From the sequence record PX418213.1: a DNA stretch of 64,000 nucleotides. One strand, written 5' to 3'. Position numbers and translations under genes: made by a program. The stretch comes from a phage. Positions within the stretch are counted from its first letter, which is position 1, and every line of letters begins with the position of its first letter. Under the pieces are notes generated by a model. That model had not been told where the DNA came from. It searched no databases and worked only from the letters and a program-made list of their open reading frames with translations. This document shows positions 1 to 64,000 of this stretch, one piece after another.

Positions 1-202
1 GAGTCATATTTAAAGTCTAGATTATTTAGAAAATCTTCAATATCTTTTTCTGTATAACCTACGGGCAATACCCAAACTTCTTTGTCTCCATAATAACCGA
101 ATTCTATCTTAATACACTTAACTTCAGAATTAGTATTCTTTAGGGCAAGTAACAACTCTTCTTTAGCATTAATCATAGCATATTTCTCGTGCTAGTTTAA
201 TT

Positions 203-278
203 TGGTACACCCACTAGGACTTGAACCTAGAACCCTCCGCTTAAGAGGCGGTAGCTCTAACCATTGAGCTATGGATGT
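203..278 (-). tRNA. tRNA-Lys (anticodon CTT)
   Basis: Reverse-complemented T-arm on + strand (ctaggacttgaacctag); 7-bp acceptor stem acatcca/tgggtgt with one G-U; D-stem gctc/gagc; anticodon loop CTCTTAA; CCA encoded. Confidence 0.7.
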
Positions 279-455
279 ATTAAATTACTTTTTCCAGTTC
301 ATCAGCTATGGCTTTGATTTTTTCAAAGTTTACATCACTTATAATGATACCTTCCAGTGACAGAGATATTCTAGCATTTTTCATAGCAGATTCTTTTATC
401 TGCTCTATCTCTTCTGGAGTAAACTCCCTACGTTCCATAGCTAACCTACCTTATT

Positions 456-532
456 TGGCGCGACCGATGGGATTCGAACCCACATTCCCTCCCGTGACAG
501 GGGAGTACCATTACCAAGCCAGCCCCGGTCGC
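456..532 (-). tRNA. tRNA-Asp (anticodon GTC)
   Basis: T-loop motif ggattcgaacc on + strand; perfect 7-bp acceptor stem gcgaccg/cggtcgc; anticodon stem ctccc/gggag with loop CTGTCAC; CCA encoded. Confidence 0.75.
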
Positions 533-541
533 ATAATTCAT

Positions 542-727
542 TTACTCAGCTTTGAGTTTTTCAATAGCTGCATTAAGTTCCTTAAGAAACTCTTTTCGTA
601 CATTAAGACGATTAAGACTTACTAGTATATCATGTTTAAGTTCTTCGATGTATTTCTTCTCAACTTCAATATTGTTGAGAGTGCTATCACGATGAACCTC
701 TAGCTGCGCAATTACATTCTTGGACAT
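542..727 (-). CDS. hypothetical small protein (61 aa)
   Basis: ORF between tRNA genes; GAGGAAA Shine-Dalgarno-like motif upstream of the ATG on the minus strand. Confidence 0.4.
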   Translation of the reverse strand: MSKNVIAQLEVHRDSTLNNIEVEKKYIEELKHDILVSLNRLNVRKEFLKELNAAIEKLKAE

Positions 728-829
728 GCTTGTTTCCTCAGTTATTAATGAAAATGGTATCTGTGGCTGAATTCGATGTCAGCAATGATAGCTGGTTGGC
801 TACCGGTTTACTTAACTCTACACAGAATT

Positions 830-912
830 TGGCGGGCCGTGTAGGATTCGAACCTACGTTGTCTTTCGACATGGATTAACAGTCCACCGCCAAACCGCTT
901 GGCTAACGACCC
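830..912 (-). tRNA. tRNA with Asn-type anticodon arm (GTT) and a 13-nt extra arm
   Basis: T-arm gtagg-ttcgaat-cctac; acceptor gggtcgt/acggccc with one G-U; anticodon arm gtgga-CTGTTAA-tccat resembles enterobacterial tRNA-Asn; extra arm gtc-gaaa-gac gives 83 nt. Isotype uncertain. Confidence 0.5.
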
Positions 913-1064
913 TAAATTTATATTGCTGACTAGGATTTTCACCTAGACGGAGTTAGCACCGTAGCGTGTAGCGGCATACCTCTCCAAACCGTGCCTCATC
1001 TTTCAATTACGGAGACAGTGTTCCTACGCGTGCCTGAATTGATTTAACAATTCTTTCAGCAAAT

Positions 1065-1140
1065 TGGACGACCGCATGAGATTTGAACTCACATAAAAAG
1101 GATTTGCAATCCTTCGCCTAAGCCATTCAGCCAACGGTCG
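1065..1140 (-). tRNA. tRNA-Cys (anticodon GCA)
   Basis: T-loop revcomp gagatttgaactc on + strand; acceptor cgaccgt/gcggtcg with one G-U; anticodon arm aagga-TTGCAAA-tcctt; CCA encoded. Confidence 0.7.
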
Positions 1141-1188
1141 ATTTATCTTGTTCTGTCATGTTGCTTCTCCAGTTCAATTTATGTAATT

Positions 1189-1217
1189 ATTATACAGAAC
1201 TTTTGGAAACTAAGCAA
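1189..1217 (-). promoter_or_regulatory. sigma70-like promoter (minus strand): -35 TTGCTT, 17-bp spacer, -10 TATAAT
   Basis: On + strand: attata at about 1189-1194 and aagcaa at about 1212-1217; A/T-rich upstream; drives tRNA-Cys. Confidence 0.5.
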
Positions 1218-1497
1218 CTACATTTTTTAAGAATTTGATGCCTTTCTTTTTCTTCTTATATTTCCACGTTAATGGATTCTGTCGATTATGAACGCTTGAG
1301 ATCTTCGTCTCGTCAAAGTTCTTCAATATCATGTAATCACAAGATAATTGTTCTAGTGGAATGTGATCACCGTCAAAAGCGTATACATAGGGCTGTTGAC
1401 TAGCACGATAATGATAGACTTTGTTAATTCTACGTTTCAGCGACTTATCCGCGCAGTAAATAAAGAAGTTTTCAGGATGCATCAGCAGCTCCTTCAA
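1210..1497 (-). CDS. hypothetical protein (95 aa)
   Basis: ORF track; co-oriented with the early block; no recognisable motif. Confidence 0.45.
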   Translation of the reverse strand: MKELLMHPENFFIYCADKSLKRRINKVYHYRASQQPYVYAFDGDHIPLEQLSCDYMILKNFDETKISSVHNRQNPLTWKYKKKKKGIKFLKNVVA

Positions 1498-1499
1498 TT

Positions 1500-1574
1500 T
1501 GGTGCACCCTGTTCGTATCGAACGAACCTCTCAAGCTCTTCAGGCAAGCGCTAATCCATCTCAGCTAAAGGTGC
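1500..1574 (-). tRNA. tRNA-Phe-like (anticodon GAA), non-canonical anticodon stem
   Basis: Acceptor gcacctt/agggtgc; T-arm gttcg-ttcgata-cgaac; D-stem gctg/tagc; anticodon loop CTGAAGA but the stem carries two U-U mismatches. Could be a degenerate tRNA. Confidence 0.45.
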
Positions 1575-1580
1575 AAATTT

Positions 1581-1657
1581 TGGCAAACCTACTAGGACTC
1601 GAACCTAGACCGTACGGTTTTGGAGACCGACATGCTGTCCAGTAACACTCTAGGAAT
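1581..1657 (-). tRNA. tRNA-Trp-like (anticodon CCA)
   Basis: Anticodon arm tcggt-CTCCAAA-accgt and T-arm ctagg-ttcgagt-cctag closely resemble E. coli tRNA-Trp; acceptor stem pairs only 5 of 7 (two U-U), so the 5' boundary is uncertain. Confidence 0.5.
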
Positions 1658-1665
1658 GCAGGAAT

Positions 1666-1742
1666 TGGCGTCCTGTGCGGGGGTCGAACCCGCAAATCCT
1701 ACCTTGAAAGGGTAGTGACTTTACCAGTTTGTCTAACAGGAC
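1666..1742 (-). tRNA. tRNA-Glu (anticodon TTC)
   Basis: Perfect acceptor gtcctgt/acaggac; T-arm gcggg-ttcgacc-cccgc; anticodon arm ctacc-CTTTCAA-ggtag; CCA encoded. Confidence 0.7.
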
Positions 1743-1748
1743 TTAAAT

Positions 1749-1836
1749 TGGTGGGGAAAGATGGAGTCGAACCACCCGAGTCGCAATGACAACTGATTTA
1801 CAGTCAGCTCTGCTACCACTTACAGAATATTTCCCC
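1749..1836 (-). tRNA. tRNA-Tyr (anticodon GTA), class II with long variable arm
   Basis: Perfect acceptor ggggaaa/tttcccc; anticodon arm gctga-CTGTAAA-tcagt; long extra arm; T-arm ggtgg-ttcgact-ccatc; 88 nt with CCA. Confidence 0.7.
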
Positions 1837-1902
1837 ATATTTAGAAGTATTCAAAAAATTCTAATTTAAACACTTTTAAATATGTTTCCAAATTAGGTAA
1901 CT

Positions 1903-1931
1903 ATTATACCAAGTTTTAAGGCACTGAGCAA
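1903..1931 (-). promoter_or_regulatory. sigma70-like promoter (minus strand): -35 TTGCTC, 17 bp, -10 TATAAT
   Basis: Same architecture; immediately upstream of the tRNA-Tyr/Glu/Trp/Phe run. Confidence 0.5.
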
Positions 1932-1967
1932 GTCAAATTTTAAAGAACTTGCTCAGTGCTGTATTGG

Positions 1968-2243
1968 TTAGTCGAACTTAGGAGTGACAGTTAAGGAGAA
2001 TGGAAGTTCGAAAACTTCTTCACCCTCATTACTAACAGTAATTACACGACCTTTAAGTTCAGACATTGAAATATCAATATCAGCTTTTGCATCCGGAGCC
2101 ATGCCAGCTTCAACACATTTAGCTTTAATTTCCGGCAGAAGTTCTACATCATAGAAATAAAGCCATTCAATCTCACCTTCCCAGCCTTCCCAGGATTTAC
2201 AGATTGCACTTTCAATACCAGCTGCTATAACACGATTTTGCAT
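1968..2243 (-). CDS. hypothetical protein (91 aa)
   Basis: ORF track; promoter-like motif just upstream on the minus strand (about 2274-2304). Confidence 0.5.
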   Translation of the reverse strand: MQNRVIAAGIESAICKSWEGWEGEIEWLYFYDVELLPEIKAKCVEAGMAPDAKADIDISMSELKGRVITVSNEGEEVFELPFSLTVTPKFD

Positions 2244-2333
2244 TCATTAACTCCTTCATCAATTTATATAACTATTATATCAGAAATTTAAAGCAAAAGG
2301 CAAGTACATTTTTAAAAATTCTGTTTGGAGGAG

Positions 2334-2540
2334 CTAAACTCCAGATTCTTCAGCCAAGTCTAGGCTAATAAGAGATATAGCCATAATTGCCGCTCCATGT
2401 TCTTTTTCTCCAGTCTCTTTAGCTAGAGTTATAATGTCAAGAAATTGCTTATGAAAATCTGCAACCTCTTGAGTTATACCTGCCTCAGCAATCATGCCTT
2501 TAAGCATAAAACGTTGTGCAGTAATTTCAGGATTAGCCAT
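2334..2540 (-). CDS. hypothetical protein (68 aa)
   Basis: ORF track; co-oriented with the early block. Confidence 0.4.
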   Translation of the reverse strand: MANPEITAQRFMLKGMIAEAGITQEVADFHKQFLDIITLAKETGEKEHGAAIMAISLISLDLAEESGV

Positions 2541-2715
2541 GTTGTTTCTCCAGTTTCATCTTTAATAGTCTACAAATAAAATCAATGTCTTCATCCGTGC
2601 CTAGATCTCTGTCTTCAAGAGTTGCCTTGAAGTTTTTAGTCAATTCCATGAGGATAACTTCCCTAGAACGACGTGTTGGCGGAGGTGGATGTCTATACAT
2701 CTTATTTCCTTAATT

Positions 2716-2792
2716 TGGTAGGGGTGGTGGGATTCGAACCCACAAAACCTGAATTTTAAGTCCAGTACCTATGCCAATTCGATTACACCCCC
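2716..2792 (-). tRNA. tRNA with anticodon TAA (Leu-type reading) but short variable arm
   Basis: Acceptor gggggtg/cacccct; T-arm gtggg-ttcgaat-cccac; anticodon arm ctgga-CTTAAAA-ttcag; variable region only about 5 nt. Isotype uncertain. Confidence 0.5.
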
Positions 2793-2893
2793 ATGTAATC
2801 AGTTTATTAGTTGATACATATTATAGCCTAGTGAAAATCCTACTACTAGTCCCACAAACCAACCAATATAATAATCTTTTAGTTTCACAGGTA

Positions 2894-3079
2894 TTATCCT
2901 CTTTCAATATCTAGAGAAATACCACAGTTAGGATTAATACCTGTACCCTTGCAATTTGGGCAAATCCATATATTGCAAAAAGTATCTCCTGCTTCTGCAT
3001 CAGAACTTTCACCAATTCCCCTACACTCAGGGCAGGCGCATTCTTCTAGCTCTTGCTTGAGTTCTTGAAACTTGGACAT
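2894..3079 (-). CDS. small zinc-finger protein with two CxxCxGxG motifs (DnaJ-type)
   Basis: Translation contains CPECRGIG and CPNCKGTG. Confidence 0.45.
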   Translation of the reverse strand: MSKFQELKQELEECACPECRGIGESSDAEAGDTFCNIWICPNCKGTGINPNCGISLDIERG

Positions 3080-3088
3080 ATAGTCTCC

Positions 3089-3277
3089 TTAGTTAATTAC
3101 TTTTGAGGCTTCTAAAGCATTAACGTAGTAAACATCTTCTACATTATACATATAGTCTACTACTTTGTCCATAGCATGGAGTTCGGATGTAGCCTTTACT
3201 AGTCTGTACCCTTGTTTAAACTCGTCCGAACGTTCTCTATCTTGTGCAAATTTAACAGAAACTATGAATAATTCCAT
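3089..3277 (-). CDS. hypothetical protein (62 aa)
   Basis: ORF track only. Confidence 0.35.
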   Translation of the reverse strand: MELFIVSVKFAQDRERSDEFKQGYRLVKATSELHAMDKVVDYMYNVEDVYYVNALEASKVIN

Positions 3278-3296
3278 TAATTGTCCTTATTTAATT

Positions 3297-3374
3297 TGGT
3301 GGCTCCCCGAGGATTCGAACCTACGTACCTTCCGGTTATGAGCCGGGTGCTCATACCATATGAGCTTGAGAACC
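3297..3374 (-). tRNA. tRNA-Met/Ile-like (anticodon CAT)
   Basis: D-arm gctc-atatggtat-gagc; anticodon arm ccgg-CTCATAA-ccgg resembling Met tRNAs; acceptor ggttctc/gggagcc with two G-U; T-stem has only 3 clean pairs. Confidence 0.5.
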
Positions 3375-3380
3375 AAAATC

Positions 3381-3469
3381 TGGCGGAAGAAGTGGGAATC
3401 GAACCCACAAGGCTATATTTCAAACCGACAGATTAGCAATCTGCTGCAATACCGTTATGCTATTCTTCC
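3381..3469 (-). tRNA. tRNA-Ser (anticodon GCT), class II
   Basis: Perfect acceptor ggaagaa/ttcttcc; anticodon arm gcaga-TTGCTAA-tctgt; long extra arm; T-arm gtggg-ttcgatt-cccac; 89 nt with CCA. Confidence 0.7.
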
Positions 3470-3484
3470 GAATTTATAAGATAT

Positions 3485-3514
3485 ATTATATTAGAAATTT
3501 AGCTTCATAGCAAG
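3485..3514 (-). promoter_or_regulatory. sigma70-like promoter (minus strand)
   Basis: attata/agcaag pair with 18-bp spacer; upstream of tRNA-Ser and tRNA-Met-like. Confidence 0.45.
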
Positions 3515-4009
3515 AAAATTTTTCAAGTTTTCGGTAGACATCTCATCCATATCTACGGGAGAAACAAAGCCGTTTAATTTTCTAGCAAATTTTTCACCTG
3601 CAGGGTCATTATCCCCAACAGCTACCAATTTAAAAGGTAGTAATTTCAGTTGCTTTAATAATGCTTTTCCTGGAGAAGAACCCAACATTGCCAGGGCTGG
3701 ATAACCAGCGTTATGTAGCGCCACTGCCTTAAATACAGACTCAGCAATCAATACTACTTTTTCATCTCCATTGAGAGTTTCTAGTCCCCATACACACTGG
3801 GTAGTAGAATAAGTAAAATATTTAGCTTCAAAGGGGCACTTACCATGACCTTTTGGAGCAGAAGGATTATAAGTTTGATAGCCCCTCAACATCCCAGAGA
3901 AGTCATACAACGGGACTGTTAGCCATCCTTCCGGACTTAACCAGCAATGATATTTATCTGTATCAAATCCTCTAGATAAGAGGTGCTGTGTTAGCTCATC
4001 AACATTCAT
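3491..4009 (-). CDS. Toprim-domain protein
   Basis: Translation has the conserved Glu (LIAESV) and a DxD-type motif (VAVGDNDPAGEKFARKL). Start moved to the internal ATG at 4009 (MNVDEL) because the promoter -10 lies at about 4040-4045 and an AGAGGAA SD precedes it. Confidence 0.5.
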   Translation of the reverse strand: MNVDELTQHLLSRGFDTDKYHCWLSPEGWLTVPLYDFSGMLRGYQTYNPSAPKGHGKCPFEAKYFTYSTTQCVWGLETLNGDEKVVLIAESVFKAVALHNAGYPALAMLGSSPGKALLKQLKLLPFKLVAVGDNDPAGEKFARKLNGFVSPVDMDEMSTENLKNFLAMKLNF

Positions 4010-4039
4010 ATTTGGTTCCTCTCTCAAATTTATAGATAT

Positions 4040-4068
4040 ATTATACTGAGAATTTAGCATTCAAGCAA
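4040..4068 (-). promoter_or_regulatory. sigma70-like promoter (minus strand)
   Basis: attata/aagcaa with 17-bp spacer; upstream of the Toprim gene. Confidence 0.45.
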
Positions 4069-4184
4069 TCAAATTTTTTAACTTTTTAGAGGAAAATCAT
4101 AGGGCACTTAAGGGTAGCAGATAAGTGGTGAGGACCAAAATTTGTGACCCCACTAAAAATTCAGGGGCAATTTTTAAAGACCCC

Positions 4185-4213
4185 TTGACATTTTCGCTGG
4201 GGTAGTGTAAAGT
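4185..4213 (+). promoter_or_regulatory. sigma70-like promoter (plus strand): -35 TTGACA, about 17 bp, -10 TAAAGT
   Basis: ccTTGACAttttcgctggggtagtgTAAAGTat upstream of the counter-oriented cassette. Confidence 0.45.
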
Positions 4214-4274
4214 ATATGTTATGGATGAGTGATCAAAGAGACACACATTTTCTATATACTAGGAGGTGTCAAAA

Positions 4275-5261
4275 ATGACAGAAGAAGTAGCTAAGAGTCC
4301 TGAGACCGTCGCTAGCGTTGCAGCAGAACTGCACCGTCACGAGGAATCAGATAAGAAAAAGTGGGAGAAGGTCAGAGCCTACGAAGAAAAACATCGTGAA
4401 CACGATGATGAAGAAGATGACGATGATGAACATTGTCATAAATATGGAAAACATAAAATGCAAGAACCAGTAAACGTATTTACTAGTGGCTTCCCTGGCC
4501 TACTGGGTGGTTACCCAGCAAACGCAGGTGCTTTCGGTGGTGAAGGTATGGGACTATTCGGAGCTATCCTAATCGGTGCTCTATTAACAGGCGGATTCGG
4601 TGGATTCGGTGGATTCGGTGGACGTGGTATAGTTGGTGAAGGTACCGCAGTTGATGCAGTACTTCAGAACCAAGATACCGCTAGTATTCTAGCAGCTATT
4701 AACACTACTCGTACAGAAGCTAATCAGGGTACTGGGGCTGTTTTAAGCGCAGTTAACAATGGTTTTAGCCAGACATCCCAAAACCAGAGCCGTGATACTC
4801 AGTCTGTACTAACTACGATCTATGGTACAGGTGCTAATCTGTCTAATCAGATCTGCCAGGAAACTCGCAATGTTATTCAGGGTCAGTTCGATCTTTCTCG
4901 CCAGATTGATCAATCTTTCGCAGCTAATCAGATAGCTCGTGCACAAGATAAGTTTGATTCTGCACAGATCGCTTTCCAGCAGACTTTACAAACTAATAAC
5001 CAGTTTGCCGCTGTTCAGGCTCAGATGTGTGCTAACCAGAACTCTCTGGAACGTCAGATCGCTGAATGTTGCTGTGAACTTCAGACTGCGATCGCTGGTG
5101 TAACTACTGCGCGTATCCAGGATGAGTTAGACGCATGTCGCCTACGTGAAGCAATCGCTGCGGGTAGCGGTGCTAACGGTCAGGTAATTAATCAAATCGC
5201 TTTAAGTCTTGGTGCTATCACTCAGACTCTGGCTGGTCTGCAGGCTAAACTGCCGGCTTAA
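4275..5261 (+). CDS. hypothetical protein: acidic His-rich N-terminus, glycine-zipper hydrophobic segment, Gln/Asn/Thr-rich C-terminus
   Basis: AGGAGG SD at 4261-4266 then ATG 4275 (the track start at 4266 is GTG); GLFGAILIGALLTGGFGGFGGFGG segment; E. coli-like codon choice; plus-strand gene inside the minus-strand block. Confidence 0.55.
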   Translation: MTEEVAKSPETVASVAAELHRHEESDKKKWEKVRAYEEKHREHDDEEDDDDEHCHKYGKHKMQEPVNVFTSGFPGLLGGYPANAGAFGGEGMGLFGAILIGALLTGGFGGFGGFGGRGIVGEGTAVDAVLQNQDTASILAAINTTRTEANQGTGAVLSAVNNGFSQTSQNQSRDTQSVLTTIYGTGANLSNQICQETRNVIQGQFDLSRQIDQSFAANQIARAQDKFDSAQIAFQQTLQTNNQFAAVQAQMCANQNSLERQIAECCCELQTAIAGVTTARIQDELDACRLREAIAAGSGANGQVINQIALSLGAITQTLAGLQAKLPA

Positions 5262-5282
5262 TATTAAGGGGAGGAGCCCATT

Positions 5283-5699
5283 ATGAGTAAATATGGTTTT
5301 GTAAATAACGGACTTAATCAAAGTATGGGCTCCCAGCAGCCCGTTCCGGGTCTGGATAACCCCTACTTACAACAGTTGCAACAGCGTTTAGCAGAAGCGC
5401 AACAGATGCAGCAACAACTCCAGCAAAACCCTGGAAGTGTAAGTCCTATGCAAATGATGCAGCAAATGAGCGGGCAGTCGCAAATGTCTCAACAAATGCA
5501 GCAACAGATGCCGCAGCAGCAAGTTCAACAACAAACCCAACAACCGCAGGTTTCTGCGGAAGGACAGGCAGTACTAGCCCTTTTCGAAGACTTCGCAAAG
5601 ACAGAGGATGGGAAACAGCTTGTATCACTTATGGGTAAGTTTAATAGCTTCTGCCAAAGCCAAGTTGCAAAAGCTCAAAATGGTGGTAATAACTCCTAA
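5283..5699 (+). CDS. hypothetical Gln-rich protein (138 aa)
   Basis: GGGGAGGAG SD upstream of ATG; highly Gln-rich low-complexity translation; co-transcribed with the 4275 gene. Confidence 0.5.
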   Translation: MSKYGFVNNGLNQSMGSQQPVPGLDNPYLQQLQQRLAEAQQMQQQLQQNPGSVSPMQMMQQMSGQSQMSQQMQQQMPQQQVQQQTQQPQVSAEGQAVLALFEDFAKTEDGKQLVSLMGKFNSFCQSQVAKAQNGGNNS

Positions 5700-5708
5700 G
5701 GAGAAATT

Positions 5709-5903
5709 ATGTGTTGCAGAAAATCTGTTTCGTGCTGCCCAATGCCTGTAGCACGTTGTTGCTCTCCAGCAATGTTTACGCAAATACCGGCGTTCAATCC
5801 GTTTGCCTTTAAGCCTACTCTTATCCTGCCCCCTAGAGTGGATTTTCAGTCAAGATTGGCCTCCCGTATGGGTGGTTGCTGTACACCGAGAGTGTGGTTC
5901 TAA
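5709..5903 (+). CDS. hypothetical Cys-rich small protein (64 aa, 9 Cys)
   Basis: AAGGAG SD at about 5697-5702 then ATG 5709; CC pairs in translation; followed by a rho-independent terminator. Confidence 0.4.
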   Translation: MCCRKSVSCCPMPVARCCSPAMFTQIPAFNPFAFKPTLILPPRVDFQSRLASRMGGCCTPRVWF

Positions 5904-5915
5904 ACCAAAAACAAA

Positions 5916-5949
5916 AGCCCCTGCCGAAAGGTAAGGGGCTTTTTCTTTT
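5916..5949 (+). terminator. rho-independent terminator for the rightward cassette
   Basis: Hairpin agcccct/aggggct followed by ttttctttt. Confidence 0.6.
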
Positions 5950-5959
5950 GCCTTAAATA

Positions 5960-5994
5960 CAGAAAAGCCCGCGCTCTCGGAGGAAACGCGGGCT
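5960..5994 (-). terminator. rho-independent terminator (minus strand) after the SPFH gene
   Basis: Hairpin agcccgcg/cgcgggct; on the minus strand it is followed by TTTTCT. Confidence 0.55.
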
Positions 5995-6018
5995 TGGTTC
6001 GAAGATTACGTGTAACTA

Positions 6019-6966
6019 TTACTTGTTACGCATATCCATGATCATTTGACCATCGTAGCCAGTACCTACCACAGTCTGAGGTACACCACCTTGATATTTC
6101 TGAGCACGAATCATCTCAACTTCCAGTTGTTTCCAACGAATCATCTCAGGAGTAATAGTACGTTGCAATGCGGCGTTAGCTTCAGCTTCTTTCTTAGCTG
6201 CGTACAGTTTAGCATCTGCGTCACGTTCATTAGCAATAGCTTGGTTGTTGCGAGCTTCACGATCTGCTTCTGCTTGTTTAACCTTCTGCTGTGCTTCTTG
6301 TTCAACACGAGCCAGTTCAGCTTTTGCAGCATTAACTTGCTCTTCACGAACTTTGGTATTCTGTACCTGCTCCATGATTACCGGTGGCAAAGTAATATCC
6401 TGAAGGAACACCTGCTTAACTGTGTAACCATATGGGCGTGCATACTCTTCAACTTCCTGTTGAATTGCAGTTTGCAATTGAGCCTGAATTTTAGCATCAA
6501 ACAAATCTTGTGCTTTAGGTACAGACTTACCAAACTCACGAATAGTAGACAGTAATTTTTCAGTTACATATTTGTCTAACGCTTGATCCTGAGTACCTGC
6601 ATTAATACGGTTAATCGGTGCCTTAGAACCATCAAACTGCAACATAACAGTCAGGTCAACAGTGGATTTAAACTTATCCTGACTAGGAACCTGAAGTTTA
6701 TCTAATTTTAGAGCAATATCTTTTGTACTAAAAGTATCGAAAGAAGCAAAAGGATTTACAATATGAAAGCCGGGTAATACTGGATTAGGGTCTACTTTAC
6801 CCAGGAAAGTCTGGGTTTTAACAGTACCGTCTTGAACAACAGTATAGGAGTTAAGGGCCAGAACTAAACCTACCAAACCAACTGCAGCACCAATACCCCA
6901 ACGTTTGATATTACGCATCAATTTTTGCTCATAAGTCAGTTCTTTAGTGTTTTTAGTAGCAAACAT
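6019..6966 (-). CDS. SPFH/band-7 (prohibitin/stomatin-like) membrane protein
   Basis: N-terminal hydrophobic segment (IGAAVGLVGLVLAL), SPFH-like core, Ala/Glu/Gln-rich coiled-coil C-terminus; terminator hairpin downstream on the minus strand. Confidence 0.65.
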   Translation of the reverse strand: MFATKNTKELTYEQKLMRNIKRWGIGAAVGLVGLVLALNSYTVVQDGTVKTQTFLGKVDPNPVLPGFHIVNPFASFDTFSTKDIALKLDKLQVPSQDKFKSTVDLTVMLQFDGSKAPINRINAGTQDQALDKYVTEKLLSTIREFGKSVPKAQDLFDAKIQAQLQTAIQQEVEEYARPYGYTVKQVFLQDITLPPVIMEQVQNTKVREEQVNAAKAELARVEQEAQQKVKQAEADREARNNQAIANERDADAKLYAAKKEAEANAALQRTITPEMIRWKQLEVEMIRAQKYQGGVPQTVVGTGYDGQMIMDMRNK

Positions 6967-7000
6967 ATATTTCCTTTGTTTTAGTTACAGTTAATAAAAT

Positions 7001-7075
7001 TGGCCGAGGTGACAGGATTCGAACCTGCATAAAGGAATTTAGAAGACTCCTGCCTCTCCCTTAGACTACACCCCG
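7001..7075 (-). tRNA. tRNA-Arg (anticodon TCT)
   Basis: Acceptor cggggtg/cacctcg with one G-U; T-loop ggattcgaacc motif on +; anticodon arm ggagt-CTTCTAA-attcc; CCA encoded. Confidence 0.7.
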
Positions 7076-7083
7076 AAATTTAG

Positions 7084-7584
7084 TTATTTAATCAGATTAG
7101 CTTGACTTTCCACTGCTTCTGTAGCAGCTTTCTCAGCAATTCTAGCAGCTCGATTTGTCCTAGCTTTAGCAATTATCTTTTTATATTGTTCATCTATTAG
7201 ATCTTCTATCTCGTCATAGAATCTACATTGGTCTAGATAATTTATTGCATCAACATTATAAAGTTTTATATGTAATGCAGAGCTACGACCACCTTTCAAT
7301 GTGCTTTCTAAGATCTGTGGACGATAACGTCTAAGAGTATCTTTTGCCTTTTTAACTTCACCAGTTTCTTCTCCTAATTGGATTAGGTGATAAAGTCGGG
7401 TGTTATCAACGTAGTGCAGTTCAACACTGTGATATTCACCTTCACGAAGATTAAATCCGGTGAGTTTACTCATCTTTTCCTGTGCTTGTTCCAGTGTAAG
7501 CCGCTCCGTAAAATGAACTACGTACAGGATATGAGGACAACACATCTCTTGATGATCAAATATACAAGTAGTTCCTAGATTCAT
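7084..7584 (-). CDS. hypothetical protein (166 aa)
   Basis: ORF track; co-oriented. Confidence 0.5.
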   Translation of the reverse strand: MNLGTTCIFDHQEMCCPHILYVVHFTERLTLEQAQEKMSKLTGFNLREGEYHSVELHYVDNTRLYHLIQLGEETGEVKKAKDTLRRYRPQILESTLKGGRSSALHIKLYNVDAINYLDQCRFYDEIEDLIDEQYKKIIAKARTNRAARIAEKAATEAVESQANLIK

Positions 7585-8101
7585 AGATATATTTCCTATT
7601 CTAAGTATTTTTAAGAATTCTCATAAAAACTCTTAAAAATACAGACGATACCGGGAGAGTCATAAGTCTCACTCATTAAGTATTTCAAGACAAAATACGG
7701 TAACGTCTATTATTTTCCAGTTTAAGTCAGGGTGACTTAGTGGTTATGTCCTGCGGTATATTGAGGACTCGGTTAGGCTTGGGGTCATGACTTCCCACCT
7801 TTTGCTGCTACTCAACAGGAGTTATCGCGAATTACCTGTGCTATTGTGCACCATTAGTGACATCTCTCATGTCAGCATTTCCCACTTTGTGGATAGCTTG
7901 AAAAACTACTCCGATATGGAGAAAGAACTTCACTATCCTAGAATACCTTCTAAAGTTCTTCTTTAGCCTGGACATAGTTAAATCGTAATAAAACTATTCA
8001 GCAGACTGGTTGGTTAGTCTGGAACCAACTACCGCGTGGTTTAGGCAGTGCGCAACTAACCTCGGAAGCTTTTACGTTAAAAGCACCAGTTATCCAGTTC
8101 T

Positions 8102-8173
8102 TACCGACCGTAGGATTCGAACCTACATCTTCCACCAGTTACGACTTGATAATACCAATTATACTAGGACGGC
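8102..8173 (-). tRNA. tRNA-like element (degenerate; no clean anticodon arm, no CCA)
   Basis: T-arm gtagg-ttcgaat-cctac identical to that of the 830-912 tRNA; acceptor pairs 6 of 7; no convincing anticodon stem-loop found by hand. Confidence 0.3.
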
Positions 8174-8396
8174 AGTGTTACTACATAAGTGATTTCCACA
8201 CCCCACTATTTATAAATTAGAGAAGAGTTTAGGGGAGAGGTTTCAGACGCCTCATTTTACACGTTCTAGCCACTAACCGGGATTGCCGCCCCCTGTGTAC
8301 TAGTTTTACAACTAACCCACCGACTCTATTCAATGCGCTCCGCTTGGGATTCTGCACTCAGCGTAATCGGCTCGCTGTTCCCTAATTTATGAATAT

Positions 8397-8425
8397 ATTA
8401 TACAGAATTTATAAGCATTTAGCAA
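8397..8425 (-). promoter_or_regulatory. sigma70-like promoter (minus strand) firing into an ORF-free region
   Basis: attata/tagcaa with 17-bp spacer; downstream on the minus strand (8390 to about 7600) there is no ORF of 60 aa or more, only the tRNA-like element. Confidence 0.45.
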
Positions 8426-8433
8426 ATAAATTT

Positions 8434-8877
8434 TTAATTAAATTCTCCAGCAATCTGAGCAGCAGTACCACCATCATAACGCCCAGGAAATTCTTCCTTA
8501 ATCGCTTTCATCAGCATACCCTTTGTAATTCCAGGGTTTAGCTTAACTAATTCTGCAAAGTATTTACGAATCTCAGTATCAGATAACTGAGGAGGCAGAT
8601 ACTCCTGCAACCATTTATTTAGAATGTACTCATACTGAGCAGACTGCAAGCTATAACTATCAAGATCTTGACCATGAAGTTTAGCTTTCATCTGGTTAAT
8701 GCTTTTTAGTTGAGCTTTGAGATAAGACACAAATTGTTCAGAAGTGATGAAATCTTTATCAATACGCTGAAGATCCCCAATTATGGTCTGATAGCTTTTA
8801 GCGACTTCTTTATCAGAACCATTAAACTTAGAATCCTGCAAAGCTCTACGCAAAACATCTAAAATATTCTCTTCCAT
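8434..8877 (-). CDS. hypothetical protein, possible GatB/YqeY-like C-terminal domain
   Basis: C-terminal GMLMKAIKEEFPGRYDGGTAAQIAGEF resembles the YqeY/GatB motif; start overlaps the stop of the upstream small ORF (TAATG). Confidence 0.45.
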   Translation of the reverse strand: MEENILDVLRRALQDSKFNGSDKEVAKSYQTIIGDLQRIDKDFITSEQFVSYLKAQLKSINQMKAKLHGQDLDSYSLQSAQYEYILNKWLQEYLPPQLSDTEIRKYFAELVKLNPGITKGMLMKAIKEEFPGRYDGGTAAQIAGEFN

Positions 8878-9047
8878 TATTTCATTCCTAACGCTTGGTT
8901 AAAAGATTGTTCTGTCATAACTGCTGAGACTTTGGCGAAATCAAACTTTTTAGGGTTCGTAGTGATTTCAGCAACGTTAGAAGTTTTAACAGTTTTCGTA
9001 GTACGAATACCGCGAGTGTTAACACCAATAATTACAACTGATTTCAT
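8877..9047 (-). CDS. hypothetical small protein (about 56 aa, below ORF-track threshold)
   Basis: Hand translation MKSVVIIGVNTRGIRTTK...; GAGGAAG SD upstream; promoter motif at about 9079-9107 directly upstream. Confidence 0.4.
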   Translation of the reverse strand: MKSVVIIGVNTRGIRTTKTVKTSNVAEITTNPKKFDFAKVSAVMTEQSFNQALGMK

Positions 9048-9078
9048 ATTTCGCTTCCTCTCATTAATTTATGAAAGT

Positions 9079-9107
9079 ATTATACAGAAATTTAAGTAGT
9101 TGAGCAA
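9079..9107 (-). promoter_or_regulatory. sigma70-like promoter (minus strand)
   Basis: attata/gagcaa with 17-bp spacer; upstream of the 8877..9047 small ORF. Confidence 0.45.
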
Positions 9108-9115
9108 GTAAATTT

Positions 9116-9565
9116 TTAAGTTTTAGTGACAACAGGTTTATAGAATGTATGTCCCTTAATCTTAGTTGTTTTCTTAAATTTCTTTGTCCAGTAAGGTTTA
9201 TCTTTACCACTATGGAAGTATAGTGCTCCATGTGTAGGATCTTGTGGTAAATCAACGTAGTATATCACTCTAGCTAAATTCTTAGCGGTTTGCCAAGCCT
9301 CATCAGTTTTATCAACTTTTGGTCTCTTAGATACCCAAGAGAACTGGTTAGACTGATATACTACTTTACAGTAGGAATCTGGGAATTTACCGGAGTTTAC
9401 ACGGTTTTTAGTAACATGTGCAATCGCCGTCATTCCCTTTATGCCCTCACCACGACTTTCGAAATAGATATTTTTAGCAATGCAATCTATTTCTTTTGCA
9501 TCGTGCGATGCCTGACTACTAAAGCTGAAGGTAAGGGCAGCTACTAAAAGCAAAGCTGCCTTCAT
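9116..9565 (-). CDS. SleB/CwlJ-like cell-wall hydrolase with N-terminal signal peptide
   Basis: Signal-like N-terminus MKAALLLVAALTFSFSSQA; Hydrolase_2-type motifs (NIYFESRGEG, AIAHVTKNR, QFSW); start placed at the ATG preceded by AGGAG. Confidence 0.6.
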   Translation of the reverse strand: MKAALLLVAALTFSFSSQASHDAKEIDCIAKNIYFESRGEGIKGMTAIAHVTKNRVNSGKFPDSYCKVVYQSNQFSWVSKRPKVDKTDEAWQTAKNLARVIYYVDLPQDPTHGALYFHSGKDKPYWTKKFKKTTKIKGHTFYKPVVTKT

Positions 9566-9569
9566 TCTT

Positions 9570-9887
9570 TTACTCCTGCCAATCATATTCAACACGATTG
9601 GGATTTTCTTTATACCCTAAGTCAAGCAAATCATTACGCATATTTTGCTTAGCTACTGGGTTCGAGGTTACTAGTACCACTTTCTTTGGTCTCTGCCCAA
9701 ATTCTAAGAGTAAACGAAGAATTTGATAACCTTCCATACCATCTACAGCCAAGTCATTATCCATATAAACGAAATGGCCTGTGGTATCAGTTTTATTCAG
9801 AAACTCTACAGCGGCTTCTGGGGTTCGAATGATAATGTCCATTCCGTGAAGATTACGCACATCATCAATCAAAATATGAAAAGTCAT
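9570..9887 (-). CDS. hypothetical protein, weak CheY-like receiver resemblance
   Basis: ILIDDV, YMDNDLAVDGMEGYQIL and VVLVTSNP spaced like receiver-domain acidic pocket, Asp and Thr/Ser; by-eye only. Confidence 0.35.
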   Translation of the reverse strand: MTFHILIDDVRNLHGMDIIIRTPEAAVEFLNKTDTTGHFVYMDNDLAVDGMEGYQILRLLLEFGQRPKKVVLVTSNPVAKQNMRNDLLDLGYKENPNRVEYDWQE

Positions 9888-9917
9888 AATAGCCTCGTTT
9901 CATCAATTTAAAAATAT

Positions 9918-9946
9918 ATTATACATATAATTTAGTAGATTAGCAA
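9918..9946 (-). promoter_or_regulatory. sigma70-like promoter (minus strand)
   Basis: attata/tagcaa with 17-bp spacer; upstream of 9570..9887. Confidence 0.45.
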
Positions 9947-10329
9947 ATACATTTTTAAATTGTGAAACTAGTAAACCGATAAACAGCCTAGAGGCGCCAC
10001 AGGCCATATCTTATGAGCCATGTACCTTTGATCTAGGGTTTGAATCATCAACGAATACTTTGCATCTTTTAGCTTTAGAAGTTTAGAAGTTTGAGTTCTT
10101 TAAACTTTTCAGCTTTCATACTTAAATGTTGATCTTTGAAGTTGTGTCGGTAATATCAACGACGCTTTGTTCTTACGTGTCAGCTTAAAAGGCTGGTGTA
10201 ATAAACATAATCTCCAATAGATTATACTTTATAGTATGGTCAGCGGTCCTATTTAACCTCGTATTTCAACCGCTGCTGCGAGGTAAGATGCTTGGGCTTT
10301 CGTCTACCGATTTACTAGCTTTTAAATTA

Positions 10330-10968
10330 TTACTCTACTTCAATGAAGGTAGAGGCGTTAGACTCGGACAGAACAAAGTCAACATTTGTTGCAAAGTCCT
10401 GATATTCCTCGTCATGCTGCTTAATCAGCTTTTCCAGTTCCAGCGGATCAATCAAGAATGGAGTATTCTTGAGTTCCAGCAGGTTGAGCTGCATTTTAAC
10501 TTCATCTTCGGAAGTTTTCTTATCGCGGGTAGCCATGCTATCCTGCAAACGCTCATATTTAGCATCAAACTGTGCTTTCTGCGTATTAAACTTAACCGTA
10601 GCGGCATGGAACTGCTTACGCATATTAGCCAGCAGTTGGGCTTTAAGTTCCATAGAACGCTTAGCTTCAATTGCTTCCGCAACAGTCATCTTACGAGAGC
10701 CAATCTCAACGATTGTTTCCGCATTGCTTTTAATCAGAGCAGATTTGATACGATCACGCTGGGACATCATATCCAGGAGAGATTGGAAATCTGCCTTAAT
10801 ACGAGTAGACAAATCAGCTACTTCGATTGCAGCGCCAACTACAACCTGGTTTTTATCCTTACCTTCGCCAACAGCGATCAGAAGCTGCTGTTCAGTAGCT
10901 TTACGGATTTTAGCTTCCAGAGATTTGATAGTTGCCAGAGCGCGAGTTTTAGAGATACGAGTAGTCAT
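10330..10968 (-). CDS. hypothetical protein (212 aa)
   Basis: ORF track; the long + strand ORFs over this region are taken as antisense artefacts. Confidence 0.55.
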   Translation of the reverse strand: MTTRISKTRALATIKSLEAKIRKATEQQLLIAVGEGKDKNQVVVGAAIEVADLSTRIKADFQSLLDMMSQRDRIKSALIKSNAETIVEIGSRKMTVAEAIEAKRSMELKAQLLANMRKQFHAATVKFNTQKAQFDAKYERLQDSMATRDKKTSEDEVKMQLNLLELKNTPFLIDPLELEKLIKQHDEEYQDFATNVDFVLSESNASTFIEVE

Positions 10969-11021
10969 TATTTGCTTCCTTATATGAAGTTTGAGATTTG
11001 AATTTGTTTAAATTTGGTCTA

Positions 11022-11204
11022 TTACAGACCAATTGCCAGCAGAGTGCGCAGAACAGTATCATTACTGTTATCAATTTTAGGATTAGCACGATTTAGCAGA
11101 TCAAAGATCTTCTGGATACCTGATTGACGTTCAGCCATACGACGGATGCCCAGATTACGAGTAGCTTTCTTACCATTTTTACGAACATTTTTAGATACTG
11201 GCAT
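11022..11204 (-). CDS. hypothetical small basic protein (60 aa)
   Basis: ORF track; promoter motif at about 11245-11273 upstream. Confidence 0.4.
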   Translation of the reverse strand: MPVSKNVRKNGKKATRNLGIRRMAERQSGIQKIFDLLNRANPKIDNSNDTVLRTLLAIGL

Positions 11205-11274
11205 ATTTGTTTTCCTTTTATTGTTTTCTCAAATTTATGAGTATATTATACAGAATTTTGGGGCCGGAAGCAAA

Positions 11275-11976
11275 TCAAATTTTCATTTTTTCGATCATAG
11301 CTGCAACACAATAGCTCTCAACTAAGGCATCAAATGCAGGAGCATGCTTAACCGGATAGATCCCATAACGAATGGTGTCCATCTTTTCCATTTTAGCTAT
11401 TGCCCAGCTAATACCTTCGGTCTCTAGAGCTTTATAACTGTATCCAGCTTGCATCCAGAGATTACGAAGAGATCGAACATTGCCCAAATTCCAGAATTTC
11501 CACGGAACTACCTCTTCATTGGTTCCAGCATGGAACGTATTTGCAGAGTAGATAGTCATATCAAACTCTGGGCCATTGCCATAATACAAAGCATTTTCGC
11601 CTAGAGCCAACTCCATAATATTTTGAGCCATAGAGAAGGCAGCATAGTTTGAGCCTAATTTATTAGTGCAATGATGTTTACCATTTTGGAAGGCAATCAG
11701 TTTTGGATTACGTTCCTTCATAGCTTCCATAATGTGGATAGCAGACGGACTATTTTTAGCTTGATCCATCCAGAATGCTAGAGTAGATGCTGTAACTTTG
11801 GCACCAGAATTAAGTTGATCTTGCACATCCAAAGTAACAAATACTAGATCAGGGTCTTTATCAATTCCATGCATAGCCACAAAAGCGAAAGAAGGCATTG
11901 CGATATGAGTAGTACCACAATCTCCTGGAGTTCCTAGAGATTCAATATCTAGCATACCAAATGGTTTTACTTTCAT
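11275..11976 (-). CDS. DnaQ-like 3'-5' exonuclease (DEDDh type)
   Basis: Exo I-like MLDIESLGT (DxE) near the N-terminus and Exo III-like KHAPAFDAL (H-x4-D) near the C-terminus. Confidence 0.5.
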   Translation of the reverse strand: MKVKPFGMLDIESLGTPGDCGTTHIAMPSFAFVAMHGIDKDPDLVFVTLDVQDQLNSGAKVTASTLAFWMDQAKNSPSAIHIMEAMKERNPKLIAFQNGKHHCTNKLGSNYAAFSMAQNIMELALGENALYYGNGPEFDMTIYSANTFHAGTNEEVVPWKFWNLGNVRSLRNLWMQAGYSYKALETEGISWAIAKMEKMDTIRYGIYPVKHAPAFDALVESYCVAAMIEKMKI

Positions 11977-12004
11977 AACTTATCCTTTATTGTGTAGAAA
12001 ACTA

Positions 12005-12226
12005 TTAAAGAGCTGTCTCTTTAATAGACTCCCACTTCTTGGGGTCTTTAAAACCAGGAAGCATATCCTCACTGACATCCCAGTTCTCTTCCATATAGGG
12101 GTCATCTAAGTCTAACTCATCCACTGCTAAATCCATTACCTCATGACTAGAAAGTCGTGTATAATCCCTAGCTGACTTATGGGTGCTAGCACGGTTAAAA
12201 TCATTCTTTGCTACAAAATTACGCAT
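12005..12226 (-). CDS. hypothetical protein (73 aa)
   Basis: ORF track. Confidence 0.4.
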   Translation of the reverse strand: MRNFVAKNDFNRASTHKSARDYTRLSSHEVMDLAVDELDLDDPYMEENWDVSEDMLPGFKDPKKWESIKETAL

Positions 12227-12267
12227 AGTTTCTCCAAATAAGAGGGGCTTTCGCCCCCTGATTTAAA

Positions 12268-12483
12268 TCACTTGCCCAGCAGTTTAAGGATATTTTCCAT
12301 AATAGTTTGGGCGGATTTTTCACTCTTGTTGGTTTCAGCCAACTTTAAAGCGAGTTCTTCCTGCTGTTTCTGAATATCAGCTGCGATTTTTTGATCAGCC
12401 TCAATACGAGCTTGAAGCTCATCAGTGATAGTGGTAAAGGAAGCAACGATTTCAGTAACAGAACGTGGTTTCTTAGAGAACAT
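12268..12483 (-). CDS. hypothetical protein (71 aa)
   Basis: ORF track; followed on the minus strand by a GC hairpin with GAAA loop. Confidence 0.4.
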   Translation of the reverse strand: MFSKKPRSVTEIVASFTTITDELQARIEADQKIAADIQKQQEELALKLAETNKSEKSAQTIMENILKLLGK

Positions 12484-12547
12484 AAAAAATATCCTTGATT
12501 AGTTAGAGAATTAGTCGATTGTAGGGGCTTTCGCCCCTATTTATCTA

Positions 12548-13063
12548 TTACTTCGCTTTACGCTTGCGAGCTGGTTTAGCAGATTTACGAGCAGAATCAC
12601 CCGTGAACTTAATGCCTACACCGTAACACAGAGCACGAACATTATCTTTACTATACTCTACGCCAAAGATATTTGGCTTAACAGAACCAAACTGTCCACG
12701 AGTATCACGCAATACATCTGCTGTTGGTTTACGCTTCTGGTTAACTGCCTTCTCATAGTCTTTCATAGACATACCATTACGAGAGAACAATTCAGCCCCA
12801 GCGTTGAAGCTCAAGGAAACCGGGACAGATTTGTGGCCGTAATTTTCTACATACATAACCATTTTGTAGGATTTACGGGTGGCATTTTTAGCTTTAGGCT
12901 TTTGACGAATCGGAGCCGGGTTATTCAGTGCTTGTGCAGCCTGAGCATCGGTAGGATGCTTACGCAGGTGACGTTCCAGGCGAGCTTTGCGATTAGCCTC
13001 GGTCTGCGGGAAAGTTTTAACTGCCGGAGCTGCTTGAGTTTTTGCGTTTTTCTGCTTAGCCAT
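12548..13063 (-). CDS. hypothetical basic protein (171 aa), possible nucleic-acid binding
   Basis: Lys/Arg-rich N- and C-termini; promoter motif at about 13102-13130 upstream. Confidence 0.5.
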   Translation of the reverse strand: MAKQKNAKTQAAPAVKTFPQTEANRKARLERHLRKHPTDAQAAQALNNPAPIRQKPKAKNATRKSYKMVMYVENYGHKSVPVSLSFNAGAELFSRNGMSMKDYEKAVNQKRKPTADVLRDTRGQFGSVKPNIFGVEYSKDNVRALCYGVGIKFTGDSARKSAKPARKRKAK

Positions 13064-13101
13064 TATTTGTTTTCCTTTTTGTTTATCAATTTATGAAGTA
13101 T

Positions 13102-13130
13102 ATTATACGAGAATTTGAAGCGTTTAGCAA
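13102..13130 (-). promoter_or_regulatory. sigma70-like promoter (minus strand)
   Basis: attata/tagcaa with 17-bp spacer; upstream of 12548..13063. Confidence 0.5.
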
Positions 13131-13138
13131 ATGAATTT

Positions 13139-13588
13139 TTAATTTATTAACTGTAAGCTTCTTTTAATTTCAGACCTTACCTGCATCAAAAGAACTCCTA
13201 AAGTATTATCCCCGATGCCTCGGCAAACACCCCAATATGTATCTCCCCAGGTATTTCCTTCGATCAAAGTTGCATTTTTTGTTGCTAACAGTTTGTCTCT
13301 CAAATCAGGGATTGCAAACTTTAACCGTAAAAGCTCTAGCATTACATCATCTTTTACCTTATCCCAGTCAGAGCGCAGAGTTAATTTACGTCCTCTACGT
13401 TTGGCAACTCCTGCATTTAGGGAGCGCAGTACATGAGCTACATCATCTTTTTGGTCGGATTTCATAGCCTGAAAAGCATGTTCTACAGTATCAGCATGCC
13501 ATATCTCATTTAGGTATTCGAAAGTAATTGGTGATAAATAAAAGTTAGATAAGAAACTATAAGCACCTTTAAATTCAGTAATCTTCAT
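13139..13588 (-). CDS. NADAR (YbiA-like) domain protein
   Basis: FLSNFY, HAFQAMK and EGNTWGDTYWG motifs characteristic of the NADAR/DUF1768 family. Confidence 0.65.
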   Translation of the reverse strand: MKITEFKGAYSFLSNFYLSPITFEYLNEIWHADTVEHAFQAMKSDQKDDVAHVLRSLNAGVAKRRGRKLTLRSDWDKVKDDVMLELLRLKFAIPDLRDKLLATKNATLIEGNTWGDTYWGVCRGIGDNTLGVLLMQVRSEIKRSLQLIN

Positions 13589-13869
13589 TTTTTACGCCCC
13601 GCATCTTTAGCCTCTTCGGCTGTATAGATATACTGATAAGCCCCTTTGGAGTAGGCTGGAGCAGTACACATTTTCTTACGCTCAATCTCTTCTTGGGCTT
13701 TTCTTTCGCGTTCAGCTAATTCTTCATCCAGATAAACTAAACGTTGTTCTGGAGGGGGTGGAAGACGTGTTTCTGGCTCACCAATATTAGCCTTTCTTAT
13801 TTGACGAGGTGATTGTGCACGTTTTCTCAATGGTTTAAATCCTAATGAATTTGAGTTATAAATCCGCAT
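13585..13869 (-). CDS. hypothetical protein (94 aa)
   Basis: ORF track; promoter motif at about 13897-13925 upstream. Confidence 0.45.
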   Translation of the reverse strand: MRIYNSNSLGFKPLRKRAQSPRQIRKANIGEPETRLPPPPEQRLVYLDEELAERERKAQEEIERKKMCTAPAYSKGAYQYIYTAEEAKDAGRKK

Positions 13870-13946
13870 AAAGCCCTCCTCACTTTCAATACGAATATTA
13901 TACTAAATTAGAGGGCTTTAAGCAAGAGAATTTTTTAATTTATTTA

Positions 13947-14423
13947 TCACATCTCAGCCATTTCAGCTTCAGTAATAACTGTGTTACATAAGGCATCTAC
14001 AGCTTCATTACCACTAATACCAGAATGTCCTTTAACCTTAATAAAGGTAGGGTTAGTATTATGAAAGTTGATATACTGCTGTGTTAATTTAAATGCTTCC
14101 TGCCAAAGTTCTAGATTAAGAGGAACTTCACCATCTGCTTTCTTCCAGCCTTTCCTTTGCCAAGAAAACATCCAACTTTCCATACCATTTTTGCAATAAG
14201 CAGAGTCAGTATAGATAGCAATTGGTCTATTATCTTTTTTAACAGACCAACGTAGAGCTTCTACAATAGCTGTGAGTTCCATCTCATTATTTGTAGTTTT
14301 AGGATTATAACCAGATTTAGAACCTAAACGATCGTCGTTATCATCATAGACAATAAAACCCCAAGCACCTGGACCTGGATTAGACTTACAAGCACCATCT
14401 GTGTAAATGTGGAAAACCGACAT
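13947..14423 (-). CDS. rnhA: ribonuclease H (RNase HI)
   Basis: YTDGACKSNPGPGAWG, ELTA, IYTDSAY and KGHSGISGNE motifs; start placed at the ATG overlapping the upstream stop (TAATG). Confidence 0.8.
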   Translation of the reverse strand: MSVFHIYTDGACKSNPGPGAWGFIVYDDNDDRLGSKSGYNPKTTNNEMELTAIVEALRWSVKKDNRPIAIYTDSAYCKNGMESWMFSWQRKGWKKADGEVPLNLELWQEAFKLTQQYINFHNTNPTFIKVKGHSGISGNEAVDALCNTVITEAEMAEM

Positions 14424-14704
14424 TATACCTCCCAACTAATTTTAAGACCCATGTCTACAAAGGCGGCTTCTCGGTAGTATTGTGAGAGATGATACCCCTT
14501 ATCCGATAAGGCTTTTAGTACCGATTTAGCCGCTCCTGGCATTTCTCTAGGGTTATATAGCCACCTAGCGTAAGGATTATCTCTAATAATTACTTCTGTA
14601 TTTCCAGACTTAGCAGCTTCTACAATCTTTTCTTCTATAAATTTTAGAAATGCGGGTACTTCTGTTAATCCTGCAAGTTCTTGGGCTTCTTTGGCTGAAA
14701 TCAT
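14423..14704 (-). CDS. hypothetical protein (93 aa)
   Basis: ORF track; promoter motif at about 14730-14758 upstream. Confidence 0.5.
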   Translation of the reverse strand: MISAKEAQELAGLTEVPAFLKFIEEKIVEAAKSGNTEVIIRDNPYARWLYNPREMPGAAKSVLKALSDKGYHLSQYYREAAFVDMGLKISWEV

Positions 14705-14797
14705 TATATACCTCCAATTTATAAAATATATTATATTTAAATTTCACTAAATAAGCAAATGAAATTTAAATATAATAGCCCCGAAGGGCTATTTAAA

Positions 14798-15652
14798 TTA
14801 CACAGTGAATGGATATGCAATAGCAGGATGGTGTTTGTAACCACGAACAGTAAAATCATCCTTATTTACCCAGGTCAATACGTCCTCCAGAGTTCGGATA
14901 TTTGGATTGATTTCTAGAGTAGGAGGTGCAAAAGGTTCACGATCGAATTGCTTATGCTCCATCAAAACGTTATACTGATCCTCATAAATATGAAGATTGA
15001 TAATCTTCTGGCGTGCAATTCCTGGTTTAAGGCCTGTAATCTGTGCCATTAATGCTAGAAGCGTATAGCACTGAACCATGTTAAATACTTGGCCTAACAG
15101 GAAGTCATTAGATCTCTGGAAAGAGTTCAGATATAATGTATCTCCCAAAATAGAGAACTGATGAGTGTGCATACATGGACGTAAGCAACCCTTTGAGAAC
15201 TCTCCCGGATTCCAAAATGTTAGAATTTCCCCACGATCATCAATGCCCTTCTTCAGGTTATGATAAATCTTGGCTAGTTGGTCAAACATAAGACCATCGG
15301 AATTAGTCCACTGACGTCCTTGAACACCATAGACTCGTCCCATATCATCCTCACCTTTACGGTATGGATTGTCTAACCAAGCTAAGTTTTCATTTGCATT
15401 AGCATTCCATGTGTTAACACCAATAGCGCGGAATTGTGCTGCTGAATCATACCCGCGTAGATACCCAATCATTTCCATTATTGCTTGTTTTGCAAACGCC
15501 TTACGGGTAGTAATAAGTGGAAATTCACCTGCACCTACGTTAAAAGTAAAGTCTGCGTCAATAATAGTGAGGCAACGAACCCCCGTTCTAGGATTCGTTA
15601 CCCACTGACCTTCTGATAGAATACGTTTTCCAACTTCGATATACTGATCCAT
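14798..15652 (-). CDS. thyA: thymidylate synthase
   Basis: Active-site Cys context (RPCMHTHQF) and other ThyA-typical blocks ([17 protein letters not shown]). Confidence 0.9.
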
Positions 15653-16185
15653 TAATAAGTAACCAATTCCTGTACAAATCGCAGGCTGTTATCACTGTTT
15701 GCGCCAGTTGCGTAAACTAAACGAGTAGATTCATAGTTGTAATCTAGAATCGTATTATCCAGATGTACATCTGCCTCTAGTTTTTGATTACTAAAGATTG
15801 TGGATACGAAAGCACTTTCAATATGTCCATGAATATACATTTCGTACAGTAATGTTGCACCACCTAAAACCACTGTCTGTTGATCTTTTAAGAATGTAGG
15901 TAATGTATCTCCAATCTTTGAAATTGGGGTATAGATACCATGCTTAATATCATCAGGCAGAGGACGATCCGCACGAATAAAGAGGTCAGATTCTCCAATC
16001 ATACGTTGCCGAACAACTTCTGGAAGTGCTAAATAAGTACCCGCACCAATGATGATGTTATCTGGATTCAACACGTCTAGTTGAGAATAGAAAGCATCTA
16101 GTTCTTCTTTGAAGGAACCCCATGGGAGTTTACCTCGGAGGCCGAACTCCCCATTCGGCCCAACTGCATATATTGCTGTAATCAT
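15652..16185 (-). CDS. frd: dihydrofolate reductase
   Basis: N-terminal [22 protein letters not shown] typical of DHFR; adjacent to thyA; TAATG-type overlap. Confidence 0.85.
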
Positions 16186-17327
16186 AAGAAATCTCCAAAT
16201 TCATTACCCAGATCTTTCAAAGTATCCGTAGAGGTCTCAGTTACCTGACCTACACGGTAGGCTGCACCAATCTGGATTTCTTGTGGAGCAGGCTGTAAAG
16301 AGGTGGTATCCAACCAGTTCATGATCCACGGAATAGGGTTTTTGGTGATTACTGGTAAATGACTAGGCCATTCTACACCAATGTGCATAAACGCATTACG
16401 CCCTACAAAATATAGGTACTCTTCTAGAAGTTCTGCATTCAAGCCAATCAGACTACGACCTTTGAAAATGAAGTGGCCCCATTCAATTTCAGTTTTCAGA
16501 GTTTTCAGGAGCTGTGCTGGTGCTTTAGTCACTGCTTCATCTACCAGATCTTTGTCAAATTGCTGAAACATAATCTGGATGATTGCTTTAGACATCTGAG
16601 TGTGTAGAGCTTCATCTTTAGCAATTAATTGTAGGTTTTTAGCAATACCTTGTAGAATATCGTTCTCTGCTAATGCAAAGGTACATGCAAAGGATGCGTA
16701 AAACTGCATTGCTTCCAGACCATAGATCGCAAAATAAGCGTCTAATAGTTTAGCCTGAGTTTCACGTTTAACTTCAGGGAACTCAGTTTCTGGATATGTA
16801 TTGTCTCCACGATGATCGCGTACTGCGATGAAATACTGACCTAACTGGTACAGTTCATCGAATAGTTCAACAGAATCAGCGATGCGTGCGAATGCTTCTT
16901 GGTTTTTGGTTACAGAATCAATAAATTCTGCTGGATCAGTTAGCACATTACGAATAATATTGCTATAAGCACGACTATGCAGATCTTCGAAGTAGCTCCA
17001 CTGCTTGAGCATACCTTCCAATTCTGGACGACTTACAAGCGGCATAATAGCTGCTTCAGGAGCACGACTGATAAAGGAATCAGTTTGAGTCTGCCATGCT
17101 AAGTTCAGGAGTGTAATTTCCTGAATTTCACGTGGGAGATTAGGCCATTGTTTCTTATCTGCTTCCAGACTGATTTCAGTTTCAGTCCAAAATTGAGAGC
17201 GTTGCAGAAGTGCCAGGCGTTCTAGTTCTGGATGTGCTACACGTACATAATCTGCGATACCGAGAGAATCTCCCAGGAAAAGGTCAGCGTTAGTATGATC
17301 CCAATTCAGGTTTAGTAAAGTAGTCAT
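16182..17327 (-). CDS. nrdB: ribonucleotide reductase small subunit (class Ia)
   Basis: Size (381 aa), ferritin-like iron-ligand blocks, position next to nrdA; promoter at about 17359-17387. Confidence 0.85.
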   Translation of the reverse strand: MTTLLNLNWDHTNADLFLGDSLGIADYVRVAHPELERLALLQRSQFWTETEISLEADKKQWPNLPREIQEITLLNLAWQTQTDSFISRAPEAAIMPLVSRPELEGMLKQWSYFEDLHSRAYSNIIRNVLTDPAEFIDSVTKNQEAFARIADSVELFDELYQLGQYFIAVRDHRGDNTYPETEFPEVKRETQAKLLDAYFAIYGLEAMQFYASFACTFALAENDILQGIAKNLQLIAKDEALHTQMSKAIIQIMFQQFDKDLVDEAVTKAPAQLLKTLKTEIEWGHFIFKGRSLIGLNAELLEEYLYFVGRNAFMHIGVEWPSHLPVITKNPIPWIMNWLDTTSLQPAPQEIQIGAAYRVGQVTETSTDTLKDLGNEFGDFL

Positions 17328-17358
17328 TGATTTTCCTCTTTCTCACTATTTCAGGAAT

Positions 17359-17387
17359 ATTATAGCAAATCTGGTAGCGATTAGCAA
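17359..17387 (-). promoter_or_regulatory. sigma70-like promoter (minus strand) upstream of nrdB
   Basis: attata/tagcaa with 17-bp spacer. Confidence 0.5.
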
Positions 17388-17433
17388 GTAAAATTTCAAA
17401 GAAAAAGGAGACCCGAAGATCTCCTTGTTTTTA

Positions 17434-19764
17434 TTAAATAGTACAACCACCGGATGCACAACCGGCTGCTTCTTCTCCAGCACCTCCACCATTTGCGGTA
17501 TTGAAGTTAGCATAATACCAAGTTTTCCACCCATACTTAACAGCAGTCATGAAATCACGAACTACTACTGGGCCAGGAATGATTTCATTCTCAAACTTGG
17601 TGTAGTCATAGTACATATTCGTACTGATAGACTGACTGAAGAATTTCTGCATAGTTGCTACCCATTTGATCCACTCGATACGATCTACATCATAAGCCAG
17701 TTTATAGCTCATTAATGTTTCCCAATCGGTTGCACCTGGAGCAATTGCAATTACTTTATTTACTGCACTACCTTTAATAGATACAATCTTACGAGGCGGT
17801 TCGATAGAGTTAGTAACTCCTAGCAGAACAGAAGAACTTTCTCCCGGCATCTGAGCAGTCAGAACAGAGTTACGCATACCATATTTCAGAATATCTGCAC
17901 GTAGAGACTCCCAATCCATTTCTAGACCTACGGATACCAGTTCATCAACAGTTTTCTTGTACGTATCGATTACCAGAATTCCTTTAGATGGTTTAGTACG
18001 ATCAAACCACTCACATGCACCCTGTTCCTTAGCCAGGCGTACAGAGGCTTTATGCAGGAAGTAAGACAGTTTTTCAGCCTCACGGTGAATCCAGTTACGG
18101 GCTTCAATACCTTCGTAAGCCAGACCTTCTGCTGCCATTGCACCTGCTGCATTCATCAGGCCAATACCAACATTACGACGTTTCTTAGCCGTATATTCCA
18201 TAGTTGGGAACGGATAATCCTGAATTTCAATAATTGTATCAACGAATTTCAGGAGGATGTAGCAAGTTTTTTCCCACTCAGCCAGAGACTCCATGCGCCC
18301 AAGTACAACACCACCTAAGTTACACAGAGATACTTCACCAATATCCTCCGGCTTCATTTGATCAAGCTGCTCTTTTGTCTTGTACAGCTCTGTAATGTGA
18401 TGGAACGGGCGCGTAGGCTGAGTAATTTCAACACAAAGGTTTGTCATACGGATCGGATCAAGGAAGTTACCGTGACGATTAGATTCCCCGATGTGATGAG
18501 CATACATACGTCCTGTTTCCATTCGGATACGTAGCCAAGTATCTAGGATTTCTTTTGCAGAGACTTTAGGAGCTGCTGGAACTGTTTTTCCTTCGTGGTC
18601 GATCTTTGTAAGAGATGCCACACGTTTCTCCGCTGCCACGTAGATTTCTTCAAAATTAGCCTCGTCATCACTATAAAACGCTTCATGAACTTCTGGAGCA
18701 TAGAAGTATGACATTAGCGTAATATCTTCGTTTTTAAGATAACGTTTTAACAAAAGATTGTTAAAGCTCAGAGAATAATCCATCTTATCGATTTTATTCT
18801 CATCTGTAGCACGTTGTTGCTTAACCTGCATCAATTGAATGATTTCAGGATCGAAGTATGGATAAGACACTGTAGCAGAACCACCACGAGTTTGCTGAGT
18901 ATTGGCCTTTACTGAGCGGTCAATGTGTCGATAATATGGCAGTTTTCCGGAATGCGGGAATGCCCCATTTCGCACCGGATCAGCAATTGATCGGCTTTCA
19001 AGATGATACCCGATTCCCGCTCTGGCTGCGACCATTTTGAAGACGATGTGCTCGGCGGTGTCGATTGAATCCAACGTGTCAGTGGAATCCACGAGGCAGC
19101 AACTAGCAAATCCACGGTCACTAGAGCGCAGACCAACCAGTGGCGGCGTAGGAACGTTGATTTTGTGGAGTGACATTGCGTTGTAGAGATCGATTGCATC
19201 TAGAATTGTCCAGTTAGGTTGAGATAACATAGCCATTGCCATACCCATGTAGGCAAACTGCGGGGTTTCATAAATTTCACCAGTGGCTATATTACGACGG
19301 GAATACTTATCAAAGAACTGCTTCAGCCCACCACTAGTAAAAAGACGGTCACGATCATGGTCGATAACCTGATTCAGAGCTTCAAATTGCTCATCGGTAA
19401 TCCATGCACTCATGTCTTCCCATGCACCTACGCTAACCATGTGGTCATGGAAGAAGCGTAGAGAAGGTGGTTCGAAGGAATCATAAAGGCGTTTACGCAT
19501 TTGCGCAAGACGTAATTCCTTTGCTGGCACATCATATGCTGGATTATCTTTAATAAGACTTTCAGCAGCTTTAATTAATGCATCCATCAGAGTGTCGGAA
19601 TCTACAACCCCTTTAGGCAGAGTTTTTTGAGCAGCCATAGTAATGGCTGACCAACTTACATCAACTGTTTTGCAACCATACTCTGCCCAACCATTGATTT
19701 TTTCAGGAGCAAAGTCTTCTACAGTACCGTCACGTTTAATTACTTTTTCAATGCGATGGCTCAT
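17434..19764 (-). CDS. nrdA: ribonucleotide reductase large subunit (class Ia)
   Basis: N-terminal ATP-cone (RIEKVIKRDGTVEDF), C-terminal Cys pair; start moved to ATG at 19764 (MSHRIEK) preceded by AAGGAAAG; the track start at 19869 has no SD. Confidence 0.9.
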   Translation of the reverse strand: MSHRIEKVIKRDGTVEDFAPEKINGWAEYGCKTVDVSWSAITMAAQKTLPKGVVDSDTLMDALIKAAESLIKDNPAYDVPAKELRLAQMRKRLYDSFEPPSLRFFHDHMVSVGAWEDMSAWITDEQFEALNQVIDHDRDRLFTSGGLKQFFDKYSRRNIATGEIYETPQFAYMGMAMAMLSQPNWTILDAIDLYNAMSLHKINVPTPPLVGLRSSDRGFASCCLVDSTDTLDSIDTAEHIVFKMVAARAGIGYHLESRSIADPVRNGAFPHSGKLPYYRHIDRSVKANTQQTRGGSATVSYPYFDPEIIQLMQVKQQRATDENKIDKMDYSLSFNNLLLKRYLKNEDITLMSYFYAPEVHEAFYSDDEANFEEIYVAAEKRVASLTKIDHEGKTVPAAPKVSAKEILDTWLRIRMETGRMYAHHIGESNRHGNFLDPIRMTNLCVEITQPTRPFHHITELYKTKEQLDQMKPEDIGEVSLCNLGGVVLGRMESLAEWEKTCYILLKFVDTIIEIQDYPFPTMEYTAKKRRNVGIGLMNAAGAMAAEGLAYEGIEARNWIHREAEKLSYFLHKASVRLAKEQGACEWFDRTKPSKGILVIDTYKKTVDELVSVGLEMDWESLRADILKYGMRNSVLTAQMPGESSSVLLGVTNSIEPPRKIVSIKGSAVNKVIAIAPGATDWETLMSYKLAYDVDRIEWIKWVATMQKFFSQSISTNMYYDYTKFENEIIPGPVVVRDFMTAVKYGWKTWYYANFNTANGGGAGEEAAGCASGGCTI

Positions 19765-19906
19765 TTGGCTTTCCTTTTTATAGTTATCAGGATTTAAGGA
19801 ATATTCTACTTTATTATCGGTCATTAGGCAAATAAAATTTTCTGATAGAAAAGGCCCGAGTATTTTCATACCCAGGCCCTGTATATTACCAGTCTAGCTT
19901 TTTAGC

Positions 19907-20128
19907 TTATTCAATTACTTTAGCTCTAGCTACTTCTTTTAATAGAATATCTATGGAGGTGCTCAGCTCATTATAATTGAATGGTTTATTTGGATTTGAG
20001 GTTACAATTTTCCACGCTAGGGTTGTCTTAGGACTTTCTTCCCCTTCCTTACGTGTAATCATATTAGCAGCACTCAGTGAAGTACGATGTATTTTAGTTT
20101 TACGGCTCATATGAACGACGTTTCCCAT
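19907..20128 (-). CDS. hypothetical protein (about 74 aa)
   Basis: ORF track 19907..20197 trimmed to the ATG adjacent to the phoH stop; start uncertain. Confidence 0.35.
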   Translation of the reverse strand: MGNVVHMSRKTKIHRTSLSAANMITRKEGEESPKTTLAWKIVTSNPNKPFNYNELSTSIDILLKEVARAKVIE

Positions 20129-20129
20129 A

Positions 20130-20882
20130 TTACACCTTCCCCATGTCTTTAAAAATATCATAGAATGCTTTAGACTCAACAGAACGAACGTTATCAATCA
20201 ATTCGATCATTGAGAATGGGGCATTTTCGTATTTCTCATAGACTTCCATAAGGAGTGCTAGACCTGAGTCACCTTTAATGTCTTTCTGAGCTATATCTCC
20301 GCAGATAATTAAACGGCAGTCTTGTCCTACACGAGTTAGGAGACAAATCATTGCCTCAACGGAAATATTCTGAGCTTCATCGACAATTACATAGGAGTTG
20401 TTGAAAGTTCTGCCACGAGCATGTTCGATAGCCAAAAATTTAATTTTCTGACGTTCGACATATCCTTTATATGCATGATCGCCAATGGCCCATTTCATAC
20501 CATCAGCTATTGGCTCCAACCAAGGCTCTAGCTTTTCTGCTAGATCACCAGGAAGCATACCAAGAGACTTACCTAGAGGTTCATTAGGACGTACGAGAAT
20601 CACTTGCTCAATATCTGAGTGAATGTCTACGAGTTCCTGAGCTGCAAGAACGGACGGAATAAAGGTTTTACCAGTACCTGGCTCACCGATACCCACAGTC
20701 ACTGTGTTGTTCTTGATCATATTGATATATGATTTTTGCTCGCGGTTTTTACCTACTAGGGATTTAGCAACTGGGTTAGCGTAATCATTAGAAAAATCAG
20801 CCTGAATTACGTTATTCTCATATTTGTTGCCACGCTTTCTTGAACCATTGCGGTTCTCTCTTTTTTGACGTGCTTTTCCCAT
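20130..20882 (-). CDS. phoH: PhoH-like ATPase
   Basis: Walker A GEPGTGKT and PhoH-typical blocks; start at ATG 20882 preceded by AGGAG (track start 20891 is GTG). Confidence 0.85.
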   Translation of the reverse strand: MGKARQKRENRNGSRKRGNKYENNVIQADFSNDYANPVAKSLVGKNREQKSYINMIKNNTVTVGIGEPGTGKTFIPSVLAAQELVDIHSDIEQVILVRPNEPLGKSLGMLPGDLAEKLEPWLEPIADGMKWAIGDHAYKGYVERQKIKFLAIEHARGRTFNNSYVIVDEAQNISVEAMICLLTRVGQDCRLIICGDIAQKDIKGDSGLALLMEVYEKYENAPFSMIELIDNVRSVESKAFYDIFKDMGKV

Positions 20883-20955
20883 AAATAACACTCCTATAGT
20901 GTACTTCGCTAACAGAGGATCAACAAAAAGATCTTGTTTATCAACTTACAAATAT

Positions 20956-20984
20956 ATTATACCAATATATACAGTAAAAAGCAA
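20956..20984 (-). promoter_or_regulatory. sigma70-like promoter (minus strand) upstream of phoH
   Basis: attata/aagcaa with 17-bp spacer. Confidence 0.5.
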
Positions 20985-21176
20985 CTACAATTTTAAATAA
21001 GCCTATGATATTGCATTTAAATAAAAAATTTGCTTGCTTTTAACGTGAGATGTGTGATAATAGATAATCATTTTATATCGCGTACACGAGTGCGTGATTA
21101 TACAATTTTTAATAGAGATTGACAAATAAAATTTTTTGACTCAGATCATGTTACAGAACTTTATAGTAAAATATTG

Positions 21177-21205
21177 TTGACATCCGCCCTCGAATGAGTT
21201 ATAAT
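21177..21205 (+). promoter_or_regulatory. sigma70 promoter (plus strand): consensus -35 TTGACA, 17 bp, -10 TATAAT, upstream of nrdD
   Basis: TTGACAtccgccctcgaatgagtTATAAT; further TTGACA/TTGACT elements at about 21119-21141 suggest tandem promoters at the divergent junction. Confidence 0.6.
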
Positions 21206-21234
21206 AGTAGTCTTAGTTAGAAAAGGAGAGTATA

Positions 21235-23109
21235 ATGAATCGCAATGAAGAACTAAAGTATAAAGAAATGCAGGCGTTAATTAGAAACTGCAAAGAGATT
21301 ATCGAAGGGTCAGCAGATGAAGAGCTGCTGTTTAATAATGCCAATAAACCCTCAGAACGTTTCCCTACACAAAGGGATATGCTTGCAGGTGAATTGAGTA
21401 AGTATCTAATTCTAGAAGAAATGCCAATTCAGATTCGAAATGCTCATATGATTGGGGATATTCATTTCCATGATGCCGATTATGCTGCATTAGGCATGAC
21501 TAACTGTTGTCTGGTAGCTCTGGAAGATATGTTGAAGAATGGTATGAAGGTTGGTAATGCTGAAATTAGCACTCCAAACTCTATCACTACTGCGGCGGCT
21601 ATTACTGCTCAGATTATCACTCAGGTTAGCTCCCATCAGTATGGTGGTACTTCTGTAGATCGCCTTGATGAAGTATTAGCCCCTTATGTTCGTAAATCCT
21701 ATGATAAAAATCATGCGTTTGCAAAACGTTGGACTAAGGATGAAGCCAAAGCATCCGTAATGGCTACGGAGATGACTGAAAAAGAAGTCTATGACGCTTG
21801 TCAGGGTTTAGAATATGAAATCAATACCATGTTCAACTCTAATGGTCAGAGTCCATTTATTACCTTTGGTTTTGGTCTAGGAACTTCTTGGGAAGCACGT
21901 CTAGTACAGAAAGCAATACTGAAAGTACGCATGGATGGTTTAGGTATCAATAAACGTACAGCTATCTTCCCGAAACTGGTATTTGTACTTCGTGATGGTG
22001 TTAACATGAAACCAGGAGATGTTAATTATGACATCAAGAAGTTAGCTATGAAATGTACTGCTGAACGTATGTATCCAGATTATATTAGCTATGACAAGGT
22101 TGTAGAAGTTACTGGAGACTATAAAGTTTCTATGGGCTGCCGTTCATTCCTAGCTGCTACAGAAGATGGTGAAACTGCCGGTCGTAATAACTTAGGTGTT
22201 GTTTCTGTAAACTTGCCTAGAATTGCTATCGAAGCTGAAGGAAATATTGACCTATTCTTTGATTTGCTTGAGCTACGTGTGGATACAGCATTAAAAGCGT
22301 TGGAGTGGAGAGTTGATCGCTTAAAATACATTCAAGCTAAAGCTGCACCCATCCTCTATATGTCAGGAGCCTTTGGGTTACGCTTGGGGCCTGATGAATA
22401 TGTATTCGATCATTTCTATAACCGTGCTTCTGTATCTCTAGGGTATATTGGCTGCCATGAAATGCTACAGTTCATGTTTGGCAAAGATGTAGACACAATG
22501 TCCGAGACCTGCATCAAGTTTGTTCAGCGTGTATTGCAGTACATGCGAGATAGAGTCGATCAGAAGAAGGAAGAGACTAAGTTAGGTTATAGCCTGTATG
22601 CTACACCGTCAGAGTCCCTATGCGATCGTTTTTGTCGTCTAGACCGTGAGTATTTCCCGGAGCATGAAGATATTCTGTCCAAAGGATACTACACTAACTC
22701 TCACCACCTTGATGTGGAACGTAAAGTTGCTCCCAATGTGAAATTTGATTATGAATCTAACTTTACGCCTATTGCCTCTGGTGGGTGTATTTCCTATGTA
22801 GAACTACCGGATATGAAACGATTCCCAGATGCGCTGGAATGGGTTATTAATTATGCTGCTAGTAAGGTTCATTACTTCGGTATTAATACTCCAGTGGATT
22901 CTTGTGGTAAATGTGGATTCTTAGGTGAAACAATAGCATCCGAAGATGGATTTAAGTGCCCTATCTGTGGTAATCATGACCCCGAAACTCTTGAAGTAAC
23001 TCGTCGAGTTTGTGGGTATCTTGGAAATCCGGGTGCTCGTCCATTTAACCCTGGCAAACAGCACGAGGTTATGGGCAGAGTGAAGCATCAGGATATTCGA
23101 GCTAAATAA
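21235..23109 (+). CDS. nrdD: anaerobic ribonucleoside-triphosphate reductase (class III)
   Basis: C-terminal glycyl-radical motif RVCGYLG preceded by Cys cluster CGKCGF...CPICGN; AAAGGAGAG SD. Confidence 0.85.
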   Translation: MNRNEELKYKEMQALIRNCKEIIEGSADEELLFNNANKPSERFPTQRDMLAGELSKYLILEEMPIQIRNAHMIGDIHFHDADYAALGMTNCCLVALEDMLKNGMKVGNAEISTPNSITTAAAITAQIITQVSSHQYGGTSVDRLDEVLAPYVRKSYDKNHAFAKRWTKDEAKASVMATEMTEKEVYDACQGLEYEINTMFNSNGQSPFITFGFGLGTSWEARLVQKAILKVRMDGLGINKRTAIFPKLVFVLRDGVNMKPGDVNYDIKKLAMKCTAERMYPDYISYDKVVEVTGDYKVSMGCRSFLAATEDGETAGRNNLGVVSVNLPRIAIEAEGNIDLFFDLLELRVDTALKALEWRVDRLKYIQAKAAPILYMSGAFGLRLGPDEYVFDHFYNRASVSLGYIGCHEMLQFMFGKDVDTMSETCIKFVQRVLQYMRDRVDQKKEETKLGYSLYATPSESLCDRFCRLDREYFPEHEDILSKGYYTNSHHLDVERKVAPNVKFDYESNFTPIASGGCISYVELPDMKRFPDALEWVINYAASKVHYFGINTPVDSCGKCGFLGETIASEDGFKCPICGNHDPETLEVTRRVCGYLGNPGARPFNPGKQHEVMGRVKHQDIRAK

Positions 23110-23117
23110 GCTAATCA

Positions 23118-23150
23118 GCCGGGTTGCTAGTCGACCTGGCTTTTATTTTA
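23118..23150 (+). terminator. rho-independent terminator after nrdD
   Basis: Stem gccgggt/acctggc with one G-U, then ttttatttta. Confidence 0.5.
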
Positions 23151-23180
23151 TTTGCTTTCAGCCAAAAATTTATATATAAT
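23151..23180 (+). promoter_or_regulatory. sigma70-like promoter (plus strand) with conserved leader
   Basis: atTTGCTTtcagccaaaaatttatatTATAATagatttataaatttgagagg; near-identical cassette recurs at 30772 and 33013. Confidence 0.5.
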
Positions 23181-23208
23181 AGATTTATAAATTTGAGAGG
23201 AGAAAGAT

Positions 23209-23589
23209 ATGGAATTAAAGCCCTATATAGTTGAATCTACATGTGGTGGTTTCCATCTGGGTGTGGATGATATTGCTGAGGCTGTCTTTGCTGCCACAGG
23301 TGATTACTCGCACATAGAGGGTGTTGCATACCCTACCATTATTGGCGATTGGGTAGGAACAAATCTAGATGTATCTCCTTATAACCCATATTGCTTGTTT
23401 GATGAAGACAGAGATGAAGTAAAATGTAATCTTGAATTTGTGTATAATAGAGTGTTAAAAGTATACCAACGTAGCCCCAATGGGTACGAAGATATTACTT
23501 GGAGCATTAAACAGTATCTTAAAGATATATACTCTAGTTTTTCTGACGAAGACCTAGAAACAGTTGCAGTGGAGTTTAATAATGACTAA
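23209..23589 (+). CDS. hypothetical protein (126 aa)
   Basis: ORF track; GAGAGGAG SD; promoter at about 23151-23180. Confidence 0.5.
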   Translation: MELKPYIVESTCGGFHLGVDDIAEAVFAATGDYSHIEGVAYPTIIGDWVGTNLDVSPYNPYCLFDEDRDEVKCNLEFVYNRVLKVYQRSPNGYEDITWSIKQYLKDIYSSFSDEDLETVAVEFNND

Positions 23590-23788
23590 GAATGTGAAAC
23601 ACCTTAAATATCGCTTAATTTACAATGGACGTATGGAAACAGAAGACCTAGCCCAATTAGCTATTAATTCTAATGAGGTTACAGTGCGTGCGCTGGCAAT
23701 TGAAAAGTTGCGTGCCTCTTATGAAAATCGTGTTATGGAACTAGAGGAGAAACTTTATGGCATTCTCGAAGCCGATGCTACCAGATAA
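23582..23788 (+). CDS. hypothetical protein (about 68 aa)
   Basis: Track ORF 23564..23788 begins with TTG; ATG at 23582 preceded by GGAG is preferred. Confidence 0.4.
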   Translation: MTKNVKHLKYRLIYNGRMETEDLAQLAINSNEVTVRALAIEKLRASYENRVMELEEKLYGILEADATR

Positions 23789-23978
23789 TGGTTTAAATGC
23801 CGCTTTGGAAAATGCATTAATGCAGCAGTGGGAAACTGGCTATAAGGATGGTGTTGAATCCTGTGCTACTATGCTAGAAGTTATTGCTAATACCTTAATG
23901 GAGAAAGGCAATAAAGAATTAGCTGAGCTATTAGACAGTATTGGGCAAAACTTCAGAGAACAGGTGAAAAATGCGTAG
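23757..23978 (+). CDS. hypothetical protein (73 aa)
   Basis: ORF track; GAGGAG SD upstream. Confidence 0.45.
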   Translation: MAFSKPMLPDNGLNAALENALMQQWETGYKDGVESCATMLEVIANTLMEKGNKELAELLDSIGQNFREQVKNA

Positions 23979-24789
23979 ATTAATTATTATTAGCGGTGCA
24001 GGTTTGAGTGTTGAAAGTGGTGTACGAGCTTTTCGTACTGATACTACTAGTGGTAAAGCACTGTGGGATGACTATGATCTAGAAGAAGTATGTAATATTC
24101 ATGCCTTTCGTGGTAATTTTTATCATAAAACCCATATGTTTTACAACAAGCGTCGTGAAGAGCTAAAAACTGTTGAACCCAATCTTGCGCATTTGCGTAT
24201 TGGTGAATGGTATAAACAATATCCAGGTCAAGTAGTAAACTTGACTACCAACGTTGATGACCTTATTGAGCGTGCTGGAGTTCCACATAGTGACATTCTG
24301 CACATTCACGGATATTTAAAAGAGGTTGTTGTAGCTGATAGCTACAATAGTAGCAATAAACGGATTATTGATGTAGGATACAATTCTGTTGATCCAGATG
24401 ATTATAAATGGGTTAAACCTAATGTAATCTTCTTTGGAGAGCATGCTCCTGCATACGCAGAAATGTATAATGTTTTTGATGGTATTACCAGTCAAGATAT
24501 GATCATTGTGGTTGGTTGCTCTAACCAAGTAATTAACTTCTACTGGGAATTATTTCCTGTTCTTAATTTGACTGCTGCGAAACTTATGGTTGTTAACTAT
24601 TATGATAGTGCCCTAGCGGCGGAACCGGGCTATCAAGGTATGACTCGTAGTGAGATGTACCAGCTGGAAGAACGTGGTATCCCTTACTGGAGTAAAGGTG
24701 CAGTAGATGCTTTCAGTGATCCTGATTTTATTGCTCGTGTAGAAGCTCATTTAGAGGGTAGACCTTATGTGTCGAGAAGCAAGAAATAA
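23971..24789 (+). CDS. Sir2 (sirtuin)-family NAD-dependent protein
   Basis: N-terminal NAD-binding motif ISGAGLSVESGVRAFR, catalytic His context (ILHIHGYL), VIFFGE and IVVGCS blocks. Confidence 0.65.
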   Translation: MRRLIIISGAGLSVESGVRAFRTDTTSGKALWDDYDLEEVCNIHAFRGNFYHKTHMFYNKRREELKTVEPNLAHLRIGEWYKQYPGQVVNLTTNVDDLIERAGVPHSDILHIHGYLKEVVVADSYNSSNKRIIDVGYNSVDPDDYKWVKPNVIFFGEHAPAYAEMYNVFDGITSQDMIIVVGCSNQVINFYWELFPVLNLTAAKLMVVNYYDSALAAEPGYQGMTRSEMYQLEERGIPYWSKGAVDAFSDPDFIARVEAHLEGRPYVSRSKK

Positions 24790-24964
24790 TGAATGGGATA
24801 TTTTTATAACTGAGTCTGGCACTTGGTGTTATAGGTTTGCCTACAGGTTTGCCTACAGGTTTCCTAGTGTAAGAAAACGGTTGGGATACGCATATAAAAT
24901 TATCTATACTATGGATAATATATGGTTATCCTCTGGAGATGAGGAGAAACAGGTATGTCCATAG
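24767..24964 (+). CDS. hypothetical small protein, paralog of the next ORF (shared DIF..G.WCYR motif)
   Basis: DIFITESGTWCYRF here versus DIFVWADGSWCYRC in 24955..25137; contains a 12-bp tandem DNA repeat. Confidence 0.4.
   Translation: MCREARNNEWDIFITESGTWCYRFAYRFAYRFPSVRKRLGYAYKIIYTMDNIWLSSGDEEKQVCP
24831..24864 (+). repeat. short tandem direct repeat (12-bp unit ctacaggtttgc, about 2.8 copies)
   Basis: ataggtttgc ctacaggtttgc ctacaggtttcc read directly. Confidence 0.6.
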
Positions 24965-25137
24965 TTAAATCTGTGTATACACATCCAGATGATATATTTG
25001 TATGGGCGGATGGTAGTTGGTGCTATCGCTGTGAGCTGTGGGAAATGGATTATAAATCCGATGACTATGGTGTTATATATGTTGATACGGTTGAGTATGA
25101 TACGTTCTTAGAAAGGAACAGAAATGGAAATAAGTAA
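24955..25137 (+). CDS. hypothetical small protein, paralog of the previous ORF
   Basis: Shared motif; GAGGAGAAACAGG SD then ATG. Confidence 0.4.
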   Translation: MSIVKSVYTHPDDIFVWADGSWCYRCELWEMDYKSDDYGVIYVDTVEYDTFLERNRNGNK

Positions 25138-25630
25138 TACTCCAATTATTTTTCTAGACATTGATGGGGTGCTCAATTCGAGCATCTCCCACCATCATGC
25201 ACCTGACGATGAGAAGATTTTCTTTGGAAGTGATTGGGTTTTCAAACCGCTTCTCAAGGCTTTTCAGGACTTTATTCGTCCTTCTCCAATAATGATTGTT
25301 GGAGTATCATCTTGGTTCTCTGTCAGAAATGAGATGGAGAACGTTCGGATTATGACCGGATTAGGTCTTATCGATCGTTTTCTTGGTACAACGGATTTTA
25401 CTGGTGGTGGATTATCTAGGGGTAATTCTGTTCTTCGTTTCGTCGAAAAGCATAAGCTCAAACATTGGTGTGTACTTGATGATGCGGGTGCTATGATGTA
25501 TCAGTATCCAACGGTTATAGTCAACGGTAGAACTGGGATAAATCTTCAAGATTTAAAAGCTGTTAGCTATATGCTAGAATTTAGCCCAGATCTTGAAATG
25601 TGTAAATCCTTACAACAATTTAAGGTGTAA
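25124..25630 (+). CDS. HAD-superfamily phosphatase-like protein
   Basis: N-terminal HAD motif I (IIFLDIDGVLNSS); AAAGGAACAGAA SD. Confidence 0.55.
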   Translation: MEISNTPIIFLDIDGVLNSSISHHHAPDDEKIFFGSDWVFKPLLKAFQDFIRPSPIMIVGVSSWFSVRNEMENVRIMTGLGLIDRFLGTTDFTGGGLSRGNSVLRFVEKHKLKHWCVLDDAGAMMYQYPTVIVNGRTGINLQDLKAVSYMLEFSPDLEMCKSLQQFKV

Positions 25631-25632
25631 AT

Positions 25633-26061
25633 ATGTTCAATAATGTATTCTCTAAAGAAGCTAACCCAATTTTGGTTAACTTTTGGCGTACTCTCCCGGC
25701 TAGCCTGTATAATGAGGCTATTAACTCCTTGAAAATATGGTGTGAGAATAATGAAATCTCCTTTGCTTTTAAAGATGATATTGATGAGGGCCCCTGTATT
25801 GGTTTAACTGTGCAGGTAGAGGATGGTCTTGAAGAGATTGTCGGCTGGAAAGAGTTGGATGAAATGGGCTTAGTTTTTGCGTTAAACTATAAGCTGTTTA
25901 TGCCTAACAAACACCGTATTGCTATTAATTATAAAACCGGTGAATCTCCTGGTTTTCAGGTTAATGAACGTTATGGTTGGTCTTACTCACCAGAAGAAGT
26001 AAATGAGGGGATTCAGAAACTTCGACGTTTCGGGTATATAATCCCAGGTTTAACTGCTTAA
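25633..26061 (+). CDS. hypothetical protein, tandem paralog A
   Basis: Shares blocks with 26071..26463: SF.F...IDxxPCIG, EL..MGL..ALN, PGL near C-terminus. Confidence 0.5.
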   Translation: MFNNVFSKEANPILVNFWRTLPASLYNEAINSLKIWCENNEISFAFKDDIDEGPCIGLTVQVEDGLEEIVGWKELDEMGLVFALNYKLFMPNKHRIAINYKTGESPGFQVNERYGWSYSPEEVNEGIQKLRRFGYIIPGLTA

Positions 26062-26070
26062 GGAGGCAGA

Positions 26071-26463
26071 ATGGAACAAGTATATTGGCGTCAGATTGAC
26101 CCTAGTTTGGTGAAACGTGCGGAGAAGCTGCTACAACGTTGGTTGGGGGTAAGACAAGCCTCCTTCACTTTTCCGGAACAGCAAATAGATGACCCCTGCA
26201 TTGGTGTTTTCCTGTCTGGATATGCCGGGGAATGGGAATTGGATTGGAATGAATTGTCTGCTATGGGCTTGATTGTTGCCCTAAACTTCTCTATATTCCA
26301 TCCACGTGGTTTGGCCATATGTCGTGTGCCTGATGACGGTTGTTCGCCCCATCTTTTACAGGTGGAAGATGATATTTGGGAGTACACTCCAGATATTCTC
26401 AAAGAGGCTAAAGAACAATTAAACCGTGTTGGGATATATGTTCCGGGATTAAATGATGAATAA
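26071..26463 (+). CDS. hypothetical protein, tandem paralog B
   Basis: See paralog A; AAGGAGG SD upstream. Confidence 0.5.
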   Translation: MEQVYWRQIDPSLVKRAEKLLQRWLGVRQASFTFPEQQIDDPCIGVFLSGYAGEWELDWNELSAMGLIVALNFSIFHPRGLAICRVPDDGCSPHLLQVEDDIWEYTPDILKEAKEQLNRVGIYVPGLNDE

Positions 26464-26650
26464 GGAATTTTGGAAAATAAAAGGTAAGATTTCTAAGTGG
26501 AATACTACAGGGAAAATTAGTAAGTCTCTAGAGATAGAGATAGCTAGAATGTTTACTGATCCTGATTTTGATATAGGAAAGCTAAGTAAAGTAGATGCTA
26601 AAAAAGTAGATAAGTATATGGAAGAGATTAGAAGTATTTTAAGTGTCTAA
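26453..26650 (+). CDS. hypothetical small protein (65 aa)
   Basis: ORF track; followed by a terminator hairpin at about 26659-26683. Confidence 0.4.
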   Translation: MMNKEFWKIKGKISKWNTTGKISKSLEIEIARMFTDPDFDIGKLSKVDAKKVDKYMEEIRSILSV

Positions 26651-27254
26651 TCCACATAACCGAGTCATTTTGGCTCGGTTTTACCCGTACTCAAGACCAA
26701 TGATAGCACCATCCGGAAAATTTTACTTGCAGGATGCCCAAAATCTTGATATAATATTTATATTGAATTGAGAGACATTAGTAAAAATTGATTTTGCTAA
26801 TTTTTCTTGTTTACAATCCGCGATACGGAACAGTTAGGCTGCCCCATTAAGGGTTGTTTTAACTGTTACGTGTTAGTTTTTAAACAAATAATTAATAGAA
26901 TACTTAGCGATCTACATCCCGTAGGAACCCTGGTAAGGCCTCGAAGCAACCTAGTGTGAGGTGGTTGTGAAGTGAGACGGGAAGAGTGAAAAACTCTGAG
27001 AAGTGATGACGTAAGGTATACTACATCTAGTATGAGCTAGTACATGAAGCATTAGGTGAGCAAATCTGGCTTAGCGGCCATCCTCAAGGATTTGTGCGGT
27101 ATAGTGAAGCGGCAGTGTAGCGTGAAAGGGGAAGTTGCCACCCCCCTTCAGTATTTGCGATTAATTTGTTGAGAAATTGACAGTAACAGTTGTTCTATTC
27201 TTTCTGAATAGTCCTAAAGAAAACTTATTTCATTTCCAACACAGGAGTATTGTT

Positions 27255-30041
27255 GTGTTCTCAATCCTACAAGGTCATGCAGGATTTCATCGCGATTTAG
27301 CCACAGGCAATTGGCGAGAAGTTAAAGCAGAAGACTATCTTTTTGCTAAAAGATTTTCCTCAAAGCATCCTGAAGGTAAACCAGCTTCAATGCCCTTCAA
27401 GTTTGATGTAATTGATGAAGTTGATCCTCAAACCCTAGTAGAAATGCTTCCTCTTATGAGACGTTTAACGTCTGACCCTCATATCGTTGCGGTACGAGGT
27501 CGATGTCTTGCACCTAAAAATAATGTGCGACGTAAGAAGGGCAACTTTAATATATCTAACCCAAGTCATATAATTGCAATGGACGTGGATGGTATTGTAG
27601 ATACAGGTGGTTGTAACAAGTTTGATCTTGTTGGCATGGCTCGACATATTATTAGAATGTTAAATAGTATTAGTGAGGATATGTTTCCTCTTGATGCAGG
27701 GTTTATTGCTCATGCATCGTCTTCGGCTGGACTAAAACCAGGTATCCGAATGCACTTAATACTAGAATCTAATGTTAAAGTAACTCAGGGTCAAATCAAA
27801 TTCTTATTTACATCTATCAACGAAAGTAGTAGACAAAAGTATGGCTTTGATATTGCCGACTTAGCCTATTACTCTTCCGTACAGCTCCATTACTTTGCAG
27901 ATCCGTTATTTATCGATGGTATAGTAGATCCGTTTAAAGCGGAGGGTGCTTCACGTCTGGTATTTGTTAAGGGTTCTAAAGTAAATTTACCCAATAATCT
28001 GGTTGACTATGAAACAACTAGGGGTGAGTTTAAAGAGGAGTTTTACTCTTTACTCGATCAAATTAAAGGTAAAAAAGCTGCCTCTGATAAAGTAGAGGAA
28101 ACTATCAGCGAACTAGAAGAAGCTGAGGATGGAGTGTATCTACGTATCATACCTAAACTCTATCACAGAGCTTTAGAGGATGGTGTTGACTTTGCATGGC
28201 TAGAAAAAGAAATCCGTCCAGCCTTATCAGAGTATATTGCAACTAAAGATAATAGTCGTAATATTCAAGATTACTTTAATAACGGTCGTAAACAGGCTCT
28301 GAAAGCATTTGTTAATAATTCTAAACGTGATATACCGGATGTTTTAAAAGGTATTCCACTTAAAAAACTAGAAACTAATTCTCTAGAAACTGATAACTTC
28401 TTGAAATTAAATACTGTACCACCAGAAGGTTATATGACTTTTGTAAAAGCAAGTCTAGGTACAGGTAAAACTACAGCGGTTGTGCGTTGGTTAGACTCAG
28501 GAGTTATTAAAGGTAATTTCTTAGCAATTACCAATACTAGAGCGCTAGTATCTTCAAATGCTAAGAAATTTAGTGCAGGACAATATGATAAGTCTGTAGA
28601 TATGCTTAATTTTAAGCGTGGTGCTATTGACCGTATGTCCACAACTATTCACTCTTTGCATAAGTTCAAGAGTTTTATTGGTCAAATTGATGCAATCTTT
28701 ATCGATGAATGTGATGCTGTAATGAATGACCTATTATTCGCCCCGGTTGTTAAACAACGTCGTGAATGTATTCAGGTTCTTCGAGACATTCTTGCAACTG
28801 CAAAAATCATTATATTATCTGATGGGGATATTAGTGCAGAAACAATTGAAGCATATGGTTCTTTGATTGAGTTTGATAAACCGGTTGCATTTTATAATCA
28901 TCACCGTAAAATGCTATCAAAAGCTCATGCTTATGAGTTCCCGGATGAATCCAGTATTTGGGTTGCACTTCAGACTTCTCTAGAGATGGGTGAGAAATCT
29001 ATCCTAGTATCTGACTGTGGGCCGGATGAACTGAATGAGAAGGGCATGGCATTACGTCGTAATACGGGTGCGTTAGTTAAGGAAATCCACTCAAACTCTA
29101 CGTCTGATGTAGATATTCGACGTATTCTGGATTACACAACTAATGAGCTAATTGATCAACAAATTGATTGCTTATTATGTAGTCCATCGGTAACAAGTGG
29201 TGTTGACTTTAACTACTTTGATAACGTATTCGTTATTACTAGAACCTCAAACCAAGCGCCAAACATGCGTTTCCAAGCAATCAGGCGCGACCGTGGTGCT
29301 CAGAACATTTATTATTTTATTGATAAATCTACGAGTGGGTTCTCCGCAGGTTCTGAGCAATATAACATTGATGAAGGTTGGCTGGAGTTAGCACAGCAAT
29401 TATACGCACGTCGCAGGGAGCTGGAATCTAGAAACTATACTAGTACTCTACGTTATTACTTGCTTGATCAGGGTGCAACTATTGATATTTTCAGTGAAAG
29501 CTGGGGAAATATCGAAGGTGCAGGAAAAGAGTATACGGAAGAGCGAATCAAAGCTATTTTGTATTCAACTCCTGATTATTGTGCTCCACGCCATGCAGAT
29601 GCGTATGAAGCTAAACTACTTCTTGTTCGCTATTACCATCTTGAGTCTATTAAAGATGTAACAGTTGAGCATGTTGAACAATATATCAAAGATAAACCGA
29701 ATGATCGAGCTGCATTCTTCCATAAGATGCACGAGATGTTCTGGGAAGATATTAAGAAGTGTTCAAATGTCACTATCAAACCCTTTATAGAAGCTCTGAA
29801 AGGTAAGAAGAAAGATTTCTTCCTTAAAACAGGTCAGAGTGCTAACCCAAAATATGCGAGAATGTATCTTGGTATGATGGGTATTGGCAAGGATATGAAC
29901 ACGGAGAATATTGTAGACTGGTACAGAACCTATTGTAAAATCGAGTGTATGCCAATCCCCCTAAAATTCATGACAGAGGAAGAGAAGGCCATGGCAGAAG
30001 AAGTAATGTCCGAACTTGGAGCAACCAATGAAGATACATAA
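27255..30041 (+). CDS. SF2-type helicase/ATPase, putative replication origin-binding protein
   Basis: Walker A (ASLGTGKTTAV), Walker B (IFIDECD), helicase motif (LLCSPSVTSGVDF); start taken as GTG at 27255 after AGGAG; the upstream track extension lacks an SD. Role inferred from position. Confidence 0.6.
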   Translation: MFSILQGHAGFHRDLATGNWREVKAEDYLFAKRFSSKHPEGKPASMPFKFDVIDEVDPQTLVEMLPLMRRLTSDPHIVAVRGRCLAPKNNVRRKKGNFNISNPSHIIAMDVDGIVDTGGCNKFDLVGMARHIIRMLNSISEDMFPLDAGFIAHASSSAGLKPGIRMHLILESNVKVTQGQIKFLFTSINESSRQKYGFDIADLAYYSSVQLHYFADPLFIDGIVDPFKAEGASRLVFVKGSKVNLPNNLVDYETTRGEFKEEFYSLLDQIKGKKAASDKVEETISELEEAEDGVYLRIIPKLYHRALEDGVDFAWLEKEIRPALSEYIATKDNSRNIQDYFNNGRKQALKAFVNNSKRDIPDVLKGIPLKKLETNSLETDNFLKLNTVPPEGYMTFVKASLGTGKTTAVVRWLDSGVIKGNFLAITNTRALVSSNAKKFSAGQYDKSVDMLNFKRGAIDRMSTTIHSLHKFKSFIGQIDAIFIDECDAVMNDLLFAPVVKQRRECIQVLRDILATAKIIILSDGDISAETIEAYGSLIEFDKPVAFYNHHRKMLSKAHAYEFPDESSIWVALQTSLEMGEKSILVSDCGPDELNEKGMALRRNTGALVKEIHSNSTSDVDIRRILDYTTNELIDQQIDCLLCSPSVTSGVDFNYFDNVFVITRTSNQAPNMRFQAIRRDRGAQNIYYFIDKSTSGFSAGSEQYNIDEGWLELAQQLYARRRELESRNYTSTLRYYLLDQGATIDIFSESWGNIEGAGKEYTEERIKAILYSTPDYCAPRHADAYEAKLLLVRYYHLESIKDVTVEHVEQYIKDKPNDRAAFFHKMHEMFWEDIKKCSNVTIKPFIEALKGKKKDFFLKTGQSANPKYARMYLGMMGIGKDMNTENIVDWYRTYCKIECMPIPLKFMTEEEKAMAEEVMSELGATNEDT

Positions 30042-30546
30042 ACCAATGCCTCCTATGGCATTTATCCTGAAAAAGCTTAAGTATGATGAAAGTACTGGGG
30101 ACTTAATTTGGTTATCTGGCCCAAGGAAGGGAAGGGTAGCGGGCTCCAAAATGAAAACTGGGAGACAGTTAGAGTTTACTATAAAGGGAGAGCGGACAGC
30201 TTACTTAGCCCATAGAATAATCTGGTTTATAAAAACAGGCGAAGATCCTGGGGATAAAACTATCGACCACAAAGACGGGGATAACTTAAACAACTTGTGG
30301 GATAATTTACGTAAGGCTACCTACTCCGAAAATGGAAAGAATAAGAAGTGTTCTACTAATTCTACCGGATTCACTGGAGTTGTAAAACGAGGTAATAGGT
30401 ATATGGCCTACGCTTACTGTGATGGAAAGCAGCATATTTTTGGTAGACGAGATACCCCGGAAGAAGCCCATCAGCTATACCTTATGGGAGTTAAAGAACT
30501 GTTTGGTGAATTTAATCCCTCGGAGAGATATGACAGTGAAGAATAA
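30028..30546 (+). CDS. HNH endonuclease with AP2-type DNA-binding domain (homing-endonuclease-like)
   Basis: HNH block (AHRIIW...IDHKDGDNLNNLWDNLR) followed by AP2-like block (TGFTGV...GNRYMAY...FG...TPEEAHQLY); AT-rich with rare AGA/AGG/ATA codons; overlaps the end of the upstream helicase. Confidence 0.7.
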   Translation: MKIHKPMPPMAFILKKLKYDESTGDLIWLSGPRKGRVAGSKMKTGRQLEFTIKGERTAYLAHRIIWFIKTGEDPGDKTIDHKDGDNLNNLWDNLRKATYSENGKNKKCSTNSTGFTGVVKRGNRYMAYAYCDGKQHIFGRRDTPEEAHQLYLMGVKELFGEFNPSERYDSEE

Positions 30547-30763
30547 AAAATGGGAAACAAGGAAGTTCCCAGTAAAAGAACGTAAAGTTCCTGCTTACAA
30601 CACTTCGGAAAAGCTATGTAGGGTGGTTCCTGCTAGACTAGCTGGCATCCCTAACATATCCGAGTGGTTACTTAAACAACGGAAAACAAACGTGTCTCTT
30701 CGCATCGGCTTTGAGTTAGATAAAGTCTATGCTGAACTTGCTTCTTTGCTCAAGGAATCGTAA
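30530..30763 (+). CDS. hypothetical protein (about 77 aa)
   Basis: In-frame ATG within track ORF 30419..30763, preceded by GGAGAG; overlaps HNH gene end. Confidence 0.35.
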   Translation: MTVKNKKWETRKFPVKERKVPAYNTSEKLCRVVPARLAGIPNISEWLLKQRKTNVSLRIGFELDKVYAELASLLKES

Positions 30764-30771
30764 AAATTTAT

Positions 30772-30800
30772 TTGCTTTCAGGAAAATTTTTCTGTATAAT
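30772..30800 (+). promoter_or_regulatory. sigma70-like promoter (plus strand) with conserved leader
   Basis: atTTGCTTtcaggaaaatttttctgTATAATagattcataaatttgagagaggag. Confidence 0.5.
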
Positions 30801-30831
30801 AGATTCATAAATTTGAGAGAGGAGTTTAAAT

Positions 30832-31536
30832 ATGGCTGGTTCTCGCAGAAAGAAACATATCCATGAAATCCCTGATGAAGTCTTTAAAAAGGTTATAGAG
30901 CATCTGGAGAACGGTGGTACTAAGAAAGCAGCATGTGAAATGCTCGGCGTATCATCCAATCCAACTATGGAAAGGATGATTGAGGAGTGGCAAGACCGCC
31001 AGATCCAAGTTGCCGAAATGAAGAAAAAGAAACGCGGCACACTTATTGAAGGCATTGAGTTAGCTAACGTTATTGAGCAGTATTTATCTGGTGATTCTTT
31101 CGAAGAAATTGCCGATCGTAATTACCGCTCTGTAGCAATGGTTAAATCTGTTCTGGAACGATATGGTGCTCTACTTCGTTTGAACGATATTGTAGATCCA
31201 TTGAATCCTCCAATTATTCCTGATGATGCTGTAGCAGAAGAATTTGCAGTTGGTGAGCTTGTTTGGGTTCCTGGATACCAGTGTATTGGTGAAATCAAAA
31301 AAGCAATGGATAATCCTGTTGGTTGCTATCGTGTATGGCTTCTATCAGAAGGCAAACAACAGAACGTCCATTATATGAATTACGAGCTGGCTTCTGTTAA
31401 ACATCTGGAAAAATTAGGGGTTGACGTAAAATCTCTAGGGTACAAGTGGACTCGTGAAGAAGTAATTTCATTAATTAATGAAGCTGTTAAGGCTGCCTTG
31501 AAACTTGATAAAGAAAAAGGAAAACGCCGTGAGTAA
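30832..31536 (+). CDS. hypothetical protein with N-terminal helix-turn-helix-like segment
   Basis: GGTKKAACEMLGVSSNPTMERM resembles an HTH; strong promoter and SD upstream. Confidence 0.5.
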   Translation: MAGSRRKKHIHEIPDEVFKKVIEHLENGGTKKAACEMLGVSSNPTMERMIEEWQDRQIQVAEMKKKKRGTLIEGIELANVIEQYLSGDSFEEIADRNYRSVAMVKSVLERYGALLRLNDIVDPLNPPIIPDDAVAEEFAVGELVWVPGYQCIGEIKKAMDNPVGCYRVWLLSEGKQQNVHYMNYELASVKHLEKLGVDVKSLGYKWTREEVISLINEAVKAALKLDKEKGKRRE

Positions 31537-31780
31537 GCTAACAGATTTGCTTAAAGATGGGGAAGTAAAAACTCTGTATCGTAGAAGCTGGGATAATGAT
31601 AATAATGGCTTAGTATTACTAACTCTAGATGCTGACTCAGATGTAGTTACCCAACATACCTGGGTAGCTGGTAATTATCCCTATAGTGAGGTTGTTACGT
31701 TAACAGTATGCGAAGCTATTGCCGACGATTGGGAGGTTGCCAGCATCGATGATATGCTCGCTGTTGGCCTGGTGGAGTAA
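31529..31780 (+). CDS. hypothetical protein (about 83 aa)
   Basis: Track ORF 31505..31780 trimmed to the GTG after AAAGGA; start uncertain. Confidence 0.35.
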   Translation: MSKLTDLLKDGEVKTLYRRSWDNDNNGLVLLTLDADSDVVTQHTWVAGNYPYSEVVTLTVCEAIADDWEVASIDDMLAVGLVE

Positions 31781-31883
31781 CTACAGAAAAATTTCAGTTG
31801 CTTAATCCTATAATTCTTGATATAATATTCTCATAGTTTGAAAGAACTATTCTGTTTAATTCTTAATTAAGGAAATATAAAAT

Positions 31884-32294
31884 ATGACTACTCCAACTCA
31901 GTGGACTGATGAACTGTTCGAAAAAATGTCTTCCGAATACGTTGCTCGTATGGAGCAATTCCCAGAGGATGAACGTCCGGGTGTTAGCATGGAAATTGTT
32001 AGCGAAATTGCCCAGGAAAATGGTGTAACTCCGAACGGTTTTCGTATGAAGCTGACTAAAGCAGGTTTGTATATCAAGAAAGCTGCTGGCTCCGCTTCTA
32101 AATCTAGCGCATCTACTGGAGAAAAAGCTTCTGGTGGTTCTCGTACTTCCAAAGCCCAAGCTCATGCCGATCTTCGTTCAGCATTCTCTGATGCTGGCTT
32201 AGCACCAGATTTTCTGGATGATGCAATTATCGACAAACTGACCGGTAAAGCGGCTGCTCATCTGGCAGAAGCAATCCGAGCTATCACTAAGTAA
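31884..32294 (+). CDS. hypothetical protein (136 aa)
   Basis: ORF track; promoter-like -10 elements upstream. Confidence 0.5.
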   Translation: MTTPTQWTDELFEKMSSEYVARMEQFPEDERPGVSMEIVSEIAQENGVTPNGFRMKLTKAGLYIKKAAGSASKSSASTGEKASGGSRTSKAQAHADLRSAFSDAGLAPDFLDDAIIDKLTGKAAAHLAEAIRAITK

Positions 32295-32330
32295 TTTTTA
32301 GATAAATCCACCAACAAAAGGAACACAGTT

Positions 32331-32627
32331 ATGACCAAAGCTGAAATTATCGCACAATGTGAAAAATTTGGTGAGTTTTATCTTCATTACGAGAAACTTC
32401 GTCAGAAAGGAACCACGTACCTTCAGGGTACGATGGAATTTGATCCAGCCCAAGATAAATATCTGGCTGAGCGTATTAAACGTGAACGTATTCGTAAAGC
32501 GAAAGATGATGAGATCCTTGTCTTCTCTCGTACTAATGATAGCTTCCGTTTTATTCCTGTCGAGAAAGTCCGTCGTGTGACTAGCCTCCAATCAGAGTTA
32601 GATCGTGCTTCTCCAGTAGGCCGATAA
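32331..32627 (+). CDS. hypothetical protein (98 aa)
   Basis: ORF track; terminator hairpin at about 32638-32660. Confidence 0.5.
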   Translation: MTKAEIIAQCEKFGEFYLHYEKLRQKGTTYLQGTMEFDPAQDKYLAERIKRERIRKAKDDEILVFSRTNDSFRFIPVEKVRRVTSLQSELDRASPVGR

Positions 32628-32637
32628 GAAACCAATT

Positions 32638-32660
32638 AGCCCCTATATGGGGCTTTTTGT
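32638..32660 (+). terminator. rho-independent terminator
   Basis: agcccc-tatat-ggggct followed by ttttt. Confidence 0.55.
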
Positions 32661-32677
32661 GTATTTGGGATAAGTAA

Positions 32678-32986
32678 ATGAGCGAACAGGTAAATCAAAA
32701 CTATGAAGGACACGTTGATGACCAGTCCATCATACTCTGGGAGAAGGAGGGAGAACAAATAAGATTAACAGTATCTGAATTTCGTGGGAATCTATACATG
32801 GGTATTCGTTACTGGCTTCTTGATATTAATGATGAATGGTTTCCAACGAAATCTGGCTTCTCTTTTCCTTACACCCTAGAAACAACATCACAGCTTTTCT
32901 ATGCGTTTACACAGATTCTTAGCGAATCTGAGGTTTTACATGAAGTACAGAAACGAGCTGAAGAACTCAAAGCCAAGAATGCCTAG
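32678..32986 (+). CDS. hypothetical protein (102 aa)
   Basis: ORF track; terminator overlapping the stop. Confidence 0.45.
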   Translation: MSEQVNQNYEGHVDDQSIILWEKEGEQIRLTVSEFRGNLYMGIRYWLLDINDEWFPTKSGFSFPYTLETTSQLFYAFTQILSESEVLHEVQKRAEELKAKNA

Positions 32987-33012
32987 TTCTTGGCTTTTTC
33001 TTTATAAATGTA

Positions 33013-33042
33013 TTTGCTTTCAACTCAGTTTTGTTATATAAT
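33013..33042 (+). promoter_or_regulatory. sigma70-like promoter (plus strand)
   Basis: TTTGCTttcaactcagttttgttaTATAAT. Confidence 0.45.
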
Positions 33043-33072
33043 ATTTATATAAATTAATGAGAGGGTTGCAAA

Positions 33073-33345
33073 GTGAAAAAGATAAATATAAGTACACTTA
33101 AACCTTTCCCATATATCGGACAGCCTCTTATACTTATGTGGGAGGAGAAGATTAATGGAGAAAAGTATTCTAAAATTAGAAGTGGGTATAAGCTGATTTC
33201 ACTTCATTACGAAAAAGAAATATTAACAGCTGAAATATACTCTCCATTGTCAGATAGGCTAGTAAAAACCACGTATTTGCATCTCTGCAAAAATTTTACA
33301 TGGCACGGATCCACTAGACAGCCCACGTACTATGAGGCAGAATAA
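33073..33345 (+). CDS. hypothetical protein (90 aa, GTG start)
   Basis: ORF track; AT-rich; GAGAGGG SD. Confidence 0.4.
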   Translation: MKKINISTLKPFPYIGQPLILMWEEKINGEKYSKIRSGYKLISLHYEKEILTAEIYSPLSDRLVKTTYLHLCKNFTWHGSTRQPTYYEAE

Positions 33346-34317
33346 ATGACTAATATAAAAGACTTTATTAAACGTTGTCAAGAAGCGTATTACCAGGGAA
33401 TGTCTTTAATCTCTGACGAAGAATATGATCGTCTGATTAAAAGATTTCCGTTAGAAGAAGAGATTGGCCCTAAGGGCGATATTCCACATCTGTATCGTAT
33501 GTATTCTTTACAGAAAGTTTATTATAATCGTGGAGATAAACCCCCATTTAACCCATTAGGTCAGGTAGAAACTGACAAGTTAGATGGTTGTGCGATTTCT
33601 CTATTATATATTAATGGCGAATTTGTTCAAGCGCTAACTCGTGGTAATGGCATTTTAGGGAATGATGTCACAAGCAACGTAAGATTGCTGAATATCCCTG
33701 AAAAGATTTCCCAAAAAGTACCTACTCAAATCACTGGTGAAGTTCTAATTACAAAAGAAGTAGAAAATAAACGTAACTTTGCCTCTGGTGCTATTAACCT
33801 CAAAGATAGCGATGATTTCGTACAACGTATCGGGGAAGGTGGTTTAATCTTCGTTGCATACGGTATCCAGTGTTCTGCTGAATCTGTAGGTATTACAGAA
33901 TCGTATTTAAAAGATATGCTCTGGCTAGAGAATGAAGATTTCTTAACAGTTGTTAATGTGCGTTCCTTCTTTAAATGGATTCCGACGGACGGTAAAGTTG
34001 TTCGTATTAATGACAACAACAAATTCTTCCGAGAAGGCTGGACTAATAAATTCCCTCGTGGGGCATTCGCTATTAAAGAGGATGAAGAAGGCGAGATTAC
34101 AACTCTTACTAAAGTTGAATGGCAGGTAGGGGCTTCTGGTAAAGTAACTCCAGTTGGTTATTTCGAACCGGTAATTATTGATGATGCTACAATTGTTAAA
34201 GCGACTCTTAATAACGTTGATTATATTAACTCTCTTGATCTAGAGATCGGTTGCCAGATTCGAGTGATTCGTGCTGGTGGTGTAATCCCGTGCATAGTAG
34301 AGCGAGTATACGATTAA
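33346..34317 (+). CDS. ligA: NAD-dependent DNA ligase, adenylation-domain subunit (split ligase, part A)
   Basis: KxDG adenylation motif (ETDKLDGCAISL) and TRGNGILGNDVT block; protein stops after the adenylation/OB region. Confidence 0.7.
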   Translation: MTNIKDFIKRCQEAYYQGMSLISDEEYDRLIKRFPLEEEIGPKGDIPHLYRMYSLQKVYYNRGDKPPFNPLGQVETDKLDGCAISLLYINGEFVQALTRGNGILGNDVTSNVRLLNIPEKISQKVPTQITGEVLITKEVENKRNFASGAINLKDSDDFVQRIGEGGLIFVAYGIQCSAESVGITESYLKDMLWLENEDFLTVVNVRSFFKWIPTDGKVVRINDNNKFFREGWTNKFPRGAFAIKEDEEGEITTLTKVEWQVGASGKVTPVGYFEPVIIDDATIVKATLNNVDYINSLDLEIGCQIRVIRAGGVIPCIVERVYD

Positions 34318-34460
34318 TACATAACCCTTTGCTACCCATCTACCATATCGGAATTATAAAGTGGTTATTGACATTTTCGCCGCTTAGGTATATACTATTA
34401 TCATTCAGTTGAGGGATAGAAAGTTATGGCGAGGGTAAGCAAAGTTAGTTAAAATTGTAG

Positions 34461-34489
34461 TTGCTAAATGCTTAAATACTTGCTATAAT
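34461..34489 (+). promoter_or_regulatory. sigma70-like promoter (plus strand) between the two ligase genes
   Basis: TTGCTAaatgcttaaatacttgcTATAAT with 17-bp spacer; a second TTGACA/TATACT pair lies at about 34367-34395. Confidence 0.5.
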
Positions 34490-34519
34490 ATTTATATAAA
34501 TTGATAAGGAAGAAATTTG

Positions 34520-35299
34520 ATGAAAATCGAAATTCCAACACAATGTCCCTCTTGTGGTTCTAAGCTAGATCTTGTCAACGGACAATTATTCTGTCGGAAT
34601 AAGTCCAACTGTCCAGCGCAATCAAGTAAGTTAATTGAGAACTTCTGTTCAAAAATGAAGTTAAAGGGCTTTGGCCCAAAAACTATTGAGAAGCTGGAGC
34701 TGACGAAGATTTCAGAACTATTTTACCTAACCGAAGAAGATTTGGTTAGAGCCGTGGGTAGCAAGGTTGCCGCTAAGTTAATTAGCGAATTAAATACTAA
34801 AGTTCGCGGAGACATTGACTTTGGTTCAGTTCTCGGTTCTTTAGGAATCCCTCTAATTGGAGAGGTTGCAGCAAAGAAATTATCCCAAAATTGCACTAGC
34901 TTCCACGATGTGAAGGCTGACGGCAAGGCTGGAGAAAACTATAAAGCCTGGCTAAATTCCCCACAAGGCAAGGATGTTATCGAACTACCGTGGAAATTCT
35001 CAACTGGTATTAAGGGCACTAAAGCTAATATTATCATTACGGATGAATTAGTTGCCCGGCCAAATGGAATCACGGTATGTATTACCGGATCTTTGCAAGA
35101 TTTTGCAAATAGAACGGATGCAACAAACTATTTAGAAAGTCTAGGATATACGGTTAAGAAATCCGTTACCAAAGACGTTAAATACCTAATCTGTGAGGAT
35201 GAATCAAAACGTTCTTCCTCATCTTATAAGAAAGCCGAAACGAATGGGATAGAAATCCTGTCGATTAAAGAACTATTGGAGAAAAATAATAATGTCTAA
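34520..35299 (+). CDS. ligB: NAD-dependent DNA ligase, Zn-finger/HhH/BRCT subunit (split ligase, part B)
   Basis: Cys4 zinc finger (CPSCGS...CRNKSNCPAQ), HhH-like segments, BRCT-like C-terminus; start at ATG 34520. Confidence 0.65.
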   Translation: MKIEIPTQCPSCGSKLDLVNGQLFCRNKSNCPAQSSKLIENFCSKMKLKGFGPKTIEKLELTKISELFYLTEEDLVRAVGSKVAAKLISELNTKVRGDIDFGSVLGSLGIPLIGEVAAKKLSQNCTSFHDVKADGKAGENYKAWLNSPQGKDVIELPWKFSTGIKGTKANIIITDELVARPNGITVCITGSLQDFANRTDATNYLESLGYTVKKSVTKDVKYLICEDESKRSSSSYKKAETNGIEILSIKELLEKNNNV

Positions 35300-36059
35300 A
35301 CTGAACTGGAACGTAGAAGGTGTAACCGAGTCTCTGAAAGCAAAAGCCACTGCTCTGGGTGTTGCTGTAATCTCTCAAGAACAAGTAGCTGCTATCGCTG
35401 CTGAACTGGCCGCTGAAACTGGCAAAGATGTTACTGCTCGCTCTGTTGGCTCTAAACTGCGTAAAGAAGGTTTTGAAGTACAGAAAGCTAACGAAGTACA
35501 GAAATCCCCGTGGACTCCTGAGCAGGAAGCTGAACTGGTTGATTTCCTGAACGCTCATGCTGGTCAGTATACCTATGCTGAGATCGCTGCTGCTGTAGCT
35601 GGTGGTCAGTTCGGTGCTAAACAGGTACAGGGTAAGATTCTGAGTCTGGAAATGACCGCTTCTGTTAAACCAACCGAAAAAGCTGCTGCTGTTCGTTCCT
35701 TCACTCCGGATGAAGAAACTGATTTTGTTAATCAGGTTGTTGCTGGTGCTACTATTGAAGCTATCGCTGCTCACTTCGGTCGCAATATTAAGCAGATCCG
35801 CGGTAAAGCTCTGAGTCTGCTTCGTGAAGGTCGTATCGCTGCTATGCCAGTACAGGAAACTTCAAGTGCTAAAACTCGTGAAGATCTGTTAGAAGGTCTG
35901 GATCTGGTTAACATGACTGTTGCTGAGATCGCTGAGAAAACTGGTAAGTCTGAGCGCGGTGTTAAATCTATGCTGTCTCGTCGTGGTCTGGTTGCTAAGG
36001 ACTATGATGGTGCCGCTAAGCGTGCTAAACTGGATGCAAAAGCTGCGGCTGCTGAATAA
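35292..36059 (+). CDS. abundant Ala-rich DNA-binding-like protein
   Basis: Strongly E. coli-optimal codon usage; two internally similar halves; position upstream of the replicative helicase. Function inferred. Confidence 0.45.
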   Translation: MSKLNWNVEGVTESLKAKATALGVAVISQEQVAAIAAELAAETGKDVTARSVGSKLRKEGFEVQKANEVQKSPWTPEQEAELVDFLNAHAGQYTYAEIAAAVAGGQFGAKQVQGKILSLEMTASVKPTEKAAAVRSFTPDEETDFVNQVVAGATIEAIAAHFGRNIKQIRGKALSLLREGRIAAMPVQETSSAKTREDLLEGLDLVNMTVAEIAEKTGKSERGVKSMLSRRGLVAKDYDGAAKRAKLDAKAAAAE

Positions 36060-36141
36060 TCTGGTAAATTAAACCTAAGGGGAGGGGGCTATGCTCCTTC
36101 CCCTTTTTGCATTTAGAAGGCACGAAAGCGTGCAAAGGAGA

Positions 36142-37614
36142 ATGACCTTGTTTAACGTGCAAGCTGTAGTGTTGAAGATGCTTCTAGCTTCCGAACAGAA
36201 GCAAATAGCATTGGAAACATTCTCAAAACTGCATAAAGATCATTTTAATGACGCTTTCTCCTCAATTTACCAAGCCGTCCAGAATTATTATAAAAAATAT
36301 AACACAATGCCGTCCATTGACGCACTTATGCTTGAAGCTAATAGGAACGCCCGCCTTTCTCAAGCTCTAGTCGTCTTAGCTAACACTCAAATTCCAGAAG
36401 TGAGCATGGAACAGGCACTTGAAGTCCTAGAAGCCGAATATACACAGGATTTATTCCTGAAGCTTCTAGAAACAGACGTGCTTCAAGATTTAACAATGCT
36501 GGATCAGGGAGAAATTCTCAACCGAGTTGCCTCCCTTCACTTAAAATTAGAAGAGAAAGTAACGAATACTGGAAAAGTATTCAACGCAGATAACATGCGT
36601 ATTTTCCAGAGAGAAGAAGATACCAAACTGAACTTAATCGCTCTTGGTATTTGTAATGAGTTCGACGCTCAAATTGGTTTAGCTCGCACAGAAACGTTAC
36701 TGCTTGGTGGTTGGCGTGGTACTGGTAAATCCATTATCTGTTCAAACATACAGGTTCAGCAATATTTGAATGGGGATATTGCTCCATACTTCTCAATTGA
36801 GATGAAAGAACATGAGGTATTTAGACGTAATCTAGCCATGTTAGCTGGTGTATCAGCATTAGCAATGCGTAATAATACTCTAGAAGGTGCAGCTCTGTTG
36901 AGATTAGCCAGAACTAGAGCTAGAATGTTTAATGGTGGTGAAGAGCTTTTCGATAACTTCGTTAAACAGTACACAATGGCTAAGATGAGTGATTTCTACG
37001 ATATGGAGAGTAAGCTAATAGAAGGATATGAGCTACATACTCCTATGATTATTGTTTATGACCCTGAGCTGTCTATTACAACAGTTGACGTAGAATTAAA
37101 TAAATTAGTTGCTAGATATGGTGATAAAGTTACAGTAGCTTTACTGGACTATATTAACCAAACCCGACTTCCAGACTCTAAAACCATTGATATGTATGAC
37201 TGGAAAGAACAGATGGTTGTCAGCTCGTCTTTCAAATCTATCTGCCAGAAACATAACGTGGCTGGTGTAGCTCCTTACCAGATCGATCAAGATGGTAGAA
37301 CACGTATGTCAAAGGGGATTCTTGATTCCGCAGACATGGCTGCTAATCTTAATGCTGCAAAAGCTGATAATGGTCAAGGTGCTATTATGTTTGACTTCGT
37401 TAAGACTCGTTCTTCTGATAGCGTGAAGTTTATGCCTAAAATGAACTGGGAAACTCTGCGAATGGATAACACTACCAACCTAGCAATGGAAGATATATCT
37501 CAAATGGAAGCTGAGTTCGTTATCCCTATTGAGAAGGATAAGCCGGCTCAACCTAAACGTGCTAAGAAAGACAAAACTGAAAATTCAACAGGTGAACAGG
37601 CCAGCGATATATGA
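36142..37614 (+). CDS. DnaB-family replicative DNA helicase
   Basis: Walker A (LLGGWRGTGKS); start at ATG 36142 after AAGGAG (track start 36091 lacks an SD). Confidence 0.65.
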   Translation: MTLFNVQAVVLKMLLASEQKQIALETFSKLHKDHFNDAFSSIYQAVQNYYKKYNTMPSIDALMLEANRNARLSQALVVLANTQIPEVSMEQALEVLEAEYTQDLFLKLLETDVLQDLTMLDQGEILNRVASLHLKLEEKVTNTGKVFNADNMRIFQREEDTKLNLIALGICNEFDAQIGLARTETLLLGGWRGTGKSIICSNIQVQQYLNGDIAPYFSIEMKEHEVFRRNLAMLAGVSALAMRNNTLEGAALLRLARTRARMFNGGEELFDNFVKQYTMAKMSDFYDMESKLIEGYELHTPMIIVYDPELSITTVDVELNKLVARYGDKVTVALLDYINQTRLPDSKTIDMYDWKEQMVVSSSFKSICQKHNVAGVAPYQIDQDGRTRMSKGILDSADMAANLNAAKADNGQGAIMFDFVKTRSSDSVKFMPKMNWETLRMDNTTNLAMEDISQMEAEFVIPIEKDKPAQPKRAKKDKTENSTGEQASDI

Positions 37615-38501
37615 GTAGAATAACAGAACTACTTGATCTGAAAGGCATTGAATATAAAGACACAGGTGGGGACATCCTCATCTGTTGTCTCAATCCAGAT
37701 CATGACGATAAACACCCAAGTTTGCGTATTGATCCTGAAACAGGTATTATGCACTGCTTGAGTTGTGGCTTCGGTAAAGGTATACCGAGCATTTACCATT
37801 ATTTTAATGAGACTCAGTACCGACAGTCCCCAAGACTATCGCAGGTACGCAAAAAGATTTCAGAGATTAGGAATGGATCAACGAATCTTGCAATTCCTGA
37901 ATCTGCTTACCTTTTCGAAGGTGATTTCCGAGGTATAAGTTCTAAGACCTTGAAGAAATATTTTGCTTTCCAACACCAAGCAGACTGGGAAGGCAGAATT
38001 GTATTCCCAATCACAGATGCTGTTGGACGCAATATCCTATTTTTGGGTCGTTCTATAAACAGTTCTGCCCCTCCTAAATACTTAGTAAAACCAAAACAAG
38101 TTTCACCACCTATTTTCCCTGTACGATATAATACTCCAGTTCTTATTCTAGTTGAAGGTATCTTTGATATGCTGAACCTAGAGGATAATGGTATAGACTA
38201 TGCTTCTTGCTGCTTTGGTACACATCAGTTTACTTCGGATAACATTGCAGATAAGTTCAGCCCTTATATTATTGCTGGTGTAAAAGTTGTTGTTATCTTA
38301 CTAGATAATGATGCTTCTGGTAATAAGGCTGCACAAGCATTGGCCAAATTAATTCGCACAAAAACGCGTTTAACACCTGTAGTTGCTAACTTTCTCCTGC
38401 CTGAAGGCAAAGATCCGGGTGATTTAAACAAAGATGAAATTGATATGTTAGCAAAACGTATTGAAATTTTAGTTGCTGAATCGCTTAAAGATTTGGTATA
38501 A
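37611..38501 (+). CDS. DNA primase (zinc-binding domain plus Toprim)
   Basis: Zinc-binding Cys/His cluster (CCLNPDHDDKHPS...CLSCGFGKG) and Toprim acidic motifs (LVEGIFDMLNL, LLDNDASGNKAA). Confidence 0.75.
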   Translation: MSRITELLDLKGIEYKDTGGDILICCLNPDHDDKHPSLRIDPETGIMHCLSCGFGKGIPSIYHYFNETQYRQSPRLSQVRKKISEIRNGSTNLAIPESAYLFEGDFRGISSKTLKKYFAFQHQADWEGRIVFPITDAVGRNILFLGRSINSSAPPKYLVKPKQVSPPIFPVRYNTPVLILVEGIFDMLNLEDNGIDYASCCFGTHQFTSDNIADKFSPYIIAGVKVVVILLDNDASGNKAAQALAKLIRTKTRLTPVVANFLLPEGKDPGDLNKDEIDMLAKRIEILVAESLKDLV

Positions 38502-38563
38502 TATATTGGTAAGTTAGAGAAGAAACACTGAAGTTATACTTACTTACCAAGAGGAGATTAAAT

Positions 38564-41131
38564 TTGAAAATCGCAGTAGTTGATAAAGCTCTAAATAACA
38601 CTCGTTACGATAAACATTTCCAGCTATACGGCGAGGAAGTTGATGTATTCCATATGTGTAACGAGAAGTTATCTGGTCGTTTGCTTAAAAAGCACATTAC
38701 TATTGGAACACCAGAAAACCCATTTGATCCGAATGATTATGATTTTGTTATACTAGTAGGTGCTGAACCTTTCCTGTATTTCGCAGGTAAGAAAGGTATT
38801 GGTGACTATACTGGTAAACGTGTAGAGTATAATGGATATGCTAACTGGATTGCGAGTATCAGCCCAGCCCAGTTACACTTTAAGCCTGAAATGAAACCAG
38901 TTTTCGATGCAACAGTAGAGAATATCCACGATATTATCAATGGTCGTGAGAAGATTGCAAAAGCTGGTGATTACCGTCCTATTACTGACCCTGACGAGGC
39001 AGAAGAATATATCAAGATGGTGTATAATATGGTTATCGGACCTGTCGCATTCGACTCCGAAACCTCAGCACTATACTGTCGAGATGGTTATCTGCTTGGT
39101 GTTTCTATGTCTCACCAAGAATATCAGGGTGTATATATCGATTCTGATTGTCTCACAGAGGTTGCAGTATATTATCTCCAGAAAATTCTGGATAGTGAAA
39201 ACCACACTATTGTTTTTCACAACTTGAAGTTTGATATGCACTTTTATAAGTACCATCTGGGACTTACTTTTGATAAAGCACATAAAGAACGTAGGCTCCA
39301 TGATACCATGTTGCAGCATTATGTTCTGGATGAACGTCGTGGTACTCATGGCTTGAAATCTCTAGCAATGAAGTATACCGATATGGGTGACTATGACTTT
39401 GAACTAGATAAGTTCAAGGAGGATTACTGCAAAGCACATAAAATCAAGAAAGAAGATTTCACCTATGATTTAATTCCGTTTGATATTATGTGGCCTTACG
39501 CTGCAAAAGATACCGATGCCACCATACGTTTGCATAACTTCTTCTTACCAAAAATTGAGAAGAATGAAAAACTTTGCAGTCTGTATTATGACGTTCTAAT
39601 GCCTGGTTGCGTATTTCTCCAGCGTGTTGAGGATCGTGGTGTACCTATTTCTATTGATCGTTTAAAAGAAGCTCAGTACCAGTTAACACATAATCTGAAT
39701 AAAGCTCGTGAAAAGCTGTATACTTATCCAGAAGTCGTTCAGCTAGAGAAAGATCAGAACGAAGCGTTTAACCCAAACTCTGTTAAACAACTCCGTGTTC
39801 TTCTGTTTGATTATGTTGGCTTAACTCCAACAGGTAAATTGACGGATACTGGAGCAGACTCTACAGATGCAGAAGCTCTGAACGAACTGTCTACGCAGCA
39901 TCCAATTGCTAAAACTCTGCTAGAGATTCGTAAGCTAACTAAGCTGATCTCTACTTACGTTGAGAAGATTCTTCTGAGCATTGATGCTGATGGTTGCATT
40001 CGTACTGGCTTCCACGAACACATGACTACTTCTGGTCGTCTGAGTTCTTCTGGTAAACTGAACCTGCAACAGCTACCTCGTGATGAATCTATTATCAAGG
40101 GTTGTGTAGTAGCTCCTCCCGGGTATCGTGTAATCGCGTGGGACTTAACAACTGCGGAAGTTTATTATGCTGCTGTTCTATCTGGTGATAGAAATATGCA
40201 ACAAGTATTTATCAACATGAGAAATGAACCAGATAAATACCCTGACTTCCACTCTAACATCGCACACATGGTATTTAAGCTCCAATGCGAACCTCGTGAT
40301 GTTAAAAAGTTATTCCCAGCTCTGCGTCAGGCTGCTAAGGCAATTACCTTCGGTATTTTGTATGGTTCTGGCCCGGCTAAAGTAGCTCATTCTGTTAATG
40401 AAGCTCTTCTGGAACAAGCTGCTAAGACAGGTGAACCGTTTGTAGAGTGTACTGTTGCAGATGCTAAAGAGTACATTGAAACTTACTTCGGTCAGTTCCC
40501 GCAGCTTAAGCGTTGGATTGATAAATGTCATGACCAGATCAAGAATCATGGATTTATCTATAGTCACTTTGGTCGTAAACGTCGTCTGCATAATATCCAT
40601 TCCGAAGACCGTGGTGTTCAGGGTGAAGAAATCCGTTCTGGATTTAACGCAATCATTCAGTCTGCTTCTTCTGATAGTCTCCTTTTAGGTGCTGTAGATG
40701 CAGATAATGAGATCATTTCTCTTGGCCTAGAACAAGAGATGAAGATTGTTATGCTGGTTCATGACTCCGTAGTTGCTATTGTTCGTGAGGATTTGATCGA
40801 CCAATACAATGAAATCCTGATTCGTAATATTCAGAAAGACCGTGGTATCAGTATTCCTGGCTGTCCGATTGGTATTGATTCAGATTCTGAAACTGGAGGT
40901 TCTCGTGACTATTCTTGTGGTAAGATGAAGAAACAGCACCCATCAATCGCTTGTATTGATGATGATGAATATACTCGTTATGTCAAGGGTGTATTACTTG
41001 ATGCAGAGTTCGAGTATAAGAAACTAGCTGCAATGGATAAAGAGCATCCAGATCATAGCAAATACAAGGATGATAAGTTTATTGCTGTATGTAAAGATTT
41101 GGATAACGTGAGAAGGATTCTCGGTGCTTGA
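38564..41131 (+). CDS. DNA polymerase, family A, with 3'-5' exonuclease domain
   Basis: Exo motif (FDSETSALY), Pol A motif B (RQAAKAITFGILYGSG), motif C (VHDS); 855 aa; TTG start after GAGGAG. Confidence 0.9.
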   Translation: MKIAVVDKALNNTRYDKHFQLYGEEVDVFHMCNEKLSGRLLKKHITIGTPENPFDPNDYDFVILVGAEPFLYFAGKKGIGDYTGKRVEYNGYANWIASISPAQLHFKPEMKPVFDATVENIHDIINGREKIAKAGDYRPITDPDEAEEYIKMVYNMVIGPVAFDSETSALYCRDGYLLGVSMSHQEYQGVYIDSDCLTEVAVYYLQKILDSENHTIVFHNLKFDMHFYKYHLGLTFDKAHKERRLHDTMLQHYVLDERRGTHGLKSLAMKYTDMGDYDFELDKFKEDYCKAHKIKKEDFTYDLIPFDIMWPYAAKDTDATIRLHNFFLPKIEKNEKLCSLYYDVLMPGCVFLQRVEDRGVPISIDRLKEAQYQLTHNLNKAREKLYTYPEVVQLEKDQNEAFNPNSVKQLRVLLFDYVGLTPTGKLTDTGADSTDAEALNELSTQHPIAKTLLEIRKLTKLISTYVEKILLSIDADGCIRTGFHEHMTTSGRLSSSGKLNLQQLPRDESIIKGCVVAPPGYRVIAWDLTTAEVYYAAVLSGDRNMQQVFINMRNEPDKYPDFHSNIAHMVFKLQCEPRDVKKLFPALRQAAKAITFGILYGSGPAKVAHSVNEALLEQAAKTGEPFVECTVADAKEYIETYFGQFPQLKRWIDKCHDQIKNHGFIYSHFGRKRRLHNIHSEDRGVQGEEIRSGFNAIIQSASSDSLLLGAVDADNEIISLGLEQEMKIVMLVHDSVVAIVREDLIDQYNEILIRNIQKDRGISIPGCPIGIDSDSETGGSRDYSCGKMKKQHPSIACIDDDEYTRYVKGVLLDAEFEYKKLAAMDKEHPDHSKYKDDKFIAVCKDLDNVRRILGA

Positions 41132-41621
41132 TTTCAAATTGCCCGTATATGCTTTACGGGCGTTTGTATCAATGGAGCAAGAAGGTGATTATTCCGTAAT
41201 TACAACAAGATATAATAAATATGTGCTAGATAACAGGAAGTTGCCTGGCACTTTTTCTCAACGTAGGCTTATTCTATTTGAGAAACGGAAAGAATTACCA
41301 TACAAGCTCTACCCTATTAGAGGTAGAATATCAATGTTGTCTCAATTAGTTGGGTCAAAGCGTAACCAATTCATAGATTCTGATGGAAATCTTATTAATT
41401 GGAAGAAAACTACGTTCTATGATGTTGTCACCTCTAAAGTTTTGCATTCAGCTAGAATTTATAACGGAAAATACCAATGCTATGTAGCTAAAGTTCCATA
41501 TCCATTTGTATTATCCTATGTTCCAGCTTATATAAGCTATATTCTGGTAAATAATAGCCCTGTTATTTATCAAGTCCATCAAGAGGAGCCTGAAATTCCT
41601 AGACTTAGAATAAAATTATGA
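41124..41621 (+). CDS. hypothetical protein, AT-rich with rare codons (possible inserted ORF)
   Basis: ORF overlaps pol stop; composition and codon usage differ sharply from the flanking pol and helicase genes. Confidence 0.35.
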   Translation: MLDFKLPVYALRAFVSMEQEGDYSVITTRYNKYVLDNRKLPGTFSQRRLILFEKRKELPYKLYPIRGRISMLSQLVGSKRNQFIDSDGNLINWKKTTFYDVVTSKVLHSARIYNGKYQCYVAKVPYPFVLSYVPAYISYILVNNSPVIYQVHQEEPEIPRLRIKL

Positions 41622-42970
41622 AGGTTGTTATATCTAATAAAGCCTATTTCAAGCCCGATGATGAACTTTGGGATTATTGTAGTAAGCAAACCACTTATCA
41701 CATAGAGACAATGACTAGTAAATACCCTATTATGTATAAGAATAGTGGTGTTGTTGCTAAAGAGATTAAGTGGATTCCTATCACGCGTCTGGATTTACTA
41801 GATGCTAAAGGAGTAAAATACGAATTAGTAGATAAACGTACATTAGCTCCGGTAGATATACCAAAACCTAAGTTCAAGCTGCGTGAAGAAGACCAGCTCC
41901 CAATATATGAAGAGTGCGATGATACTTGTATTATTAATGGTAAGCCTGGATTTGGTAAAACTATCCTAGCCCTTGCACTTGCGTATAAATTTGGCCAGAA
42001 AACTCTGGTAATATGTACGAATACATCCATTCGTGAGATGTGGGCAGCAGAAGTTCGTAAATGGTTTGGGTTTGAGCCTGGTATCATAGGTTCTGGGAAA
42101 TATAACATTGATCCACCAATTGTGGTCAGTAATATTCAAACAGTGAATAAACATGCGAATAATCTTTCTAAAGTATTCGGTACTGTTATAGTTGATGAAG
42201 TTCATCATTGTGTGGCTACAACTTTCACTAACTTCCTAGAAATATCATGTGCTCGCTATAAGATTGGACTATCCGGTACATTAAAACGAAAAGATGGTCT
42301 ACAAGTTATGTTCAAAGATTTCTTTGGATATAAGATCTTTAGCCCACCGGTTAATAATACTGTTGCACCTACAATCCATAGGTACTCCGTGCCTGTTGAG
42401 TTATCAGGAAACCAAAACGTACCATGGGCATTACGTGCTAATGATGTGTACAATCATCCTGAGTATCGAGAGACTATTATAAACCTGGCACACTTATACG
42501 TGAATATGGGGCATAAAGTACTCATTGTAAGTGACAGAACAGAGTTAATCCAAACAGTACTAGAAGCTCTTGCACAGCGTGGTGTTACAACATATGAAAT
42601 TATAGGGGCAACCCACTTAGATGACCGATTAAAAATCCAGGAAGATATAGCAAAAGGTGGACCTTGTGTACTTGCAGCAGCTCAAAGTATCTTCTCTGAA
42701 GGTATTTCTCTTAATGAGTTGTCTTGTTTAATAATGGGAAGTCTTATTAATAATGAGTCTCTCATTGAACAGCTTGCAGGACGTGTTCAACGTATTGTCG
42801 ATGGTAAACTCGACCCTATTGTTGTAGATCTAATCATGAAAGGTGGCACTGGACTAAGACAGGCTTCTGGACGTATGGCAGTATATCGTAACAATGGGTG
42901 GAAAACTATTACCATGACTCCGGAGAAAGCAGTTCAATTAGCTAAAATTGCATTTGGCAACAGCTCATAA
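41618..42970 (+). CDS. SF2 DNA helicase (DEAH-type)
   Basis: Walker A (GKPGFGKT), DEVH box (VIVDEVHHC), helicase C-terminal blocks. Confidence 0.75.
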   Translation: MKVVISNKAYFKPDDELWDYCSKQTTYHIETMTSKYPIMYKNSGVVAKEIKWIPITRLDLLDAKGVKYELVDKRTLAPVDIPKPKFKLREEDQLPIYEECDDTCIINGKPGFGKTILALALAYKFGQKTLVICTNTSIREMWAAEVRKWFGFEPGIIGSGKYNIDPPIVVSNIQTVNKHANNLSKVFGTVIVDEVHHCVATTFTNFLEISCARYKIGLSGTLKRKDGLQVMFKDFFGYKIFSPPVNNTVAPTIHRYSVPVELSGNQNVPWALRANDVYNHPEYRETIINLAHLYVNMGHKVLIVSDRTELIQTVLEALAQRGVTTYEIIGATHLDDRLKIQEDIAKGGPCVLAAAQSIFSEGISLNELSCLIMGSLINNESLIEQLAGRVQRIVDGKLDPIVVDLIMKGGTGLRQASGRMAVYRNNGWKTITMTPEKAVQLAKIAFGNSS

Positions 42971-43053
42971 ATGATGTATAATATATACATAAATTTGAGA
43001 GAGAAAGTTTCGGATTGATAAGAAAGTCCGAAGCAGAAAAATAAAAATTTTAG

Positions 43054-43083
43054 TTGCTAAATTCTCTCGAAATCTAGTATAAT
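43054..43083 (+). promoter_or_regulatory. sigma70-like promoter (plus strand)
   Basis: TTGCTAaattctctcgaaatctagTATAAT; another TATAAT at about 42976-42981. Confidence 0.45.
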
Positions 43084-43190
43084 ATATACATAAATTCGAG
43101 GAGAAAACAAAAATTAAATTCTTCGATTATGAAAAGCTATACTTACTAGCTAGAGGAAATTCCGACCTAATTATTAAGTTATTCAAAAGA

Positions 43191-43475
43191 ATGCTTACAG
43201 AGCCTGATGCTCACCAATTATTGGTCGGTTCCTCATTCATTTTGAATGAATCAACAATAGTTGATAATCCAAATAAATTGTCTAATAGACAACTGGCAGA
43301 ATATCTAGGAATTTTAAGTCTACGAAATTATGCCGAATACAAGTTTACAAACGATCCTAGTTTGGACATACAATATGTTCCAGTATGGATACCACGTTTA
43401 GTAATCGACATTAACCCACTAATCGCAATTAACAAATCGAAATTAATCTTTAAAGAGGAAATAAAATATGGCTAA
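43191..43475 (+). CDS. hypothetical protein (94 aa)
   Basis: ORF track; AT-rich. Confidence 0.35.
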   Translation: MLTEPDAHQLLVGSSFILNESTIVDNPNKLSNRQLAEYLGILSLRNYAEYKFTNDPSLDIQYVPVWIPRLVIDINPLIAINKSKLIFKEEIKYG

Positions 43476-44241
43476 GTCTTGGGGCGAAACTACTGGCGGT
43501 TCTAACGATAAAATCGAATTCCTGAAGTTCAACAACGGTATCACTCGTGTTCGTATCGTTTCTGGTGTTCTTCCACGTTATGTTTATTGGCTGACTAATA
43601 AAGACGGTAACGCAGCTCCTTTCGAGTGTCTCCGTTTTAACCGTGACAAAGAGAGCTTTGTTCGTGGTAAAGCTGATCCGGTTCATGAGATGGGCTTCTT
43701 CGAGAAAGAGCTGGATAAAGATGGTAATCGTGTTCCGCTGAAACCGAAGAAAAACTATATCGCTTTTGTTATCGACCGTTCTGATAACAAACTGAAAGTA
43801 ATGGAAGTCAAGGCTACTATTCTGAAAGGCATCCAGTCTATCATGAAGCAGTTGAGCCTGGCAACTCCATTTGATATTGATATTTCTATCGAGAAAAAAG
43901 GTAAAGGTTTCGATACTGAGTATGATGTACAGCAGATTGCTGCTATGCAGTTCCAGATTAAGCTGCAAGATCCTAACAGTGCGGAATCCAAGCAATATGC
44001 TGCGGATGTAGATCTGATCGGTGAAGCTATGTGTGATGAAGATGGCGACATCATTAAGTTCGAAAAAGTTCCTTCTCTGGAACAAACCTATCCGGTTCCT
44101 ACCTATGAAGAGCAGAAAGAAGCAATTCTAGCCTTCATGGAGGGTCGTGAGAATAAAGATGATGATGCCAAATCTGGTAATAGCAATGCAGGCTCCCAGA
44201 AAGGTATTGACTCAGAAGCTGCAAGCGATCTGGACGACTAA
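43468..44241 (+). CDS. putative ssDNA-binding protein (acidic C-terminal tail)
   Basis: Highly optimal codon usage; acidic C-terminus (...DSEAASDLDD); location in the replication module; strong terminator downstream. Function inferred. Confidence 0.4.
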   Translation: MAKSWGETTGGSNDKIEFLKFNNGITRVRIVSGVLPRYVYWLTNKDGNAAPFECLRFNRDKESFVRGKADPVHEMGFFEKELDKDGNRVPLKPKKNYIAFVIDRSDNKLKVMEVKATILKGIQSIMKQLSLATPFDIDISIEKKGKGFDTEYDVQQIAAMQFQIKLQDPNSAESKQYAADVDLIGEAMCDEDGDIIKFEKVPSLEQTYPVPTYEEQKEAILAFMEGRENKDDDAKSGNSNAGSQKGIDSEAASDLDD

Positions 44242-44248
44242 TAAATAG

Positions 44249-44271
44249 AGGGGCTTCGGCCCCTTTCTTTT
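44249..44271 (+). terminator. rho-independent terminator with UUCG-type loop after the putative SSB gene
   Basis: aggggc-ttcg-gcccct followed by ttcttttt. Confidence 0.6.
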
Positions 44272-44277
44272 TAACCA

Positions 44278-45255
44278 ATGAGAATATTATTTAGTGCTGA
44301 TCATCATATCAAACTAGGACAAGATAAAGTTCCAAAGGAATGGCAGAAGCGTCGCTTCCTGATGCTAGGAGAACGGTTAAATGATATATTCCATAATCAT
44401 AACTGTGATCTTCATATTGCTGGTGGTGATATACTTGATGTTGCCGACCCGTCGTCAGAAGAAATAGAACTGCTTGAACAGTTCATGTCAAGACTCGACC
44501 ATCCAGGTAAAATCTTTACTGGAAATCATGAAATGTTAACTAAAACCATTTCATGTCTATATCATTATGCAGGAGTTATTAATAAAGTAACGAGTGGGAA
44601 GTGGGAAGTAGTTACCAAACCATATCGTTCCCCTGAATTTGATATTGTTCCGTATGATGAAATCCATAAGTCTAAGTGGAAACCATCTGAATCAAAACTA
44701 TGTTTCACGCATGTTCGTGGTGAAATCCCTCCACATGTAAAACCAGAAATTGATCTAACTAAGTATAACTGTTATGATACTGTAATTGCTGGCGATTTAC
44801 ATTCTTATACTAATAGCCAGACTATCGGGTCTACTAGACTCCTCTACCCAGGATCCCCATTAACTACATCGTTTCATAGAGAACGCACAAAAGGTACAAA
44901 TGGTTGTTTTATCATTGATACCGACACATTAAAAGTAGAATGGATTGAACTCGGTGATTTACCACAACTGATTCGTAAAACAATCGGAGCTGGTGAAGAG
45001 ATGGAACCTAGTGATTATGATCGTGTAGTCTATGAAGTTACTGGTGACGTTGTTCAATTAAAGTCTATTAAAGACTCTGATTTATTAGATAAGAAGATTA
45101 ACCATCGAGTTACTAAAGATGCTAAGTTAAATCTTGTTGATCTTGATATGTTAGGTGAACTTGAACTTTACTTCCGTGAAGTCGAGAAGCTATCTCAAGG
45201 CGACATTGATAGAATCTTGGCTAGAGCTGCGAAATATGTCAAAGATTACAATTAA
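44278..45255 (+). CDS. SbcD/Mre11-like nuclease (calcineurin-like phosphoesterase)
   Basis: Metallophosphoesterase motifs (SADHH, FTGNHE, GDLH); immediately upstream of the SbcC-like ATPase. Confidence 0.7.
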   Translation: MRILFSADHHIKLGQDKVPKEWQKRRFLMLGERLNDIFHNHNCDLHIAGGDILDVADPSSEEIELLEQFMSRLDHPGKIFTGNHEMLTKTISCLYHYAGVINKVTSGKWEVVTKPYRSPEFDIVPYDEIHKSKWKPSESKLCFTHVRGEIPPHVKPEIDLTKYNCYDTVIAGDLHSYTNSQTIGSTRLLYPGSPLTTSFHRERTKGTNGCFIIDTDTLKVEWIELGDLPQLIRKTIGAGEEMEPSDYDRVVYEVTGDVVQLKSIKDSDLLDKKINHRVTKDAKLNLVDLDMLGELELYFREVEKLSQGDIDRILARAAKYVKDYN

Positions 45256-47074
45256 GACACTAAAATTTAGTAACGTTATGTCTTACGGTAAAGACATCGT
45301 AATTCATTTCGATAAGAATCCAGTTACTCAACTAATTGGTGGCAATGGGCTAGGGAAATCCACTATTGCTACTGTTATTGAAGAACTATTTTATAATAAG
45401 AACTCACGTGGTATTAAGAAGGATGCTCTGTTCTCTTGGTCTTCTCCGAAAAAAGAGTATGATATGCACGCTTACTTCTCGAAAGATGAAGATGAGTATG
45501 AATTGCATAAAGTAGTTAAATCAACTGCTAAAGTAACTCTTATTAAGAATGGGGAAGATATTAGTGGGCACACGGCAACTCAAACATACAAGATGATTGA
45601 AGAGATTATGGGTGGTGACTTCCAAACATTCACCAAACTAATTTATCAATCAGTGGGTTCCAATCTAGACTTTCTAAAAGCAACAGACGCAACACGTAAG
45701 GCTTTTCTTGTTAACTTGTTCAATCAAGAACAGTACAAAGAAATGTCAGAAACTATTAAGGCTGACCGTAAAGAAATAGCAAATACTCTAAATAATTTGC
45801 AAGGCCAAATGGCTGTAATTACGAAAATCCTTAATGGAAAGAATAATCTGGGAACTTTGCAGGAACCTGTAGAAGTACCAGAGTTTGATGAAGAGCCATT
45901 AGCACAAGAACTTACTGAATCGAAAATTAAGGCGGCATTAGCCAAGTCTCAAGAGGCTAATATTACTAAATTGCGTAATTTGGACAAAGCTGTACAAGTT
46001 GCCGAACAATCTTTCGAGCCTTTCAAAAATTTACCTGCGCCCACTGACCAAAATGAAGAGATCTCGAGTGTTACGCGTGACCTAACGATTGTGACCTCAC
46101 GTGCGTGCGAAGTCAAGAAACGTTATCAGAGGTTCAAGCAGGAAGCTTCAAATACTGAATGTCCTACTTGTGGTACTCATCTGGATACAACTGCTGCTCA
46201 AAAAGCAATGGATATGGCTAGAACAGAATACGATCCTCTGTTCAAAGAAAAGCAATCTCTTGAAGCTAAGCTAGAACAGCTGAAGAAAGAACAACTTGAG
46301 TACGTTGCGTATACTAGAGCAAAAGATGCTTTGGATAAGGCAGTAGCAGCTAGAGACGAGTTCAAAAACTCAATGAGTGATGCTTCTTTTGAAGAACTCA
46401 ATGTGCAAATCCTACAGGTGCAAATCCGACAATTAGAACAGGAAATCGCTGATGGCCGTTCTAAGGTTGCAATTGCCAAAGAGCATAACGCAAATGTAGA
46501 ATTAGCCAATGCAAAATATAAAGCGAAACTAGAACAGATTGAGAAAGCTGAGGCAGAAATGTCTGAGATTACTTCCAAACTGGATGAAGTATCAGAAGCT
46601 GTTGCTGATCTCGATATTCTGATCGCCGCATTGAAAAATCTGGTAGGGTATAAGCTAGAGCATAGTGTGAAAGTATTTGAAGAACTAATTAATAAATACC
46701 TTTCCATTATGACTGGCGGTAAGTTCGCACTTGGATTTGAACTTGATGAAACAAAATTACAAGTAGTAATTTTCAATGATGGAAACCGTACCAGTATGGA
46801 GAACTGCTCTACTGGTCAGCAAAGTCGAATCAACCTAGCAACTCTGTTAGCTATTCGAATGCTGCTAACATCTATTAGTAAAGTTAATATTAATCTTCTA
46901 TTCCTTGATGAAGTAATTAGCTTTATTGATACTAAAGGACTTGATACCCTTGTTGAATTGTTAAATGAGGAAGAAAGCCTAAATTCTATCATTGTTTCTC
47001 ATGGGCATACGCATCCATTAGCCCATAAGATTACTGTCAAAAAAGATGCAGAAGGATTTTCCTACTTAGAATAA
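45236..47074 (+). CDS. SbcC/Rad50-like ATPase
   Basis: N-terminal Walker A (LIGGNGLGKSTI), long coiled-coil, central CPTCGT zinc hook, C-terminal Walker B (LLFLDEVISFID); start at ATG 45236. Confidence 0.75.
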   Translation: MSKITIKTLKFSNVMSYGKDIVIHFDKNPVTQLIGGNGLGKSTIATVIEELFYNKNSRGIKKDALFSWSSPKKEYDMHAYFSKDEDEYELHKVVKSTAKVTLIKNGEDISGHTATQTYKMIEEIMGGDFQTFTKLIYQSVGSNLDFLKATDATRKAFLVNLFNQEQYKEMSETIKADRKEIANTLNNLQGQMAVITKILNGKNNLGTLQEPVEVPEFDEEPLAQELTESKIKAALAKSQEANITKLRNLDKAVQVAEQSFEPFKNLPAPTDQNEEISSVTRDLTIVTSRACEVKKRYQRFKQEASNTECPTCGTHLDTTAAQKAMDMARTEYDPLFKEKQSLEAKLEQLKKEQLEYVAYTRAKDALDKAVAARDEFKNSMSDASFEELNVQILQVQIRQLEQEIADGRSKVAIAKEHNANVELANAKYKAKLEQIEKAEAEMSEITSKLDEVSEAVADLDILIAALKNLVGYKLEHSVKVFEELINKYLSIMTGGKFALGFELDETKLQVVIFNDGNRTSMENCSTGQQSRINLATLLAIRMLLTSISKVNINLLFLDEVISFIDTKGLDTLVELLNEEESLNSIIVSHGHTHPLAHKITVKKDAEGFSYLE

Positions 47075-47077
47075 AAC

Positions 47078-47560
47078 ATGGCTGTAGATAGTAGAGAGAA
47101 AGGTAAACGTGGTGAATATCAGGTAAGAGATATTTTACGTGAACGTACAGGTCTTGAGTGGGAACGTGTTCCTGGCTCTGGTGCTTTTGGCCAGAGCCAC
47201 GGATTGAAGGGTGACATCTACCTTCCACCACAAAGCGGACACATTAGTAAATACTGCTTCGAAGTTAAGTGGTATAAAGATGATAATATATCAAGTAATT
47301 TATTTAATGTTGGTGAATCCACTCTAGAGAAGTGGTGGCAGCAGTGCTCACGTGAAGGTGAGCAGATGAACTCCAAACCTGCATTAATATTCAAAAAAGA
47401 CAGAGGACAGTGGTTAATAGCTTTGGATAGCTCAGACCCGATGGTTGACAACTTAATGAGTCGTACCCATATGGTATTAAATAAGAAAGACATGGAAATC
47501 GTAATTGGTTTATTTGAGCCGTGGCTACATCATGCATCTGTTGAGGACTTAATTAAATAA
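47078..47560 (+). CDS. hypothetical protein, possible PD-(D/E)xK nuclease
   Basis: GDIYL...FEVKW arrangement resembles a D...E.K nuclease core; by-eye only. Confidence 0.35.
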   Translation: MAVDSREKGKRGEYQVRDILRERTGLEWERVPGSGAFGQSHGLKGDIYLPPQSGHISKYCFEVKWYKDDNISSNLFNVGESTLEKWWQQCSREGEQMNSKPALIFKKDRGQWLIALDSSDPMVDNLMSRTHMVLNKKDMEIVIGLFEPWLHHASVEDLIK

Positions 47561-48435
47561 TGAGTAAATCCTGGGGAAAATTTATTGAAGAAGAGGAAGC
47601 TGAAATGGCTTCCCGTCGTAACCTAATGATTGTCGATGGAACTAACTTAGGCTTTCGCTTCAAGCATAACAATAGTAAAAAACCATTTGCCTCAAGTTAT
47701 GTTTCCACTATTCAATCTCTTGCAAAATCTTATTCTGCTAGAACTACAATAGTTTTAGGAGATAAAGGGAAGTCTGCATTCCGCTTAGAGCATCTCCCAG
47801 AGTATAAAGGGAATCGAGATGAGAAATACTCGCAGCGTACGGAAGAGGAGAAAGCGTTAGATGAGCAGTTCTTCGAGTATTTGAAAGATGCTTTCGAATT
47901 ATGTGAAACTACATTCCCAACTTTCACTATTCGTGGTGTAGAAGCAGATGATATGGCAGCTTATATTGTTAAGCTGATAGGGCATCTATATGCTCATGTT
48001 TGGCTAATTTCTACCGATGGTGACTGGGATACTTTATTAACTGATAAAGTTTCTCGCTTCTCTTTCACAACACGTCGTGAATATCATCTTCGTGATATGT
48101 ATGAACATCATAATGTTGACGATGTAGAGCAGTTTATCTCCCTGAAAGCAATTATGGGTGATTTAGGGGATAATATCCGAGGTGTTGAGGGTATTGGGGC
48201 AAAGCGTGGGTATAATATTATTCGTGAATTTGGTAACGTTCTGGATATTATTGATCAGCTTCCACTGCCTGGAAAACAGAAATATATACAGAATTTAAAT
48301 GCTTCGGAAGAATTGCTTTATCGAAACCTAATTCTGGTTGATTTACCTACCTACTGTGTGGATGCTATTGCTGCTGTAGGTCAAGATGTATTAGATAAAT
48401 TTACAAAAGATATTTTGGAGATTGCAGAACAATGA
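47560..48435 (+). CDS. flap endonuclease / 5'-3' exonuclease
   Basis: 291 aa; N-terminal RRNLMIVDGTNLGFRF and later acidic clusters typical of FEN/5'-nuclease; HhH-like GIG motif (GVEGIGAKRG). Confidence 0.85.
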   Translation: MSKSWGKFIEEEEAEMASRRNLMIVDGTNLGFRFKHNNSKKPFASSYVSTIQSLAKSYSARTTIVLGDKGKSAFRLEHLPEYKGNRDEKYSQRTEEEKALDEQFFEYLKDAFELCETTFPTFTIRGVEADDMAAYIVKLIGHLYAHVWLISTDGDWDTLLTDKVSRFSFTTRREYHLRDMYEHHNVDDVEQFISLKAIMGDLGDNIRGVEGIGAKRGYNIIREFGNVLDIIDQLPLPGKQKYIQNLNASEELLYRNLILVDLPTYCVDAIAAVGQDVLDKFTKDILEIAEQ

Positions 48436-48878
48436 TTAAAATTAAATTAACTCATCCAGATTGTATGCCTAAGATTGGCTCTGAAGATGCCGCAGGTATG
48501 GATCTGCGAGCGTTCTTTGGTACTAACCCTGCTGCAGATTTACGTGCTATTGCACCAGGCAAATCTCTTATGATTGACACCGGTGTCGCGGTAGAAATTC
48601 CGCGAGGTTGGTTCGGTTTGGTAGTTCCTCGTAGCTCCTTAGGTAAGCGTCATCTGATGATTGCAAACACCGCAGGAGTGATTGACTCAGACTATCGTGG
48701 AACTATTAAGATGAACCTTTATAACTATGGTTCTGAAATTCAAACTCTGGAAAATTTTGAAAGACTTTGTCAGCTAGTAGTAGTACCACACTACTCAACT
48801 CATAATTTTGAAATCGTTGACGAACTAGGGGAGACTAATCGTGGAGAAGGCGGATTTGGAAGTTCAGGAAGCAAATAA
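48432..48878 (+). CDS. dut: dUTP diphosphatase
   Basis: dUTPase motifs (AAGMDLRA, GVIDSDYRG, C-terminal GEGGFGSSG). Confidence 0.85.
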   Translation: MIKIKLTHPDCMPKIGSEDAAGMDLRAFFGTNPAADLRAIAPGKSLMIDTGVAVEIPRGWFGLVVPRSSLGKRHLMIANTAGVIDSDYRGTIKMNLYNYGSEIQTLENFERLCQLVVVPHYSTHNFEIVDELGETNRGEGGFGSSGSK

Positions 48879-49104
48879 TTTTACTGATCCTAATATGGTA
48901 GGTGTTGATACTAATACATCAACTTATCAGATTAAAACTACTGAACCAGAAACGTTTGTGCTAAAAACAGATAAAGAGGGTAATGTTACCTTCTGGGATC
49001 CTGAAGGTTTTGTAGAGCTTTGTACTAATACAGATAATGAGCAGTTAAAATTACTACTAACTATTTATAATCTTGGTATTATAGAAGGTTGTAGAAGCGA
49101 ATAA
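48841..49104 (+). CDS. hypothetical protein (GTG start, start uncertain)
   Basis: ORF track; overlaps dut end; bidirectional terminator directly after. Confidence 0.35.
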   Translation: MEKADLEVQEANNFTDPNMVGVDTNTSTYQIKTTEPETFVLKTDKEGNVTFWDPEGFVELCTNTDNEQLKLLLTIYNLGIIEGCRSE

Positions 49105-49105
49105 T

Positions 49106-49147
49106 AGAAAAACCCCAGTGGATTTTGTCCACTGGGGTTTCTTTTTT
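49106..49147. terminator. bidirectional rho-independent terminator at the convergent junction
   Basis: ccccagtgg/ccactgggg hairpin flanked by an A-tract on one side and a T-tract on the other. Confidence 0.65.
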
Positions 49148-52100
49148 ACTGTGCCCTATTTGCTAACAAAGAGTTAACTACTAGAGTTAGGTCTGCAATT
49201 TGCTTTTTAAGATCAGATACTTCTGATTCTAGAGCTGTGATCCTGCTATCAGATTCTCTGCCTGCTTGTACTAGTAGACCTGTTACAGCAGCATAGTCAA
49301 CAGAATAGAAACGTTCCTCGCCAACTAGTTGCTCACCAGTAAGTGTAGGCCCTTCAAGATCTGTATATTTTGTAAATCCACTTACAGCCTCCGGTAGCGC
49401 TTCCATCACTTCCTGAGCTATAACACCAGCGTAAGGCAGCCCATTTTCCTTAAGGGTATAAGTATAACCTTTCATTTTGCGCAATGATTCAGTGGCGTTT
49501 TGGATTTCCTCAATATTATCCTTCAGATCTCTATCGGATGACTGAGTAATGTTTGTTGCTTCAACTTTTCCATTAACATTAAAAACACGGGATCCATCAG
49601 AACTTTGCTGAGCATAAAACAAATAACCATCTGGTAGCTTACATTCAACAACAGATGGCCTTCCAGTAGTATTACCCCATAGTAGGATAGTAGCACTTTT
49701 TGCTGACGTCTGGTTATTTTCGTATTTGAATTCACGACCATTACTTCTTCTAACAGAAATACCACTACCATCAGCAAATATTCCGCCGCTATAGTTAGGA
49801 GTTCTTAATGTGATATTATCACTTACAGTTAGAGTACTGCCGTTCATATCGTTATGTAGGATAACATCCTTAGCAGCCCCACCTTTTCCCACGTACCACA
49901 GTCTAGCAGAATCTGTTCTACATGCTAAATAACCAACTTGAGACGTATCGGTTCCGGTAAGTCTTATTGATAAGGCCTCACCAGCTTTAGCTATCGAAAC
50001 AGGAACACCAAAATCAGCAAATTTATCTGTGATTAATCTGTTCCATGTTCCAATAGTACCACCCTCAATACTTCTAGCCCAGAATTTAGATCCACGACCT
50101 ACAAACTGGGTAGCATAATTACCGCTAAACCCTACATGGATACCACCATATACAACATTATTTTCCGGAGTATTAACTTGACCCGCAACACCATAAAATT
50201 TATTGATAGTATTATGTTGGGTATTCCAGTCTATACCAGTAGAAGATAAAATACCAGAAGGAGCTGAAAAGGTTCCATCCTTATTGAAGTTAAAGAATTT
50301 ATGGCTAGCAGAACTACTCATATCTCTAACAATAATTTGTCCTGCTTCTTCGGTTGCCCTAAACTCACTCTGCCCTACTATGTTATCGTCACTATTTACC
50401 AGTTGAGATGTATACGTATTTTTTGTTACAGCATCACCTCTAGCAGAATAACTATTAGCACCGACAACACTACCATTAAAAGTAAAAGAAGGTGCAGTAG
50501 CAGAAAAAGCATCTCCAGTACTAAGGTTATTAGTTAGGGCAAAATTATTAGATAATCCCTGGCGGAAAGGATGGGTAGAGTAGTAACCAGAACCACCACC
50601 AGTAAAGTTCAGAATATTCTTCACATTACCTTCTGTGTTCCCATCACCCGCATCTGTTACCCCAAACTTAAATTTAACACCGTTAGTACCTAATACATAA
50701 TCCTCAGTTGGAACAATTATCTCAACCTTAGGGTCTGTCATAATATTTACAGGGAATGCCTTATAGTGTACATACACTGCTATATGCTGGGCGTAGTCTT
50801 TGTTACTACCCTTTATACATAAGATCCCTAGTTCATTAGGGTCGTATGTTGTAAACATGCCGTGTGCCATAGTGGGACTATCACTCCAACCCCCACAAGT
50901 TACATATCCAGAGAAAACATTATTGTTCATCTCATGGGACGCAGATCTACCAGGAGTACGCACAAATATAGGTACAGGCGTAATACCATAACCATTGGTA
51001 CCCCCAGTGTAGATTATAACTGGGTAATATTTTCCATCTACAGCACCTGCGGGTGCATTGATAGTCTGGTAATCACCCATAAATCCAGTAGTAGGTATAC
51101 CTAAATTTCGTTGGGTTACAGTAAGATCCCTAACAGCTATAGTCTCCGTATTTATCTCATTTGGTACGTATAATTGGCCATTGTGTTTAAAATGGAATGT
51201 TTTATAAGATGGACCAGTATCTTCCCCCATAACCTGTAGAGTTGCAGCCGCAACCCCATCAGCAAGTTTCTCTGGGTATAGGCGCATACGTACCCTTTGA
51301 GTACCATCTGTAGCTCTTAGATAGCTATTAATAATACCGCCGGCAGCTACAGTACTATCACTATATCCAGTTAAAGCCAAACCAGCAAATAAAGGAGCAT
51401 GTTGAGAACCTAGTTCTATAAGCTGTCTACAATAACTAGGATCGTAGCTATTAAGAATAGACCCCCAAGGAGACCACGTTGAAGTACCTGGGTTATAGCT
51501 ACGTTCATATATTCTATTAGAACTAAAGGTAATGTATATCTGACAACATCCTGGGGTTCCATTAGCACTATTTTGTAGTACCATTAAGTTTCCAGCTTCT
51601 TGAATAGGGTAATTACGGGCTGTAGTTGCATTAGCTGATAGGCTCTGGTAGTAGAAACCTGCGTAATCACCATTAAGGTCATTCAAGTTCTGCCCTGTTA
51701 AGGTAGAAAATCTACGATACATTACTTCTAGATTTCTACGCGCATCAGAAGTATTATTACCGCCAGTACCGCCATGGGATACGTCTAGTGGAATCCACCT
51801 TTTTTCTGTGTCACTATATGCTCCCCAAGAGTTGTCAGTAAGTCCTAGACGCATAGTCTTAGAAGCATTGTAGACCCAGGTTTCGCTTCCCCACTGATCT
51901 AACCTATCAATCTTCAAGTTTACTTTAGAAGTAGCTACATCTGACAAGCTTATGGCATTACCTATAAAATTTCCATTAATCTGAAAGTTTCCATCAATAC
52001 TTAATCCTGCGTACTTATTAGTATTAGTATCTGATTGTAGGTGTATAGTAACCCATTCTTTGTTATCGCCACGTACTTCGGAGTACAACCTATAGCGTGC

Positions 52101-53225
52101 CCTCTGTGCACCGGAATTATTGTTTAAATATCCACTTATAATACCAGAGGCTGCCCGGGCCTTATCGGACACATTTACTAAATTAACATTCGCAAATTGA
52201 GGGTTATTGAGCGCCCCTAGACCAATTCTAGTTCTGTATGCATCAGAGGATTCAGGTGCATAAAAGGCAGACCATGTAGACCATACAGATTTGGCAGAAT
52301 CATACCACCTAGAAAAATAGAAGTCTTGTGTATTATATGGTCTATATATTTGGTGACAACCATCTACTGTATTAGCAGCATTTTTTATTACCTCCAGTGA
52401 TCCTGCTGCTCTAACTGGATAACCTTTTTCTGTGGTAGCAAGGGCATTAGCGGACTGATAATAAAAACCGGCCTGACCCCCTTTAAGAGTATCTAAGTTA
52501 GTATCATCTAGGTTTACTCTTGATTGATGGAATACTTCTAGATTAAGGCGAGCGGCAGATTTATTAGGTATATCATCTAAATTTTGAGATTTAGAAAGAA
52601 AATTACTAGGAGCAACTATATCCGCATATTCCTTAGCCTTTAACTCGCTAGCTTTTGCATTAGTCTCAGAAGTTTTAGCAGCTGTCTCACTAGCCTTTGC
52701 CTTAGTTTCTGAAGTTTTAGCAGCAGATGCAGACGCAGCAGCATTAGTTTCTGAGGTTTTTGCTGCTGAAGCAGAAGCAGCCGCAGCAGTTTTACTACTA
52801 TTAGCATTAGTCTCAGAAGTTTTAGCTGCGGTTTCACTAGCTTTTGCGTTAGTCTCTGAAGTTTTTGCAGCTGTCTCGCTAGCTTTTGCATTGGTCTCAG
52901 AAGTCTTAGCAGCTTTAGCACTATTAGCAGAAGCAGTAGCAGAAGAAGCAGACTGAGTTGCAGACTGCTGGGAAGATGCAGCAGAAATTTCTGCTTCATT
53001 CTCAGAATCTTTGGCATTTAGCTCCGACTGTTTAGCATTAATCTCTGATTGTTTAGCTGCTGCAGCAGAAGCTTTGGAGGATTCTATTGCAGTAGTTAGC
53101 TCACCAGCAGTGATAGAACTAATAGAATTAGAAAGCACAACTGTATACTTAGGATATTTACTTGCAGTTATACTATTCTGGTCCATAGTGACCATTTGCT
53201 GTAGAATTATTTTAGTTATAGCCAT
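49146..53225 (-). CDS. ltf: L-shaped (long) tail fibre protein with C-terminal intramolecular chaperone domain
   Basis: 1359 aa; N-terminal Ala/Ser/Thr-rich SETNAKASETAAKT repeats; C-terminal block (DIEEIQNA...KGYTYTLKENG...GVIAQEV) resembling auto-cleaving chaperone domains; last gene of the tail operon. Confidence 0.75.
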   Translation of the reverse strand: MAITKIILQQMVTMDQNSITASKYPKYTVVLSNSISSITAGELTTAIESSKASAAAAKQSEINAKQSELNAKDSENEAEISAASSQQSATQSASSATASANSAKAAKTSETNAKASETAAKTSETNAKASETAAKTSETNANSSKTAAAASASAAKTSETNAAASASAAKTSETKAKASETAAKTSETNAKASELKAKEYADIVAPSNFLSKSQNLDDIPNKSAARLNLEVFHQSRVNLDDTNLDTLKGGQAGFYYQSANALATTEKGYPVRAAGSLEVIKNAANTVDGCHQIYRPYNTQDFYFSRWYDSAKSVWSTWSAFYAPESSDAYRTRIGLGALNNPQFANVNLVNVSDKARAASGIISGYLNNNSGAQRARYRLYSEVRGDNKEWVTIHLQSDTNTNKYAGLSIDGNFQINGNFIGNAISLSDVATSKVNLKIDRLDQWGSETWVYNASKTMRLGLTDNSWGAYSDTEKRWIPLDVSHGGTGGNNTSDARRNLEVMYRRFSTLTGQNLNDLNGDYAGFYYQSLSANATTARNYPIQEAGNLMVLQNSANGTPGCCQIYITFSSNRIYERSYNPGTSTWSPWGSILNSYDPSYCRQLIELGSQHAPLFAGLALTGYSDSTVAAGGIINSYLRATDGTQRVRMRLYPEKLADGVAAATLQVMGEDTGPSYKTFHFKHNGQLYVPNEINTETIAVRDLTVTQRNLGIPTTGFMGDYQTINAPAGAVDGKYYPVIIYTGGTNGYGITPVPIFVRTPGRSASHEMNNNVFSGYVTCGGWSDSPTMAHGMFTTYDPNELGILCIKGSNKDYAQHIAVYVHYKAFPVNIMTDPKVEIIVPTEDYVLGTNGVKFKFGVTDAGDGNTEGNVKNILNFTGGGSGYYSTHPFRQGLSNNFALTNNLSTGDAFSATAPSFTFNGSVVGANSYSARGDAVTKNTYTSQLVNSDDNIVGQSEFRATEEAGQIIVRDMSSSASHKFFNFNKDGTFSAPSGILSSTGIDWNTQHNTINKFYGVAGQVNTPENNVVYGGIHVGFSGNYATQFVGRGSKFWARSIEGGTIGTWNRLITDKFADFGVPVSIAKAGEALSIRLTGTDTSQVGYLACRTDSARLWYVGKGGAAKDVILHNDMNGSTLTVSDNITLRTPNYSGGIFADGSGISVRRSNGREFKYENNQTSAKSATILLWGNTTGRPSVVECKLPDGYLFYAQQSSDGSRVFNVNGKVEATNITQSSDRDLKDNIEEIQNATESLRKMKGYTYTLKENGLPYAGVIAQEVMEALPEAVSGFTKYTDLEGPTLTGEQLVGEERFYSVDYAAVTGLLVQAGRESDSRITALESEVSDLKKQIADLTLVVNSLLANRAQ
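52625..53045 (-). repeat. in-frame coding tandem repeats in the tail-fibre N-terminal region
   Basis: Repeated DNA blocks (gcattagtctcagaagttttagcagc and variants) encoding SETNAKASETAAKT-type repeats; they generate a spurious Leu/Lys-rich ORF in another frame (52640..53017). Confidence 0.6.
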
Positions 53226-53647
53226 TATTGAGTTACTCCATCACTAATATAAACCTTGCCTTCCATAATACGGAAAGAACTAGCAGCACTACCAACAGCT
53301 GTTCTAGTAATAATTACATCATAGTATCCAGCCAATCTCTGTCTAGGGTTATATCTATCTCTTTCTTTGGATGCTTTGGAAGCAATAGTAGTTACAGCAC
53401 TAACAGGTAGACTTATAGAGGCTACTCCTTGCGCAGCATCAACAATAGATGTAGTAAAAGATGCTAAAGTTTCAGCCCCATCTTCTAAGCTACTTTTAAT
53501 ACTTCCTCTAAGAGAAAAGCCAGTAAGATCTACTGGCTTAGATGTAGCAGGATAAACACTATCATCTACATCCATAAATTGCATAAGTAAACCATAAGGT
53601 ACGTTCTCATCTACTACTAAATCAATAACTCTATTTTCTGTACTCAT
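53225..53647 (-). CDS. tail collar protein (p132-like, 140 aa)
   Basis: Size and position between the pb4-like gene and the tail fibre match the T5 order; no motif support. Confidence 0.5.
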
Positions 53648-53651
53648 TATT

Positions 53652-55754
53652 TTACCTTATATGGATATACCCGTTTTGCAGGTCTATCTTCATTTTGTAA
53701 GATCCCTCTGGGTTAGAGGATAGTGCTGCTGCACGATCATATATAATATTTACACCAATTTGTGATAAGAAAGCATTGTTAGCAACAATTTTACTAGCAG
53801 TTACCGTACCATTAACTATCATATCACCGTGTAAAACCATTGCAGGGCTAGTCCATGCTGAACCATTCCACTGCCTAGTAAACGCTGTTCCCGGTGCCCC
53901 ACTTTTATACTCAGTTAATACATCATATTTAACAGGGCCAGTACCAAAGTTAGATGTAAAGAATGAATTAGCCTGAGAATCATTCCATGCTGTTAAATTA
54001 GCGATAGCAAGAGAATACATTCCAGGACCACGTTGTCCTGTATCTCCTGGTCTACCATCAGCTCCTGGTTTACCATCCGCTCCGGGCCTACCATCAACAC
54101 CTTCAGTACCACTCCATTGAACTACATCTGACCAACTGGTTCCTGATACTAATTGGTTAGTAACAGGGTCTAGAGTACCAGTAGAGCAGTAAATATTCTG
54201 AGTATTAGATGTTCTATTCGGTGGAGTTTTAGACCAACCAGAAGGTGGATATGCAGGGCTTGTTGGTTTAGCAGGTAATGAAGTATCTAGAATATAAATA
54301 AATACTGTTTGTTTACCCTGTATACCCGTTGCTATATCAATGTCACCATTAGGTGTACCAATCACAACTCCACTAGAAATTCTTAAGGTATCACCATCAT
54401 AACGAATGTATTGTGTAGCATTACCAATATCTAGTTTTGGCTTCGCAGTGGCATTATCCATCCCCATCCAAATACCAGATTTTGTATCTCCCCAAGCTTT
54501 ACCTTGAGTATAAATTGCTGGGTTGTCTTGACCAGTTAGGTTAGTCATGACAAAATTCGCAGCATTAATAGTTTTAGTGATTACGCTACCATCAACGTTA
54601 ACAATCTTTTTAATCGGGTCAAAAGAGATAGGTGCTTTTCCTTCAGCATCTAGAAGCCCTATGTTAATAGCACCGGTGGCAGCATCTATTAGGAAGGTTT
54701 GTTTCCAGGTAGATCCATCTTTGATCTTACCTTTGATATATGCGTAGTTTACTTCGATACCAGTTTCATTAACAAAACTATTGTCTAACGGTGTGCTCTC
54801 ATTTAATATAAATGTCTGTACCGCGGAATCAGTAACATCTTGGGCATCTGGTCCCCAGGCAATAGATGACACTTTAAATTTATGTTCTACTTTCCATGGG
54901 AAGGATATAATCGTTGCAGCTTGTGCAGCACCTACGTTAATTTTTTGTGCTTTAGTCCATCCAGTTCTTGCAAATTCTGCTGAATCTATATAAGAGACAA
55001 CGAATTCACGAACGTTGGCACCTGCACCCCTATTCCAGTCCCATTGCACACGTAAATCATAGCGTTCTTTACCGTCTGCTATACGCGCAGCTTTAAACGC
55101 AATATTAACAGGAGCTGTAGGAGGTACAAAGTTATATCTAACTTCAAAGACAGTAGGATACTCATAGTATCCAGATGAATCAATAGTTACCCCATCTGGT
55201 AGGGATATTTGTCCAGAAATTCTTACCTTATAGGATCCGATTGGCACACCACCAAACATAATAGTTGGCATCAACGCACCAACGTAATATTTAACCCACG
55301 GATTATTAGCATTAGAATTATTTTTTAATTCTATAGTACAATAATCAGCTTCTCCTGTAGTATCTATATAAACTATTGGCGCTCCAACACCTACGTCTAC
55401 AGGCTCTGATTCACATCTAGCACCTGTAATTCTAGGTGCTGACTTCATTTTAAAAGTTTGTTTGTCAGATAGATTAATACCTATCTGAGCATTAAGTAGT
55501 TCAGAGTCTATTATAGAATCATAAAATGCACCCTGAACTTCATAAGTTGTTGTAGGTTTTAGATTATTAATAGTTACAGAGAAGGTATCAACCCCAGTAA
55601 AATCTCTACGAGTAACGTTGCTACCTTCTTTAAGCCAAAAAGACCTGCCTATAACGTCATAATCAGAGTAGATAGAATGCTGGATATACGCCAACGTATA
55701 TCCAGTTAAGACGCTATTTAGGACCATTTTAGCTGGTGCATTATTTGAAATCAT
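53652..55754 (-). CDS. baseplate/straight-fibre structural protein (pb4-like) with collagen-like Gly-X-Y stretch
   Basis: 700 aa; Gly-X-Y run [27 protein letters not shown]; position downstream of the hub gene. Confidence 0.6.
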
Positions 55755-58604
55755 TTAAATAGTAGCCCAACCAACAGATTGCTCACCATTTTCCCCCTCT
55801 GCTCTAATCCTAAATCGTAGTTTACGATTAATTCCTAAAGCACCTGAGTTTAATAGTGCAAAATCCGCCTTATTATATGTTAATAGATAGTCATAGGTAT
55901 AGGCATCCTCTATCCTAATACTACGAAGCATTCTATCCTGAGAATCATGTATTTCTAGAGTGTAATAGATTTCTGGGATTATTTCTTCCTCAGGTATCTT
56001 ATCCCAAGCAAGTTTCACGTCTGGACCAACAAATTCAGTCACATCTCCAGAAGCTGTATTAGTTACTCTGAAGTTACTAACTACACTCAAGTTTCTAGCA
56101 GAGTTAAGATCCACGGAAAGAGTAACAGGAGAACTACGTCTACCGTTAATATCAACAGCACGTAACTCAAAAATAGCTAAACCAGCAGGCTCACCTATAA
56201 TCTCCTGAATCATCCTTTCATTAGGATTATTCTCTAATTGCTGAATTATGTAAGGATCTACATGTCCTGAATGAGCTATAGAATAATATACTACGTTATT
56301 AGTAAGACTAGGTAGCCAAGATAGTTCCCCATTTTTACCTATAGCACCTATCATACCACCAGGAGTTGGTGTATATTTAAAGTCTCTAGGAGGAAGAACA
56401 TTATTACTAATATCTGGAATATCATTGCCACTATTATCCACTTGATCAGAATTGATGAATACATCTTCACCATATTCTTGTAGTGTTAAGTTAATCTTAC
56501 CATCACGAGTATTTTCTACCTCATCTACTAAGAAGAACTTGTCTTTCCATCCATAACGCTCATAAGTAAAAGCAATCGGATCATTTGGCTCTATACCAAT
56601 GAACTTATAGGGTACTGAGAAGCTAAGTGTACGTGAGTACCTGGACTTTTTAAGCTCTCTATCAGCGTAACTACGAGCGGTGTAGTAGTTAGTAATATTT
56701 GCAAAAGATAGCTGAAGTTTTTTATCCAAACCCTTATCTTGTTCTTTAAACTTAGAGTTATAGAATGTAATAGAGTTTGTTTTCCAGCTTAGTGCAGGAT
56801 CCACTAAAGATGCTTGTACTGAGTTAAACTTATTCCTACCAGTAGTATCAGATAAGTCTAAGTCCCCATAAGTATCTAGAAAACCTATTTTCAAAGGAGT
56901 TGTAGAGTGCTTCTCTACAGTTATTCTATACTCACCAGATAAGTTATTTATAGCACCACCAAAAGAGTCCAGTACTCCCTGAACGTTTTTAAATACTGAT
57001 TCGGAGGTGTCTAATATAGTATTTAACTGGACTACTTGGCGGTGTTCAGAAATAGAATCACTCCAACCAATATATCTCCAATAGGGTTGCCAGCTAACCT
57101 GATAAGATTCATCAATTATATCTAGAATTTTTGCTTCTGATATAATTTTTTGTAGTGGAAACTGGTCTAGAGTTATATTAGCTCCATAACGTTCAGAGGT
57201 TAGATAGTCCATGAGCTGCCAGATACCGTTAAGGCTAGTTTTATCAGCTTTAACAGACCCATCAGAGCTATATACTTTGACTTTCTTACCTTGTACTTCA
57301 GCACTAATTTCTGGAATTTCAGTTCTATTCTCATTAATAGTAAATCTAACTACAGCGTAGGCTGTGTCTAATAGCTTATAACGAGAATCCCAGTATTCTG
57401 GGCCATTGCCATTTTGATTCTGTAAATAGAAACCTTTTCTTTTAGCAATATCCACTAATACTTGAGCTGCTGTCTGGTCTGGTTTGCCATGAAAGGTCCA
57501 TATTCTTATGTCACCATTACCATCATTATACTTATACTCCTGACCATGAACAGAAGGTTGAGAAGTACTTGTACCAGCAGCTAGTCTATGCATTGTATCA
57601 CCTACTAGTTTTTTACGACCGAAGCAGGTTCTAGTATTGGAATCTGTTTCATCGAAACAGATCATTGGGCTGTCACCAATATAGAAATCTAGGAATCCAT
57701 CAATTTCTCCTTCCGAGAAAGCGTAGACTACGTACACTATATTAGGATTATTTAGCTCAGTATCTGCAAAAATAGGTATACCAGGAATTTTCTGGACACC
57801 GTATACTACAGGTATAAATTTAGCTGCTAAGTTAAAGTCTAGGTCAACTTCTTTAGTTACAGTCTCATAGTATTTTTTAAGGCTATAGCTTCTAGACAAA
57901 CCAAATAACTTTTTCTTAGACTGAAGTTTATAACGTTCTTCTTTTACTTGATATTTAGCTAATATAGTGGTACTTTTATTAGAGTGGAAGAATCCATAGT
58001 CTTCTTGATACTCGGGACGTTTAGCACCATTTGATGGCTGAAGAGTTCCATTAACAACTTCAAGTCCTCGGTGAGAAGCATCATCGGTATAGCGACCGTT
58101 TACCCTATCAAAATCATAGAACTGGTTAGAACAGTTCCATGTTATAACAGAAGTTCCTATACCGGAAGTACTAACATTATCCTTTATTCCGCCGCCAGTA
58201 ATTTTACCACGAAAGAATAGTAAAGGTCCATTAGTATCAGGATCTACAGGAAGAATATTACCTTCTTCATCAATTATAGCTTGATGTATAGTGATAGTTC
58301 TATCTAAGAAAGATACTCCATTTTGAACTAGTTTTAATACTTCATCTTCTGCTGTACCAGTTATGGTAAAAGATAGACTACCAATAGATAGTTCACGGTT
58401 TTGTTTGTGGGAGCCGATACTTTTTACTTTACCGGATCTATATAATATTCCGTTATAAGTAACATCTCTAAAGTAGTCAGTTAAATAAATATAAGTAGCA
58501 GCAGAGCCTGATGAACTAGGAAGCTCTAAAGCTATAAGACAAGCTGTTTTTAGCTTGTCATGAGTATTAAGATATGTTTTAGCACTATCGAGTATCTGCT
58601 TCAT
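55755..58604 (-). CDS. baseplate hub protein (pb3-like)
   Basis: 949 aa; size and position between Dit and pb4-like gene match T5 pb3. Confidence 0.6.
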   Translation of the reverse strand: MKQILDSAKTYLNTHDKLKTACLIALELPSSSGSAATYIYLTDYFRDVTYNGILYRSGKVKSIGSHKQNRELSIGSLSFTITGTAEDEVLKLVQNGVSFLDRTITIHQAIIDEEGNILPVDPDTNGPLLFFRGKITGGGIKDNVSTSGIGTSVITWNCSNQFYDFDRVNGRYTDDASHRGLEVVNGTLQPSNGAKRPEYQEDYGFFHSNKSTTILAKYQVKEERYKLQSKKKLFGLSRSYSLKKYYETVTKEVDLDFNLAAKFIPVVYGVQKIPGIPIFADTELNNPNIVYVVYAFSEGEIDGFLDFYIGDSPMICFDETDSNTRTCFGRKKLVGDTMHRLAAGTSTSQPSVHGQEYKYNDGNGDIRIWTFHGKPDQTAAQVLVDIAKRKGFYLQNQNGNGPEYWDSRYKLLDTAYAVVRFTINENRTEIPEISAEVQGKKVKVYSSDGSVKADKTSLNGIWQLMDYLTSERYGANITLDQFPLQKIISEAKILDIIDESYQVSWQPYWRYIGWSDSISEHRQVVQLNTILDTSESVFKNVQGVLDSFGGAINNLSGEYRITVEKHSTTPLKIGFLDTYGDLDLSDTTGRNKFNSVQASLVDPALSWKTNSITFYNSKFKEQDKGLDKKLQLSFANITNYYTARSYADRELKKSRYSRTLSFSVPYKFIGIEPNDPIAFTYERYGWKDKFFLVDEVENTRDGKINLTLQEYGEDVFINSDQVDNSGNDIPDISNNVLPPRDFKYTPTPGGMIGAIGKNGELSWLPSLTNNVVYYSIAHSGHVDPYIIQQLENNPNERMIQEIIGEPAGLAIFELRAVDINGRRSSPVTLSVDLNSARNLSVVSNFRVTNTASGDVTEFVGPDVKLAWDKIPEEEIIPEIYYTLEIHDSQDRMLRSIRIEDAYTYDYLLTYNKADFALLNSGALGINRKLRFRIRAEGENGEQSVGWATI

Positions 58605-59215
58605 AGACTTTCCCTCAAGGAAAGTGAAATACCAGAGTAAGTACCATTGTTATTTAATGTAGAACCAAAAGAATCAGCATTCATTAGCTTAGTTCTAAAT
58701 AAGATACCATTAAAAACTGGTTTTTCACTACCCGTAGTAGTAATAAATAGGTCAGGGTATAAGGATAAGTTCCATACATTTCCTGAGCTAGTAAAATTTG
58801 TTATTTTATAGACTTTTGGGTGATTTGATAATTTAAATAGATCTCCAGCTTTTGGTAGTCCTGTCAAGGTTCCATTAGTATTTAGTATAATCTGAGAACC
58901 TTTCTGTCCTGCTGGTATAGTAACATTTTTAGTATCACCACGTACTCTAAATGCTTCATACTGAGGTAGAAGTACTTCTAGATAATCTCCAGTTCTTTTA
59001 TATTCTAAAATTTTAGAATCTAGGAACGCATATTCATCTGGGAAAAGTTCCGGGTATGAGATATTAATTCCCCAGTATTGAGCAGATATTTTAACCTCTT
59101 TGACTTTACCATTAGGTAATTCATCACGAATCATAGGGTCATTATCTACTACGTTGACGCTTTCAAAACCTAACCCTGGGTATTCTGGGTTCGTGTATGG
59201 ATCTGGTAGTCTCAT
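58601..59215 (-). CDS. distal tail protein (Dit, pb9-like)
   Basis: 204 aa; immediately downstream of the tape measure gene. Confidence 0.6.
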   Translation of the reverse strand: MRLPDPYTNPEYPGLGFESVNVVDNDPMIRDELPNGKVKEVKISAQYWGINISYPELFPDEYAFLDSKILEYKRTGDYLEVLLPQYEAFRVRGDTKNVTIPAGQKGSQIILNTNGTLTGLPKAGDLFKLSNHPKVYKITNFTSSGNVWNLSLYPDLFITTTGSEKPVFNGILFRTKLMNADSFGSTLNNNGTYSGISLSLRESL

Positions 59216-59324
59216 AGTTAATTTCTCCTCTTTAATAACAATATTATAATAGTATTGGAAAATTTTATCAAGAAATTTTTATTTTTCCATAAAGAAAAGG
59301 AGGACATAAAGTCCTCCTCCAATA

Positions 59325-62300
59325 TTACATATTACCAAGAGATTTAAGGGTGGATCCATTCTCATTAAGAGCCAGTTCCACGGCATCTCTTAAAGCAGTG
59401 CTGTTATTCGATGCAAAATCTCTAAAGCTAGCAGCATCCATTGTGCTAATATTCAGAATGATTGGTCTTCCAGAGGTAGTCTTTGATCCATCGGAAAGCT
59501 GATCATTAGGTGTGGCTTTCATAGGAACCATAGGAGTTACTACTTCGGTACCGTGCTCACCCATTTGATAGCTAACTCCAGGGTACATCATACCACCCTC
59601 AGCACGCGGAACAAATGAGTTGGCATTACCAATACCCTTATCACCACGTAAGTAGGATAATTCTCCTGAACTAGCTTGCATAGATACATCAATGTTCTTC
59701 TGTCGCTCACCTAAAGTTAGGTACTGAGTAGTATCTGCTCCAGAATCTGCAATAGAAGACATACCAGATGCAGAAGATGCTTGAGCAAGAGCTAAGGCAC
59801 CTGCCAAACCTGCCGCCACCATCAAAGGAATAGAGAACGGGTATGGTACAGCTGTTGCCGCTTGCATTACTGCTACTGCTGTCTGGATAATAATTTGTTT
59901 CTTAGCTGCATCTTGCTGAATTTTTAACTTTTCAGCTTCTAACTTTTTCAGTTTAGCTTTAGATGCTTCAGATTTACCATCTCGTTTCTGTTCTGCTGCA
60001 ATAGCCTGGTCAATCGCACTAACCTGCTGACTAGCACTATACTGAATCACAGAAGATACAGCTTGCATACCTGCTGCGATCGTAGAAGTAGTATCTAAAG
60101 ACCCCATGGAGAACTGAATCATAGCATTGGTTAAATTACCCATGCTTTGAGCCACAGCAGTTGCTTCGGAGTTTAGCTCAGATAACTTAGAGATTGCCTG
60201 ATCATAAGAAGCCATTCTATTTCCCATATCAGCAAAATCTTTGTCTTTTCCAGATAGTCCAGTTGTAGGGGTATACACAGCACCTAAAGAAGACCCAACA
60301 GAAGCTTGCATTTGAGCATTGCGTTGTGCTGTTAAAGCTGACATCTGAGCCCTTGTCTTAGCTATTTCAGCATTCCAGCGCATTTGCTCGTTAGCATTAC
60401 CTTTGGTAAGTTCTTTCATCTGAGTATAAAAATCTAACTGCATTTCCATTTTTTGCATTTCCCCTGCCAGAGGGAACATGGAAGTTAGAGTATTTTCAAA
60501 GGCTTCTTGCCTTTTACTGGTCATTTCAGCTTGCTGGTCCTGACGGAATTTCCATATTTCACGCTCAATTTGGGCTTGAGAACGTCTAGACTGTTCGGCC
60601 TCTTTCTGTTTATCAGCTTGTTTTGTATACCATTCGTACTTCTCTTTTTCAATGGTCAATTCAAGATTTAACTGTGCTAGACGATACTGAGTATCTGTCA
60701 TAGTACGGTTATTTAAGAGAGCTATCTCACGATCTACACCCAGAATTTTATCAGTATAATCCTTAACCTTCTTCTGAGCTTCCATACCCTGATTAGTAAG
60801 TTTAAGTTTCTCCAGCTGAATTTTTTCAATTTCTTTCTCAACAGCTTTATTTCCCTGGTTTGTTTGAAGTACACGGCGTAGGGCAGCTTCTTGCTCTTCT
60901 AACTGTTGTAACTCTAAACGTCTACCTGCTTCTTGTGCTTTTTCTTTATCCTTAGTTTGGTTGTATACATCAGCTATCTTCTGTTGAACTGCTAACTGAT
61001 TTTTAGTTTCATTACCAGTTAGTTTAACATACTCAGATAAGGCCTGAGACGCAGTTTTCATTTCAGACAGAGTGTTATAGCCTAGGTTAAGATTTTTAAC
61101 ATACTCATCTGCACTTTTACCAGTACCTAGAGATAGAGATTCTATGTTTTTTATAGCATCTGCTAAAGTAGCACTAGTCTTAGCAGCAGTATCTGTATTC
61201 TGAGCAACGTTCTGTATATCATTAGCTAAGTCACTAGCAGTTTTCTTAGTCTGATTATATGCTTTTTGTTGTTCAGTTAGTCCTTTTAATACAGTAGAGT
61301 TAAAATCGTATACAGCATCAGGATCAGTAGTATCTCTCTGTAGATTAATCTGTTTCTGAAACTCTGGATTAGCCTTTGCAGCAGCAGCCCCAGCAGCTTG
61401 ATACGCTGATTTCCAAGCAGTAAGATTCTCTGTAGAATCATTAACTTCTTTATCCAAGCGTGCTACTTGTAGTCCCATAGCGGCAGTTTCTGCTACAAAT
61501 TGTTTATTAGCTTCCGAAGCACCTGCTGCTGCAAGACCAACAGGAATACCTTCACCAACTTGACGTATAGCTAGTTTTGTGTAGAAATCTGCTTGTTCCA
61601 TTCGTTTATCGAACTCAGATTTTAGCTTATTACGCTTATCAAGAGATTCCTTATACATATCTAGAGCTTTATTATAGCCTTCTTCAGAAGCGGCCAAACT
61701 TAAAGCAACAGCACCAACGTTGGTAGGATCTATCTGTCTATTAGTTTTTTCTTGAGCCCTAGCTGCTTCAGCAGATACAGAAGCCTGAGAAGTATAAAAT
61801 ACTGTGTTGATAGCATCAATTACTGGTCCTAAGTACTTAGCAGCAGCTTGTTGTACTGTTCTTAGTGCAGCATCTGCGTTAGCAGCAAACTGCTCCCACG
61901 GAGTAGCACGTAAAACTTCATCTAAGTAACCAAAACGTTTAGTAGATTCTGCTATAACAGCATTAGCATATGCTTGCTGTTTCTGGAAAGTGGTAAGACT
62001 ATTAATGTTATAAGTTATGCCTGTGTTTGCAGCATTTAACTGTTTAACGTAATCAGCATAAGCATCGTTAAGACGAATAGTAACACCAAGTTCATCCAGA
62101 AGTTCGATTTCTTGTTTAGATACACCCTTAATTACACGGTTAAGTGCATCAGTCATATCAACACCAAGAACAGCGGCAGCACGACGAGCTACTAAACCAA
62201 ATTTATTAAGTTGTTCAGCATCAAATCCATAAGCGGATGCTGAGGATGCTTGCCTCATAGCTTCTTCAAAAGAGATTGCATAGCCAGCTGCCTCTTGTAG

Positions 62301-63008
62301 TGATCTAGCAAGAGACTGAACAGGAGTACCTGTCTGAGTACCAACTATAACACCAAATTTTTCTAGACGATTTAACTGATCACCTAGTTTAAGCTGTTCG
62401 AATGCAGATTGCAAAACGAAGATGTTAGAAGCAATAGCAGCGTATAATAAAGGTAAACCACCACCAACTTTAGCCATTGCCGCAAAATCACGAGTTGCAC
62501 CACGTGCTGAGCCAGAAGTATTACCAATAGCTCTAGAAGCTCTACCAGCGGCACCAGCAGTATCATTAAAACCTCTAGCTGTACCGCCTAAGACTCTATT
62601 GGTGTCATACAATCTATCTTGAACTTTCTCTGTTGCAGCTGCAACATCATTACCCATTGCTTTAACAGATCTAGAAACTCCATCGAATCCAATCTCTAGT
62701 TTATCTGTTACTTCAATAAGTTGGATAGCAAGGTCATCTAACTTAGCCCCTATATCATTTATAGATTTAGTAACACTAAGCATACCTCGGCTTGCTTGCA
62801 TTTTAGTAAGACTTTTCGCTGCTCTATCCGCTGCCCTCTCAATGGAGTAAAGGGTTTTGGGCATTTTACCTAACTGTTCATTTGTCAGTTCGGAAGCAGC
62901 AGCAGCGTTTTCCAACGCATCAGATACGTTTTCAATAGACTTTGCAGTACGAGTTGCCCCCTTCTGCTTAACGTCTATTAGTAATTCTCGTATTAGCTTA
63001 TCAGTCAT
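59325..63008 (-). CDS. tail tape measure protein (pb2-like)
   Basis: 1227 aa; long predicted coiled-coil, Ala/Gln/Lys-rich; hydrophobic Gly/Ala-rich segment near the C-terminal third. Confidence 0.8.
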   Translation of the reverse strand: MTDKLIRELLIDVKQKGATRTAKSIENVSDALENAAAASELTNEQLGKMPKTLYSIERAADRAAKSLTKMQASRGMLSVTKSINDIGAKLDDLAIQLIEVTDKLEIGFDGVSRSVKAMGNDVAAATEKVQDRLYDTNRVLGGTARGFNDTAGAAGRASRAIGNTSGSARGATRDFAAMAKVGGGLPLLYAAIASNIFVLQSAFEQLKLGDQLNRLEKFGVIVGTQTGTPVQSLARSLQEAAGYAISFEEAMRQASSASAYGFDAEQLNKFGLVARRAAAVLGVDMTDALNRVIKGVSKQEIELLDELGVTIRLNDAYADYVKQLNAANTGITYNINSLTTFQKQQAYANAVIAESTKRFGYLDEVLRATPWEQFAANADAALRTVQQAAAKYLGPVIDAINTVFYTSQASVSAEAARAQEKTNRQIDPTNVGAVALSLAASEEGYNKALDMYKESLDKRNKLKSEFDKRMEQADFYTKLAIRQVGEGIPVGLAAAGASEANKQFVAETAAMGLQVARLDKEVNDSTENLTAWKSAYQAAGAAAAKANPEFQKQINLQRDTTDPDAVYDFNSTVLKGLTEQQKAYNQTKKTASDLANDIQNVAQNTDTAAKTSATLADAIKNIESLSLGTGKSADEYVKNLNLGYNTLSEMKTASQALSEYVKLTGNETKNQLAVQQKIADVYNQTKDKEKAQEAGRRLELQQLEEQEAALRRVLQTNQGNKAVEKEIEKIQLEKLKLTNQGMEAQKKVKDYTDKILGVDREIALLNNRTMTDTQYRLAQLNLELTIEKEKYEWYTKQADKQKEAEQSRRSQAQIEREIWKFRQDQQAEMTSKRQEAFENTLTSMFPLAGEMQKMEMQLDFYTQMKELTKGNANEQMRWNAEIAKTRAQMSALTAQRNAQMQASVGSSLGAVYTPTTGLSGKDKDFADMGNRMASYDQAISKLSELNSEATAVAQSMGNLTNAMIQFSMGSLDTTSTIAAGMQAVSSVIQYSASQQVSAIDQAIAAEQKRDGKSEASKAKLKKLEAEKLKIQQDAAKKQIIIQTAVAVMQAATAVPYPFSIPLMVAAGLAGALALAQASSASGMSSIADSGADTTQYLTLGERQKNIDVSMQASSGELSYLRGDKGIGNANSFVPRAEGGMMYPGVSYQMGEHGTEVVTPMVPMKATPNDQLSDGSKTTSGRPIILNISTMDAASFRDFASNNSTALRDAVELALNENGSTLKSLGNM

Positions 63009-63091
63009 GTTTTATTTTTCCCAATAAAAAAGGCTCTGGGCAAATCACCCAGAGCCAAGCCTCATCGTGGAACGCCCATTGGAGGAAACTT

Positions 63092-63460
63092 TTACCGTGC
63101 TCGAGATTTAGCATGTGGCTTAACGTTAGGAATCCTTCCGTTTTGCGGTTTATGCTTCTCAGCACGTTTACGTGCAGCATCTACAGCTTTAGCATCAAAT
63201 ATATTGATAATGTGTAGAACAAATTCTTTTTCTATAGGATCAGTAATCCCATAAATATCAAATAAAACACCTAATGCAGCCTTATCCTTACCTATAAAAA
63301 TAGGAAAGTCACCCGGTATGAAACAGTCAATTAGACTGTTATAAATATTCATACTAATAGCTACAATAGGTGGAAAATCCTCAAGTTCAACGGGCATAGC
63401 CTTAGGATCAGGCTCTATACCCATTGACTCACAAAGTATTAAATATTGTTGTTTGGTCAT
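63092..63460 (-). CDS. hypothetical protein upstream of tape measure (possible tail assembly chaperone)
   Basis: Position only. Confidence 0.35.
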   Translation of the reverse strand: MTKQQYLILCESMGIEPDPKAMPVELEDFPPIVAISMNIYNSLIDCFIPGDFPIFIGKDKAALGVLFDIYGITDPIEKEFVLHIINIFDAKAVDAARKRAEKHKPQNGRIPNVKPHAKSRAR

Positions 63461-63521
63461 TTTAGATGCTGAGCTTTTAATACATTTATCTGCAAAATCA
63501 GCAACAGCATCTAGAAGTTCT

Positions 63522-63926
63522 TTACGCTTTTGCGCTACGAAAAGTATCTAAGTGGAACACTGTCTGGTTGATCCAAGAATCAAACGCAGCAGAGTTCTGC
63601 ATAAGCATTACAGCATTATCGCGACTAAAAGGAACTTCAGTCTCAGGATCAGCATCTGTTTCAATCAGCATCAGTTTTTCAACGTCACCTACAGTCAAAC
63701 CAGTCCAACCTTTAATAGCAGCATCAACGAAGGCTTCAATGAACTTATCATCATCCTGTACCTGAATCAAAGTACCATTAACCCACTCATCACGTTTAGC
63801 AGAAGTGATAACTCGTTTAGAAGTAGCACGAGACATATAATTAAGCTCTAGCTTAAAATTCGGCATGCCTGGGTATGAGAGAGTGACAGTACGAGTTTCT
63901 AGAGTAATATCTTTTAAGTTAATCAT
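63522..63926 (-). CDS. hypothetical protein upstream of tape measure (possible tail assembly chaperone)
   Basis: Position only; acidic protein. Confidence 0.35.
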   Translation of the reverse strand: MINLKDITLETRTVTLSYPGMPNFKLELNYMSRATSKRVITSAKRDEWVNGTLIQVQDDDKFIEAFVDAAIKGWTGLTVGDVEKLMLIETDADPETEVPFSRDNAVMLMQNSAAFDSWINQTVFHLDTFRSAKA

Positions 63927-64000
63927 TATTTTCTTTCTCCAAAGAAGTTTATTTCTACAGGATCTGAATCAGCAGTAGGTATTACATCATACTCTACCTG

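Follow-up and report, generated by a model that had tools for sequence, protein, structure and literature searches.

In this study, the minus-strand region at 7600-8430 of a phage genome segment (sequence record PX418213.1; the whole 64,000-nucleotide stretch analysed is called the window) was best explained, with high probability, as the rnaX gene of the T5 family (Demerecviridae), encoding a multi-domain non-coding RNA of about 786 nt. The locus itself is not new; the gene has been annotated in the T5 reference genome for about 20 years. Comparative analysis showed a fold of four or more domains for RNAX, with a long-range helix closing each one. From the 5' end, these are a variable domain, a domain whose 12-bp helix bears a tRNA-like module, a variable middle domain, and a conserved 3' core, beyond which lie a three-way junction and a long terminal hairpin. 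The first-pass annotation had proposed a promoter-driven, structured non-coding RNA tied to tRNA genes, and this is borne out by covariation, the lack of a coding signal, and the RNAX annotation of the homologue. Its suggestion of stable small RNAs was right as to a structured non-coding product, but the evidence points to one large RNA rather than several small ones, because long-range closing helices join the parts.

The locus is 97-99% identical to annotated and unannotated rnaX loci of T5-like phages, and a blastn search found the region kept in 540 phage records. GenBank lists rnaX/RNAX as a misc_RNA, "stable RNA with unknown functions", in T5 (NC_005859), BF23, DT57C, and DT571/2; according to this note, RNAX accumulates as a stable RNA. 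A description of RNAX or its structure, or a primary source of the note, was not found in the literature searched (RNAX, T5 stable RNAs, T5 transcriptomes). BF23 matches query positions 5-839 with 97.4% identity, and the matching interval is annotated as rnaX and its promoter; Tequintavirus copies, including BF23, are 95-99% identical over 835/861 bases. DT57C is 95.2% identical, with the interior of the 5' domain absent. In T5, which was included in the 3' domain alignment, rnaX is annotated at the syntenic position. The interior of domain 1 is deleted in T5 (719 nt) and DT57C (636 nt), leaving the closing stem alone, and T5 has an additional 83-nt insertion in the 3' domain; BF23 (784 nt) has the full 5' domain, as does the phage under study. 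RNAX versions of 638-1290 nt occur in Tequintavirus, Epseptimavirus, Sugarlandvirus, and phage Eos, and one of 985 nt occurs in Pectobacterium phage DU_PP_V. Serratia phage Kamaji carries a partial relative (domain 2).

Wider searches were also performed. A metagenome scan with the pattern AGTCATGACC-N18-45-ATAACCAC was too loose, matching at least 120 stretches; five real RNAX loci were among the matches listed (L158, L175, L189, L233, L263), all near known types. A genome-collection scan with a domain-2 motif gave two loci (L277, L278) in which every other RNAX feature is missing; both are probably coding DNA matched by chance. Retrieval from IMG/VR via the YqeY-like protein yielded mostly near-identical isolates, and retrieval via the cell-wall hydrolase mostly unrelated phages, which were reused as negative controls for the covariance model. 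In many deposited T5-like genomes, spurious small ORFs or "tRNA-OTHER/Sec/Pro/Ser" are annotated over the RNAX locus.

The promoter anticipated at about 8397-8425 was placed by a consensus scan at exactly 8425-8397, the sole minus-strand promoter-like site near the region. We read its sequence (..TTGCTA..TATAAT..TTCATAAATT) as that of a stereotyped, PN25-like early promoter of T5. By similarity to T5 early promoters, transcription probably starts at the A at 8390; the 3' end was placed at the end of the terminal hairpin, 7605. No minus-strand ORF longer than 45 aa follows the promoter for about 790 nt, in agreement with the earlier description of the strand as ORF-free: the longest minus-strand ORFs in 7600-8430 are 45, 44, 42, and 25 aa, and the longest on the plus strand are 60 and 59 aa. 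The claim that the region is richer in GC than its neighbours is correct, and the difference is modest (0.42-0.44 inside, compared with 0.35-0.37 in the DNA directly bordering it); the coding stretch 4350-6300 exceeds the RNAX region in GC.

The ORFs of 42-60 aa on both strands could in principle be unannotated small protein genes, and some records encourage this idea: those of Sugarlandvirus list three to five ORFs of 38-64 aa, and others list "hypothetical proteins". However, the same Sugarlandvirus sequence type also occurs in records that have no annotated ORF at this place, and between lineages no small ORF was conserved in position or frame. Codon periodicity was also absent (variable columns per codon phase 23/26/24, p=0.91), single-base gaps were frequent (55 in the RNAX alignment), and every sense frame of the 3' domain contained 3-10 stops. 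A set of small protein products is thus barely credible. In the structural alignments, G.U cells outnumbered A.C cells (104 vs 10 in one, 32 vs 3 in the other), which was used as strand evidence.

Conservation of structure across T5-like phages was confirmed by compensatory pairs in two independent domain alignments (feature coordinates are given in Table 1). In the 3' domain alignment, which has 64 pairs, 97.9% of cells were paired compared with 38-48% for slid partners, and 17 pairs showed double changes compared with 7.0+-1.4 in shuffles (0/500 reached this value) and 0-3 when slid. In the tRNA-like domain alignment (32 pairs), 98.2% of cells were paired compared with 27-49% for slid partners, and 17 pairs again showed double changes compared with 5.8+-1.7 in shuffles (0/500); these shuffle controls overstate significance, since the aligned sequences are mutually related. 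Domains and helices have been swapped, deleted, or replaced between lineages, whereas the closing helices and the short single-stranded motifs AAGUGGGAAA, GGAGUCAUGACC, AUAACCAC, and AACUGGAA stayed constant. Fixed closing helices and motifs amid swapped helices are the pattern of a large "ornate" functional RNA.

Table 1. Features of the RNAX locus and the inferred transcription unit (positions in the window)
Feature	Position	Strand	Basis or remarks
Sigma-70 early promoter, TTGCTA-17-TATAAT	8397..8425	-	Consensus scan, 10/12; homologue of T5/BF23 promoter P16-17
RNAX, large structured non-coding RNA, 786 nt (inferred start to end of terminal hairpin)	7605..8390	-	Homology, covariation, no coding signal
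Domain 1	8212..8390	-	Closing helix, invariant hairpin, variable inner helices
Domain 1 closing helix	AUAAAUUAGGGA (8390-8379) x UCUCUAAUUUAU (8223-8212)	-	Starts at RNA 5' end
Invariant hairpin CAGCG-AGCCGAUUA-CGCUG	8377-8359	-	Within domain 1
Domain 2	8036..8206	-	Closed by GUGG (8206-8203) x CCAC (8039-8036)
12-bp helix with tRNA-like module at its tip	8085..8193	-	8193-8180 (AUCACUUAUGUAGU) x 8098-8085 (ACUGGAUAACUGGU)
tRNA-like module	8102..8173	-	Rfam tRNA (RF00005), 35.5 bits
Hairpin GCUUUU-AACGU-AAAAGC	8068..8084	-	Directly 3' of module-bearing helix
Domain 3, most variable part	7888..8035	-	Structure read by eye
Domain 4a, conserved 3' core	7740..7887	-	Closed by GUGG (7885-7882) x CCAC (7743-7740); holds the next four hairpins
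Hairpin CUGACAU..AUGUCAC	7875-7857	-	Domain 4a
Loop-A hairpin, apical palindrome UCGCGA (7830-7825)	7813..7840	-	Palindrome comparison
Loop-B hairpin, palindrome GUCAUGAC (7791-7784) in or at apical loop	7775..7800	-	Conservation and stem covariation
Hairpin GUCCU..AGGAC	7768-7748	-	Domain 4a
Hairpin AGUCA-CCC-UGACU	7725..7737	-	Helix 8, invariant
Conserved single-stranded UAAACUGGAA	7722-7715	-	After hairpin 7725..7737; kept in all genera
Domain 4b, three-way junction with two hairpins	7643..7709	-	Closed by UAGACG (7709-7704) x CGUCU (7647-7643)
Terminal 17-bp AU-rich hairpin GUAUUUUUAAGAGUUUU..GAGAAUUCUUAAAAAUAC	7605..7642	-	Helix 10
Rest of inferred transcription unit	5965..7584	-	ORF, tRNA, and terminator scans; T5 annotation order
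166-aa ORF	7584-7084	-	Between RNAX and tRNA-Arg
tRNA-Arg(UCU)	7075-7001	-	
SPFH/band-7 lipoprotein gene	6966-6019	-	
Intrinsic terminator	5995-5965	-	

It is highly improbable that the region is functionless debris, made of decayed tRNA genes and inter-tRNA spacers and conserved only through the close kinship of the phages. The tRNA-like unit does resemble a degraded tRNA, the region is length-variable, mosaic, and deleted in the viable phage T5 st0, and its single-sequence folding energy is unremarkable (z = -1.33; 2/20 shuffles fold equally well). Against this reading, double changes hold dozens of pairs between lineages whose identity is as low as 70-79% or that blastn cannot align, stems vary around unchanging loop motifs, and a single stretch of the region is tRNA-like at E ≤ 10.

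In domain 1, 44 pairs were predicted and 11 carried double changes, in an alignment that is noisy in the variable part; the invariant hairpin of this domain reads CAGCA..UGCUG in DU_PP_V, a compensatory change. The closing helix of domain 2 has three mutually compensating states across subfamilies: GUGG/CCAC (Tequintavirus, Epseptimavirus, Sugarlandvirus, and Eos), ACGG/CCGU (DU_PP_V), and UAGG/CCUA (Kamaji). The hairpin following the module-bearing helix (helix 5 of the tRNA-like domain alignment) is 100% paired, with one pair found as UA:7 AU:3 CG:2. The hairpins read in domain 3 include GGAUAG..CUAUCC around CUCC-AUAU-CGGAG, and the segment 7964-7892 is common to Sugarlandvirus.

The Rfam tRNA model matched exactly the positions where a degenerate tRNA-like unit had been noticed (E=1.3e-5 for the region; gathering score 29). 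The covariance-model scan thus recovered the tRNA and no other family: in 7560-8440 at E ≤ 10 the only additional matches were three to sRNA/cis-regulatory families, all at chance level, and in six divergent relatives at E ≤ 1 no family besides tRNA was found, with the GOLLD and ROOL models included. The module has an acceptor stem (GCCGUCC/GGUCGGU), a D arm, and a perfect T arm (GUAGG-UUCGAAU-CCUAC). A regular anticodon arm (5-bp stem, 7-nt loop, assignable anticodon) is absent; its place is taken by a 3-bp stem with a conserved 6-nt loop, GUAACU, where the Rfam alignment skips 18 nt. ARAGORN called no tRNA at 8102-8173. No 3' CCA is encoded: in every lineage A-AGA comes after the module (which ends ..GGUCGGU here). 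The window's 12 bona fide tRNA genes all have an encoded CCA, and their identity to the module does not exceed 72%. The acceptor, T, and mini-anticodon stems covary (helices 2-4). The helix that carries the module (helix 1) is paired in 98.6% of cells, and nine of its 12 pairs changed on both sides. Other lineages have a long hairpin at the site of the anticodon arm, or no module; in Epseptimavirus L020, L021, L026, and L028 a plain hairpin replaces the module while the carrying helix and the rest of RNAX are kept. The unit is an optional module, carried by a covarying helix. It is not, as had been proposed, the only recognisable element of the region, in which the 3' domain (7887-7605) is universally conserved. 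The module may serve as a second RNase P site or as a handle for tRNA-binding factors.

These features raise the question of whether the module, or the whole RNA, is a tRNA-mimicking decoy that diverts a tRNA-acting host factor (a tRNA-targeting defence nuclease or toxin, RNase P, the CCA-adding enzyme, or a modification enzyme) and so shields phage translation. The conserved and covarying acceptor, T, and D arms are consistent with this, as is the position of the gene in the tRNA island of T5, where a counter-defence role of tRNAs is documented: tRNA-Lys of T5 counters PARIS (PMC11464382), and tRNA-Tyr counters the Eco7 (Ec78) retron (as cited in PMC10644984). Directly upstream of RNAX lies the YqeY-like gene, of the GatB/YqeY family with the PHROG annotation "tRNA amidotransferase", and the accessory nature of the region is as expected of host-range functions. 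However, anticodon nucleases usually target the anticodon loop, which the module does not have; the four Epseptimavirus loci have a plain hairpin instead of the module; and the most conserved part of the RNA is the 3' core. A decoy role is accordingly considered quite unlikely.

For the 3' core, a covariance model was built on 13 Tequintavirus, Epseptimavirus, and Eos sequences. It recovered the helix-swapped L021 (36 bits, E=4e-8) and matched CitS1 (25 bits) and Sugarlandvirus (21-24 bits, E about 1e-4 to 8e-4), and it gave nothing below E=0.1 in 69 unrelated loci. DU_PP_V, Kamaji, and Felixounavirus Alf5 were not detected by this model at E ≤ 1; their kinship is judged from motifs, blastn matches in domain 2, and compensatory closing helices. 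In the model-fitted alignment, which leans towards structure and includes two weak rows, 28 of 34 pairs showed double changes. A GUGC/GCAC hairpin read by eye in the 3' core was unsupported in T5 and Eos; a long helix predicted by RNAalifold, UGGUGC.CAAUAG x CUGUUG.GUAGCA, fits better, and fits Sugarlandvirus too. Domain 4b was read by eye because MAFFT misaligns that part; its helices have different sequences in other lineages, and single-sequence folding of the window predicts the same closing helix. The terminal hairpin is 98.3% paired, and one of its pairs has changed on both sides, from UA to CG. With no U-run after it, the hairpin is not a terminator.

Gene order around RNAX matches that of T5: P16-17 follows the YqeY-like gene (T5.081), and after RNAX come tRNA-Arg(UCU), the SPFH/lipoprotein gene (T5.080), and a bidirectional terminator. 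The sole difference is the 166-aa ORF inserted before tRNA-Arg, which is also present in NR01, falkor, S126, and CitS1 and has no Pfam or PHROGs match. No minus-strand terminator-like site lies inside the RNAX region, the first being that at 5995-5965. Host RNA polymerase transcribes RNAX from P16-17, a strong early promoter, and RNAX heads a predicted unit running on through tRNA-Arg and the SPFH-family gene to this terminator. In T5 and BF23, the terminal hairpin stands immediately before tRNA-Arg and the rnaX annotation extends to the base preceding this tRNA (about 7600 in window numbering), so that RNase P cutting at the tRNA 5' end would free RNAX as a discrete molecule. Here, the intervening ORF means that such release would leave RNAX joined to mRNA. 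The st0 deletion of T5 runs from inside the YqeY-like gene to near tRNA-Asp and removes the whole RNAX region; since the phage is viable, the role of RNAX is accessory.

This arrangement could also mean that the 0.8-kb RNA is a cis-acting leader without a function in trans, which locally organises processing (RNase P/E/III entry) and the stability or timing of tRNA-Arg and the SPFH mRNA, and here also of the 166-aa ORF. RNAX is co-transcribed with tRNA-Arg and the SPFH gene, with no terminator between them, and in this window it is the 5' UTR of an ORF. Moreover, the linkage of the terminal hairpin to tRNA-Arg(UCU) recurs outside this phage family: in the unrelated Felixounavirus Alf5, the hairpin adjoins a tRNA-Arg(UCU)-like gene. 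However, 640-1290 nt, four covarying domains, and loop motifs that are invariant across subfamilies are more than a leader should require. Several ORFs separate RNAX from tRNA-Arg in Sugarlandvirus and Eos, and in Kamaji a separate promoter and a separate terminator (with a long T run) serve the related RNA, which is not followed by a tRNA. A purely local role is therefore unlikely.

A function in trans as an RNA scaffold would be compatible with two self-complementary apical loops of the 3' core. The palindrome of loop A differs by lineage yet persists: UCGCGA here, CGCGCG in T5, CUCGAG in L021, and UCCGCGGA in Sugarlandvirus, with CGCG alone (a 4-nt palindrome) kept in Eos and L142. A 6-nt palindrome is expected by chance 0.07-0.24 times per shuffled loop. 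In loop B, GTCATGAC is present in 34/34 distinct RNAX sequences and also in DU_PP_V, and the flanking stem (helix 5 of the 3' alignment) covaries (CG:7/UA:5 and GU:6/UA:5/GC:2/AU:1). Because GUCAUGAC is invariant, loop B gives no covariation test of pairing. Switching of palindromes has been used to support intermolecular kissing loops in OLE and GOLLD (PMC12286853). By analogy with GOLLD and ROOL, RNAX may be a trans-acting scaffold that would self-associate through the invariant GUCAUGAC and the switching UCGCGA/CUCGAG/CCGCGG/CGCGCG; this is offered as a possibility, at less than even probability. A little more tentatively still, RNAX could represent an unrecognised class of giant ornate phage RNA, a GOLLD/ROOL analogue that would form an RNA-only dimer or multimer via the two loops and display or enclose the tRNA-like module.

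GOLLD, a giant ornate RNA of phages and prophages, forms a 14-mer RNA nanocage; it has a conserved 3' region and a variable 5' region, sometimes with tRNAs in a linker, and both GOLLD and ROOL, which also forms a nanocage, are phage RNAs found near tRNA islands (PMC12286853). The RNA-only homo-oligomers of these families are held together by kissing loops and A-minor contacts. RNAX resembles GOLLD in being phage-encoded within a tRNA island, in its length (several hundred to more than 800 nt), in its conserved 3' and variable 5' parts, and in palindromic apical loops that switch sequence, and its tRNA-like module parallels the tRNA sometimes embedded in GOLLD (PMC12286853). It shares with ROOL a phage-borne location near tRNA islands, a large and highly structured form, and the lack of a known protein partner or function (PMC12286853). 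In contrast, RNAX has no detectable sequence or structure homology with GOLLD, has other motifs and helices, and occurs in lytic T5-like phages of Enterobacterales, and its multimerisation is hypothetical. RNAX is also more modular and length-variable than ROOL, matches no Rfam family of that kind, and its assembly is likewise hypothetical. GOLLD and ROOL are thus suggested as the closest analogy, in kind and not by homology.

Among other known systems, BF23/T5-family RNAX is the same gene, with the same promoter P16-17 and the same place, between the YqeY-like gene on one side and tRNA-Arg and the SPFH gene on the other. The tRNA-like domain of tmRNA, viral 3' TLS, and mascRNA similarly combine an acceptor and T-arm mimic, without a decoding anticodon loop, with a bigger transcript; in RNAX, however, a covarying helix of a 0.8-1.3 kb RNA carries the mimic as an optional plug-in without an encoded CCA. 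Rfam tmRNA models did not match the module. Weak tmRNA-type Rfam matches in Felixounavirus Alf5 were below threshold, adjoined a real tRNA, and were rejected. Species 1 and 2 of T4 are small stable RNAs of a phage tRNA cluster, and six further stable RNAs are annotated in the same tRNA region of T5 (RNAI, RNAIII, RNAIV, RNA1, RNA2, RNA2H); the small T5 RNAs are 100-170 nt, whereas RNAX is 0.8-1.3 kb.

In sum, an RNA listed as an unexplained "stable RNA" in the reference of a classic model phage since about 2004-2005 is conserved in two named subfamilies of Demerecviridae and in several of the family's genera; its pairs covary extensively and its architecture is modular. Large structured non-coding RNAs without an assigned function are rare, and recent work has shown that GOLLD and ROOL, the best known among phages, form RNA-only nanocages; their biology is little understood, partly because their hosts are hard to work with. 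RNAX makes this old question testable in E. coli and T5, for which viable deletions (st0) exist. If the proposed self-association is true, RNAX would be the first self-assembling ornate RNA in a genetically tractable coliphage (T5), and its role in infection or counter-defence would be directly testable.

The window comes from a T5-like phage (Demerecviridae, Tequintavirus-like), and the ORF-free locus lies within its tRNA-gene region, in which ARAGORN places 11 tRNA genes on the minus strand. The feature is not new. The BF23 tRNA-region record lists the equivalent stretch as a misc_RNA, rnaX ("RNAX, stable RNA with unknown functions", 784 nt), with "promoter P16-17" in front and tRNA-Arg directly after. 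rnaX is likewise annotated in DT57C (636 nt), DT571/2 and the T5 reference genomes NC_005859 and AY543070 (719 nt, 40848-41566); in most other deposited genomes the locus is blank or holds hypothetical ORFs or "tRNA-OTHER/Sec/Ser/Pro". With a 1-kb query around RNAX, megablast matched 419 phage records (mostly 95-99% identical) and blastn 540. No paper describing RNAX was found in the literature searched. The heat-stable T5 deletion mutant st0 (AY692264) lacks the stretch that begins within the YqeY-like gene and ends close to tRNA-Asp, rnaX included, showing that RNAX is dispensable in the laboratory and accessory for growth. The T5Mos deletion (30661-38625) in the PARIS study stops short of rnaX (PMC11464382).

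The first-pass annotation had proposed a promoter-driven, structured non-coding RNA; covariation, the missing coding signal and the rnaX annotation indicate that this was essentially right. Its component observations hold as well: the minus-strand promoter is present, the longest minus-strand ORFs from the promoter to 7600 are 45, 44, 42 and 25 aa (none reaches 60 aa), GC content is 0.42-0.44 inside versus 0.35-0.37 in the flanks, and the tRNA-like unit scores 35.5 bits with the Rfam tRNA model (gathering score 29), ARAGORN being silent. Comparison with the stereotyped early promoters of T5 would put the transcription start at the A of TTCATAAATT (8390). The single terminator-like site on the minus strand lies far downstream. 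Weak Rfam matches at 5909-5994 (-), anti-hemB (29.1 bits) and ctRNA_p42d, coincide with this bidirectional hairpin and are almost certainly merely the terminator. In the Rfam scan that had been suggested, tRNA was the sole family matched in 7560-8440 (E<=10), three chance-level sRNA or cis-regulatory hits aside, and six divergent relatives matched no other family at E<=1; thus, RNAX is no detectable member of GOLLD, ROOL or another curated family. The scan also gave a tRNA (40.3 bits), missed by ARAGORN, that adjoins tRNA-Ser; the DT57C record has tRNA-Ile(CAU) at the matching position.

Features of the RNAX locus in the window, with RNAX lengths and 3'-core model scores among phages
Feature	Position (strand)	Sequence, size or score
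YqeY-like gene	8434-8877 (-)	
Promoter	8425-8397 (-)	TTGCTA-17-TATAAT, 10/12 consensus
RNAX	8390-7605 (-)	
Domain 1 closing stem	5' end with 8223-8212	AUAAAUUAGGGA with UCUCUAAUUUAU
Domain 2 closing helix	8206-8203 with 8039-8036	GUGG/CCAC
Helix enclosing tRNA-like unit	8193-8180 with 8098-8085 (-)	12 bp
tRNA-like unit	8102-8173	
3' domain closing helix	7885-7882 with 7743-7740 (-)	GUGG/CCAC
3' domain hairpin		UGACAU/AUGUCA in window; UGGCAU/AUGCCA in BF23; UCACG/CGUGA in T5
3' domain stem		around loop AGUCAUGA
3' domain helix		GUCCU/AGGAC in window; GCACU/AGUGU in T5; GUUCU/AGAAC in Epseptimavirus
3' domain hairpin		AGUCA-CCY-UGACU
3' domain terminal hairpin		17 bp
166-aa ORF	7584-7084 (-)	
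tRNA-Arg	7075-7001	
Terminator hairpin	5995-5965	
tRNA-Ser	3381-3469	
tRNA missed by ARAGORN	3300-3374 (-)	40.3 bits
RNAX length, DT57C type		638 nt
RNAX length, T5		721 nt
RNAX length, window phage and BF23		786 nt
RNAX length, other Tequintavirus		about 801 nt
RNAX length, Epseptimavirus		823-1103 nt
RNAX length, phage Eos		1115 nt
RNAX length, Sugarlandvirus of Klebsiella		1258-1290 nt
3'-core score, window		179 bits
3'-core score, L021 (Epseptimavirus)		36 bits, E=4e-8
3'-core score, Citrobacter phage CitS1		25 bits
3'-core score, Sugarlandvirus copies		21-24 bits, E about 1e-4 to 8e-4

The predicted structure is conserved across T5-like phages. For 14 distinct aligned sequences from Tequintavirus, Epseptimavirus and Eos, the RNAalifold consensus of the 3' domain (7887-7605) has 64 pairs, 17 of which stay paired through changes on both sides, against 0-3 with partners slid by 1-3 columns and 7.0±1.4 in shuffles. 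The pair-count test found 97.9% of cells paired (38-48% when slid), and none of 500 shuffles matched the covariation score, the percentage paired or the doubly changed pairs. The tRNA-like domain, aligned from 12 sequences including Eos, Sugarlandvirus and Serratia phage Kamaji, covaries as well: 98.2% of cells in its 32 pairs are paired versus 27-49% slid, and its 17 doubly changed pairs were reached in 0/500 shuffles (5.8±1.7). G.U cells exceed A.C cells (104 vs 10 and 32 vs 3 in two alignments) in these structures predicted on the minus strand, which is compatible with an RNA read from that strand. The single-sequence folding energy is unexceptional (z = -1.33), so the structural case is based on comparative evidence. 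The comparison shows a non-coding, multi-domain RNA whose structure is under selection in several genera and in two named Demerecviridae subfamilies, and evolutionary debris is a very improbable description of it. T5 rnaX (NC_005859 40848-41566) and a metagenomic locus (L233) carry an 83-nt insertion in the 3' domain with its own hairpin, flanked by the direct repeat AGUCACCUUGAC(U/A)UAAACUGGAA; it has the look of a module inserted through duplication.

The tRNA-like unit is enclosed by a helix in which 9/12 pairs covary, which indicates a module displayed by a larger RNA, not a free-standing gene. Its T stem covaries, as does its acceptor stem (U.U in the window, U-A in BF23, A-U in T5, A-U plus U-A in DT57C), and its anticodon arm is reduced to three covarying base pairs capped by the conserved loop GUAACU. 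The module is followed by A-AGA, versus the CCA encoded by 12/12 real tRNA genes in the window. Four loci (L027, L031, L175, L263) have a long covarying hairpin in place of the anticodon arm, and four of Epseptimavirus (L020, L021, L026, L028) retain the carrier helix with a small hairpin instead of the module. Such lineages without the module weaken the proposal that RNAX is a tRNA-mimic decoy against host tRNA-directed factors, which we regard as distinctly unlikely. The domain 2 closing helix is ACGG/CCGU in Pectobacterium phage DU_PP_V and UAGG/CCUA in Kamaji, giving three states that compensate one another. In T5 and DT57C the interior of domain 1 is lost, and the closing stem persists as a hairpin. 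Immediately upstream of RNAX lies a gene for a YqeY-like protein (Pfam PF09424, 25.4 bits, just below the cut-off of 27; PHROG "tRNA amidotransferase", E=3e-47). A domain of this kind contacts tRNA in GatB-type enzymes, making the protein a candidate partner of the module by analogy; Sugarlandvirus, Eos and Kamaji do not have the gene at this place.

No ORF shared in place or frame between lineages, and thus no conserved small protein gene, was found across RNAX. Over the 190 nt of the 3' domain that align well, substitutions show no 3-base periodicity (variable columns 23/26/24 by codon phase, p=0.91); the domain alignment has 55 single-base gaps, and each sense frame holds 3-10 stops. That the locus acts through small proteins is hardly credible. 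The records of the Sugarlandvirus phages Torridgeon and GlastoCabaret (L027, L030; 1550-2820) place 3-5 ORFs (38-64 aa) and a "tRNA-Pro" on RNAX, and in pzk-kv7, of identical sequence type, the locus is unannotated; these unconserved ORFs are likely annotation artefacts. Between the terminal hairpin and tRNA-Arg, the window has a 166-aa ORF for which AGGAAA is a plausible Shine-Dalgarno sequence and which has no match in Pfam or PHROGs. It is missing in T5, BF23 and DT57C and sporadic in Tequintavirus/Epseptimavirus (NR01, falkor, S126, CitS1, L021, L023); it may be a mobile or often-lost accessory gene for which RNAX serves as 5' UTR. The 5' domain of RNAX is a gene-insertion hot spot. Domain 1 is replaced in falkor, CitS1 and related phages (L024:1551-2033, L144:1044-1526, L018 from the RNAX start) by a functionally uncharacterised 160-aa ORF, its ATG overlapping the inferred transcription start, and in phage MSP1 a "homing endonuclease" lies beneath the RNAX match.

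A length survey of 46 loci (30 distinct sequences, later 34), bracketed by the common start motif and the terminal hairpin, showed wide variation. A covariance model of the 150-nt 3' core, built from 13 Tequintavirus, Epseptimavirus and Eos sequences, recovered copies as far as Sugarlandvirus and had no match under E=0.1 among 69 unrelated phage/MAG loci. L021 is a natural variant that retains the motifs with most helices of other sequence. In the model-fitted core alignment, which is biased towards the model because it was fitted to it, 28/34 pairs are doubly changed and 93.4% of cells are paired versus 30-50% slid. An IMG/VR motif scan found a 985-nt version in DU_PP_V, sharing a compensatory 5' hairpin (CAGCA..UGCUG), the domain-2 architecture with tRNA-like unit, GGAGUCAUGACC and the terminal hairpin. 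Different genera swap modules, such as the two alternative domain 1 hairpins GAGGCGUCUGAAACCUC and CGGGAGCUGUCCCG. Kamaji (L032, about 2555-3390) has an RNAX-like unit of ~800 nt behind a like-type promoter, with a homologous domain 2, a different 3' part, and its own intrinsic terminator followed by a run of >20 T. The sole gene annotated there, the 369-nt opposite-strand ORF KAMAJI_01620 (locus 2649-3017), lies across the tRNA-like module and is probably not a real gene. This stand-alone unit, together with the size and conservation of RNAX, weakens the view of RNAX as a purely cis-acting processing leader, which seems rather unlikely. In the tRNA cluster of FelixO1-like myoviruses (L145, Felixounavirus Alf5, about 1500-1622), a copy of the RNAX terminal hairpin (..CUUUAAGGGCUUU..GAGUCUUUAAAGAUA, 85% identity) stands behind a promoter-like TTGACA..TATAGT and is immediately followed by a tRNA-Arg(UCU)-like gene that lacks annotation (Rfam 31.7 bits), which suggests a hairpin-plus-tRNA-Arg cassette common to unrelated phage families.

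Single-stranded motifs (AAGUGGGAAA, GGAGUCAUGACC, AUAACCAC, AGUCACCYUGAC and AACUGGAA) are invariant in all genera while the helices change. Two apical loops of the 3' core, A and B, are self-complementary. Adjacent loop nucleotides are unable to pair mutually within one chain. Loop B contains GUCAUGAC in 34/34 distinct sequences; the palindrome of loop A is UCGCGA in most phages, CGCGCG in T5, CUCGAG in L021, UCCGCGGA in Sugarlandvirus and CGCG only in Eos and L142. By chance, 7-24% of shuffles hold a 6-nt palindrome in each loop, so the pattern is suggestive and no proof. In OLE and GOLLD, "palindrome switching" served as evidence that kissing loops join separate molecules (PMC12286853). Like GOLLD and ROOL, RNAX is phage-encoded within a tRNA island, belongs to the same size class (0.6-1.3 kb), combines a conserved 3' part with a variable 5' part, and contains a tRNA or tRNA-like insert and self-complementary loops (PMC12286853). 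The likeness is close in kind; it is a lead and does not imply membership.

RNAX would be made early, from P16-17, and in T5 and BF23 would be freed by an RNase P cut at tRNA-Arg. The tRNA-like module is possibly an additional cut site or a handle through which RNAX is bound. Our tentative proposal, by analogy with GOLLD and ROOL, is that RNAX might self-associate via loops A and B and act as an RNA scaffold or particle. RNAX is of interest as a large, ornate, covariation-supported RNA of a model phage.

Follow-up and report, generated by a model that had tools for sequence, protein, structure and literature searches.

A gene on the minus strand of a T5-like phage is predicted to encode a Sec-exported cell-wall hydrolase built on the catalytic domain of SleB. 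We consider it likely that this protein is an auxiliary, non-essential enzyme that weakens the wall beside the holin-dependent endolysin Lys, probably as a lytic transglycosylase, with its activity and export predicted from its sequence, a structural model and analogy with SleB. The gene lies in a 64,000-nt stretch of the phage record PX418213.1, hereafter the window, and all positions are numbered within that stretch. The gene itself, its domain and its position away from the holin are already known. The orthologue in phage T5 is T5.083, and the family is annotated in hundreds of T5-like genomes, under GenBank and RefSeq names that include 'cell wall hydrolase (SleB)', 'SleB putative cell wall hydrolase', 'spore cortex-lytic enzyme precursor' and 'endolysin'.

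Sequence comparison identifies the window as DNA of a T5-like phage (Tequintavirus). The 4 kb around the hydrolase gene are 98.5% identical to several Tequintavirus records from Salmonella, Citrobacter, Klebsiella and Escherichia, and the first 25 kb of the window match other such phages at 97% identity over 95-96% of that stretch. Two features define the gene:

9116 to 9565, minus strand: complete coding sequence of the SleB-type hydrolase, predicted to be exported, orthologue of T5.083 (149 codons and a TAA stop)
9573 to 9577, minus strand: ribosome-binding site AGGAG of the hydrolase gene, 7 nt 5' of the ATG, read from the sequence

The program-made list of open reading frames carries the gene further upstream, to a GTG at 9595 that would give a protein of 159 aa. 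We take the ATG at 9565 as the probable start because of the AGGAG site, which overlaps the final codons of the upstream gene (its TAA occupies 9572-9570), and because nearly all full-length homologues begin at or near the equivalent methionine. The GTG start was rejected: it overlaps the upstream open reading frame, lacks a ribosome-binding site and precedes the MK of the 149-aa form at which the homologues begin. Plus-strand shadow open reading frames (9290-9547 and others) were taken as frame artefacts of the minus-strand gene. From the ATG, the gene encodes a precursor of 16.9 kDa and a predicted mature form of 130 aa and 15.0 kDa, with a pI of 9.7.

The catalytic part of the protein is marked by a Pfam domain and, just ahead of it, by a putative catalytic residue:

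9140 to 9451, minus strand: Hydrolase_2 (PF07486) catalytic domain, residues 39-142 by Pfam
9458 to 9460, minus strand: GAA codon of Glu36, the putative catalytic glutamate in the motif Y-F-E-S-R-G-E, by alignment to SleB structures

At 89.7 bits (cutoff 27; E 2.2e-25), the match to PF07486 is far beyond chance, and it spans all of the profile (positions 1-100 of 100). The protein also matches PHROG 938, 'endolysin' (E 5.5e-30), and a PDB search by sequence alone retrieves the catalytic domains of two SleB proteins, from B. cereus and B. anthracis (4F55 and 4FET, E 2.6e-8 and 1.1e-7). An AlphaFold2 model, built from an alignment of 27 diverse homologues, reached a mean pLDDT of 92.6 and a pTM of 0.84. 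When this model was searched against the PDB with Foldseek, the same two SleB catalytic domains were the only significant matches, each with a probability of 1.00, and the next PDB match had an E above 1. The model superimposes on 4F55 and 4FET with TM scores of 0.72-0.78 (normalised by target), an rmsd of 2.3-2.8 Å and 28-30% identity, and the fold match begins at about residue 22, before the start of the Pfam domain at residue 39.

The residues expected of a SleB active site are present. Glu36 aligns with the first glutamate of the motif Y-G-E-S-R-G-E seen in two SleB crystal structures, those from B. cereus and B. anthracis. In B. subtilis SleB the catalytic groove is formed by E203, R222, Y278 and H301 (PMC13556211), and the spacings E36-R55 (19) and Y116-H139 (23) in the phage protein equal those of E203-R222 and Y278-H301; here the residues were assigned by alignment to the B. 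cereus and B. anthracis structures and the B. subtilis numbering by spacing. E36, R55 and H139 are invariant in the alignment of 27 diverse homologues, and Y116 is present. On this evidence the active site looks intact. The protein nevertheless carries the SleB catalytic domain without being, by profile, a SleB orthologue: it scores 50.3 bits against a cutoff of 236.5 for the NCBIfam equivalog TIGR02869 (spore_SleB), and the match covers profile positions 79-201 only, with the N-terminal peptidoglycan-binding domain missing. At two positions, C28 and C66, the phage and metagenomic homologues invariably have cysteine where Bacillus SleB has Leu and Ser, and the pair is consistent with a disulfide formed in the periplasm. 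The likeness to SleB suggests that the enzyme is probably a lytic transglycosylase.

Ahead of this domain lies a leader with the character of a Sec signal peptide:

9509 to 9565, minus strand: predicted Sec/SPase-I signal peptide, residues 1-19 (MKAALLLVAALTFSFSSQA, followed by S), from a rule-based call and conservation in homologues

Judged by the rules for a tripartite signal peptide (a positive n-region, a hydrophobic core of 7-15 residues and small residues at -3 and -1), the leader has a lysine at position 2, an uncharged hydrophobic core of 13 residues (A3-F15; Kyte-Doolittle mean over 9 residues, 2.96) and then a polar SSQAS stretch. The predicted cleavage site, between A19 and S20 of S17-Q18-A19-S20, obeys the -3/-1 rule through the small residues S17 and A19. 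Neither a twin-arginine (RR) motif nor a lipobox is present in the leader. A hydrophobic leader precedes the domain in nearly every homologue that retains the domain start (75 of 78), and the leaders vary in sequence while their ends recur as A/S-x-A plus a polar residue (SHA/T, VQA/Q, SYA/S and VSA/S, with the slash at the predicted site of cleavage). Genuine signal peptides would be expected to behave in this way, diverging in sequence while keeping their character. These rules and homologues together predict that the hydrolase would be exported and cleaved after A19. The initial annotation had proposed a SleB/CwlJ-type (Hydrolase_2) domain and a signal-peptide-like N terminus, and both proposals are borne out, the first by profile, sequence and model matches and the second by the composition of the leader and its recurrence among homologues.

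The gene is widely kept among relatives of T5. The hydrolase shares 97.3% identity with T5.083 over 149 of 149 aa (four substitutions), and its sequence is exactly that of the T5_ev219 'SleB putative cell wall hydrolase' (100% identity). In total, 443 phage records contain 80% or more of the protein, and full-length orthologues occur in Tequintavirus, Epseptimavirus, Sugarlandvirus and Pectobacterium phage My1. Pairwise dN/dS is 0.07 against T5 (dS 0.16) and 0.10 against the Epseptimavirus orthologue (dS 0.62), so that the gene is clearly under purifying selection. Apparent decay of the gene in Klebsiella T5-like phages, where tblastn matched residues 1-119 only, was considered and rejected: the open reading frame in vB_Kpn_B01, the Klebsiella copy counted here under Sugarlandvirus, is intact, with 153 aa and the GNHVFY motif retained, and the match is partial because of an indel. 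More distant homologues, at about 40-45% identity and all with hydrophobic leaders, occur in phage-like contigs from metagenomes, with lengths reaching 85-95 kb (L004 3305-3748, L005 6001-6444 and L006 6001-6480). Their neighbours encode Thy1, a metallophosphatase, a dGTP diphosphohydrolase, RNase H and UvdE, and no recognisable lysis or structural genes adjoin them.

The hydrolase gene follows a second minus-strand gene, and a candidate promoter precedes the pair:

9570 to 9887, minus strand: cREC_REC gene, 105 aa, orthologue of T5.084 (Pfam PF20274, E 3.8e-15; 96% identity)
9918 to 9946, minus strand: sigma-70-like promoter TTGCTA-17 nt-TATAAT, matching 10 of 12 consensus positions, 5' of the cREC_REC and hydrolase genes

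Only 4 nt separate the cREC_REC gene from the hydrolase start, and the overlap of the ribosome-binding site with the end of the cREC_REC gene implies that the two genes are almost certainly co-transcribed; they are probably also translationally coupled. The cREC_REC family, named for a 'cyclic-phosphate processing receiver' domain, is linked to RNA repair. A protein of this kind would not be expected in one operon with a wall enzyme predicted to be exported, and the two genes probably share a transcription unit but not a function. The promoter at 9946-9918 coincides with one annotated upstream of T5.084 in NC_005859; in the window it is a consensus match only, of a kind not found in the region above shuffled expectation. 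No terminator-like site was found in 8300-10400.

The order and strand of the T5 genes around T5.083 are kept, with cREC_REC at 96% identity to T5.084, a DUF7616 gene at 93% to T5.082 and a YqeY-like gene at 50% to T5.081. No membrane protein is encoded by the flanking genes (cREC_REC and DUF7616). A further site, TTGCTC-17 nt-TATAAT at 9079-9107 on the minus strand, lies just 3' of the hydrolase stop; it falls below the scan threshold and was read by eye, matches the position of the annotated T5 promoter 'P-D/E 33' and would serve as promoter for the DUF7616 and YqeY-like genes. The YqeY-like gene (8434-8877, minus strand), labelled 'tRNA amidotransferase', shares only 50% identity with its T5 counterpart, against 93-97% for the genes on its upstream side, and looks like a mosaic allele replacement within a conserved block.

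Several other loci of this region deserve mention. A 315-aa SPFH/Band_7 protein (6019-6966, minus strand; Pfam E 3.2e-17), orthologue of the T5.080 'lipoprotein', is encoded near the hydrolase and is a further envelope-associated early gene. Two public annotations look unreliable: the 212-aa open reading frame at 10330-10968 (minus strand), which many records call 'tail fiber protein', is an early-region gene without any Pfam match, and the 233-aa open reading frame at 11275-11976 (minus strand), labelled 'metallopeptidase' or 'exonuclease', matches an Rv2179c-like 3'-5' exoribonuclease domain (E 3.6e-8). With an Rfam tRNA model, scores exceed the gathering threshold at 3300-3374 and 8102-8173, two minus-strand sites that ARAGORN does not call; the second of these sites falls in the counterpart of the T5 'RNAX' stable RNA.

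The standard lysis genes of T5-like phages lie elsewhere. T5 encodes lys (T5.040, an M15-type L-alanyl-D-glutamate peptidase), a holin (T5.041) and spanins (T5.044/045) at 19.9-23.2 kb, with T5.083 some 20 kb away at 42.3 kb, and T5_ev219 has its endolysin and holin at 21.4-22.4 kb and its hydrolase at 42.3 kb. Searches of the 64,000-nt window by tblastn with T5 Lys, holin and both spanins returned nothing below E 0.3; the window starts only 9 kb to the lysis-gene side of the hydrolase. No holin or spanin gene adjoins the hydrolase gene, whose neighbours are the cREC_REC, DUF7616 and YqeY-like genes, and it lies outside a canonical holin-endolysin lysis cassette. Tail genes begin near 49 kb in the window. 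The initial annotation had placed the gene in the early region, far from the structural and lysis genes, and had asked whether a canonical endolysin-holin pair exists elsewhere in the genome. The first placement agrees with the synteny with T5.083 in the T5 early region and with the near-consensus sigma-70-like promoter, and the second with the distance to the tail genes and, in T5 and T5_ev219, with the 20-22 kb or so to the lysis genes; a canonical pair is present in these two close relatives, beyond the part of the genome covered by the window. The standard lysis genes of T5 also lie within the early region, and 'early region' is consequently no mark of difference between the hydrolase and the lysis genes.

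Building on the features with direct support (domain, fold, groove residues, leader, orthology, genomic position and purifying selection), we infer a sequence of events that covers the timing, export, cleavage, disulfide, bond specificity and role of the hydrolase. Host RNA polymerase would transcribe the gene together with the upstream cREC_REC gene from the early promoter. The Sec machinery would export the protein, signal peptidase I would cut it after Ala19, and the mature enzyme would fold in the periplasm, probably with the C28-C66 disulfide in place. There, if it works as SleB does, it would be a lytic transglycosylase that attacks peptidoglycan at the glycan strands through Glu36. By reaching the wall without a holin, it would work alongside the M15 peptidase endolysin Lys and independently of it, and may help or speed lysis as an auxiliary. 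One consideration counts against an auxiliary lysin, in that an active wall enzyme exported early ought to carry a risk of premature lysis. Bacillus SleB requires muramic-delta-lactam, which is absent from E. coli walls (PMC13556211), and it is therefore an assumption that the phage enzyme acts on ordinary peptidoglycan, as is the kind of bond that it would cut. In a host without a muramic-delta-lactam cortex, the substrate specificity of the hydrolase must differ from that of SleB.

A genome-wide CRISPRi-ART knockdown screen of T5, the one source of functional data that we found, bears on how far the phage depends on this gene. Knockdown of T5.083 was scored 'Not Fit', meaning that phage fitness in the laboratory was not reduced (PMC11879866, supplementary files 8 and 16), and in the same screen the holin was 'Fit' while lys, the spanins and several genes for replication and for the virion were 'Not Fit', as were D10, D13, ltf and nrdA (PMC11879866). 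The score indicates only weakly that T5.083 is dispensable, because many important-looking genes were also 'Not Fit'. The combination of a 'Fit' holin with 'Not Fit' lys and T5.083 fits redundancy between the two enzymes, and it fits equally well a low sensitivity of the screen for enzymes needed in small amounts. It is a speculative and rather doubtful extension of the model that the SleB-type enzyme, cutting glycan strands, and the M15 enzyme Lys, cutting peptide stems, form a redundant or synergistic pair in which T5.083 weakens the sacculus early, from its periplasmic face and without a holin. If so, such a pair would help to explain why knockdown of lys or T5.083 is 'Not Fit' while the holin is 'Fit'. 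Pairing of a SleB-type with an M15-type enzyme recurs in unrelated lineages of virulent coliphages (Demerecviridae and Vequintavirinae).

The enzyme could instead remodel the wall of the living cell early in infection and play little part in final lysis, which we regard as unlikely but as the most serious of the competing explanations. Possible effects of such remodelling include loosening or re-patterning of the sacculus, a change in cross-linking, release of anhydro-muropeptides and an envelope refractory to superinfection. The early-type promoter and the neighbouring cREC_REC, DUF7616 and YqeY-like genes, none of them lysis genes, would suit this role, as would the setting of the distant homologues (40-45% identity) in phage-like contigs of 85-95 kb amid genes for nucleotide metabolism (Thy1, metallophosphatase, RNase H and UvdE). 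In the Gram-negative Zymomonas, a cellular SleB homologue reportedly contributes to remodelling of the wall and to stress tolerance rather than to lysis, and the hydrolase gene, although knockdown of T5.083 has no laboratory phenotype, is under strong purifying selection. However, the lys and holin genes of T5 are early as well, so that early placement says little, and the authors of work on Vequintavirinae implicate a homologue in host lysis and report toxicity on its expression.

The risk of premature lysis would be avoided if the protein were a membrane-tethered endolysin of the SAR type, or a lipoprotein, held inactive at the inner membrane until depolarisation. SAR endolysins are common in Gram-negative phages, and predictors often call their N termini signal peptides. 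SAR domains tend to be longer, with many Gly and Ala residues. The leader of the hydrolase, by comparison, offers a core of only 13 uncharged residues and then the polar SSQAS stretch with a good -3/-1 site, and the A/S-x-A plus polar residue pattern recurs in homologues. For a lipoprotein, the lipobox is missing and the first cysteine is residue 28, inside the first helix of the catalytic domain. Tethering of either kind therefore appears highly improbable, and a cleaved, soluble periplasmic enzyme remains the better account of the leader.

That the protein is a virion-associated entry enzyme or a catalytically dead wall-binding protein is the least probable reading, and a very improbable one: phages often carry wall-cutting enzymes in the particle and a family name alone is no proof of activity, but a Sec leader and an early promoter are ill-suited to particle assembly in the cytoplasm, the wall function in T5 entry is attributed to the tape-measure protein pb2, whose open reading frame lies at 59325-63008 in the late region of the window, the few virion proteins identified in the T5-like phage AKFV33 (four bands analysed) do not include its SleB ORF81, and the conservation of all catalytic-groove residues argues against a dead enzyme.

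The hydrolase and its relatives have been described in print before. The 2012 genome paper on AKFV33 listed 'cell wall hydrolase SleB (ORF81)' beside a lysozyme and a holin among early-region products (PMC3326045). A 2024 paper on Salmonella phages noted two 'endolysin' open reading frames in T5-like genomes, an M15C peptidase by the holin and a SleB-domain protein far off, and its authors asked which of the two endolysins a T5-like phage mainly uses (PMC11180984). For T5.083, its close orthologues and the Vequintavirinae relatives, we found no enzymology, localisation or deletion phenotype in the literature, and what our searches returned on T5.083 and SleB-like lysins of phages with Gram-negative hosts consists of genome descriptions and one 'data not shown' remark on toxicity. 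The name 'T5.083' did not occur in the paper texts searched and is found in the CRISPRi-ART supplements; the HIDEN-SEQ and anthracycline studies contain nothing on the hydrolase gene.

Compared with T5.083 (YP_006911; 'endolysin' in RefSeq) and the Demerecviridae orthologues, the gene described here shows no difference of substance, with the same length of 149 aa and the same neighbours, although the downstream YqeY-like gene is a diverged allele relative to T5 (50% to T5.081). The next closest proteins come from Vequintavirinae and Stephanstirmvirinae, a lineage unrelated to the T5-like phage, and have the same Hydrolase_2 domain at 34-48% identity (CB7_83, CR3_087, the rV5 'SleB', the second 'endolysin' of PVP-SE1 and the PF07486 protein of iGC_PHA_EC001). 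As in the T5-like phages, Septuagintavirus pairs an M15C peptidase with a SleB-like hydrolase, and the Phapecoctavirus iGC_PHA_EC001 combines a GH24 lysozyme with its PF07486 protein. CB7_83, the SleB-like protein of Pectobacterium phage CB7, has a predicted signal peptide like the hydrolase here and was reported to be toxic when expressed in E. coli (authors' data not shown). In CB7, the coding sequence of a candidate class II holin runs into the SleB-like gene, whereas here the flanking genes are cREC_REC and DUF7616.

Bacillus SleB shares the catalytic fold and the Glu/Arg/Tyr/His groove with the phage enzyme. It differs in having an N-terminal peptidoglycan-binding domain and a YpeB partner, both absent here, and in lacking the two cysteines that are invariant in the phage hydrolase. 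In its predicted mode of export, the hydrolase resembles Sec-exported phage endolysins such as Lys44 of the Oenococcus phage fOg44, an enzyme with a cleavable signal peptide that leaves the cytoplasm without a holin. A cleavable leader and holin-free export, both predicted here, are common to the two proteins, while their catalytic families and host envelopes differ. Lys44 is the main endolysin of fOg44; T5-like phages, in contrast, have a separate holin-dependent endolysin.

The position of the gene away from the holin was remarked on in 2012 and again in 2024, and its description here has little value as a discovery. The mature protein, a basic domain of 15 kDa with predicted activity, may offer a small enzybiotic scaffold for Gram-negative walls. 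For the biology of these phages, the point is that large virulent enterobacterial phages keep a SleB-type enzyme, predicted to be exported by the Sec route, under purifying selection despite a working holin-endolysin-spanin system. The question this raises for T5-like and rV5-like phages is why, with a complete lysis system at hand, they also retain a SleB-type enzyme that would need no holin.

Follow-up and report, generated by a model that had tools for sequence, protein, structure and literature searches.

Sequence and predicted structure identify the early-region NADAR gene of a T5-like phage as the known orphan antitoxin AdfN-Bas32

Does a small gene in the early region of a T5-like phage encode an enzyme that removes ADP-ribose from DNA, and if so, what does it protect the phage against? 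The gene lies in a stretch of 64,000 nucleotides (PX418213.1), called the window here. A preliminary description of this DNA had proposed a NADAR-domain protein, possibly able to reverse the ADP-ribosylation of guanine by DarT-type toxins, and had paired it with a Sir2-like gene.

We found that the gene encodes a NADAR-domain protein. The ORF list gives an ORF of 149 aa with an ATG start, with ends exactly as follows:

13139..13588, minus strand: NADAR-domain gene, 149 aa, ortholog of AdfN-Bas32 (ORF, Pfam, AlphaFold2 model, Foldseek, and near-identity to bas33_0070 and bas32_0066)

The strand had been left unstated in the preliminary description. The three NADAR/YbiA-like motifs that it named are all present in the translation: FLSNFY at aa 12-17, HAFQA at aa 37-41, and EGNTWGDTYWG at aa 110-120. 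It had also proposed a profile search against PF08719 (NADAR). In our Pfam search this family matched the ORF over its full length, at profile positions 9-163 of 163, with 78.9 bits (E=6.9e-22) against a gathering cut-off of 35.1 bits, and the fold and active site described below agree with the assignment. In addition, the ORF matched phrog_1017 ('unknown function') in PHROGs with E=8e-45, and had 1037 homologs at E<=1e-5 in a large protein collection, with PF08719 in 120 of the 120 matches listed. Because the Pfam score is far above the cut-off, and because of the PHROG match and the number of homologs, the NADAR match is beyond chance.

On the plus strand, two ORFs fall within the gene, 13215..13436 and 13237..13467; we regarded both as shadow ORFs of the conserved gene on the minus strand. 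The protein was rejected as a member of NF053876 (DS32_2 NADAR-family anti-phage protein), since it scored 44.9 bits against an NCBIfam cut-off of 240. Labels for the gene in GenBank vary and include 'swarming motility protein YbiA', 'GTP cyclohydrolase II', 'N-glycosidase', 'DUF1768/NADAR', and 'hypothetical protein'.

The predicted structure has the NADAR fold. An AlphaFold2 model of the protein, made with a 40-sequence alignment as input, had a mean pLDDT of 97.4 and a pTM of 0.90, and contained the YbiA-like alpha-helical core with flanking small beta-hairpins that characterises this fold. Foldseek searches of the PDB with the model found E. coli YbiA (2b3w; TM 0.82, 37% identity, probability 1.00) and the ADP-ribose-bound NADAR of Phytophthora nicotianae (PnNADAR; 8bau; TM 0.76, 28% identity, probability 1.00). 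The match to the DarT1-linked NADAR of Geobacter lovleyi (8bat) was weak (E=0.66, TM 0.52). As modelled, the window NADAR is a minimal YbiA-like core without the N-terminal extension of DarG1 NADARs.

We found that the active site is intact. In PnNADAR, ADP-ribose is held by E43, K50, K75, R79, W89, R93, E125, D130, and W133 (Schuller et al., PMC11543638). By pairwise alignment (SEQRES offset +2), these contacts map in the same order to E36, K43, K63, R67, W75, K79, E110, D116, and W119 of the window protein. K79 replaces an Arg (R93) and the remaining eight residues are unchanged. Six of the nine (E36, K43, K63, E110, D116, and W119) are invariant in 40 homologs. W75 is found in 39/40, the position of K79 is K or R in 40/40, and that of R67 is R or K in 36/40. 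Absence of the catalytic residues had been named beforehand as grounds for giving up the NADAR assignment; all nine ADP-ribose-contact positions are kept. The residue at the catalytic position splits the superfamily, with Glu in the YbiA and NADAR families, Asp in DarG1, and His in T4-type phage NADARs (PMC11543638). In the window protein this residue is Glu110.

The protein is nearly identical to one of published function. Two phages of the BASEL collection, Bas32 and Bas33, described as 'Markadamsvirinae closely related to T5', encode a NADAR that was named AdfN-Bas32 (Johannesman et al., Nat Commun 2025;16:1598, PMC11825919; preprint PMC11257639; here and below, statements from this paper refer to the portion of its text available to us). 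We identified AdfN-Bas32 in GenBank by the bas32_ and bas33_ locus tags and by the single NADAR match in each genome. The window protein is identical at 148/149 positions to bas33_0070 (QXV80081.1) of Bas33 HildyBeyeler (MZ501074), differing by A9T, and at 148/149 to bas32_0066 (QXV80247.1) of Bas32 IrisVonRoten (MZ501075), differing by K104E. The nine ADP-ribose-contact residues include neither of the two positions. The NADAR family varies strongly at position 9, and position 104 is K or E already within the protein's own clade. Between the window gene and that of Bas33, 7 codon differences are synonymous and 1 is non-synonymous, a ratio that fits purifying selection. The gene order around the NADAR gene is the same in the window, Bas32, and Bas33. 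Given this near-identity and the shared genomic position, which define the orthologous group, the window gene is by its sequence the AdfN-Bas32 orphan-antitoxin NADAR of T5-like phages, a gene already known.

The GenBank NADARs of Bas32 (A9/E104; locus L089, 5642-6091) and Bas33 (T9/K104; locus L002, 3001-3450) differ from each other at two residues. They are called identical in the available text of the publication (PMC11825919), against the GenBank records. With A9/K104, the window allele is a single substitution away from either.

The published support for AdfN-Bas32 is in vivo rescue from plasmid expression. In the available text of that report (PMC11825919), plasmid-expressed AdfN-Bas32 neutralised DarT1 in E. 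coli without any phage, and ectopic AdfN-Bas32 brought RB69, T5, and Bas25 back to full titre on DarTG1 hosts. It gave T5 no help against the thymidine-modifying DarTG2. Reversal of DarT-type guanine ADP-ribosylation, which the preliminary description had suggested, has thus been demonstrated there for a protein one residue away; because of the 148/149 identity, the earlier idea corresponds to an established property of an essentially identical protein. The present analysis established what the gene is, its NADAR fold and intact active site, how close it is to AdfN-Bas32 (99% identity), the gene order that it shares with Bas32 and Bas33, and its accessory distribution. DarT1 neutralisation, phage rescue on DarTG1 hosts, and specificity for guanine and not thymine come from the literature on the near-identical protein.

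Based on these results we suggest, with considerable confidence, that the gene product is an ADP-ribosylglycohydrolase of the NADAR superfamily that stands alone and serves, as an 'orphan antitoxin' of the AdfN type, in counter-defence against DarT1. In the proposed mechanism, the NADAR would be expressed, presumably early, from an early sigma-70 promoter together with a small upstream gene. DarT1 of a host DarTG1 system would place ADP-ribose on guanine of the phage DNA, and the NADAR would hydrolyse the N-glycosidic bond that joins ADP-ribose and guanine. With the adduct removed, the phage genome could again be replicated and transcribed. By analogy with AdfN-Bas32, we infer that the protein does this job against DarT1 during natural infection by the window phage.

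The rescue experiments also bear on a different proposal, that phage NADARs in general degrade soluble ADP-ribose-derived signals (Iyer et al. 2022, PMC9503650). Applied to the window, the enzyme would act on soluble immune signals or by-products and not on macromolecular adducts, and the homologous active site of 8bau does hold free ADP-ribose. However, rescue from a DNA-modifying toxin, as described in the available text of PMC11825919, is direct evidence for macromolecular adducts, and the neighbourhood of the gene shows no sign of association with a signalling system. We consider this reading very improbable.

The locus is that of a T5-like phage. The 2 kb around the NADAR gene are 99.7% identical to Salmonella phage SE11, a Tequintavirus (Demerecviridae, Markadamsvirinae), and from this match we identify the window as a T5-like phage, essentially SE11. 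The NADAR gene lies inside the classical T5 early block, in which nrdA, nrdB, frd, thy, and rnh are followed by small genes. Its placement in the early region, as first described, is borne out by these surroundings (rnh, thy, frd, nrd). The features next to the NADAR gene are as follows:

12548..13063, minus strand: DUF7022 gene, 171 aa, directly downstream of the NADAR gene (full-length match, E=1.8e-76)
13102..13130, minus strand: P-H207-type promoter (TTGCTA, 17 nt, TATAAT) for the DUF7022 gene (promoter scan; T5 annotates P-H 207 here)
13585..13869, minus strand: T5.090 homolog, 94 aa, no Pfam family, upstream of the NADAR gene (84/92 identical to T5.090)
13897..13925, minus strand: candidate sigma-70-type promoter (TTGCTT, 17 nt, TATAAT), then a GAGGAGGG ribosome-binding site, upstream of the T5.090 homolog

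We found that the NADAR gene and the T5.090 homolog probably form one transcription unit. The stop codon of the T5.090 homolog and the start codon of the NADAR gene overlap in ATGA; co-transcription of the pair is therefore probable, and their translation would be coupled. Upstream of the pair, TTGCTT lies at 13925..13920 and TATAAT at 13902..13897, and the sequence from the -35 hexamer through the start codon of the T5.090 homolog is identical to a T5 region that carries a promoter annotation. With a -35 hexamer that fits only 3/6 positions, this promoter was missed by the consensus scan. It is the likely promoter of the T5.090 homolog-NADAR pair.

Relative to T5 (NC_005859), the NADAR gene is cleanly inserted, with the T5.090 homolog on one side and the P-H207 promoter on the other. 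In T5 the order is rnh (T5.091), promoter, T5.090, promoter P-H207, and T5.089, and the gap between T5.090 and T5.089 is only about 80 bp, with no NADAR gene in it. The T5.090 homolog is 91% identical to T5.090, and the divergence is confined to the last ~12 residues, at the insertion junction. At the other edge, the P-H207-type promoter begins 9 nt past the NADAR stop, and downstream of that stop the alignment to T5 is base-for-base identical from 'AAAAATTCATTTGCTAAACG' onward.

Two labels in this region deserve comment. The DUF7022 gene is called 'swarming motility protein' in the SE11 record, a label apparently carried over from the adjoining NADAR gene. Further downstream, a 233-aa protein (11275..11976, minus strand) matches the domain of Rv2179c-like 3'-5' exoribonucleases (PF16473, E=3.6e-8). 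It is labelled 'metallopeptidase' in SE11, Bas32, and Bas33, and 'exonuclease' in T5 (T5.087); the PF16473 match makes the 'metallopeptidase' label doubtful.

We found that the NADAR gene is unevenly distributed among T5-like phages. It was present in 96 phage records at 96.4-100% nucleotide identity, and about 440 T5-like phage records matched the surrounding 2 kb. At the corresponding locus it was absent from T5 (NC_005859) and from the T5-like phage Bas26 (MZ501072). Judged from these records, the gene is accessory in T5-like phages. T5 is reported to be strongly restricted by DarTG1. Patchy presence, with absence that goes with sensitivity to DarTG1, is the pattern expected of an accessory counter-defence gene, a correlation drawn from very few phenotyped phages. 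The gene was also found at 98-99% nucleotide identity in two records of 2-3.5 kb, OR848833.1 ('Listeria phage LM 4-14-1') and OR847649.1 ('LM 4-11-1'). Contamination with T5-like fragments, or mislabelling of the records, is a likelier explanation than the presence of the gene in true Listeria phages.

The distribution and the resemblance to YbiA together bear on a metabolic alternative, in which the protein is a housekeeping YbiA-type N-glycosidase that destroys reactive intermediates of the riboflavin pathway and serves phage-directed metabolism rather than counter-defence. YbiA is the closest solved structure (phmmer E=3.5e-15, in addition to the TM-score above), and several phage records carry the labels 'N-glycosidase', 'GTP cyclohydrolase II', or 'swarming motility protein YbiA'. 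TIGR02464, the YbiA equivalog domain for riboflavin-intermediate N-glycosidases, scored 66.5 bits with the window protein. This score is under the curated NCBIfam cut-off of 73.7, and membership was rejected. Furthermore, riboflavin genes were not found near the NADAR gene, and a patchy, accessory phage distribution suits counter-defence better. The near-identical AdfN-Bas32 neutralises DarT1 in cells, as stated in the available text of PMC11825919, whereas E. coli YbiA does not (PMC11125620). A riboflavin-related role is therefore highly unlikely, in our judgement, and counter-defence against DarT1 is the reading that we retain.

The window contains a second gene whose product could be related to NAD or ADP-ribose:

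23971..24789, plus strand: Sir2-family gene (PF02146, E=5.4e-25)

The preliminary description had spoken of two NAD/ADP-ribose-related enzymes. Both genes are indeed present, but a functional link between them is not indicated. If there were one, the NADAR might reverse or tune ADP-ribosylation by the phage's own Sir2-family enzyme, a notion that starts from the occurrence of both genes in the window. However, the two are ~10 kb apart, on opposite strands, and in separate transcription units. SE11 has both, and T5 has only Sir2 (T5.102); because T5 has kept Sir2 without a NADAR gene, the two are not inherited together. In addition, the available text of PMC11825919 describes AdfN-Bas32 as acting without other phage factors. 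We rejected the link, and give a Sir2 partnership hardly any credence.

The Sir2 gene lies two small ORFs upstream of a gene (25124..25630, plus strand) with a HAD_SAK_2 domain, PF18143, which is the HAD type of 'Swiss Army Knife' RNA-repair proteins. In T5 the homolog of this second gene, T5.105, bears the label 'Sir2' (NC_005859), apparently a mis-annotation.

Other NADAR alleles were found in T5-like phages. The T5-like Salmonella phage vB_SenS_UTK0009 (OQ359889; locus L004, 3001-3450) has a divergent NADAR of 149 aa that is 60% identical to that of the window. There the order is rnh, NADAR, T5.090 homolog, and DUF7022, and in the window it is rnh, T5.090 homolog, NADAR, and DUF7022. Since the divergent alleles occupy different but adjacent sites, the arrangement suggests two independent NADAR acquisitions by T5-like phages at one small hot spot. 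A T5-like Logan contig (SRR10680568_2548; locus L005, 3001-3354) encodes a variant of 117 aa with an in-frame deletion of aa 48-79, so that K63, R67, and W75 are lost. The deletion falls exactly between two 12-nt direct repeats, AAAGATGATGTA, which the window gene has at nt 139 and 235. This variant is probably a slipped or recombined, inactivated allele.

The cellular relatives, which are 44-54% identical and spread over many phyla, were surveyed for neighbouring genes. In 80 cellular loci, a shallow survey with spurious ORFs in the high-GC loci, we found no recurrent ART partner beside the NADAR gene. The only identifiable neighbours were LPD11 and DUF3085. A gene for the LPD11 'large polyvalent protein-associated' domain (PF18824) lies ~16 nt downstream in 11 loci, and those seen were from Firmicutes (e.g., Eubacterium ramulus, locus L064, 2015-2488). 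A DUF3085 gene is the recurrent upstream neighbour in 7 loci (representative: Azotimanducaceae, locus L033, 2148-2723). Several single MAG chromosomes carry 4-5 NADAR copies (Bryobacterales OZ241991 and Azotimanducaceae OZ241908). The neighbour genes and the multiple copies suggest that the cellular relatives reside on mobile elements and not beside an ART toxin.

These contexts, together with the catalytic residue, raise the question of whether the target is broader than, or different from, DarT1-modified DNA. Hydrolysis of G-ADPr in vitro has been shown for E. coli YbiA and T4 gp30.3, yet neither protects cells from DarT1 (Cihlova et al., PMC11125620), so that specificity in cells cannot be read from the fold alone. 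For the clade of the window protein, activity in cells comes from direct measurement (PMC11825919). The window protein is without the N-terminal extension that is proposed to bind ssDNA in DarG1 NADARs, and DarT1 may therefore not be its sole or main natural target. The enzyme could remove ADP-ribose from cytidine as well as guanine, in DNA, RNA, or both, with DarT1 one among several sources of such adducts. It might then counter other ADP-ribosylating defences or toxins (pierisin/ScARP-like, YarT-like, or RNA-targeting ARTs).

Several observations are consistent with this possibility. E110 is a Glu, invariant in the 40 homologs, as in the 'NADAR' and 'YbiA' families and not the Asp or His types. 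Those Glu-bearing NADAR- and YbiA-family enzymes that were tested took C-ADPr off DNA and RNA, whereas DarG1 and the T4 NADAR did not, and removal of G-ADPr from RNA was reported for all NADAR families (PMC12945103). The nearest cellular relatives are in mobile-element contexts and not beside DarT. However, the experimental data for this clade are DarT1 positive and DarT2 negative only, in the available text of PMC11825919, and our literature search found no cytidine-ADP-ribosylating defence system of enterobacteria. We regard the broader or different target as conceivable but doubtful, and are equally tentative about its strongest form, proposed by analogy with the Glu-bearing enzymes, in which the protein would be a broad-spectrum eraser of cytidine-linked and RNA-linked ADP-ribose that protects beyond DarTG1. 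If this were true, T5-like phages would have been under recurrent selection for an enzyme of this kind, and the two independent insertions of divergent NADAR genes at neighbouring sites would be a reflection of it.

Counter-defence against DarT1 remains our preferred reading, and it gives an anti-defence gene its correct name, since most T5-like GenBank records say 'swarming motility protein', 'GTP cyclohydrolase II', or 'hypothetical protein'. On this reading the window phage, unlike T5, should plate on hosts with DarTG1, a prediction that matters when phages are chosen against Salmonella and E. coli in therapy or biocontrol. The locus opens no new question, because the mechanism and function are published for a protein one residue away.

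How does the window NADAR compare with known systems? DarG1 (the BC4488 family; G. lovleyi 8bat and E. coli C7) belongs to the same superfamily and carries out the same reaction on DarT1-modified guanine, and both would neutralise DarT1 in cells, for the window allele by analogy with AdfN-Bas32. DarG1 has a catalytic Asp where the window protein has Glu110. At its N terminus DarG1 also carries a beta-beta-alpha extension that the window protein is without, and the basic surface of this extension is a proposed ssDNA-binding site. A darT1 gene adjoins the DarG1 gene, whereas no darT1 or other ART gene is adjacent to the window NADAR, whose neighbours are the T5.090 homolog and the DUF7022 gene. 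Membership in the DarG1/BC4488 family was rejected on the Glu in place of Asp, the core-only architecture, and the weak match to 8bat.

With ~150 aa, AdfN-T4 (T4 gp30.3) is likewise a core NADAR that stands alone and counters DarTG1 through removal of guanine-linked ADP-ribose, and E36 and K43 of the window protein are at matching positions of its E-x6-K motif. The relation between the two is visible only at the profile level. BLASTP found no similarity between the window NADAR and T4 gp30.3 (E=1.1), and hhalign aligned the LSNF motif and the Glu of E-x6-K with a probability of 82.8%. The result is in line with the published view of independent NADAR acquisition by phages. T4-type proteins have a catalytic His in place of Glu110, and with the BLASTP result and the profile-level similarity this led us to reject membership in the T4-type group. 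The activities also differ: in the available text of PMC11825919, full activity of AdfN-T4 is confined to T-even infections, and in uninfected cells DarT1 is neutralised by AdfN-Bas32 but not by AdfN-T4.

E. coli YbiA (2b3w), the closest solved structure, shares the minimal core fold and the catalytic Glu. It gives cells no protection from DarT1 (PMC11125620), in contrast to AdfN-Bas32, and is controlled by LexA in the dinG-ybiB operon (PMC11125620), whereas the window gene is in the early region of a phage. AdfN-Bas32 is nearest to the window NADAR. The two differ by one substitution, whichever of the Bas32 and Bas33 records is taken, and the closest full-length phage to the window, SE11, has Salmonella and not E. 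coli K-12 as its host range. They share their length, the locus (rnh, T5.090 homolog, NADAR, DUF7022), and the phage genus, Tequintavirus.

Follow-up and report, generated by a model that had tools for sequence, protein, structure and literature searches.

The question raised by this locus is what a T5-like phage gains from encoding a sirtuin, and on what the enzyme would act: protein, RNA or NAD+ itself. The window, the whole 64,000-nucleotide stretch of DNA that was analysed (sequence record PX418213.1), comes from the genome of a T5-like phage (Tequintavirus, Demerecviridae). The first-pass annotation of this DNA had read the gene as a Sir2-family enzyme encoded next to a HAD phosphatase, and had suggested manipulation of host NAD or of protein acylation, possibly as counter-defence. 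As a sequence feature the sirtuin is routine; the interest lies in the biochemistry of the clade to which it belongs.

The sirtuin reading frame matched 234 deposited phage records, the best of them at 97-98% DNA identity, and 226 of the matching records spanned at least 80% of the gene, which usually carried the label "Sir2 NAD-dependent deacetylase". The 11 kb around the gene were collinear with Escherichia phage MM-1 and many other phages, and a match at 94% protein identity was found in a T5-length contig of 121,750 bp (L022). The C-terminal length varies, with 272 aa in the window and 278 aa in phage MM-1, which is a strain-level difference. Eleven tRNA genes (Lys, Asp, Asn, Cys, Phe, Trp, Glu, Tyr, Leu, Ser, and Arg) form a T5-type array on the minus strand of the window at positions 203..7075.

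The gene is located in a rightward string that runs from the sigma-70 promoter listed in Table 1 to just before the gene for the replication-origin-binding protein. This promoter is likely the early promoter for the string. Because a terminator-like hairpin separates nrdD from the Sir2 string, the latter would be expressed by read-through or from a weaker internal promoter. A ribosome-binding site (AGGTGA) precedes the sirtuin, whose ATG start overlaps the stop codon of the third of three small upstream ORFs, all of which belong to protein families of unknown function. In Erwinia phage KEY, a homolog of the 126-aa protein is encoded directly upstream of Sir2.

Table 1. Sequence features around the sirtuin gene, in positions of the window.
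Feature	Position	Strand	Remarks
Perfect sigma-70 consensus promoter (TTGACA-17-TATAAT)	21177..21205	+	12 of 12 matches; ahead of nrdD
Terminator-like hairpin	23117..23141		10-bp stem and T-tract; just after nrdD, upstream of the Sir2 string
Three small ORFs (126, 74, and 73 aa)	23209..23978	+	Upstream of Sir2 in the same gene string; PHROGs 11748, 5236, and 5827
Sir2-family (sirtuin) gene	23971..24789	+	819 bp, 272 aa; class-III-like, without zinc ribbon
Two small ORFs (65 and 60 aa)	24767..25137	+	Sir2-HAD spacer; the second is PHROG 5116
HAD-superfamily phosphatase, 'Swiss army knife' RNA-repair type (HAD_SAK_2)	25124..25630	+	168 aa; Pfam PF18143, E=4e-20
Two paralogous DUF7415 genes (142 and 130 aa)	25633..26463	+	Linked to the sirtuin in all T5-like loci surveyed

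The encoded protein matched the Pfam SIR2 family (PF02146) with E=5e-25 and 88.8 bits, against a gathering cut-off of 24, over positions 1-178 of the 180 in the model, and it matched PHROG 2162 with E=2e-121. Conservation was analysed in an alignment of 48 diverse homologs with identities of 55-86%. In the NAD loop (GAGLSVESGVRAFR, residues 9-22), which was tested against the pattern GAGxSxxSGIPxFR, residues G9, A10, G11, S13, S16, G17, F21, and R22 were invariant across these homologs, while the Pro of 'IPxF' was not conserved. Also invariant were the nicotinamide-pocket residues N94 and D96, the general-base motif H113-G114, which aligned with the HG motif of CobB and with His158 of SIRT5, the xKPxVxFFGE segment, G182 and S184, and N209. 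The TQNxD motif is TTNVD in this protein, and its Gln was replaced by Thr93 in every one of the 48 members. An AlphaFold2 model (pLDDT 89.9, pTM 0.88) had the Rossmann domain and small domain of the sirtuin fold. The nearest folds were active sirtuins throughout, the nearest characterized relatives by both sequence and fold were protein deacylases, and a search of BFVD returned other viral sirtuins only. The protein is a Sir2-family sirtuin in which the catalytic set appears to be complete, and it is predicted to be enzymatically active. The NAD signature and catalytic His on which the first-pass annotation had based its assignment were borne out, with no loss of His or Asn positions in the alignment and no clustering with a non-enzymatic Rossmann-fold family.

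Relatives of the sirtuin fell into 172 clusters at E<=1e-3, and the best 120 were all at least 50% identical to it. Among these best 120 of the 172, every match with a named source came from a phage or was a hypothetical protein from an assembly of Salmonella, and nearly all of the named sources were T5-like phages and enterobacterial phages of approximately 145 kb. Judged by these matches, the family appears to be large and restricted to phages.

The first-pass annotation had proposed comparing the protein with CobB/SIRT sirtuins and with the Sir2 domains of ThsA/DSR. Ranked by sequence, the solved structures came in the order CobB, Sir2-Af1/Af2, SIRT5, and Sir2Tm; the best was E. coli CobB (E=2e-17), and the identity to human SIRT5, whose sequence was checked against PDB entries, was 31% over 213 residues. 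No PADLOC family matched the sirtuin or the HAD protein at E<=1, and the defence Sir2 NADases were the sirtuins most distant from the window protein by fold. Because CobB ranked first and PADLOC gave no match, the sirtuin was placed with the canonical deacylase-type sirtuins, nearest to class III. No defence-type partner (SLOG, HerA, pAgo, STAND, or a large N- or C-terminal domain) accompanies it: it is a single domain of 272 aa, with HAD_SAK_2, DUF7415, and small ORFs as its neighbors. Membership among the defence-associated Sir2 NADases (ThsA, DSR, Sir2-HerA, and SPARSA) was ruled out by the lack of a PADLOC match, and the suggested link to these NADases or to counter-defence received no specific support. 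In sequence, the phage sirtuin looks like a canonical CobB/SIRT5-like design, housekeeping in type, rather than a defence-type NAD destroyer.

Three derived features set this family apart within that design: the loss of the zinc-binding cysteines, the Thr in place of the motif Gln, and scores far under the NCBIfam cut-offs. In CobB and SIRT5, a Tyr/Arg pair holds the negatively charged acyl group, and a zinc ribbon is present in the characterized deacylase sirtuins. The Cys4 zinc ribbon could not be recognized in the phage family, as the stretch between H113 and K149 contained no Cys or His conserved in the 48 homologs, and C41 and C183 were the only conserved cysteines; at the positions of SIRT5 Cys166, Cys169, Cys207, and Cys212, the window sirtuin has gaps or residues other than Cys. 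The former zinc-ribbon region was modeled as three beta strands (pLDDT 90-96) free of cysteine, so that in the model the ribbon appears to have been replaced by a cysteine-free beta module. The Tyr/Arg pair was retained: Y58 and R61 were invariant in the 48 homologs and aligned with Y102/R105 of SIRT5 and with Y92/R95 of CobB, the importance of which for desuccinylation is cited in PMC6636992. None of the NCBIfam cut-offs for CobB or deacylase models was reached. The best score was 100.8 bits against a cut-off of 243 (NF001753, a subfamily-type model), and the CobB equivalog model NF040867 gave 90.2 bits against 320. The phage protein is thus a relative of CobB and not a CobB equivalog.

The HAD phosphatase that the first-pass annotation had seen beside the sirtuin was confirmed, and it belongs to the HAD_SAK_2 family. 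Its gene begins 335 nt downstream of the sirtuin, motif I (FLDIDGV) and the DxD are intact, and a PDB sequence search with the protein returned no solved relative at E<=1. The spacer between the two genes occurs in three indel states in T5-like phages, with two ORFs (the window and T5), one ORF (L011), or none (L017); in the last of these the Sir2 stop codon overlaps the HAD start. The spacer of the window contains a 12-bp tandem duplication (GGTTTGCCTACA, twice, at approximately 24831-24854), which is translated as YRFAYRFAYRF in the 65-aa ORF and is missing from contig L022.

A labeling error affects this pair of genes. PHROG 18062, labeled 'Sir2 (NAD-dependent deacetylase)', was matched by the HAD_SAK_2 phosphatase through its C-terminal half (E=6e-58), with the consequence that 'Sir2 NAD-dependent deacetylase (x2)' appears in many pharokka-style records, where the second 'Sir2' is the HAD gene. 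One example of the propagated error is CDS0140 of PV577657.1 (L001:6993-7499), the equivalent of 25124..25630 in the window.

Gene neighborhoods were surveyed in 59 viral loci encoding a relative of the sirtuin, and the flanks were searched for families of neighboring genes. DUF7415 was found beside the sirtuin in all 31 T5-like loci, and HAD_SAK_2 followed Sir2 at a distance of 0-442 nt in 28 of the 31. In Erwinia phage KEY, the HAD gene is upstream of Sir2 and its product is 42% identical to that of the window, and Serratia phage Slocum has no HAD gene at the sirtuin locus. The adjacency of the two genes survives both rearrangement and the indel states of the spacer, which suggests that Sir2 and HAD are functionally linked.

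Other lineages have other neighbors, though RNA-end-processing and NAD-salvage genes were the conserved ones across the lineage of the window and these phages. In the phages of approximately 145 kb (Raoultella phage Ro1, Erwinia phage pEa_SNUABM_55, and uncultured relatives), the sirtuin is 50-63% identical to that of the window and is encoded in the string Metallophos, Rnl1-type RNA ligase, cREC, AAA_33 kinase, Sir2, and ATP DNA ligase, with NAMPT and PRPP synthetase a few kb away (within approximately 6 kb in L002 and L009). A 607-kb megaphage contig (L068) encodes Rnl1 two genes upstream of a sirtuin with 35% identity. In addition to this contig, 11 loci outside the T5-like set had an Rnl1 cassette adjoining the sirtuin. 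NAMPT is directly upstream of the sirtuin in L067, and a nucleoside deoxyribosyltransferase-like gene is downstream of it in one jumbo phage. Fourteen of the sirtuin loci had none of the screened neighbor families, with NAMPT later found near two of them (L064 and L067) and Macro near a third (L042).

Several further genes were observed in these flanks. An arginase-family protein (PF00491, E=9e-76) is encoded between Rnl1 and the sirtuin of the megaphage contig (L068:6818-7720), an unexpected neighbor. Escherichia phage ECO340P2 (152 kb) has an Acb2/Tad1-hairpin gene, similar to anti-CBASS/anti-Thoeris sponges, 3.8 kb upstream of its sirtuin (L005:2940-3215), and within its lineage a DUF7277-DUF7275 protein was recurrent upstream of the sirtuin (L005, L044, and L060).

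The Rnl1-kinase-phosphoesterase cassettes were also examined from their own side. A sirtuin was present within 5 kb in 11 of 56 viral loci with such a cassette, and the other 45 were without Sir2; in two phages, the sirtuin was approximately 31 kb from an intact cassette (L045 and L046, on the same contigs as L078 and L077). A homolog of NAMPT was nearby in 31 of the 125 loci that were fetched (some contigs were fetched twice), and it accompanied Rnl1 cassettes with or without Sir2. With a query validated by Pfam, KptA was detected in none of the 125 loci, even when matches up to E<=10 were allowed. Macro-domain genes were absent from the window and from the T5-like loci, and were found only in L042, L082, L085, L086, L089, and L102. 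The Rnl1-kinase-phosphoesterase cassette is self-sufficient, and RNA-repair cassettes are tied to NAD/ADP-ribose metabolism independently of Sir2 or KptA. Displacement of KptA by the sirtuin, which predicts KptA in the cassettes that lack Sir2, was not supported; none was found there, and NAMPT and Macro recur instead. The sirtuin-less Rnl1 loci with recurrent NAMPT, and in a few cases Macro, within a few kb were L082, L083, L085, L086, L088-L090, L092, L095-L097, L102, and L109.

The known enzymes KptA and Tpt1 consume NAD+ and couple ADP-ribose to a phosphate oxygen, after which attack by the 2''-OH releases ADP-ribose 1'',2''-cyclic phosphate. The most likely role of the phage sirtuin is NAD+-dependent healing of RNA ends together with HAD_SAK_2, a role first proposed in PMC9503650 and given a probability of only about 40% here. 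It is favored because relatives with 35-63% identity adjoin Rnl1, kinase, cREC, and phosphoesterase genes. The enzyme would bind NAD+ and expel nicotinamide, and C1'' of the ADP-ribose would be joined to an anionic oxygen nucleophile held by Tyr58 and Arg61, after which His113 would activate the 2''-OH of the ribose for the second step. The acceptor may be a phosphate on a damaged RNA end, which would be removed as ADP-ribose 1'',2''-cyclic phosphate, as it is by KptA/Tpt1. This product could in turn be processed by cREC or by a HAD phosphatase. The adjacent HAD_SAK_2 would either trim RNA-end phosphates or dephosphorylate the ADP-ribose-phosphate by-product. Acting together, sirtuin and HAD might help to heal tRNA or other RNA cut by host nucleases early in infection.

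The linkage to HAD_SAK_2 and to Rnl1 cassettes, which survives rearrangement and large evolutionary distance, favors RNA repair. So does the tRNA gene array carried by the window phage, and the binding of a phosphate would be a natural use of the sirtuin anion pocket. Several observations count against it. To our knowledge, no sirtuin acts on RNA, and the nearest characterized relatives are all protein deacylases. HMM searches found no RNA ligase, AAA_33-type kinase, or cREC in the window or in a whole T5-like genome, in agreement with the annotation, so T5-like genomes are without the ligation step that would either generate a 2'-phosphate or depend on one. As most Rnl1 cassettes are without Sir2 and none has KptA, a 2'-phosphotransferase is not a general requirement of such cassettes. 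The two phages with a distant sirtuin and cassette also argue against the RNA-repair role. Finally, the sirtuins are acidic throughout the family, with a median pI of 5.2 and net charges of -6 to -20, compared to a pI of 9.4 for KptA, and, with bulk charge as a proxy, this speaks weakly against direct binding of RNA. The stronger proposal, that the T5-type enzyme is the first sirtuin with a nucleic acid as its physiological substrate, with the Tyr/Arg pocket binding the RNA-end phosphate and the SAK-type HAD finishing the reaction, is doubtful.

Since these results weaken the RNA-repair reading, an ordinary deacylase of protein lysines that uses NAD+, in effect a CobB carried by the phage, is nearly as likely, and protein acylation, one of the targets first suggested for this gene, is a live if somewhat unlikely candidate. 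Such an enzyme would probably prefer acidic acyl groups (succinyl, malonyl) and acetyl groups, and, by removing acyl groups from proteins of the host or the phage (RNA polymerase, metabolic enzymes, or tRNA synthetases, for example), could keep them active during infection. This is the reading most consistent with the nearest relatives (CobB, Sir2-Af1/Af2, and SIRT5 as best sequence matches) and with the annotation in databases and genome announcements, and the classes of residue used in deacylation, among them the YxxR of class III and the FGE substrate-staple motif, are all invariant. However, the whole family lacks the zinc ribbon and has Thr at the position of the motif Gln, and the scores are far under every NCBIfam CobB/deacylase cut-off. 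The genes next to the sirtuin in the loci examined are also those of nucleic-acid and NAD enzymes, never protein-modification genes. A deacylase activity would make the sirtuin a clear instance of how a lytic phage rewrites the acylation of host proteins.

Manipulation of the NAD+ pool or counter-defence, by hydrolysis of NAD+ or of an NAD-derived immune signal, or by processing of ADP-ribose-derived small molecules together with HAD so as to weaken host immunity, is improbable. The sirtuins of related phages are often near NAD-salvage genes (L067, L002, L009, and the loci with NAMPT counted above), and the Acb2/Tad1-hairpin gene of phage ECO340P2 fits with such a role. The linkage is not specific to the sirtuin, though, because NAMPT is linked just as much to Rnl1 cassettes without Sir2, and NAMPT was not found in the window or in the annotated T5-like genome. 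Nor was there any likeness at the HMM level to the defence Sir2 NADases. T5-like phages encode an NAD-dependent DNA ligase according to genome annotation, and because they need NAD+ for this ligase, bulk destruction of NAD+ would be self-harming. A mono-ADP-ribosyltransferase that modifies protein (or DNA) for host takeover, an analog of T4 Alt/ModA/ModB built on the sirtuin fold as SirTM is, is equally improbable, since the identity to SirTM is only 13%, the protein is closer to deacylases, and the gene context points to no target; the macrodomain-linked SirTM type itself was ruled out, as SirTM was not the closest relative and no adjacent or fused Macro domain, nor any Macro-domain partner in the window or T5-like loci, was found.

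The sirtuin gene and its neighborhood are already known. More than 200 phage genomes carry an annotation of the gene, which has also been remarked on in genome announcements, and the neighborhood has been interpreted in print; the literature found on the sirtuins of T5 and other phages consisted of annotations and one computational prediction, with no experimental study. That prediction (Iyer, Burroughs, Anantharaman and Aravind, Viruses 2022; PMC9503650) described a distinct clade of phage sirtuins in three types of neighborhood, the second with Rnl1, cREC, kinase, and calcineurin-like phosphoesterase and the third, in Escherichia phage SP15, with a Swiss-army-knife HAD. It proposed that the sirtuin acts like KptA, using NAD+ to remove 2'-phosphates from cleaved RNA. 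The second type was derived again, independently, in the survey described above. Phage SP15 is a close relative of the window phage, with a DUF7415 protein 91% identical to that of the window, and the HAD_SAK_2 neighborhood places the window sirtuin in the RNA-repair clade of that study. The lack of an RNA ligase in T5-like phages, the absence of a sirtuin from most Rnl1 cassettes and of KptA from all of them, and the acidity of the family are caveats that were not stressed there.

What emerges is a well-conserved, phage-restricted sirtuin clade that has lost the zinc ribbon, has kept the anion pocket, and is found repeatedly beside genes for RNA-end healing and NAD salvage. If its members do act on RNA, sirtuin chemistry would be extended to nucleic acids and an NAD+-dependent step would be added to phage RNA repair. 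T5-like phages would then gain, alongside their own tRNA genes, a ligase-independent or host-RtcB-dependent repair of the damage caused by tRNA-cleaving defences.

Compared to known systems, the phage sirtuin shares with CobB and SIRT5 the NAD loop, the N, D, and H residues, the FGE motif, GxS, the YxxR pair, and the fold, and differs from them in having no zinc cysteines, TTNVD in place of TQNID, and GVRAFR in place of GIPxFR. With the defence Sir2 NADases (ThsA, DSR1/2, Sir2-HerA, SPARSA, and Avs5), it has the superfamily fold in common. Only the proposed chemistry and the association with RNA-repair genes are common to it and to KptA/Tpt1, which have an unrelated ART fold and are not homologous to sirtuins; KptA is basic and the phage family is acidic. 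Relative to the clade described in PMC9503650, the protein family and gene neighborhood are identical to those of the window, with no structural difference. The Sir2-like protein of T5, Tequintavirus, and Demerecviridae (PHROG 2162) is the same gene as the window sirtuin, and the window shares with the T5-like phages the gene order PhoH | NrdD, small ORFs, Sir2, HAD, DUF7415, and origin-binding protein.
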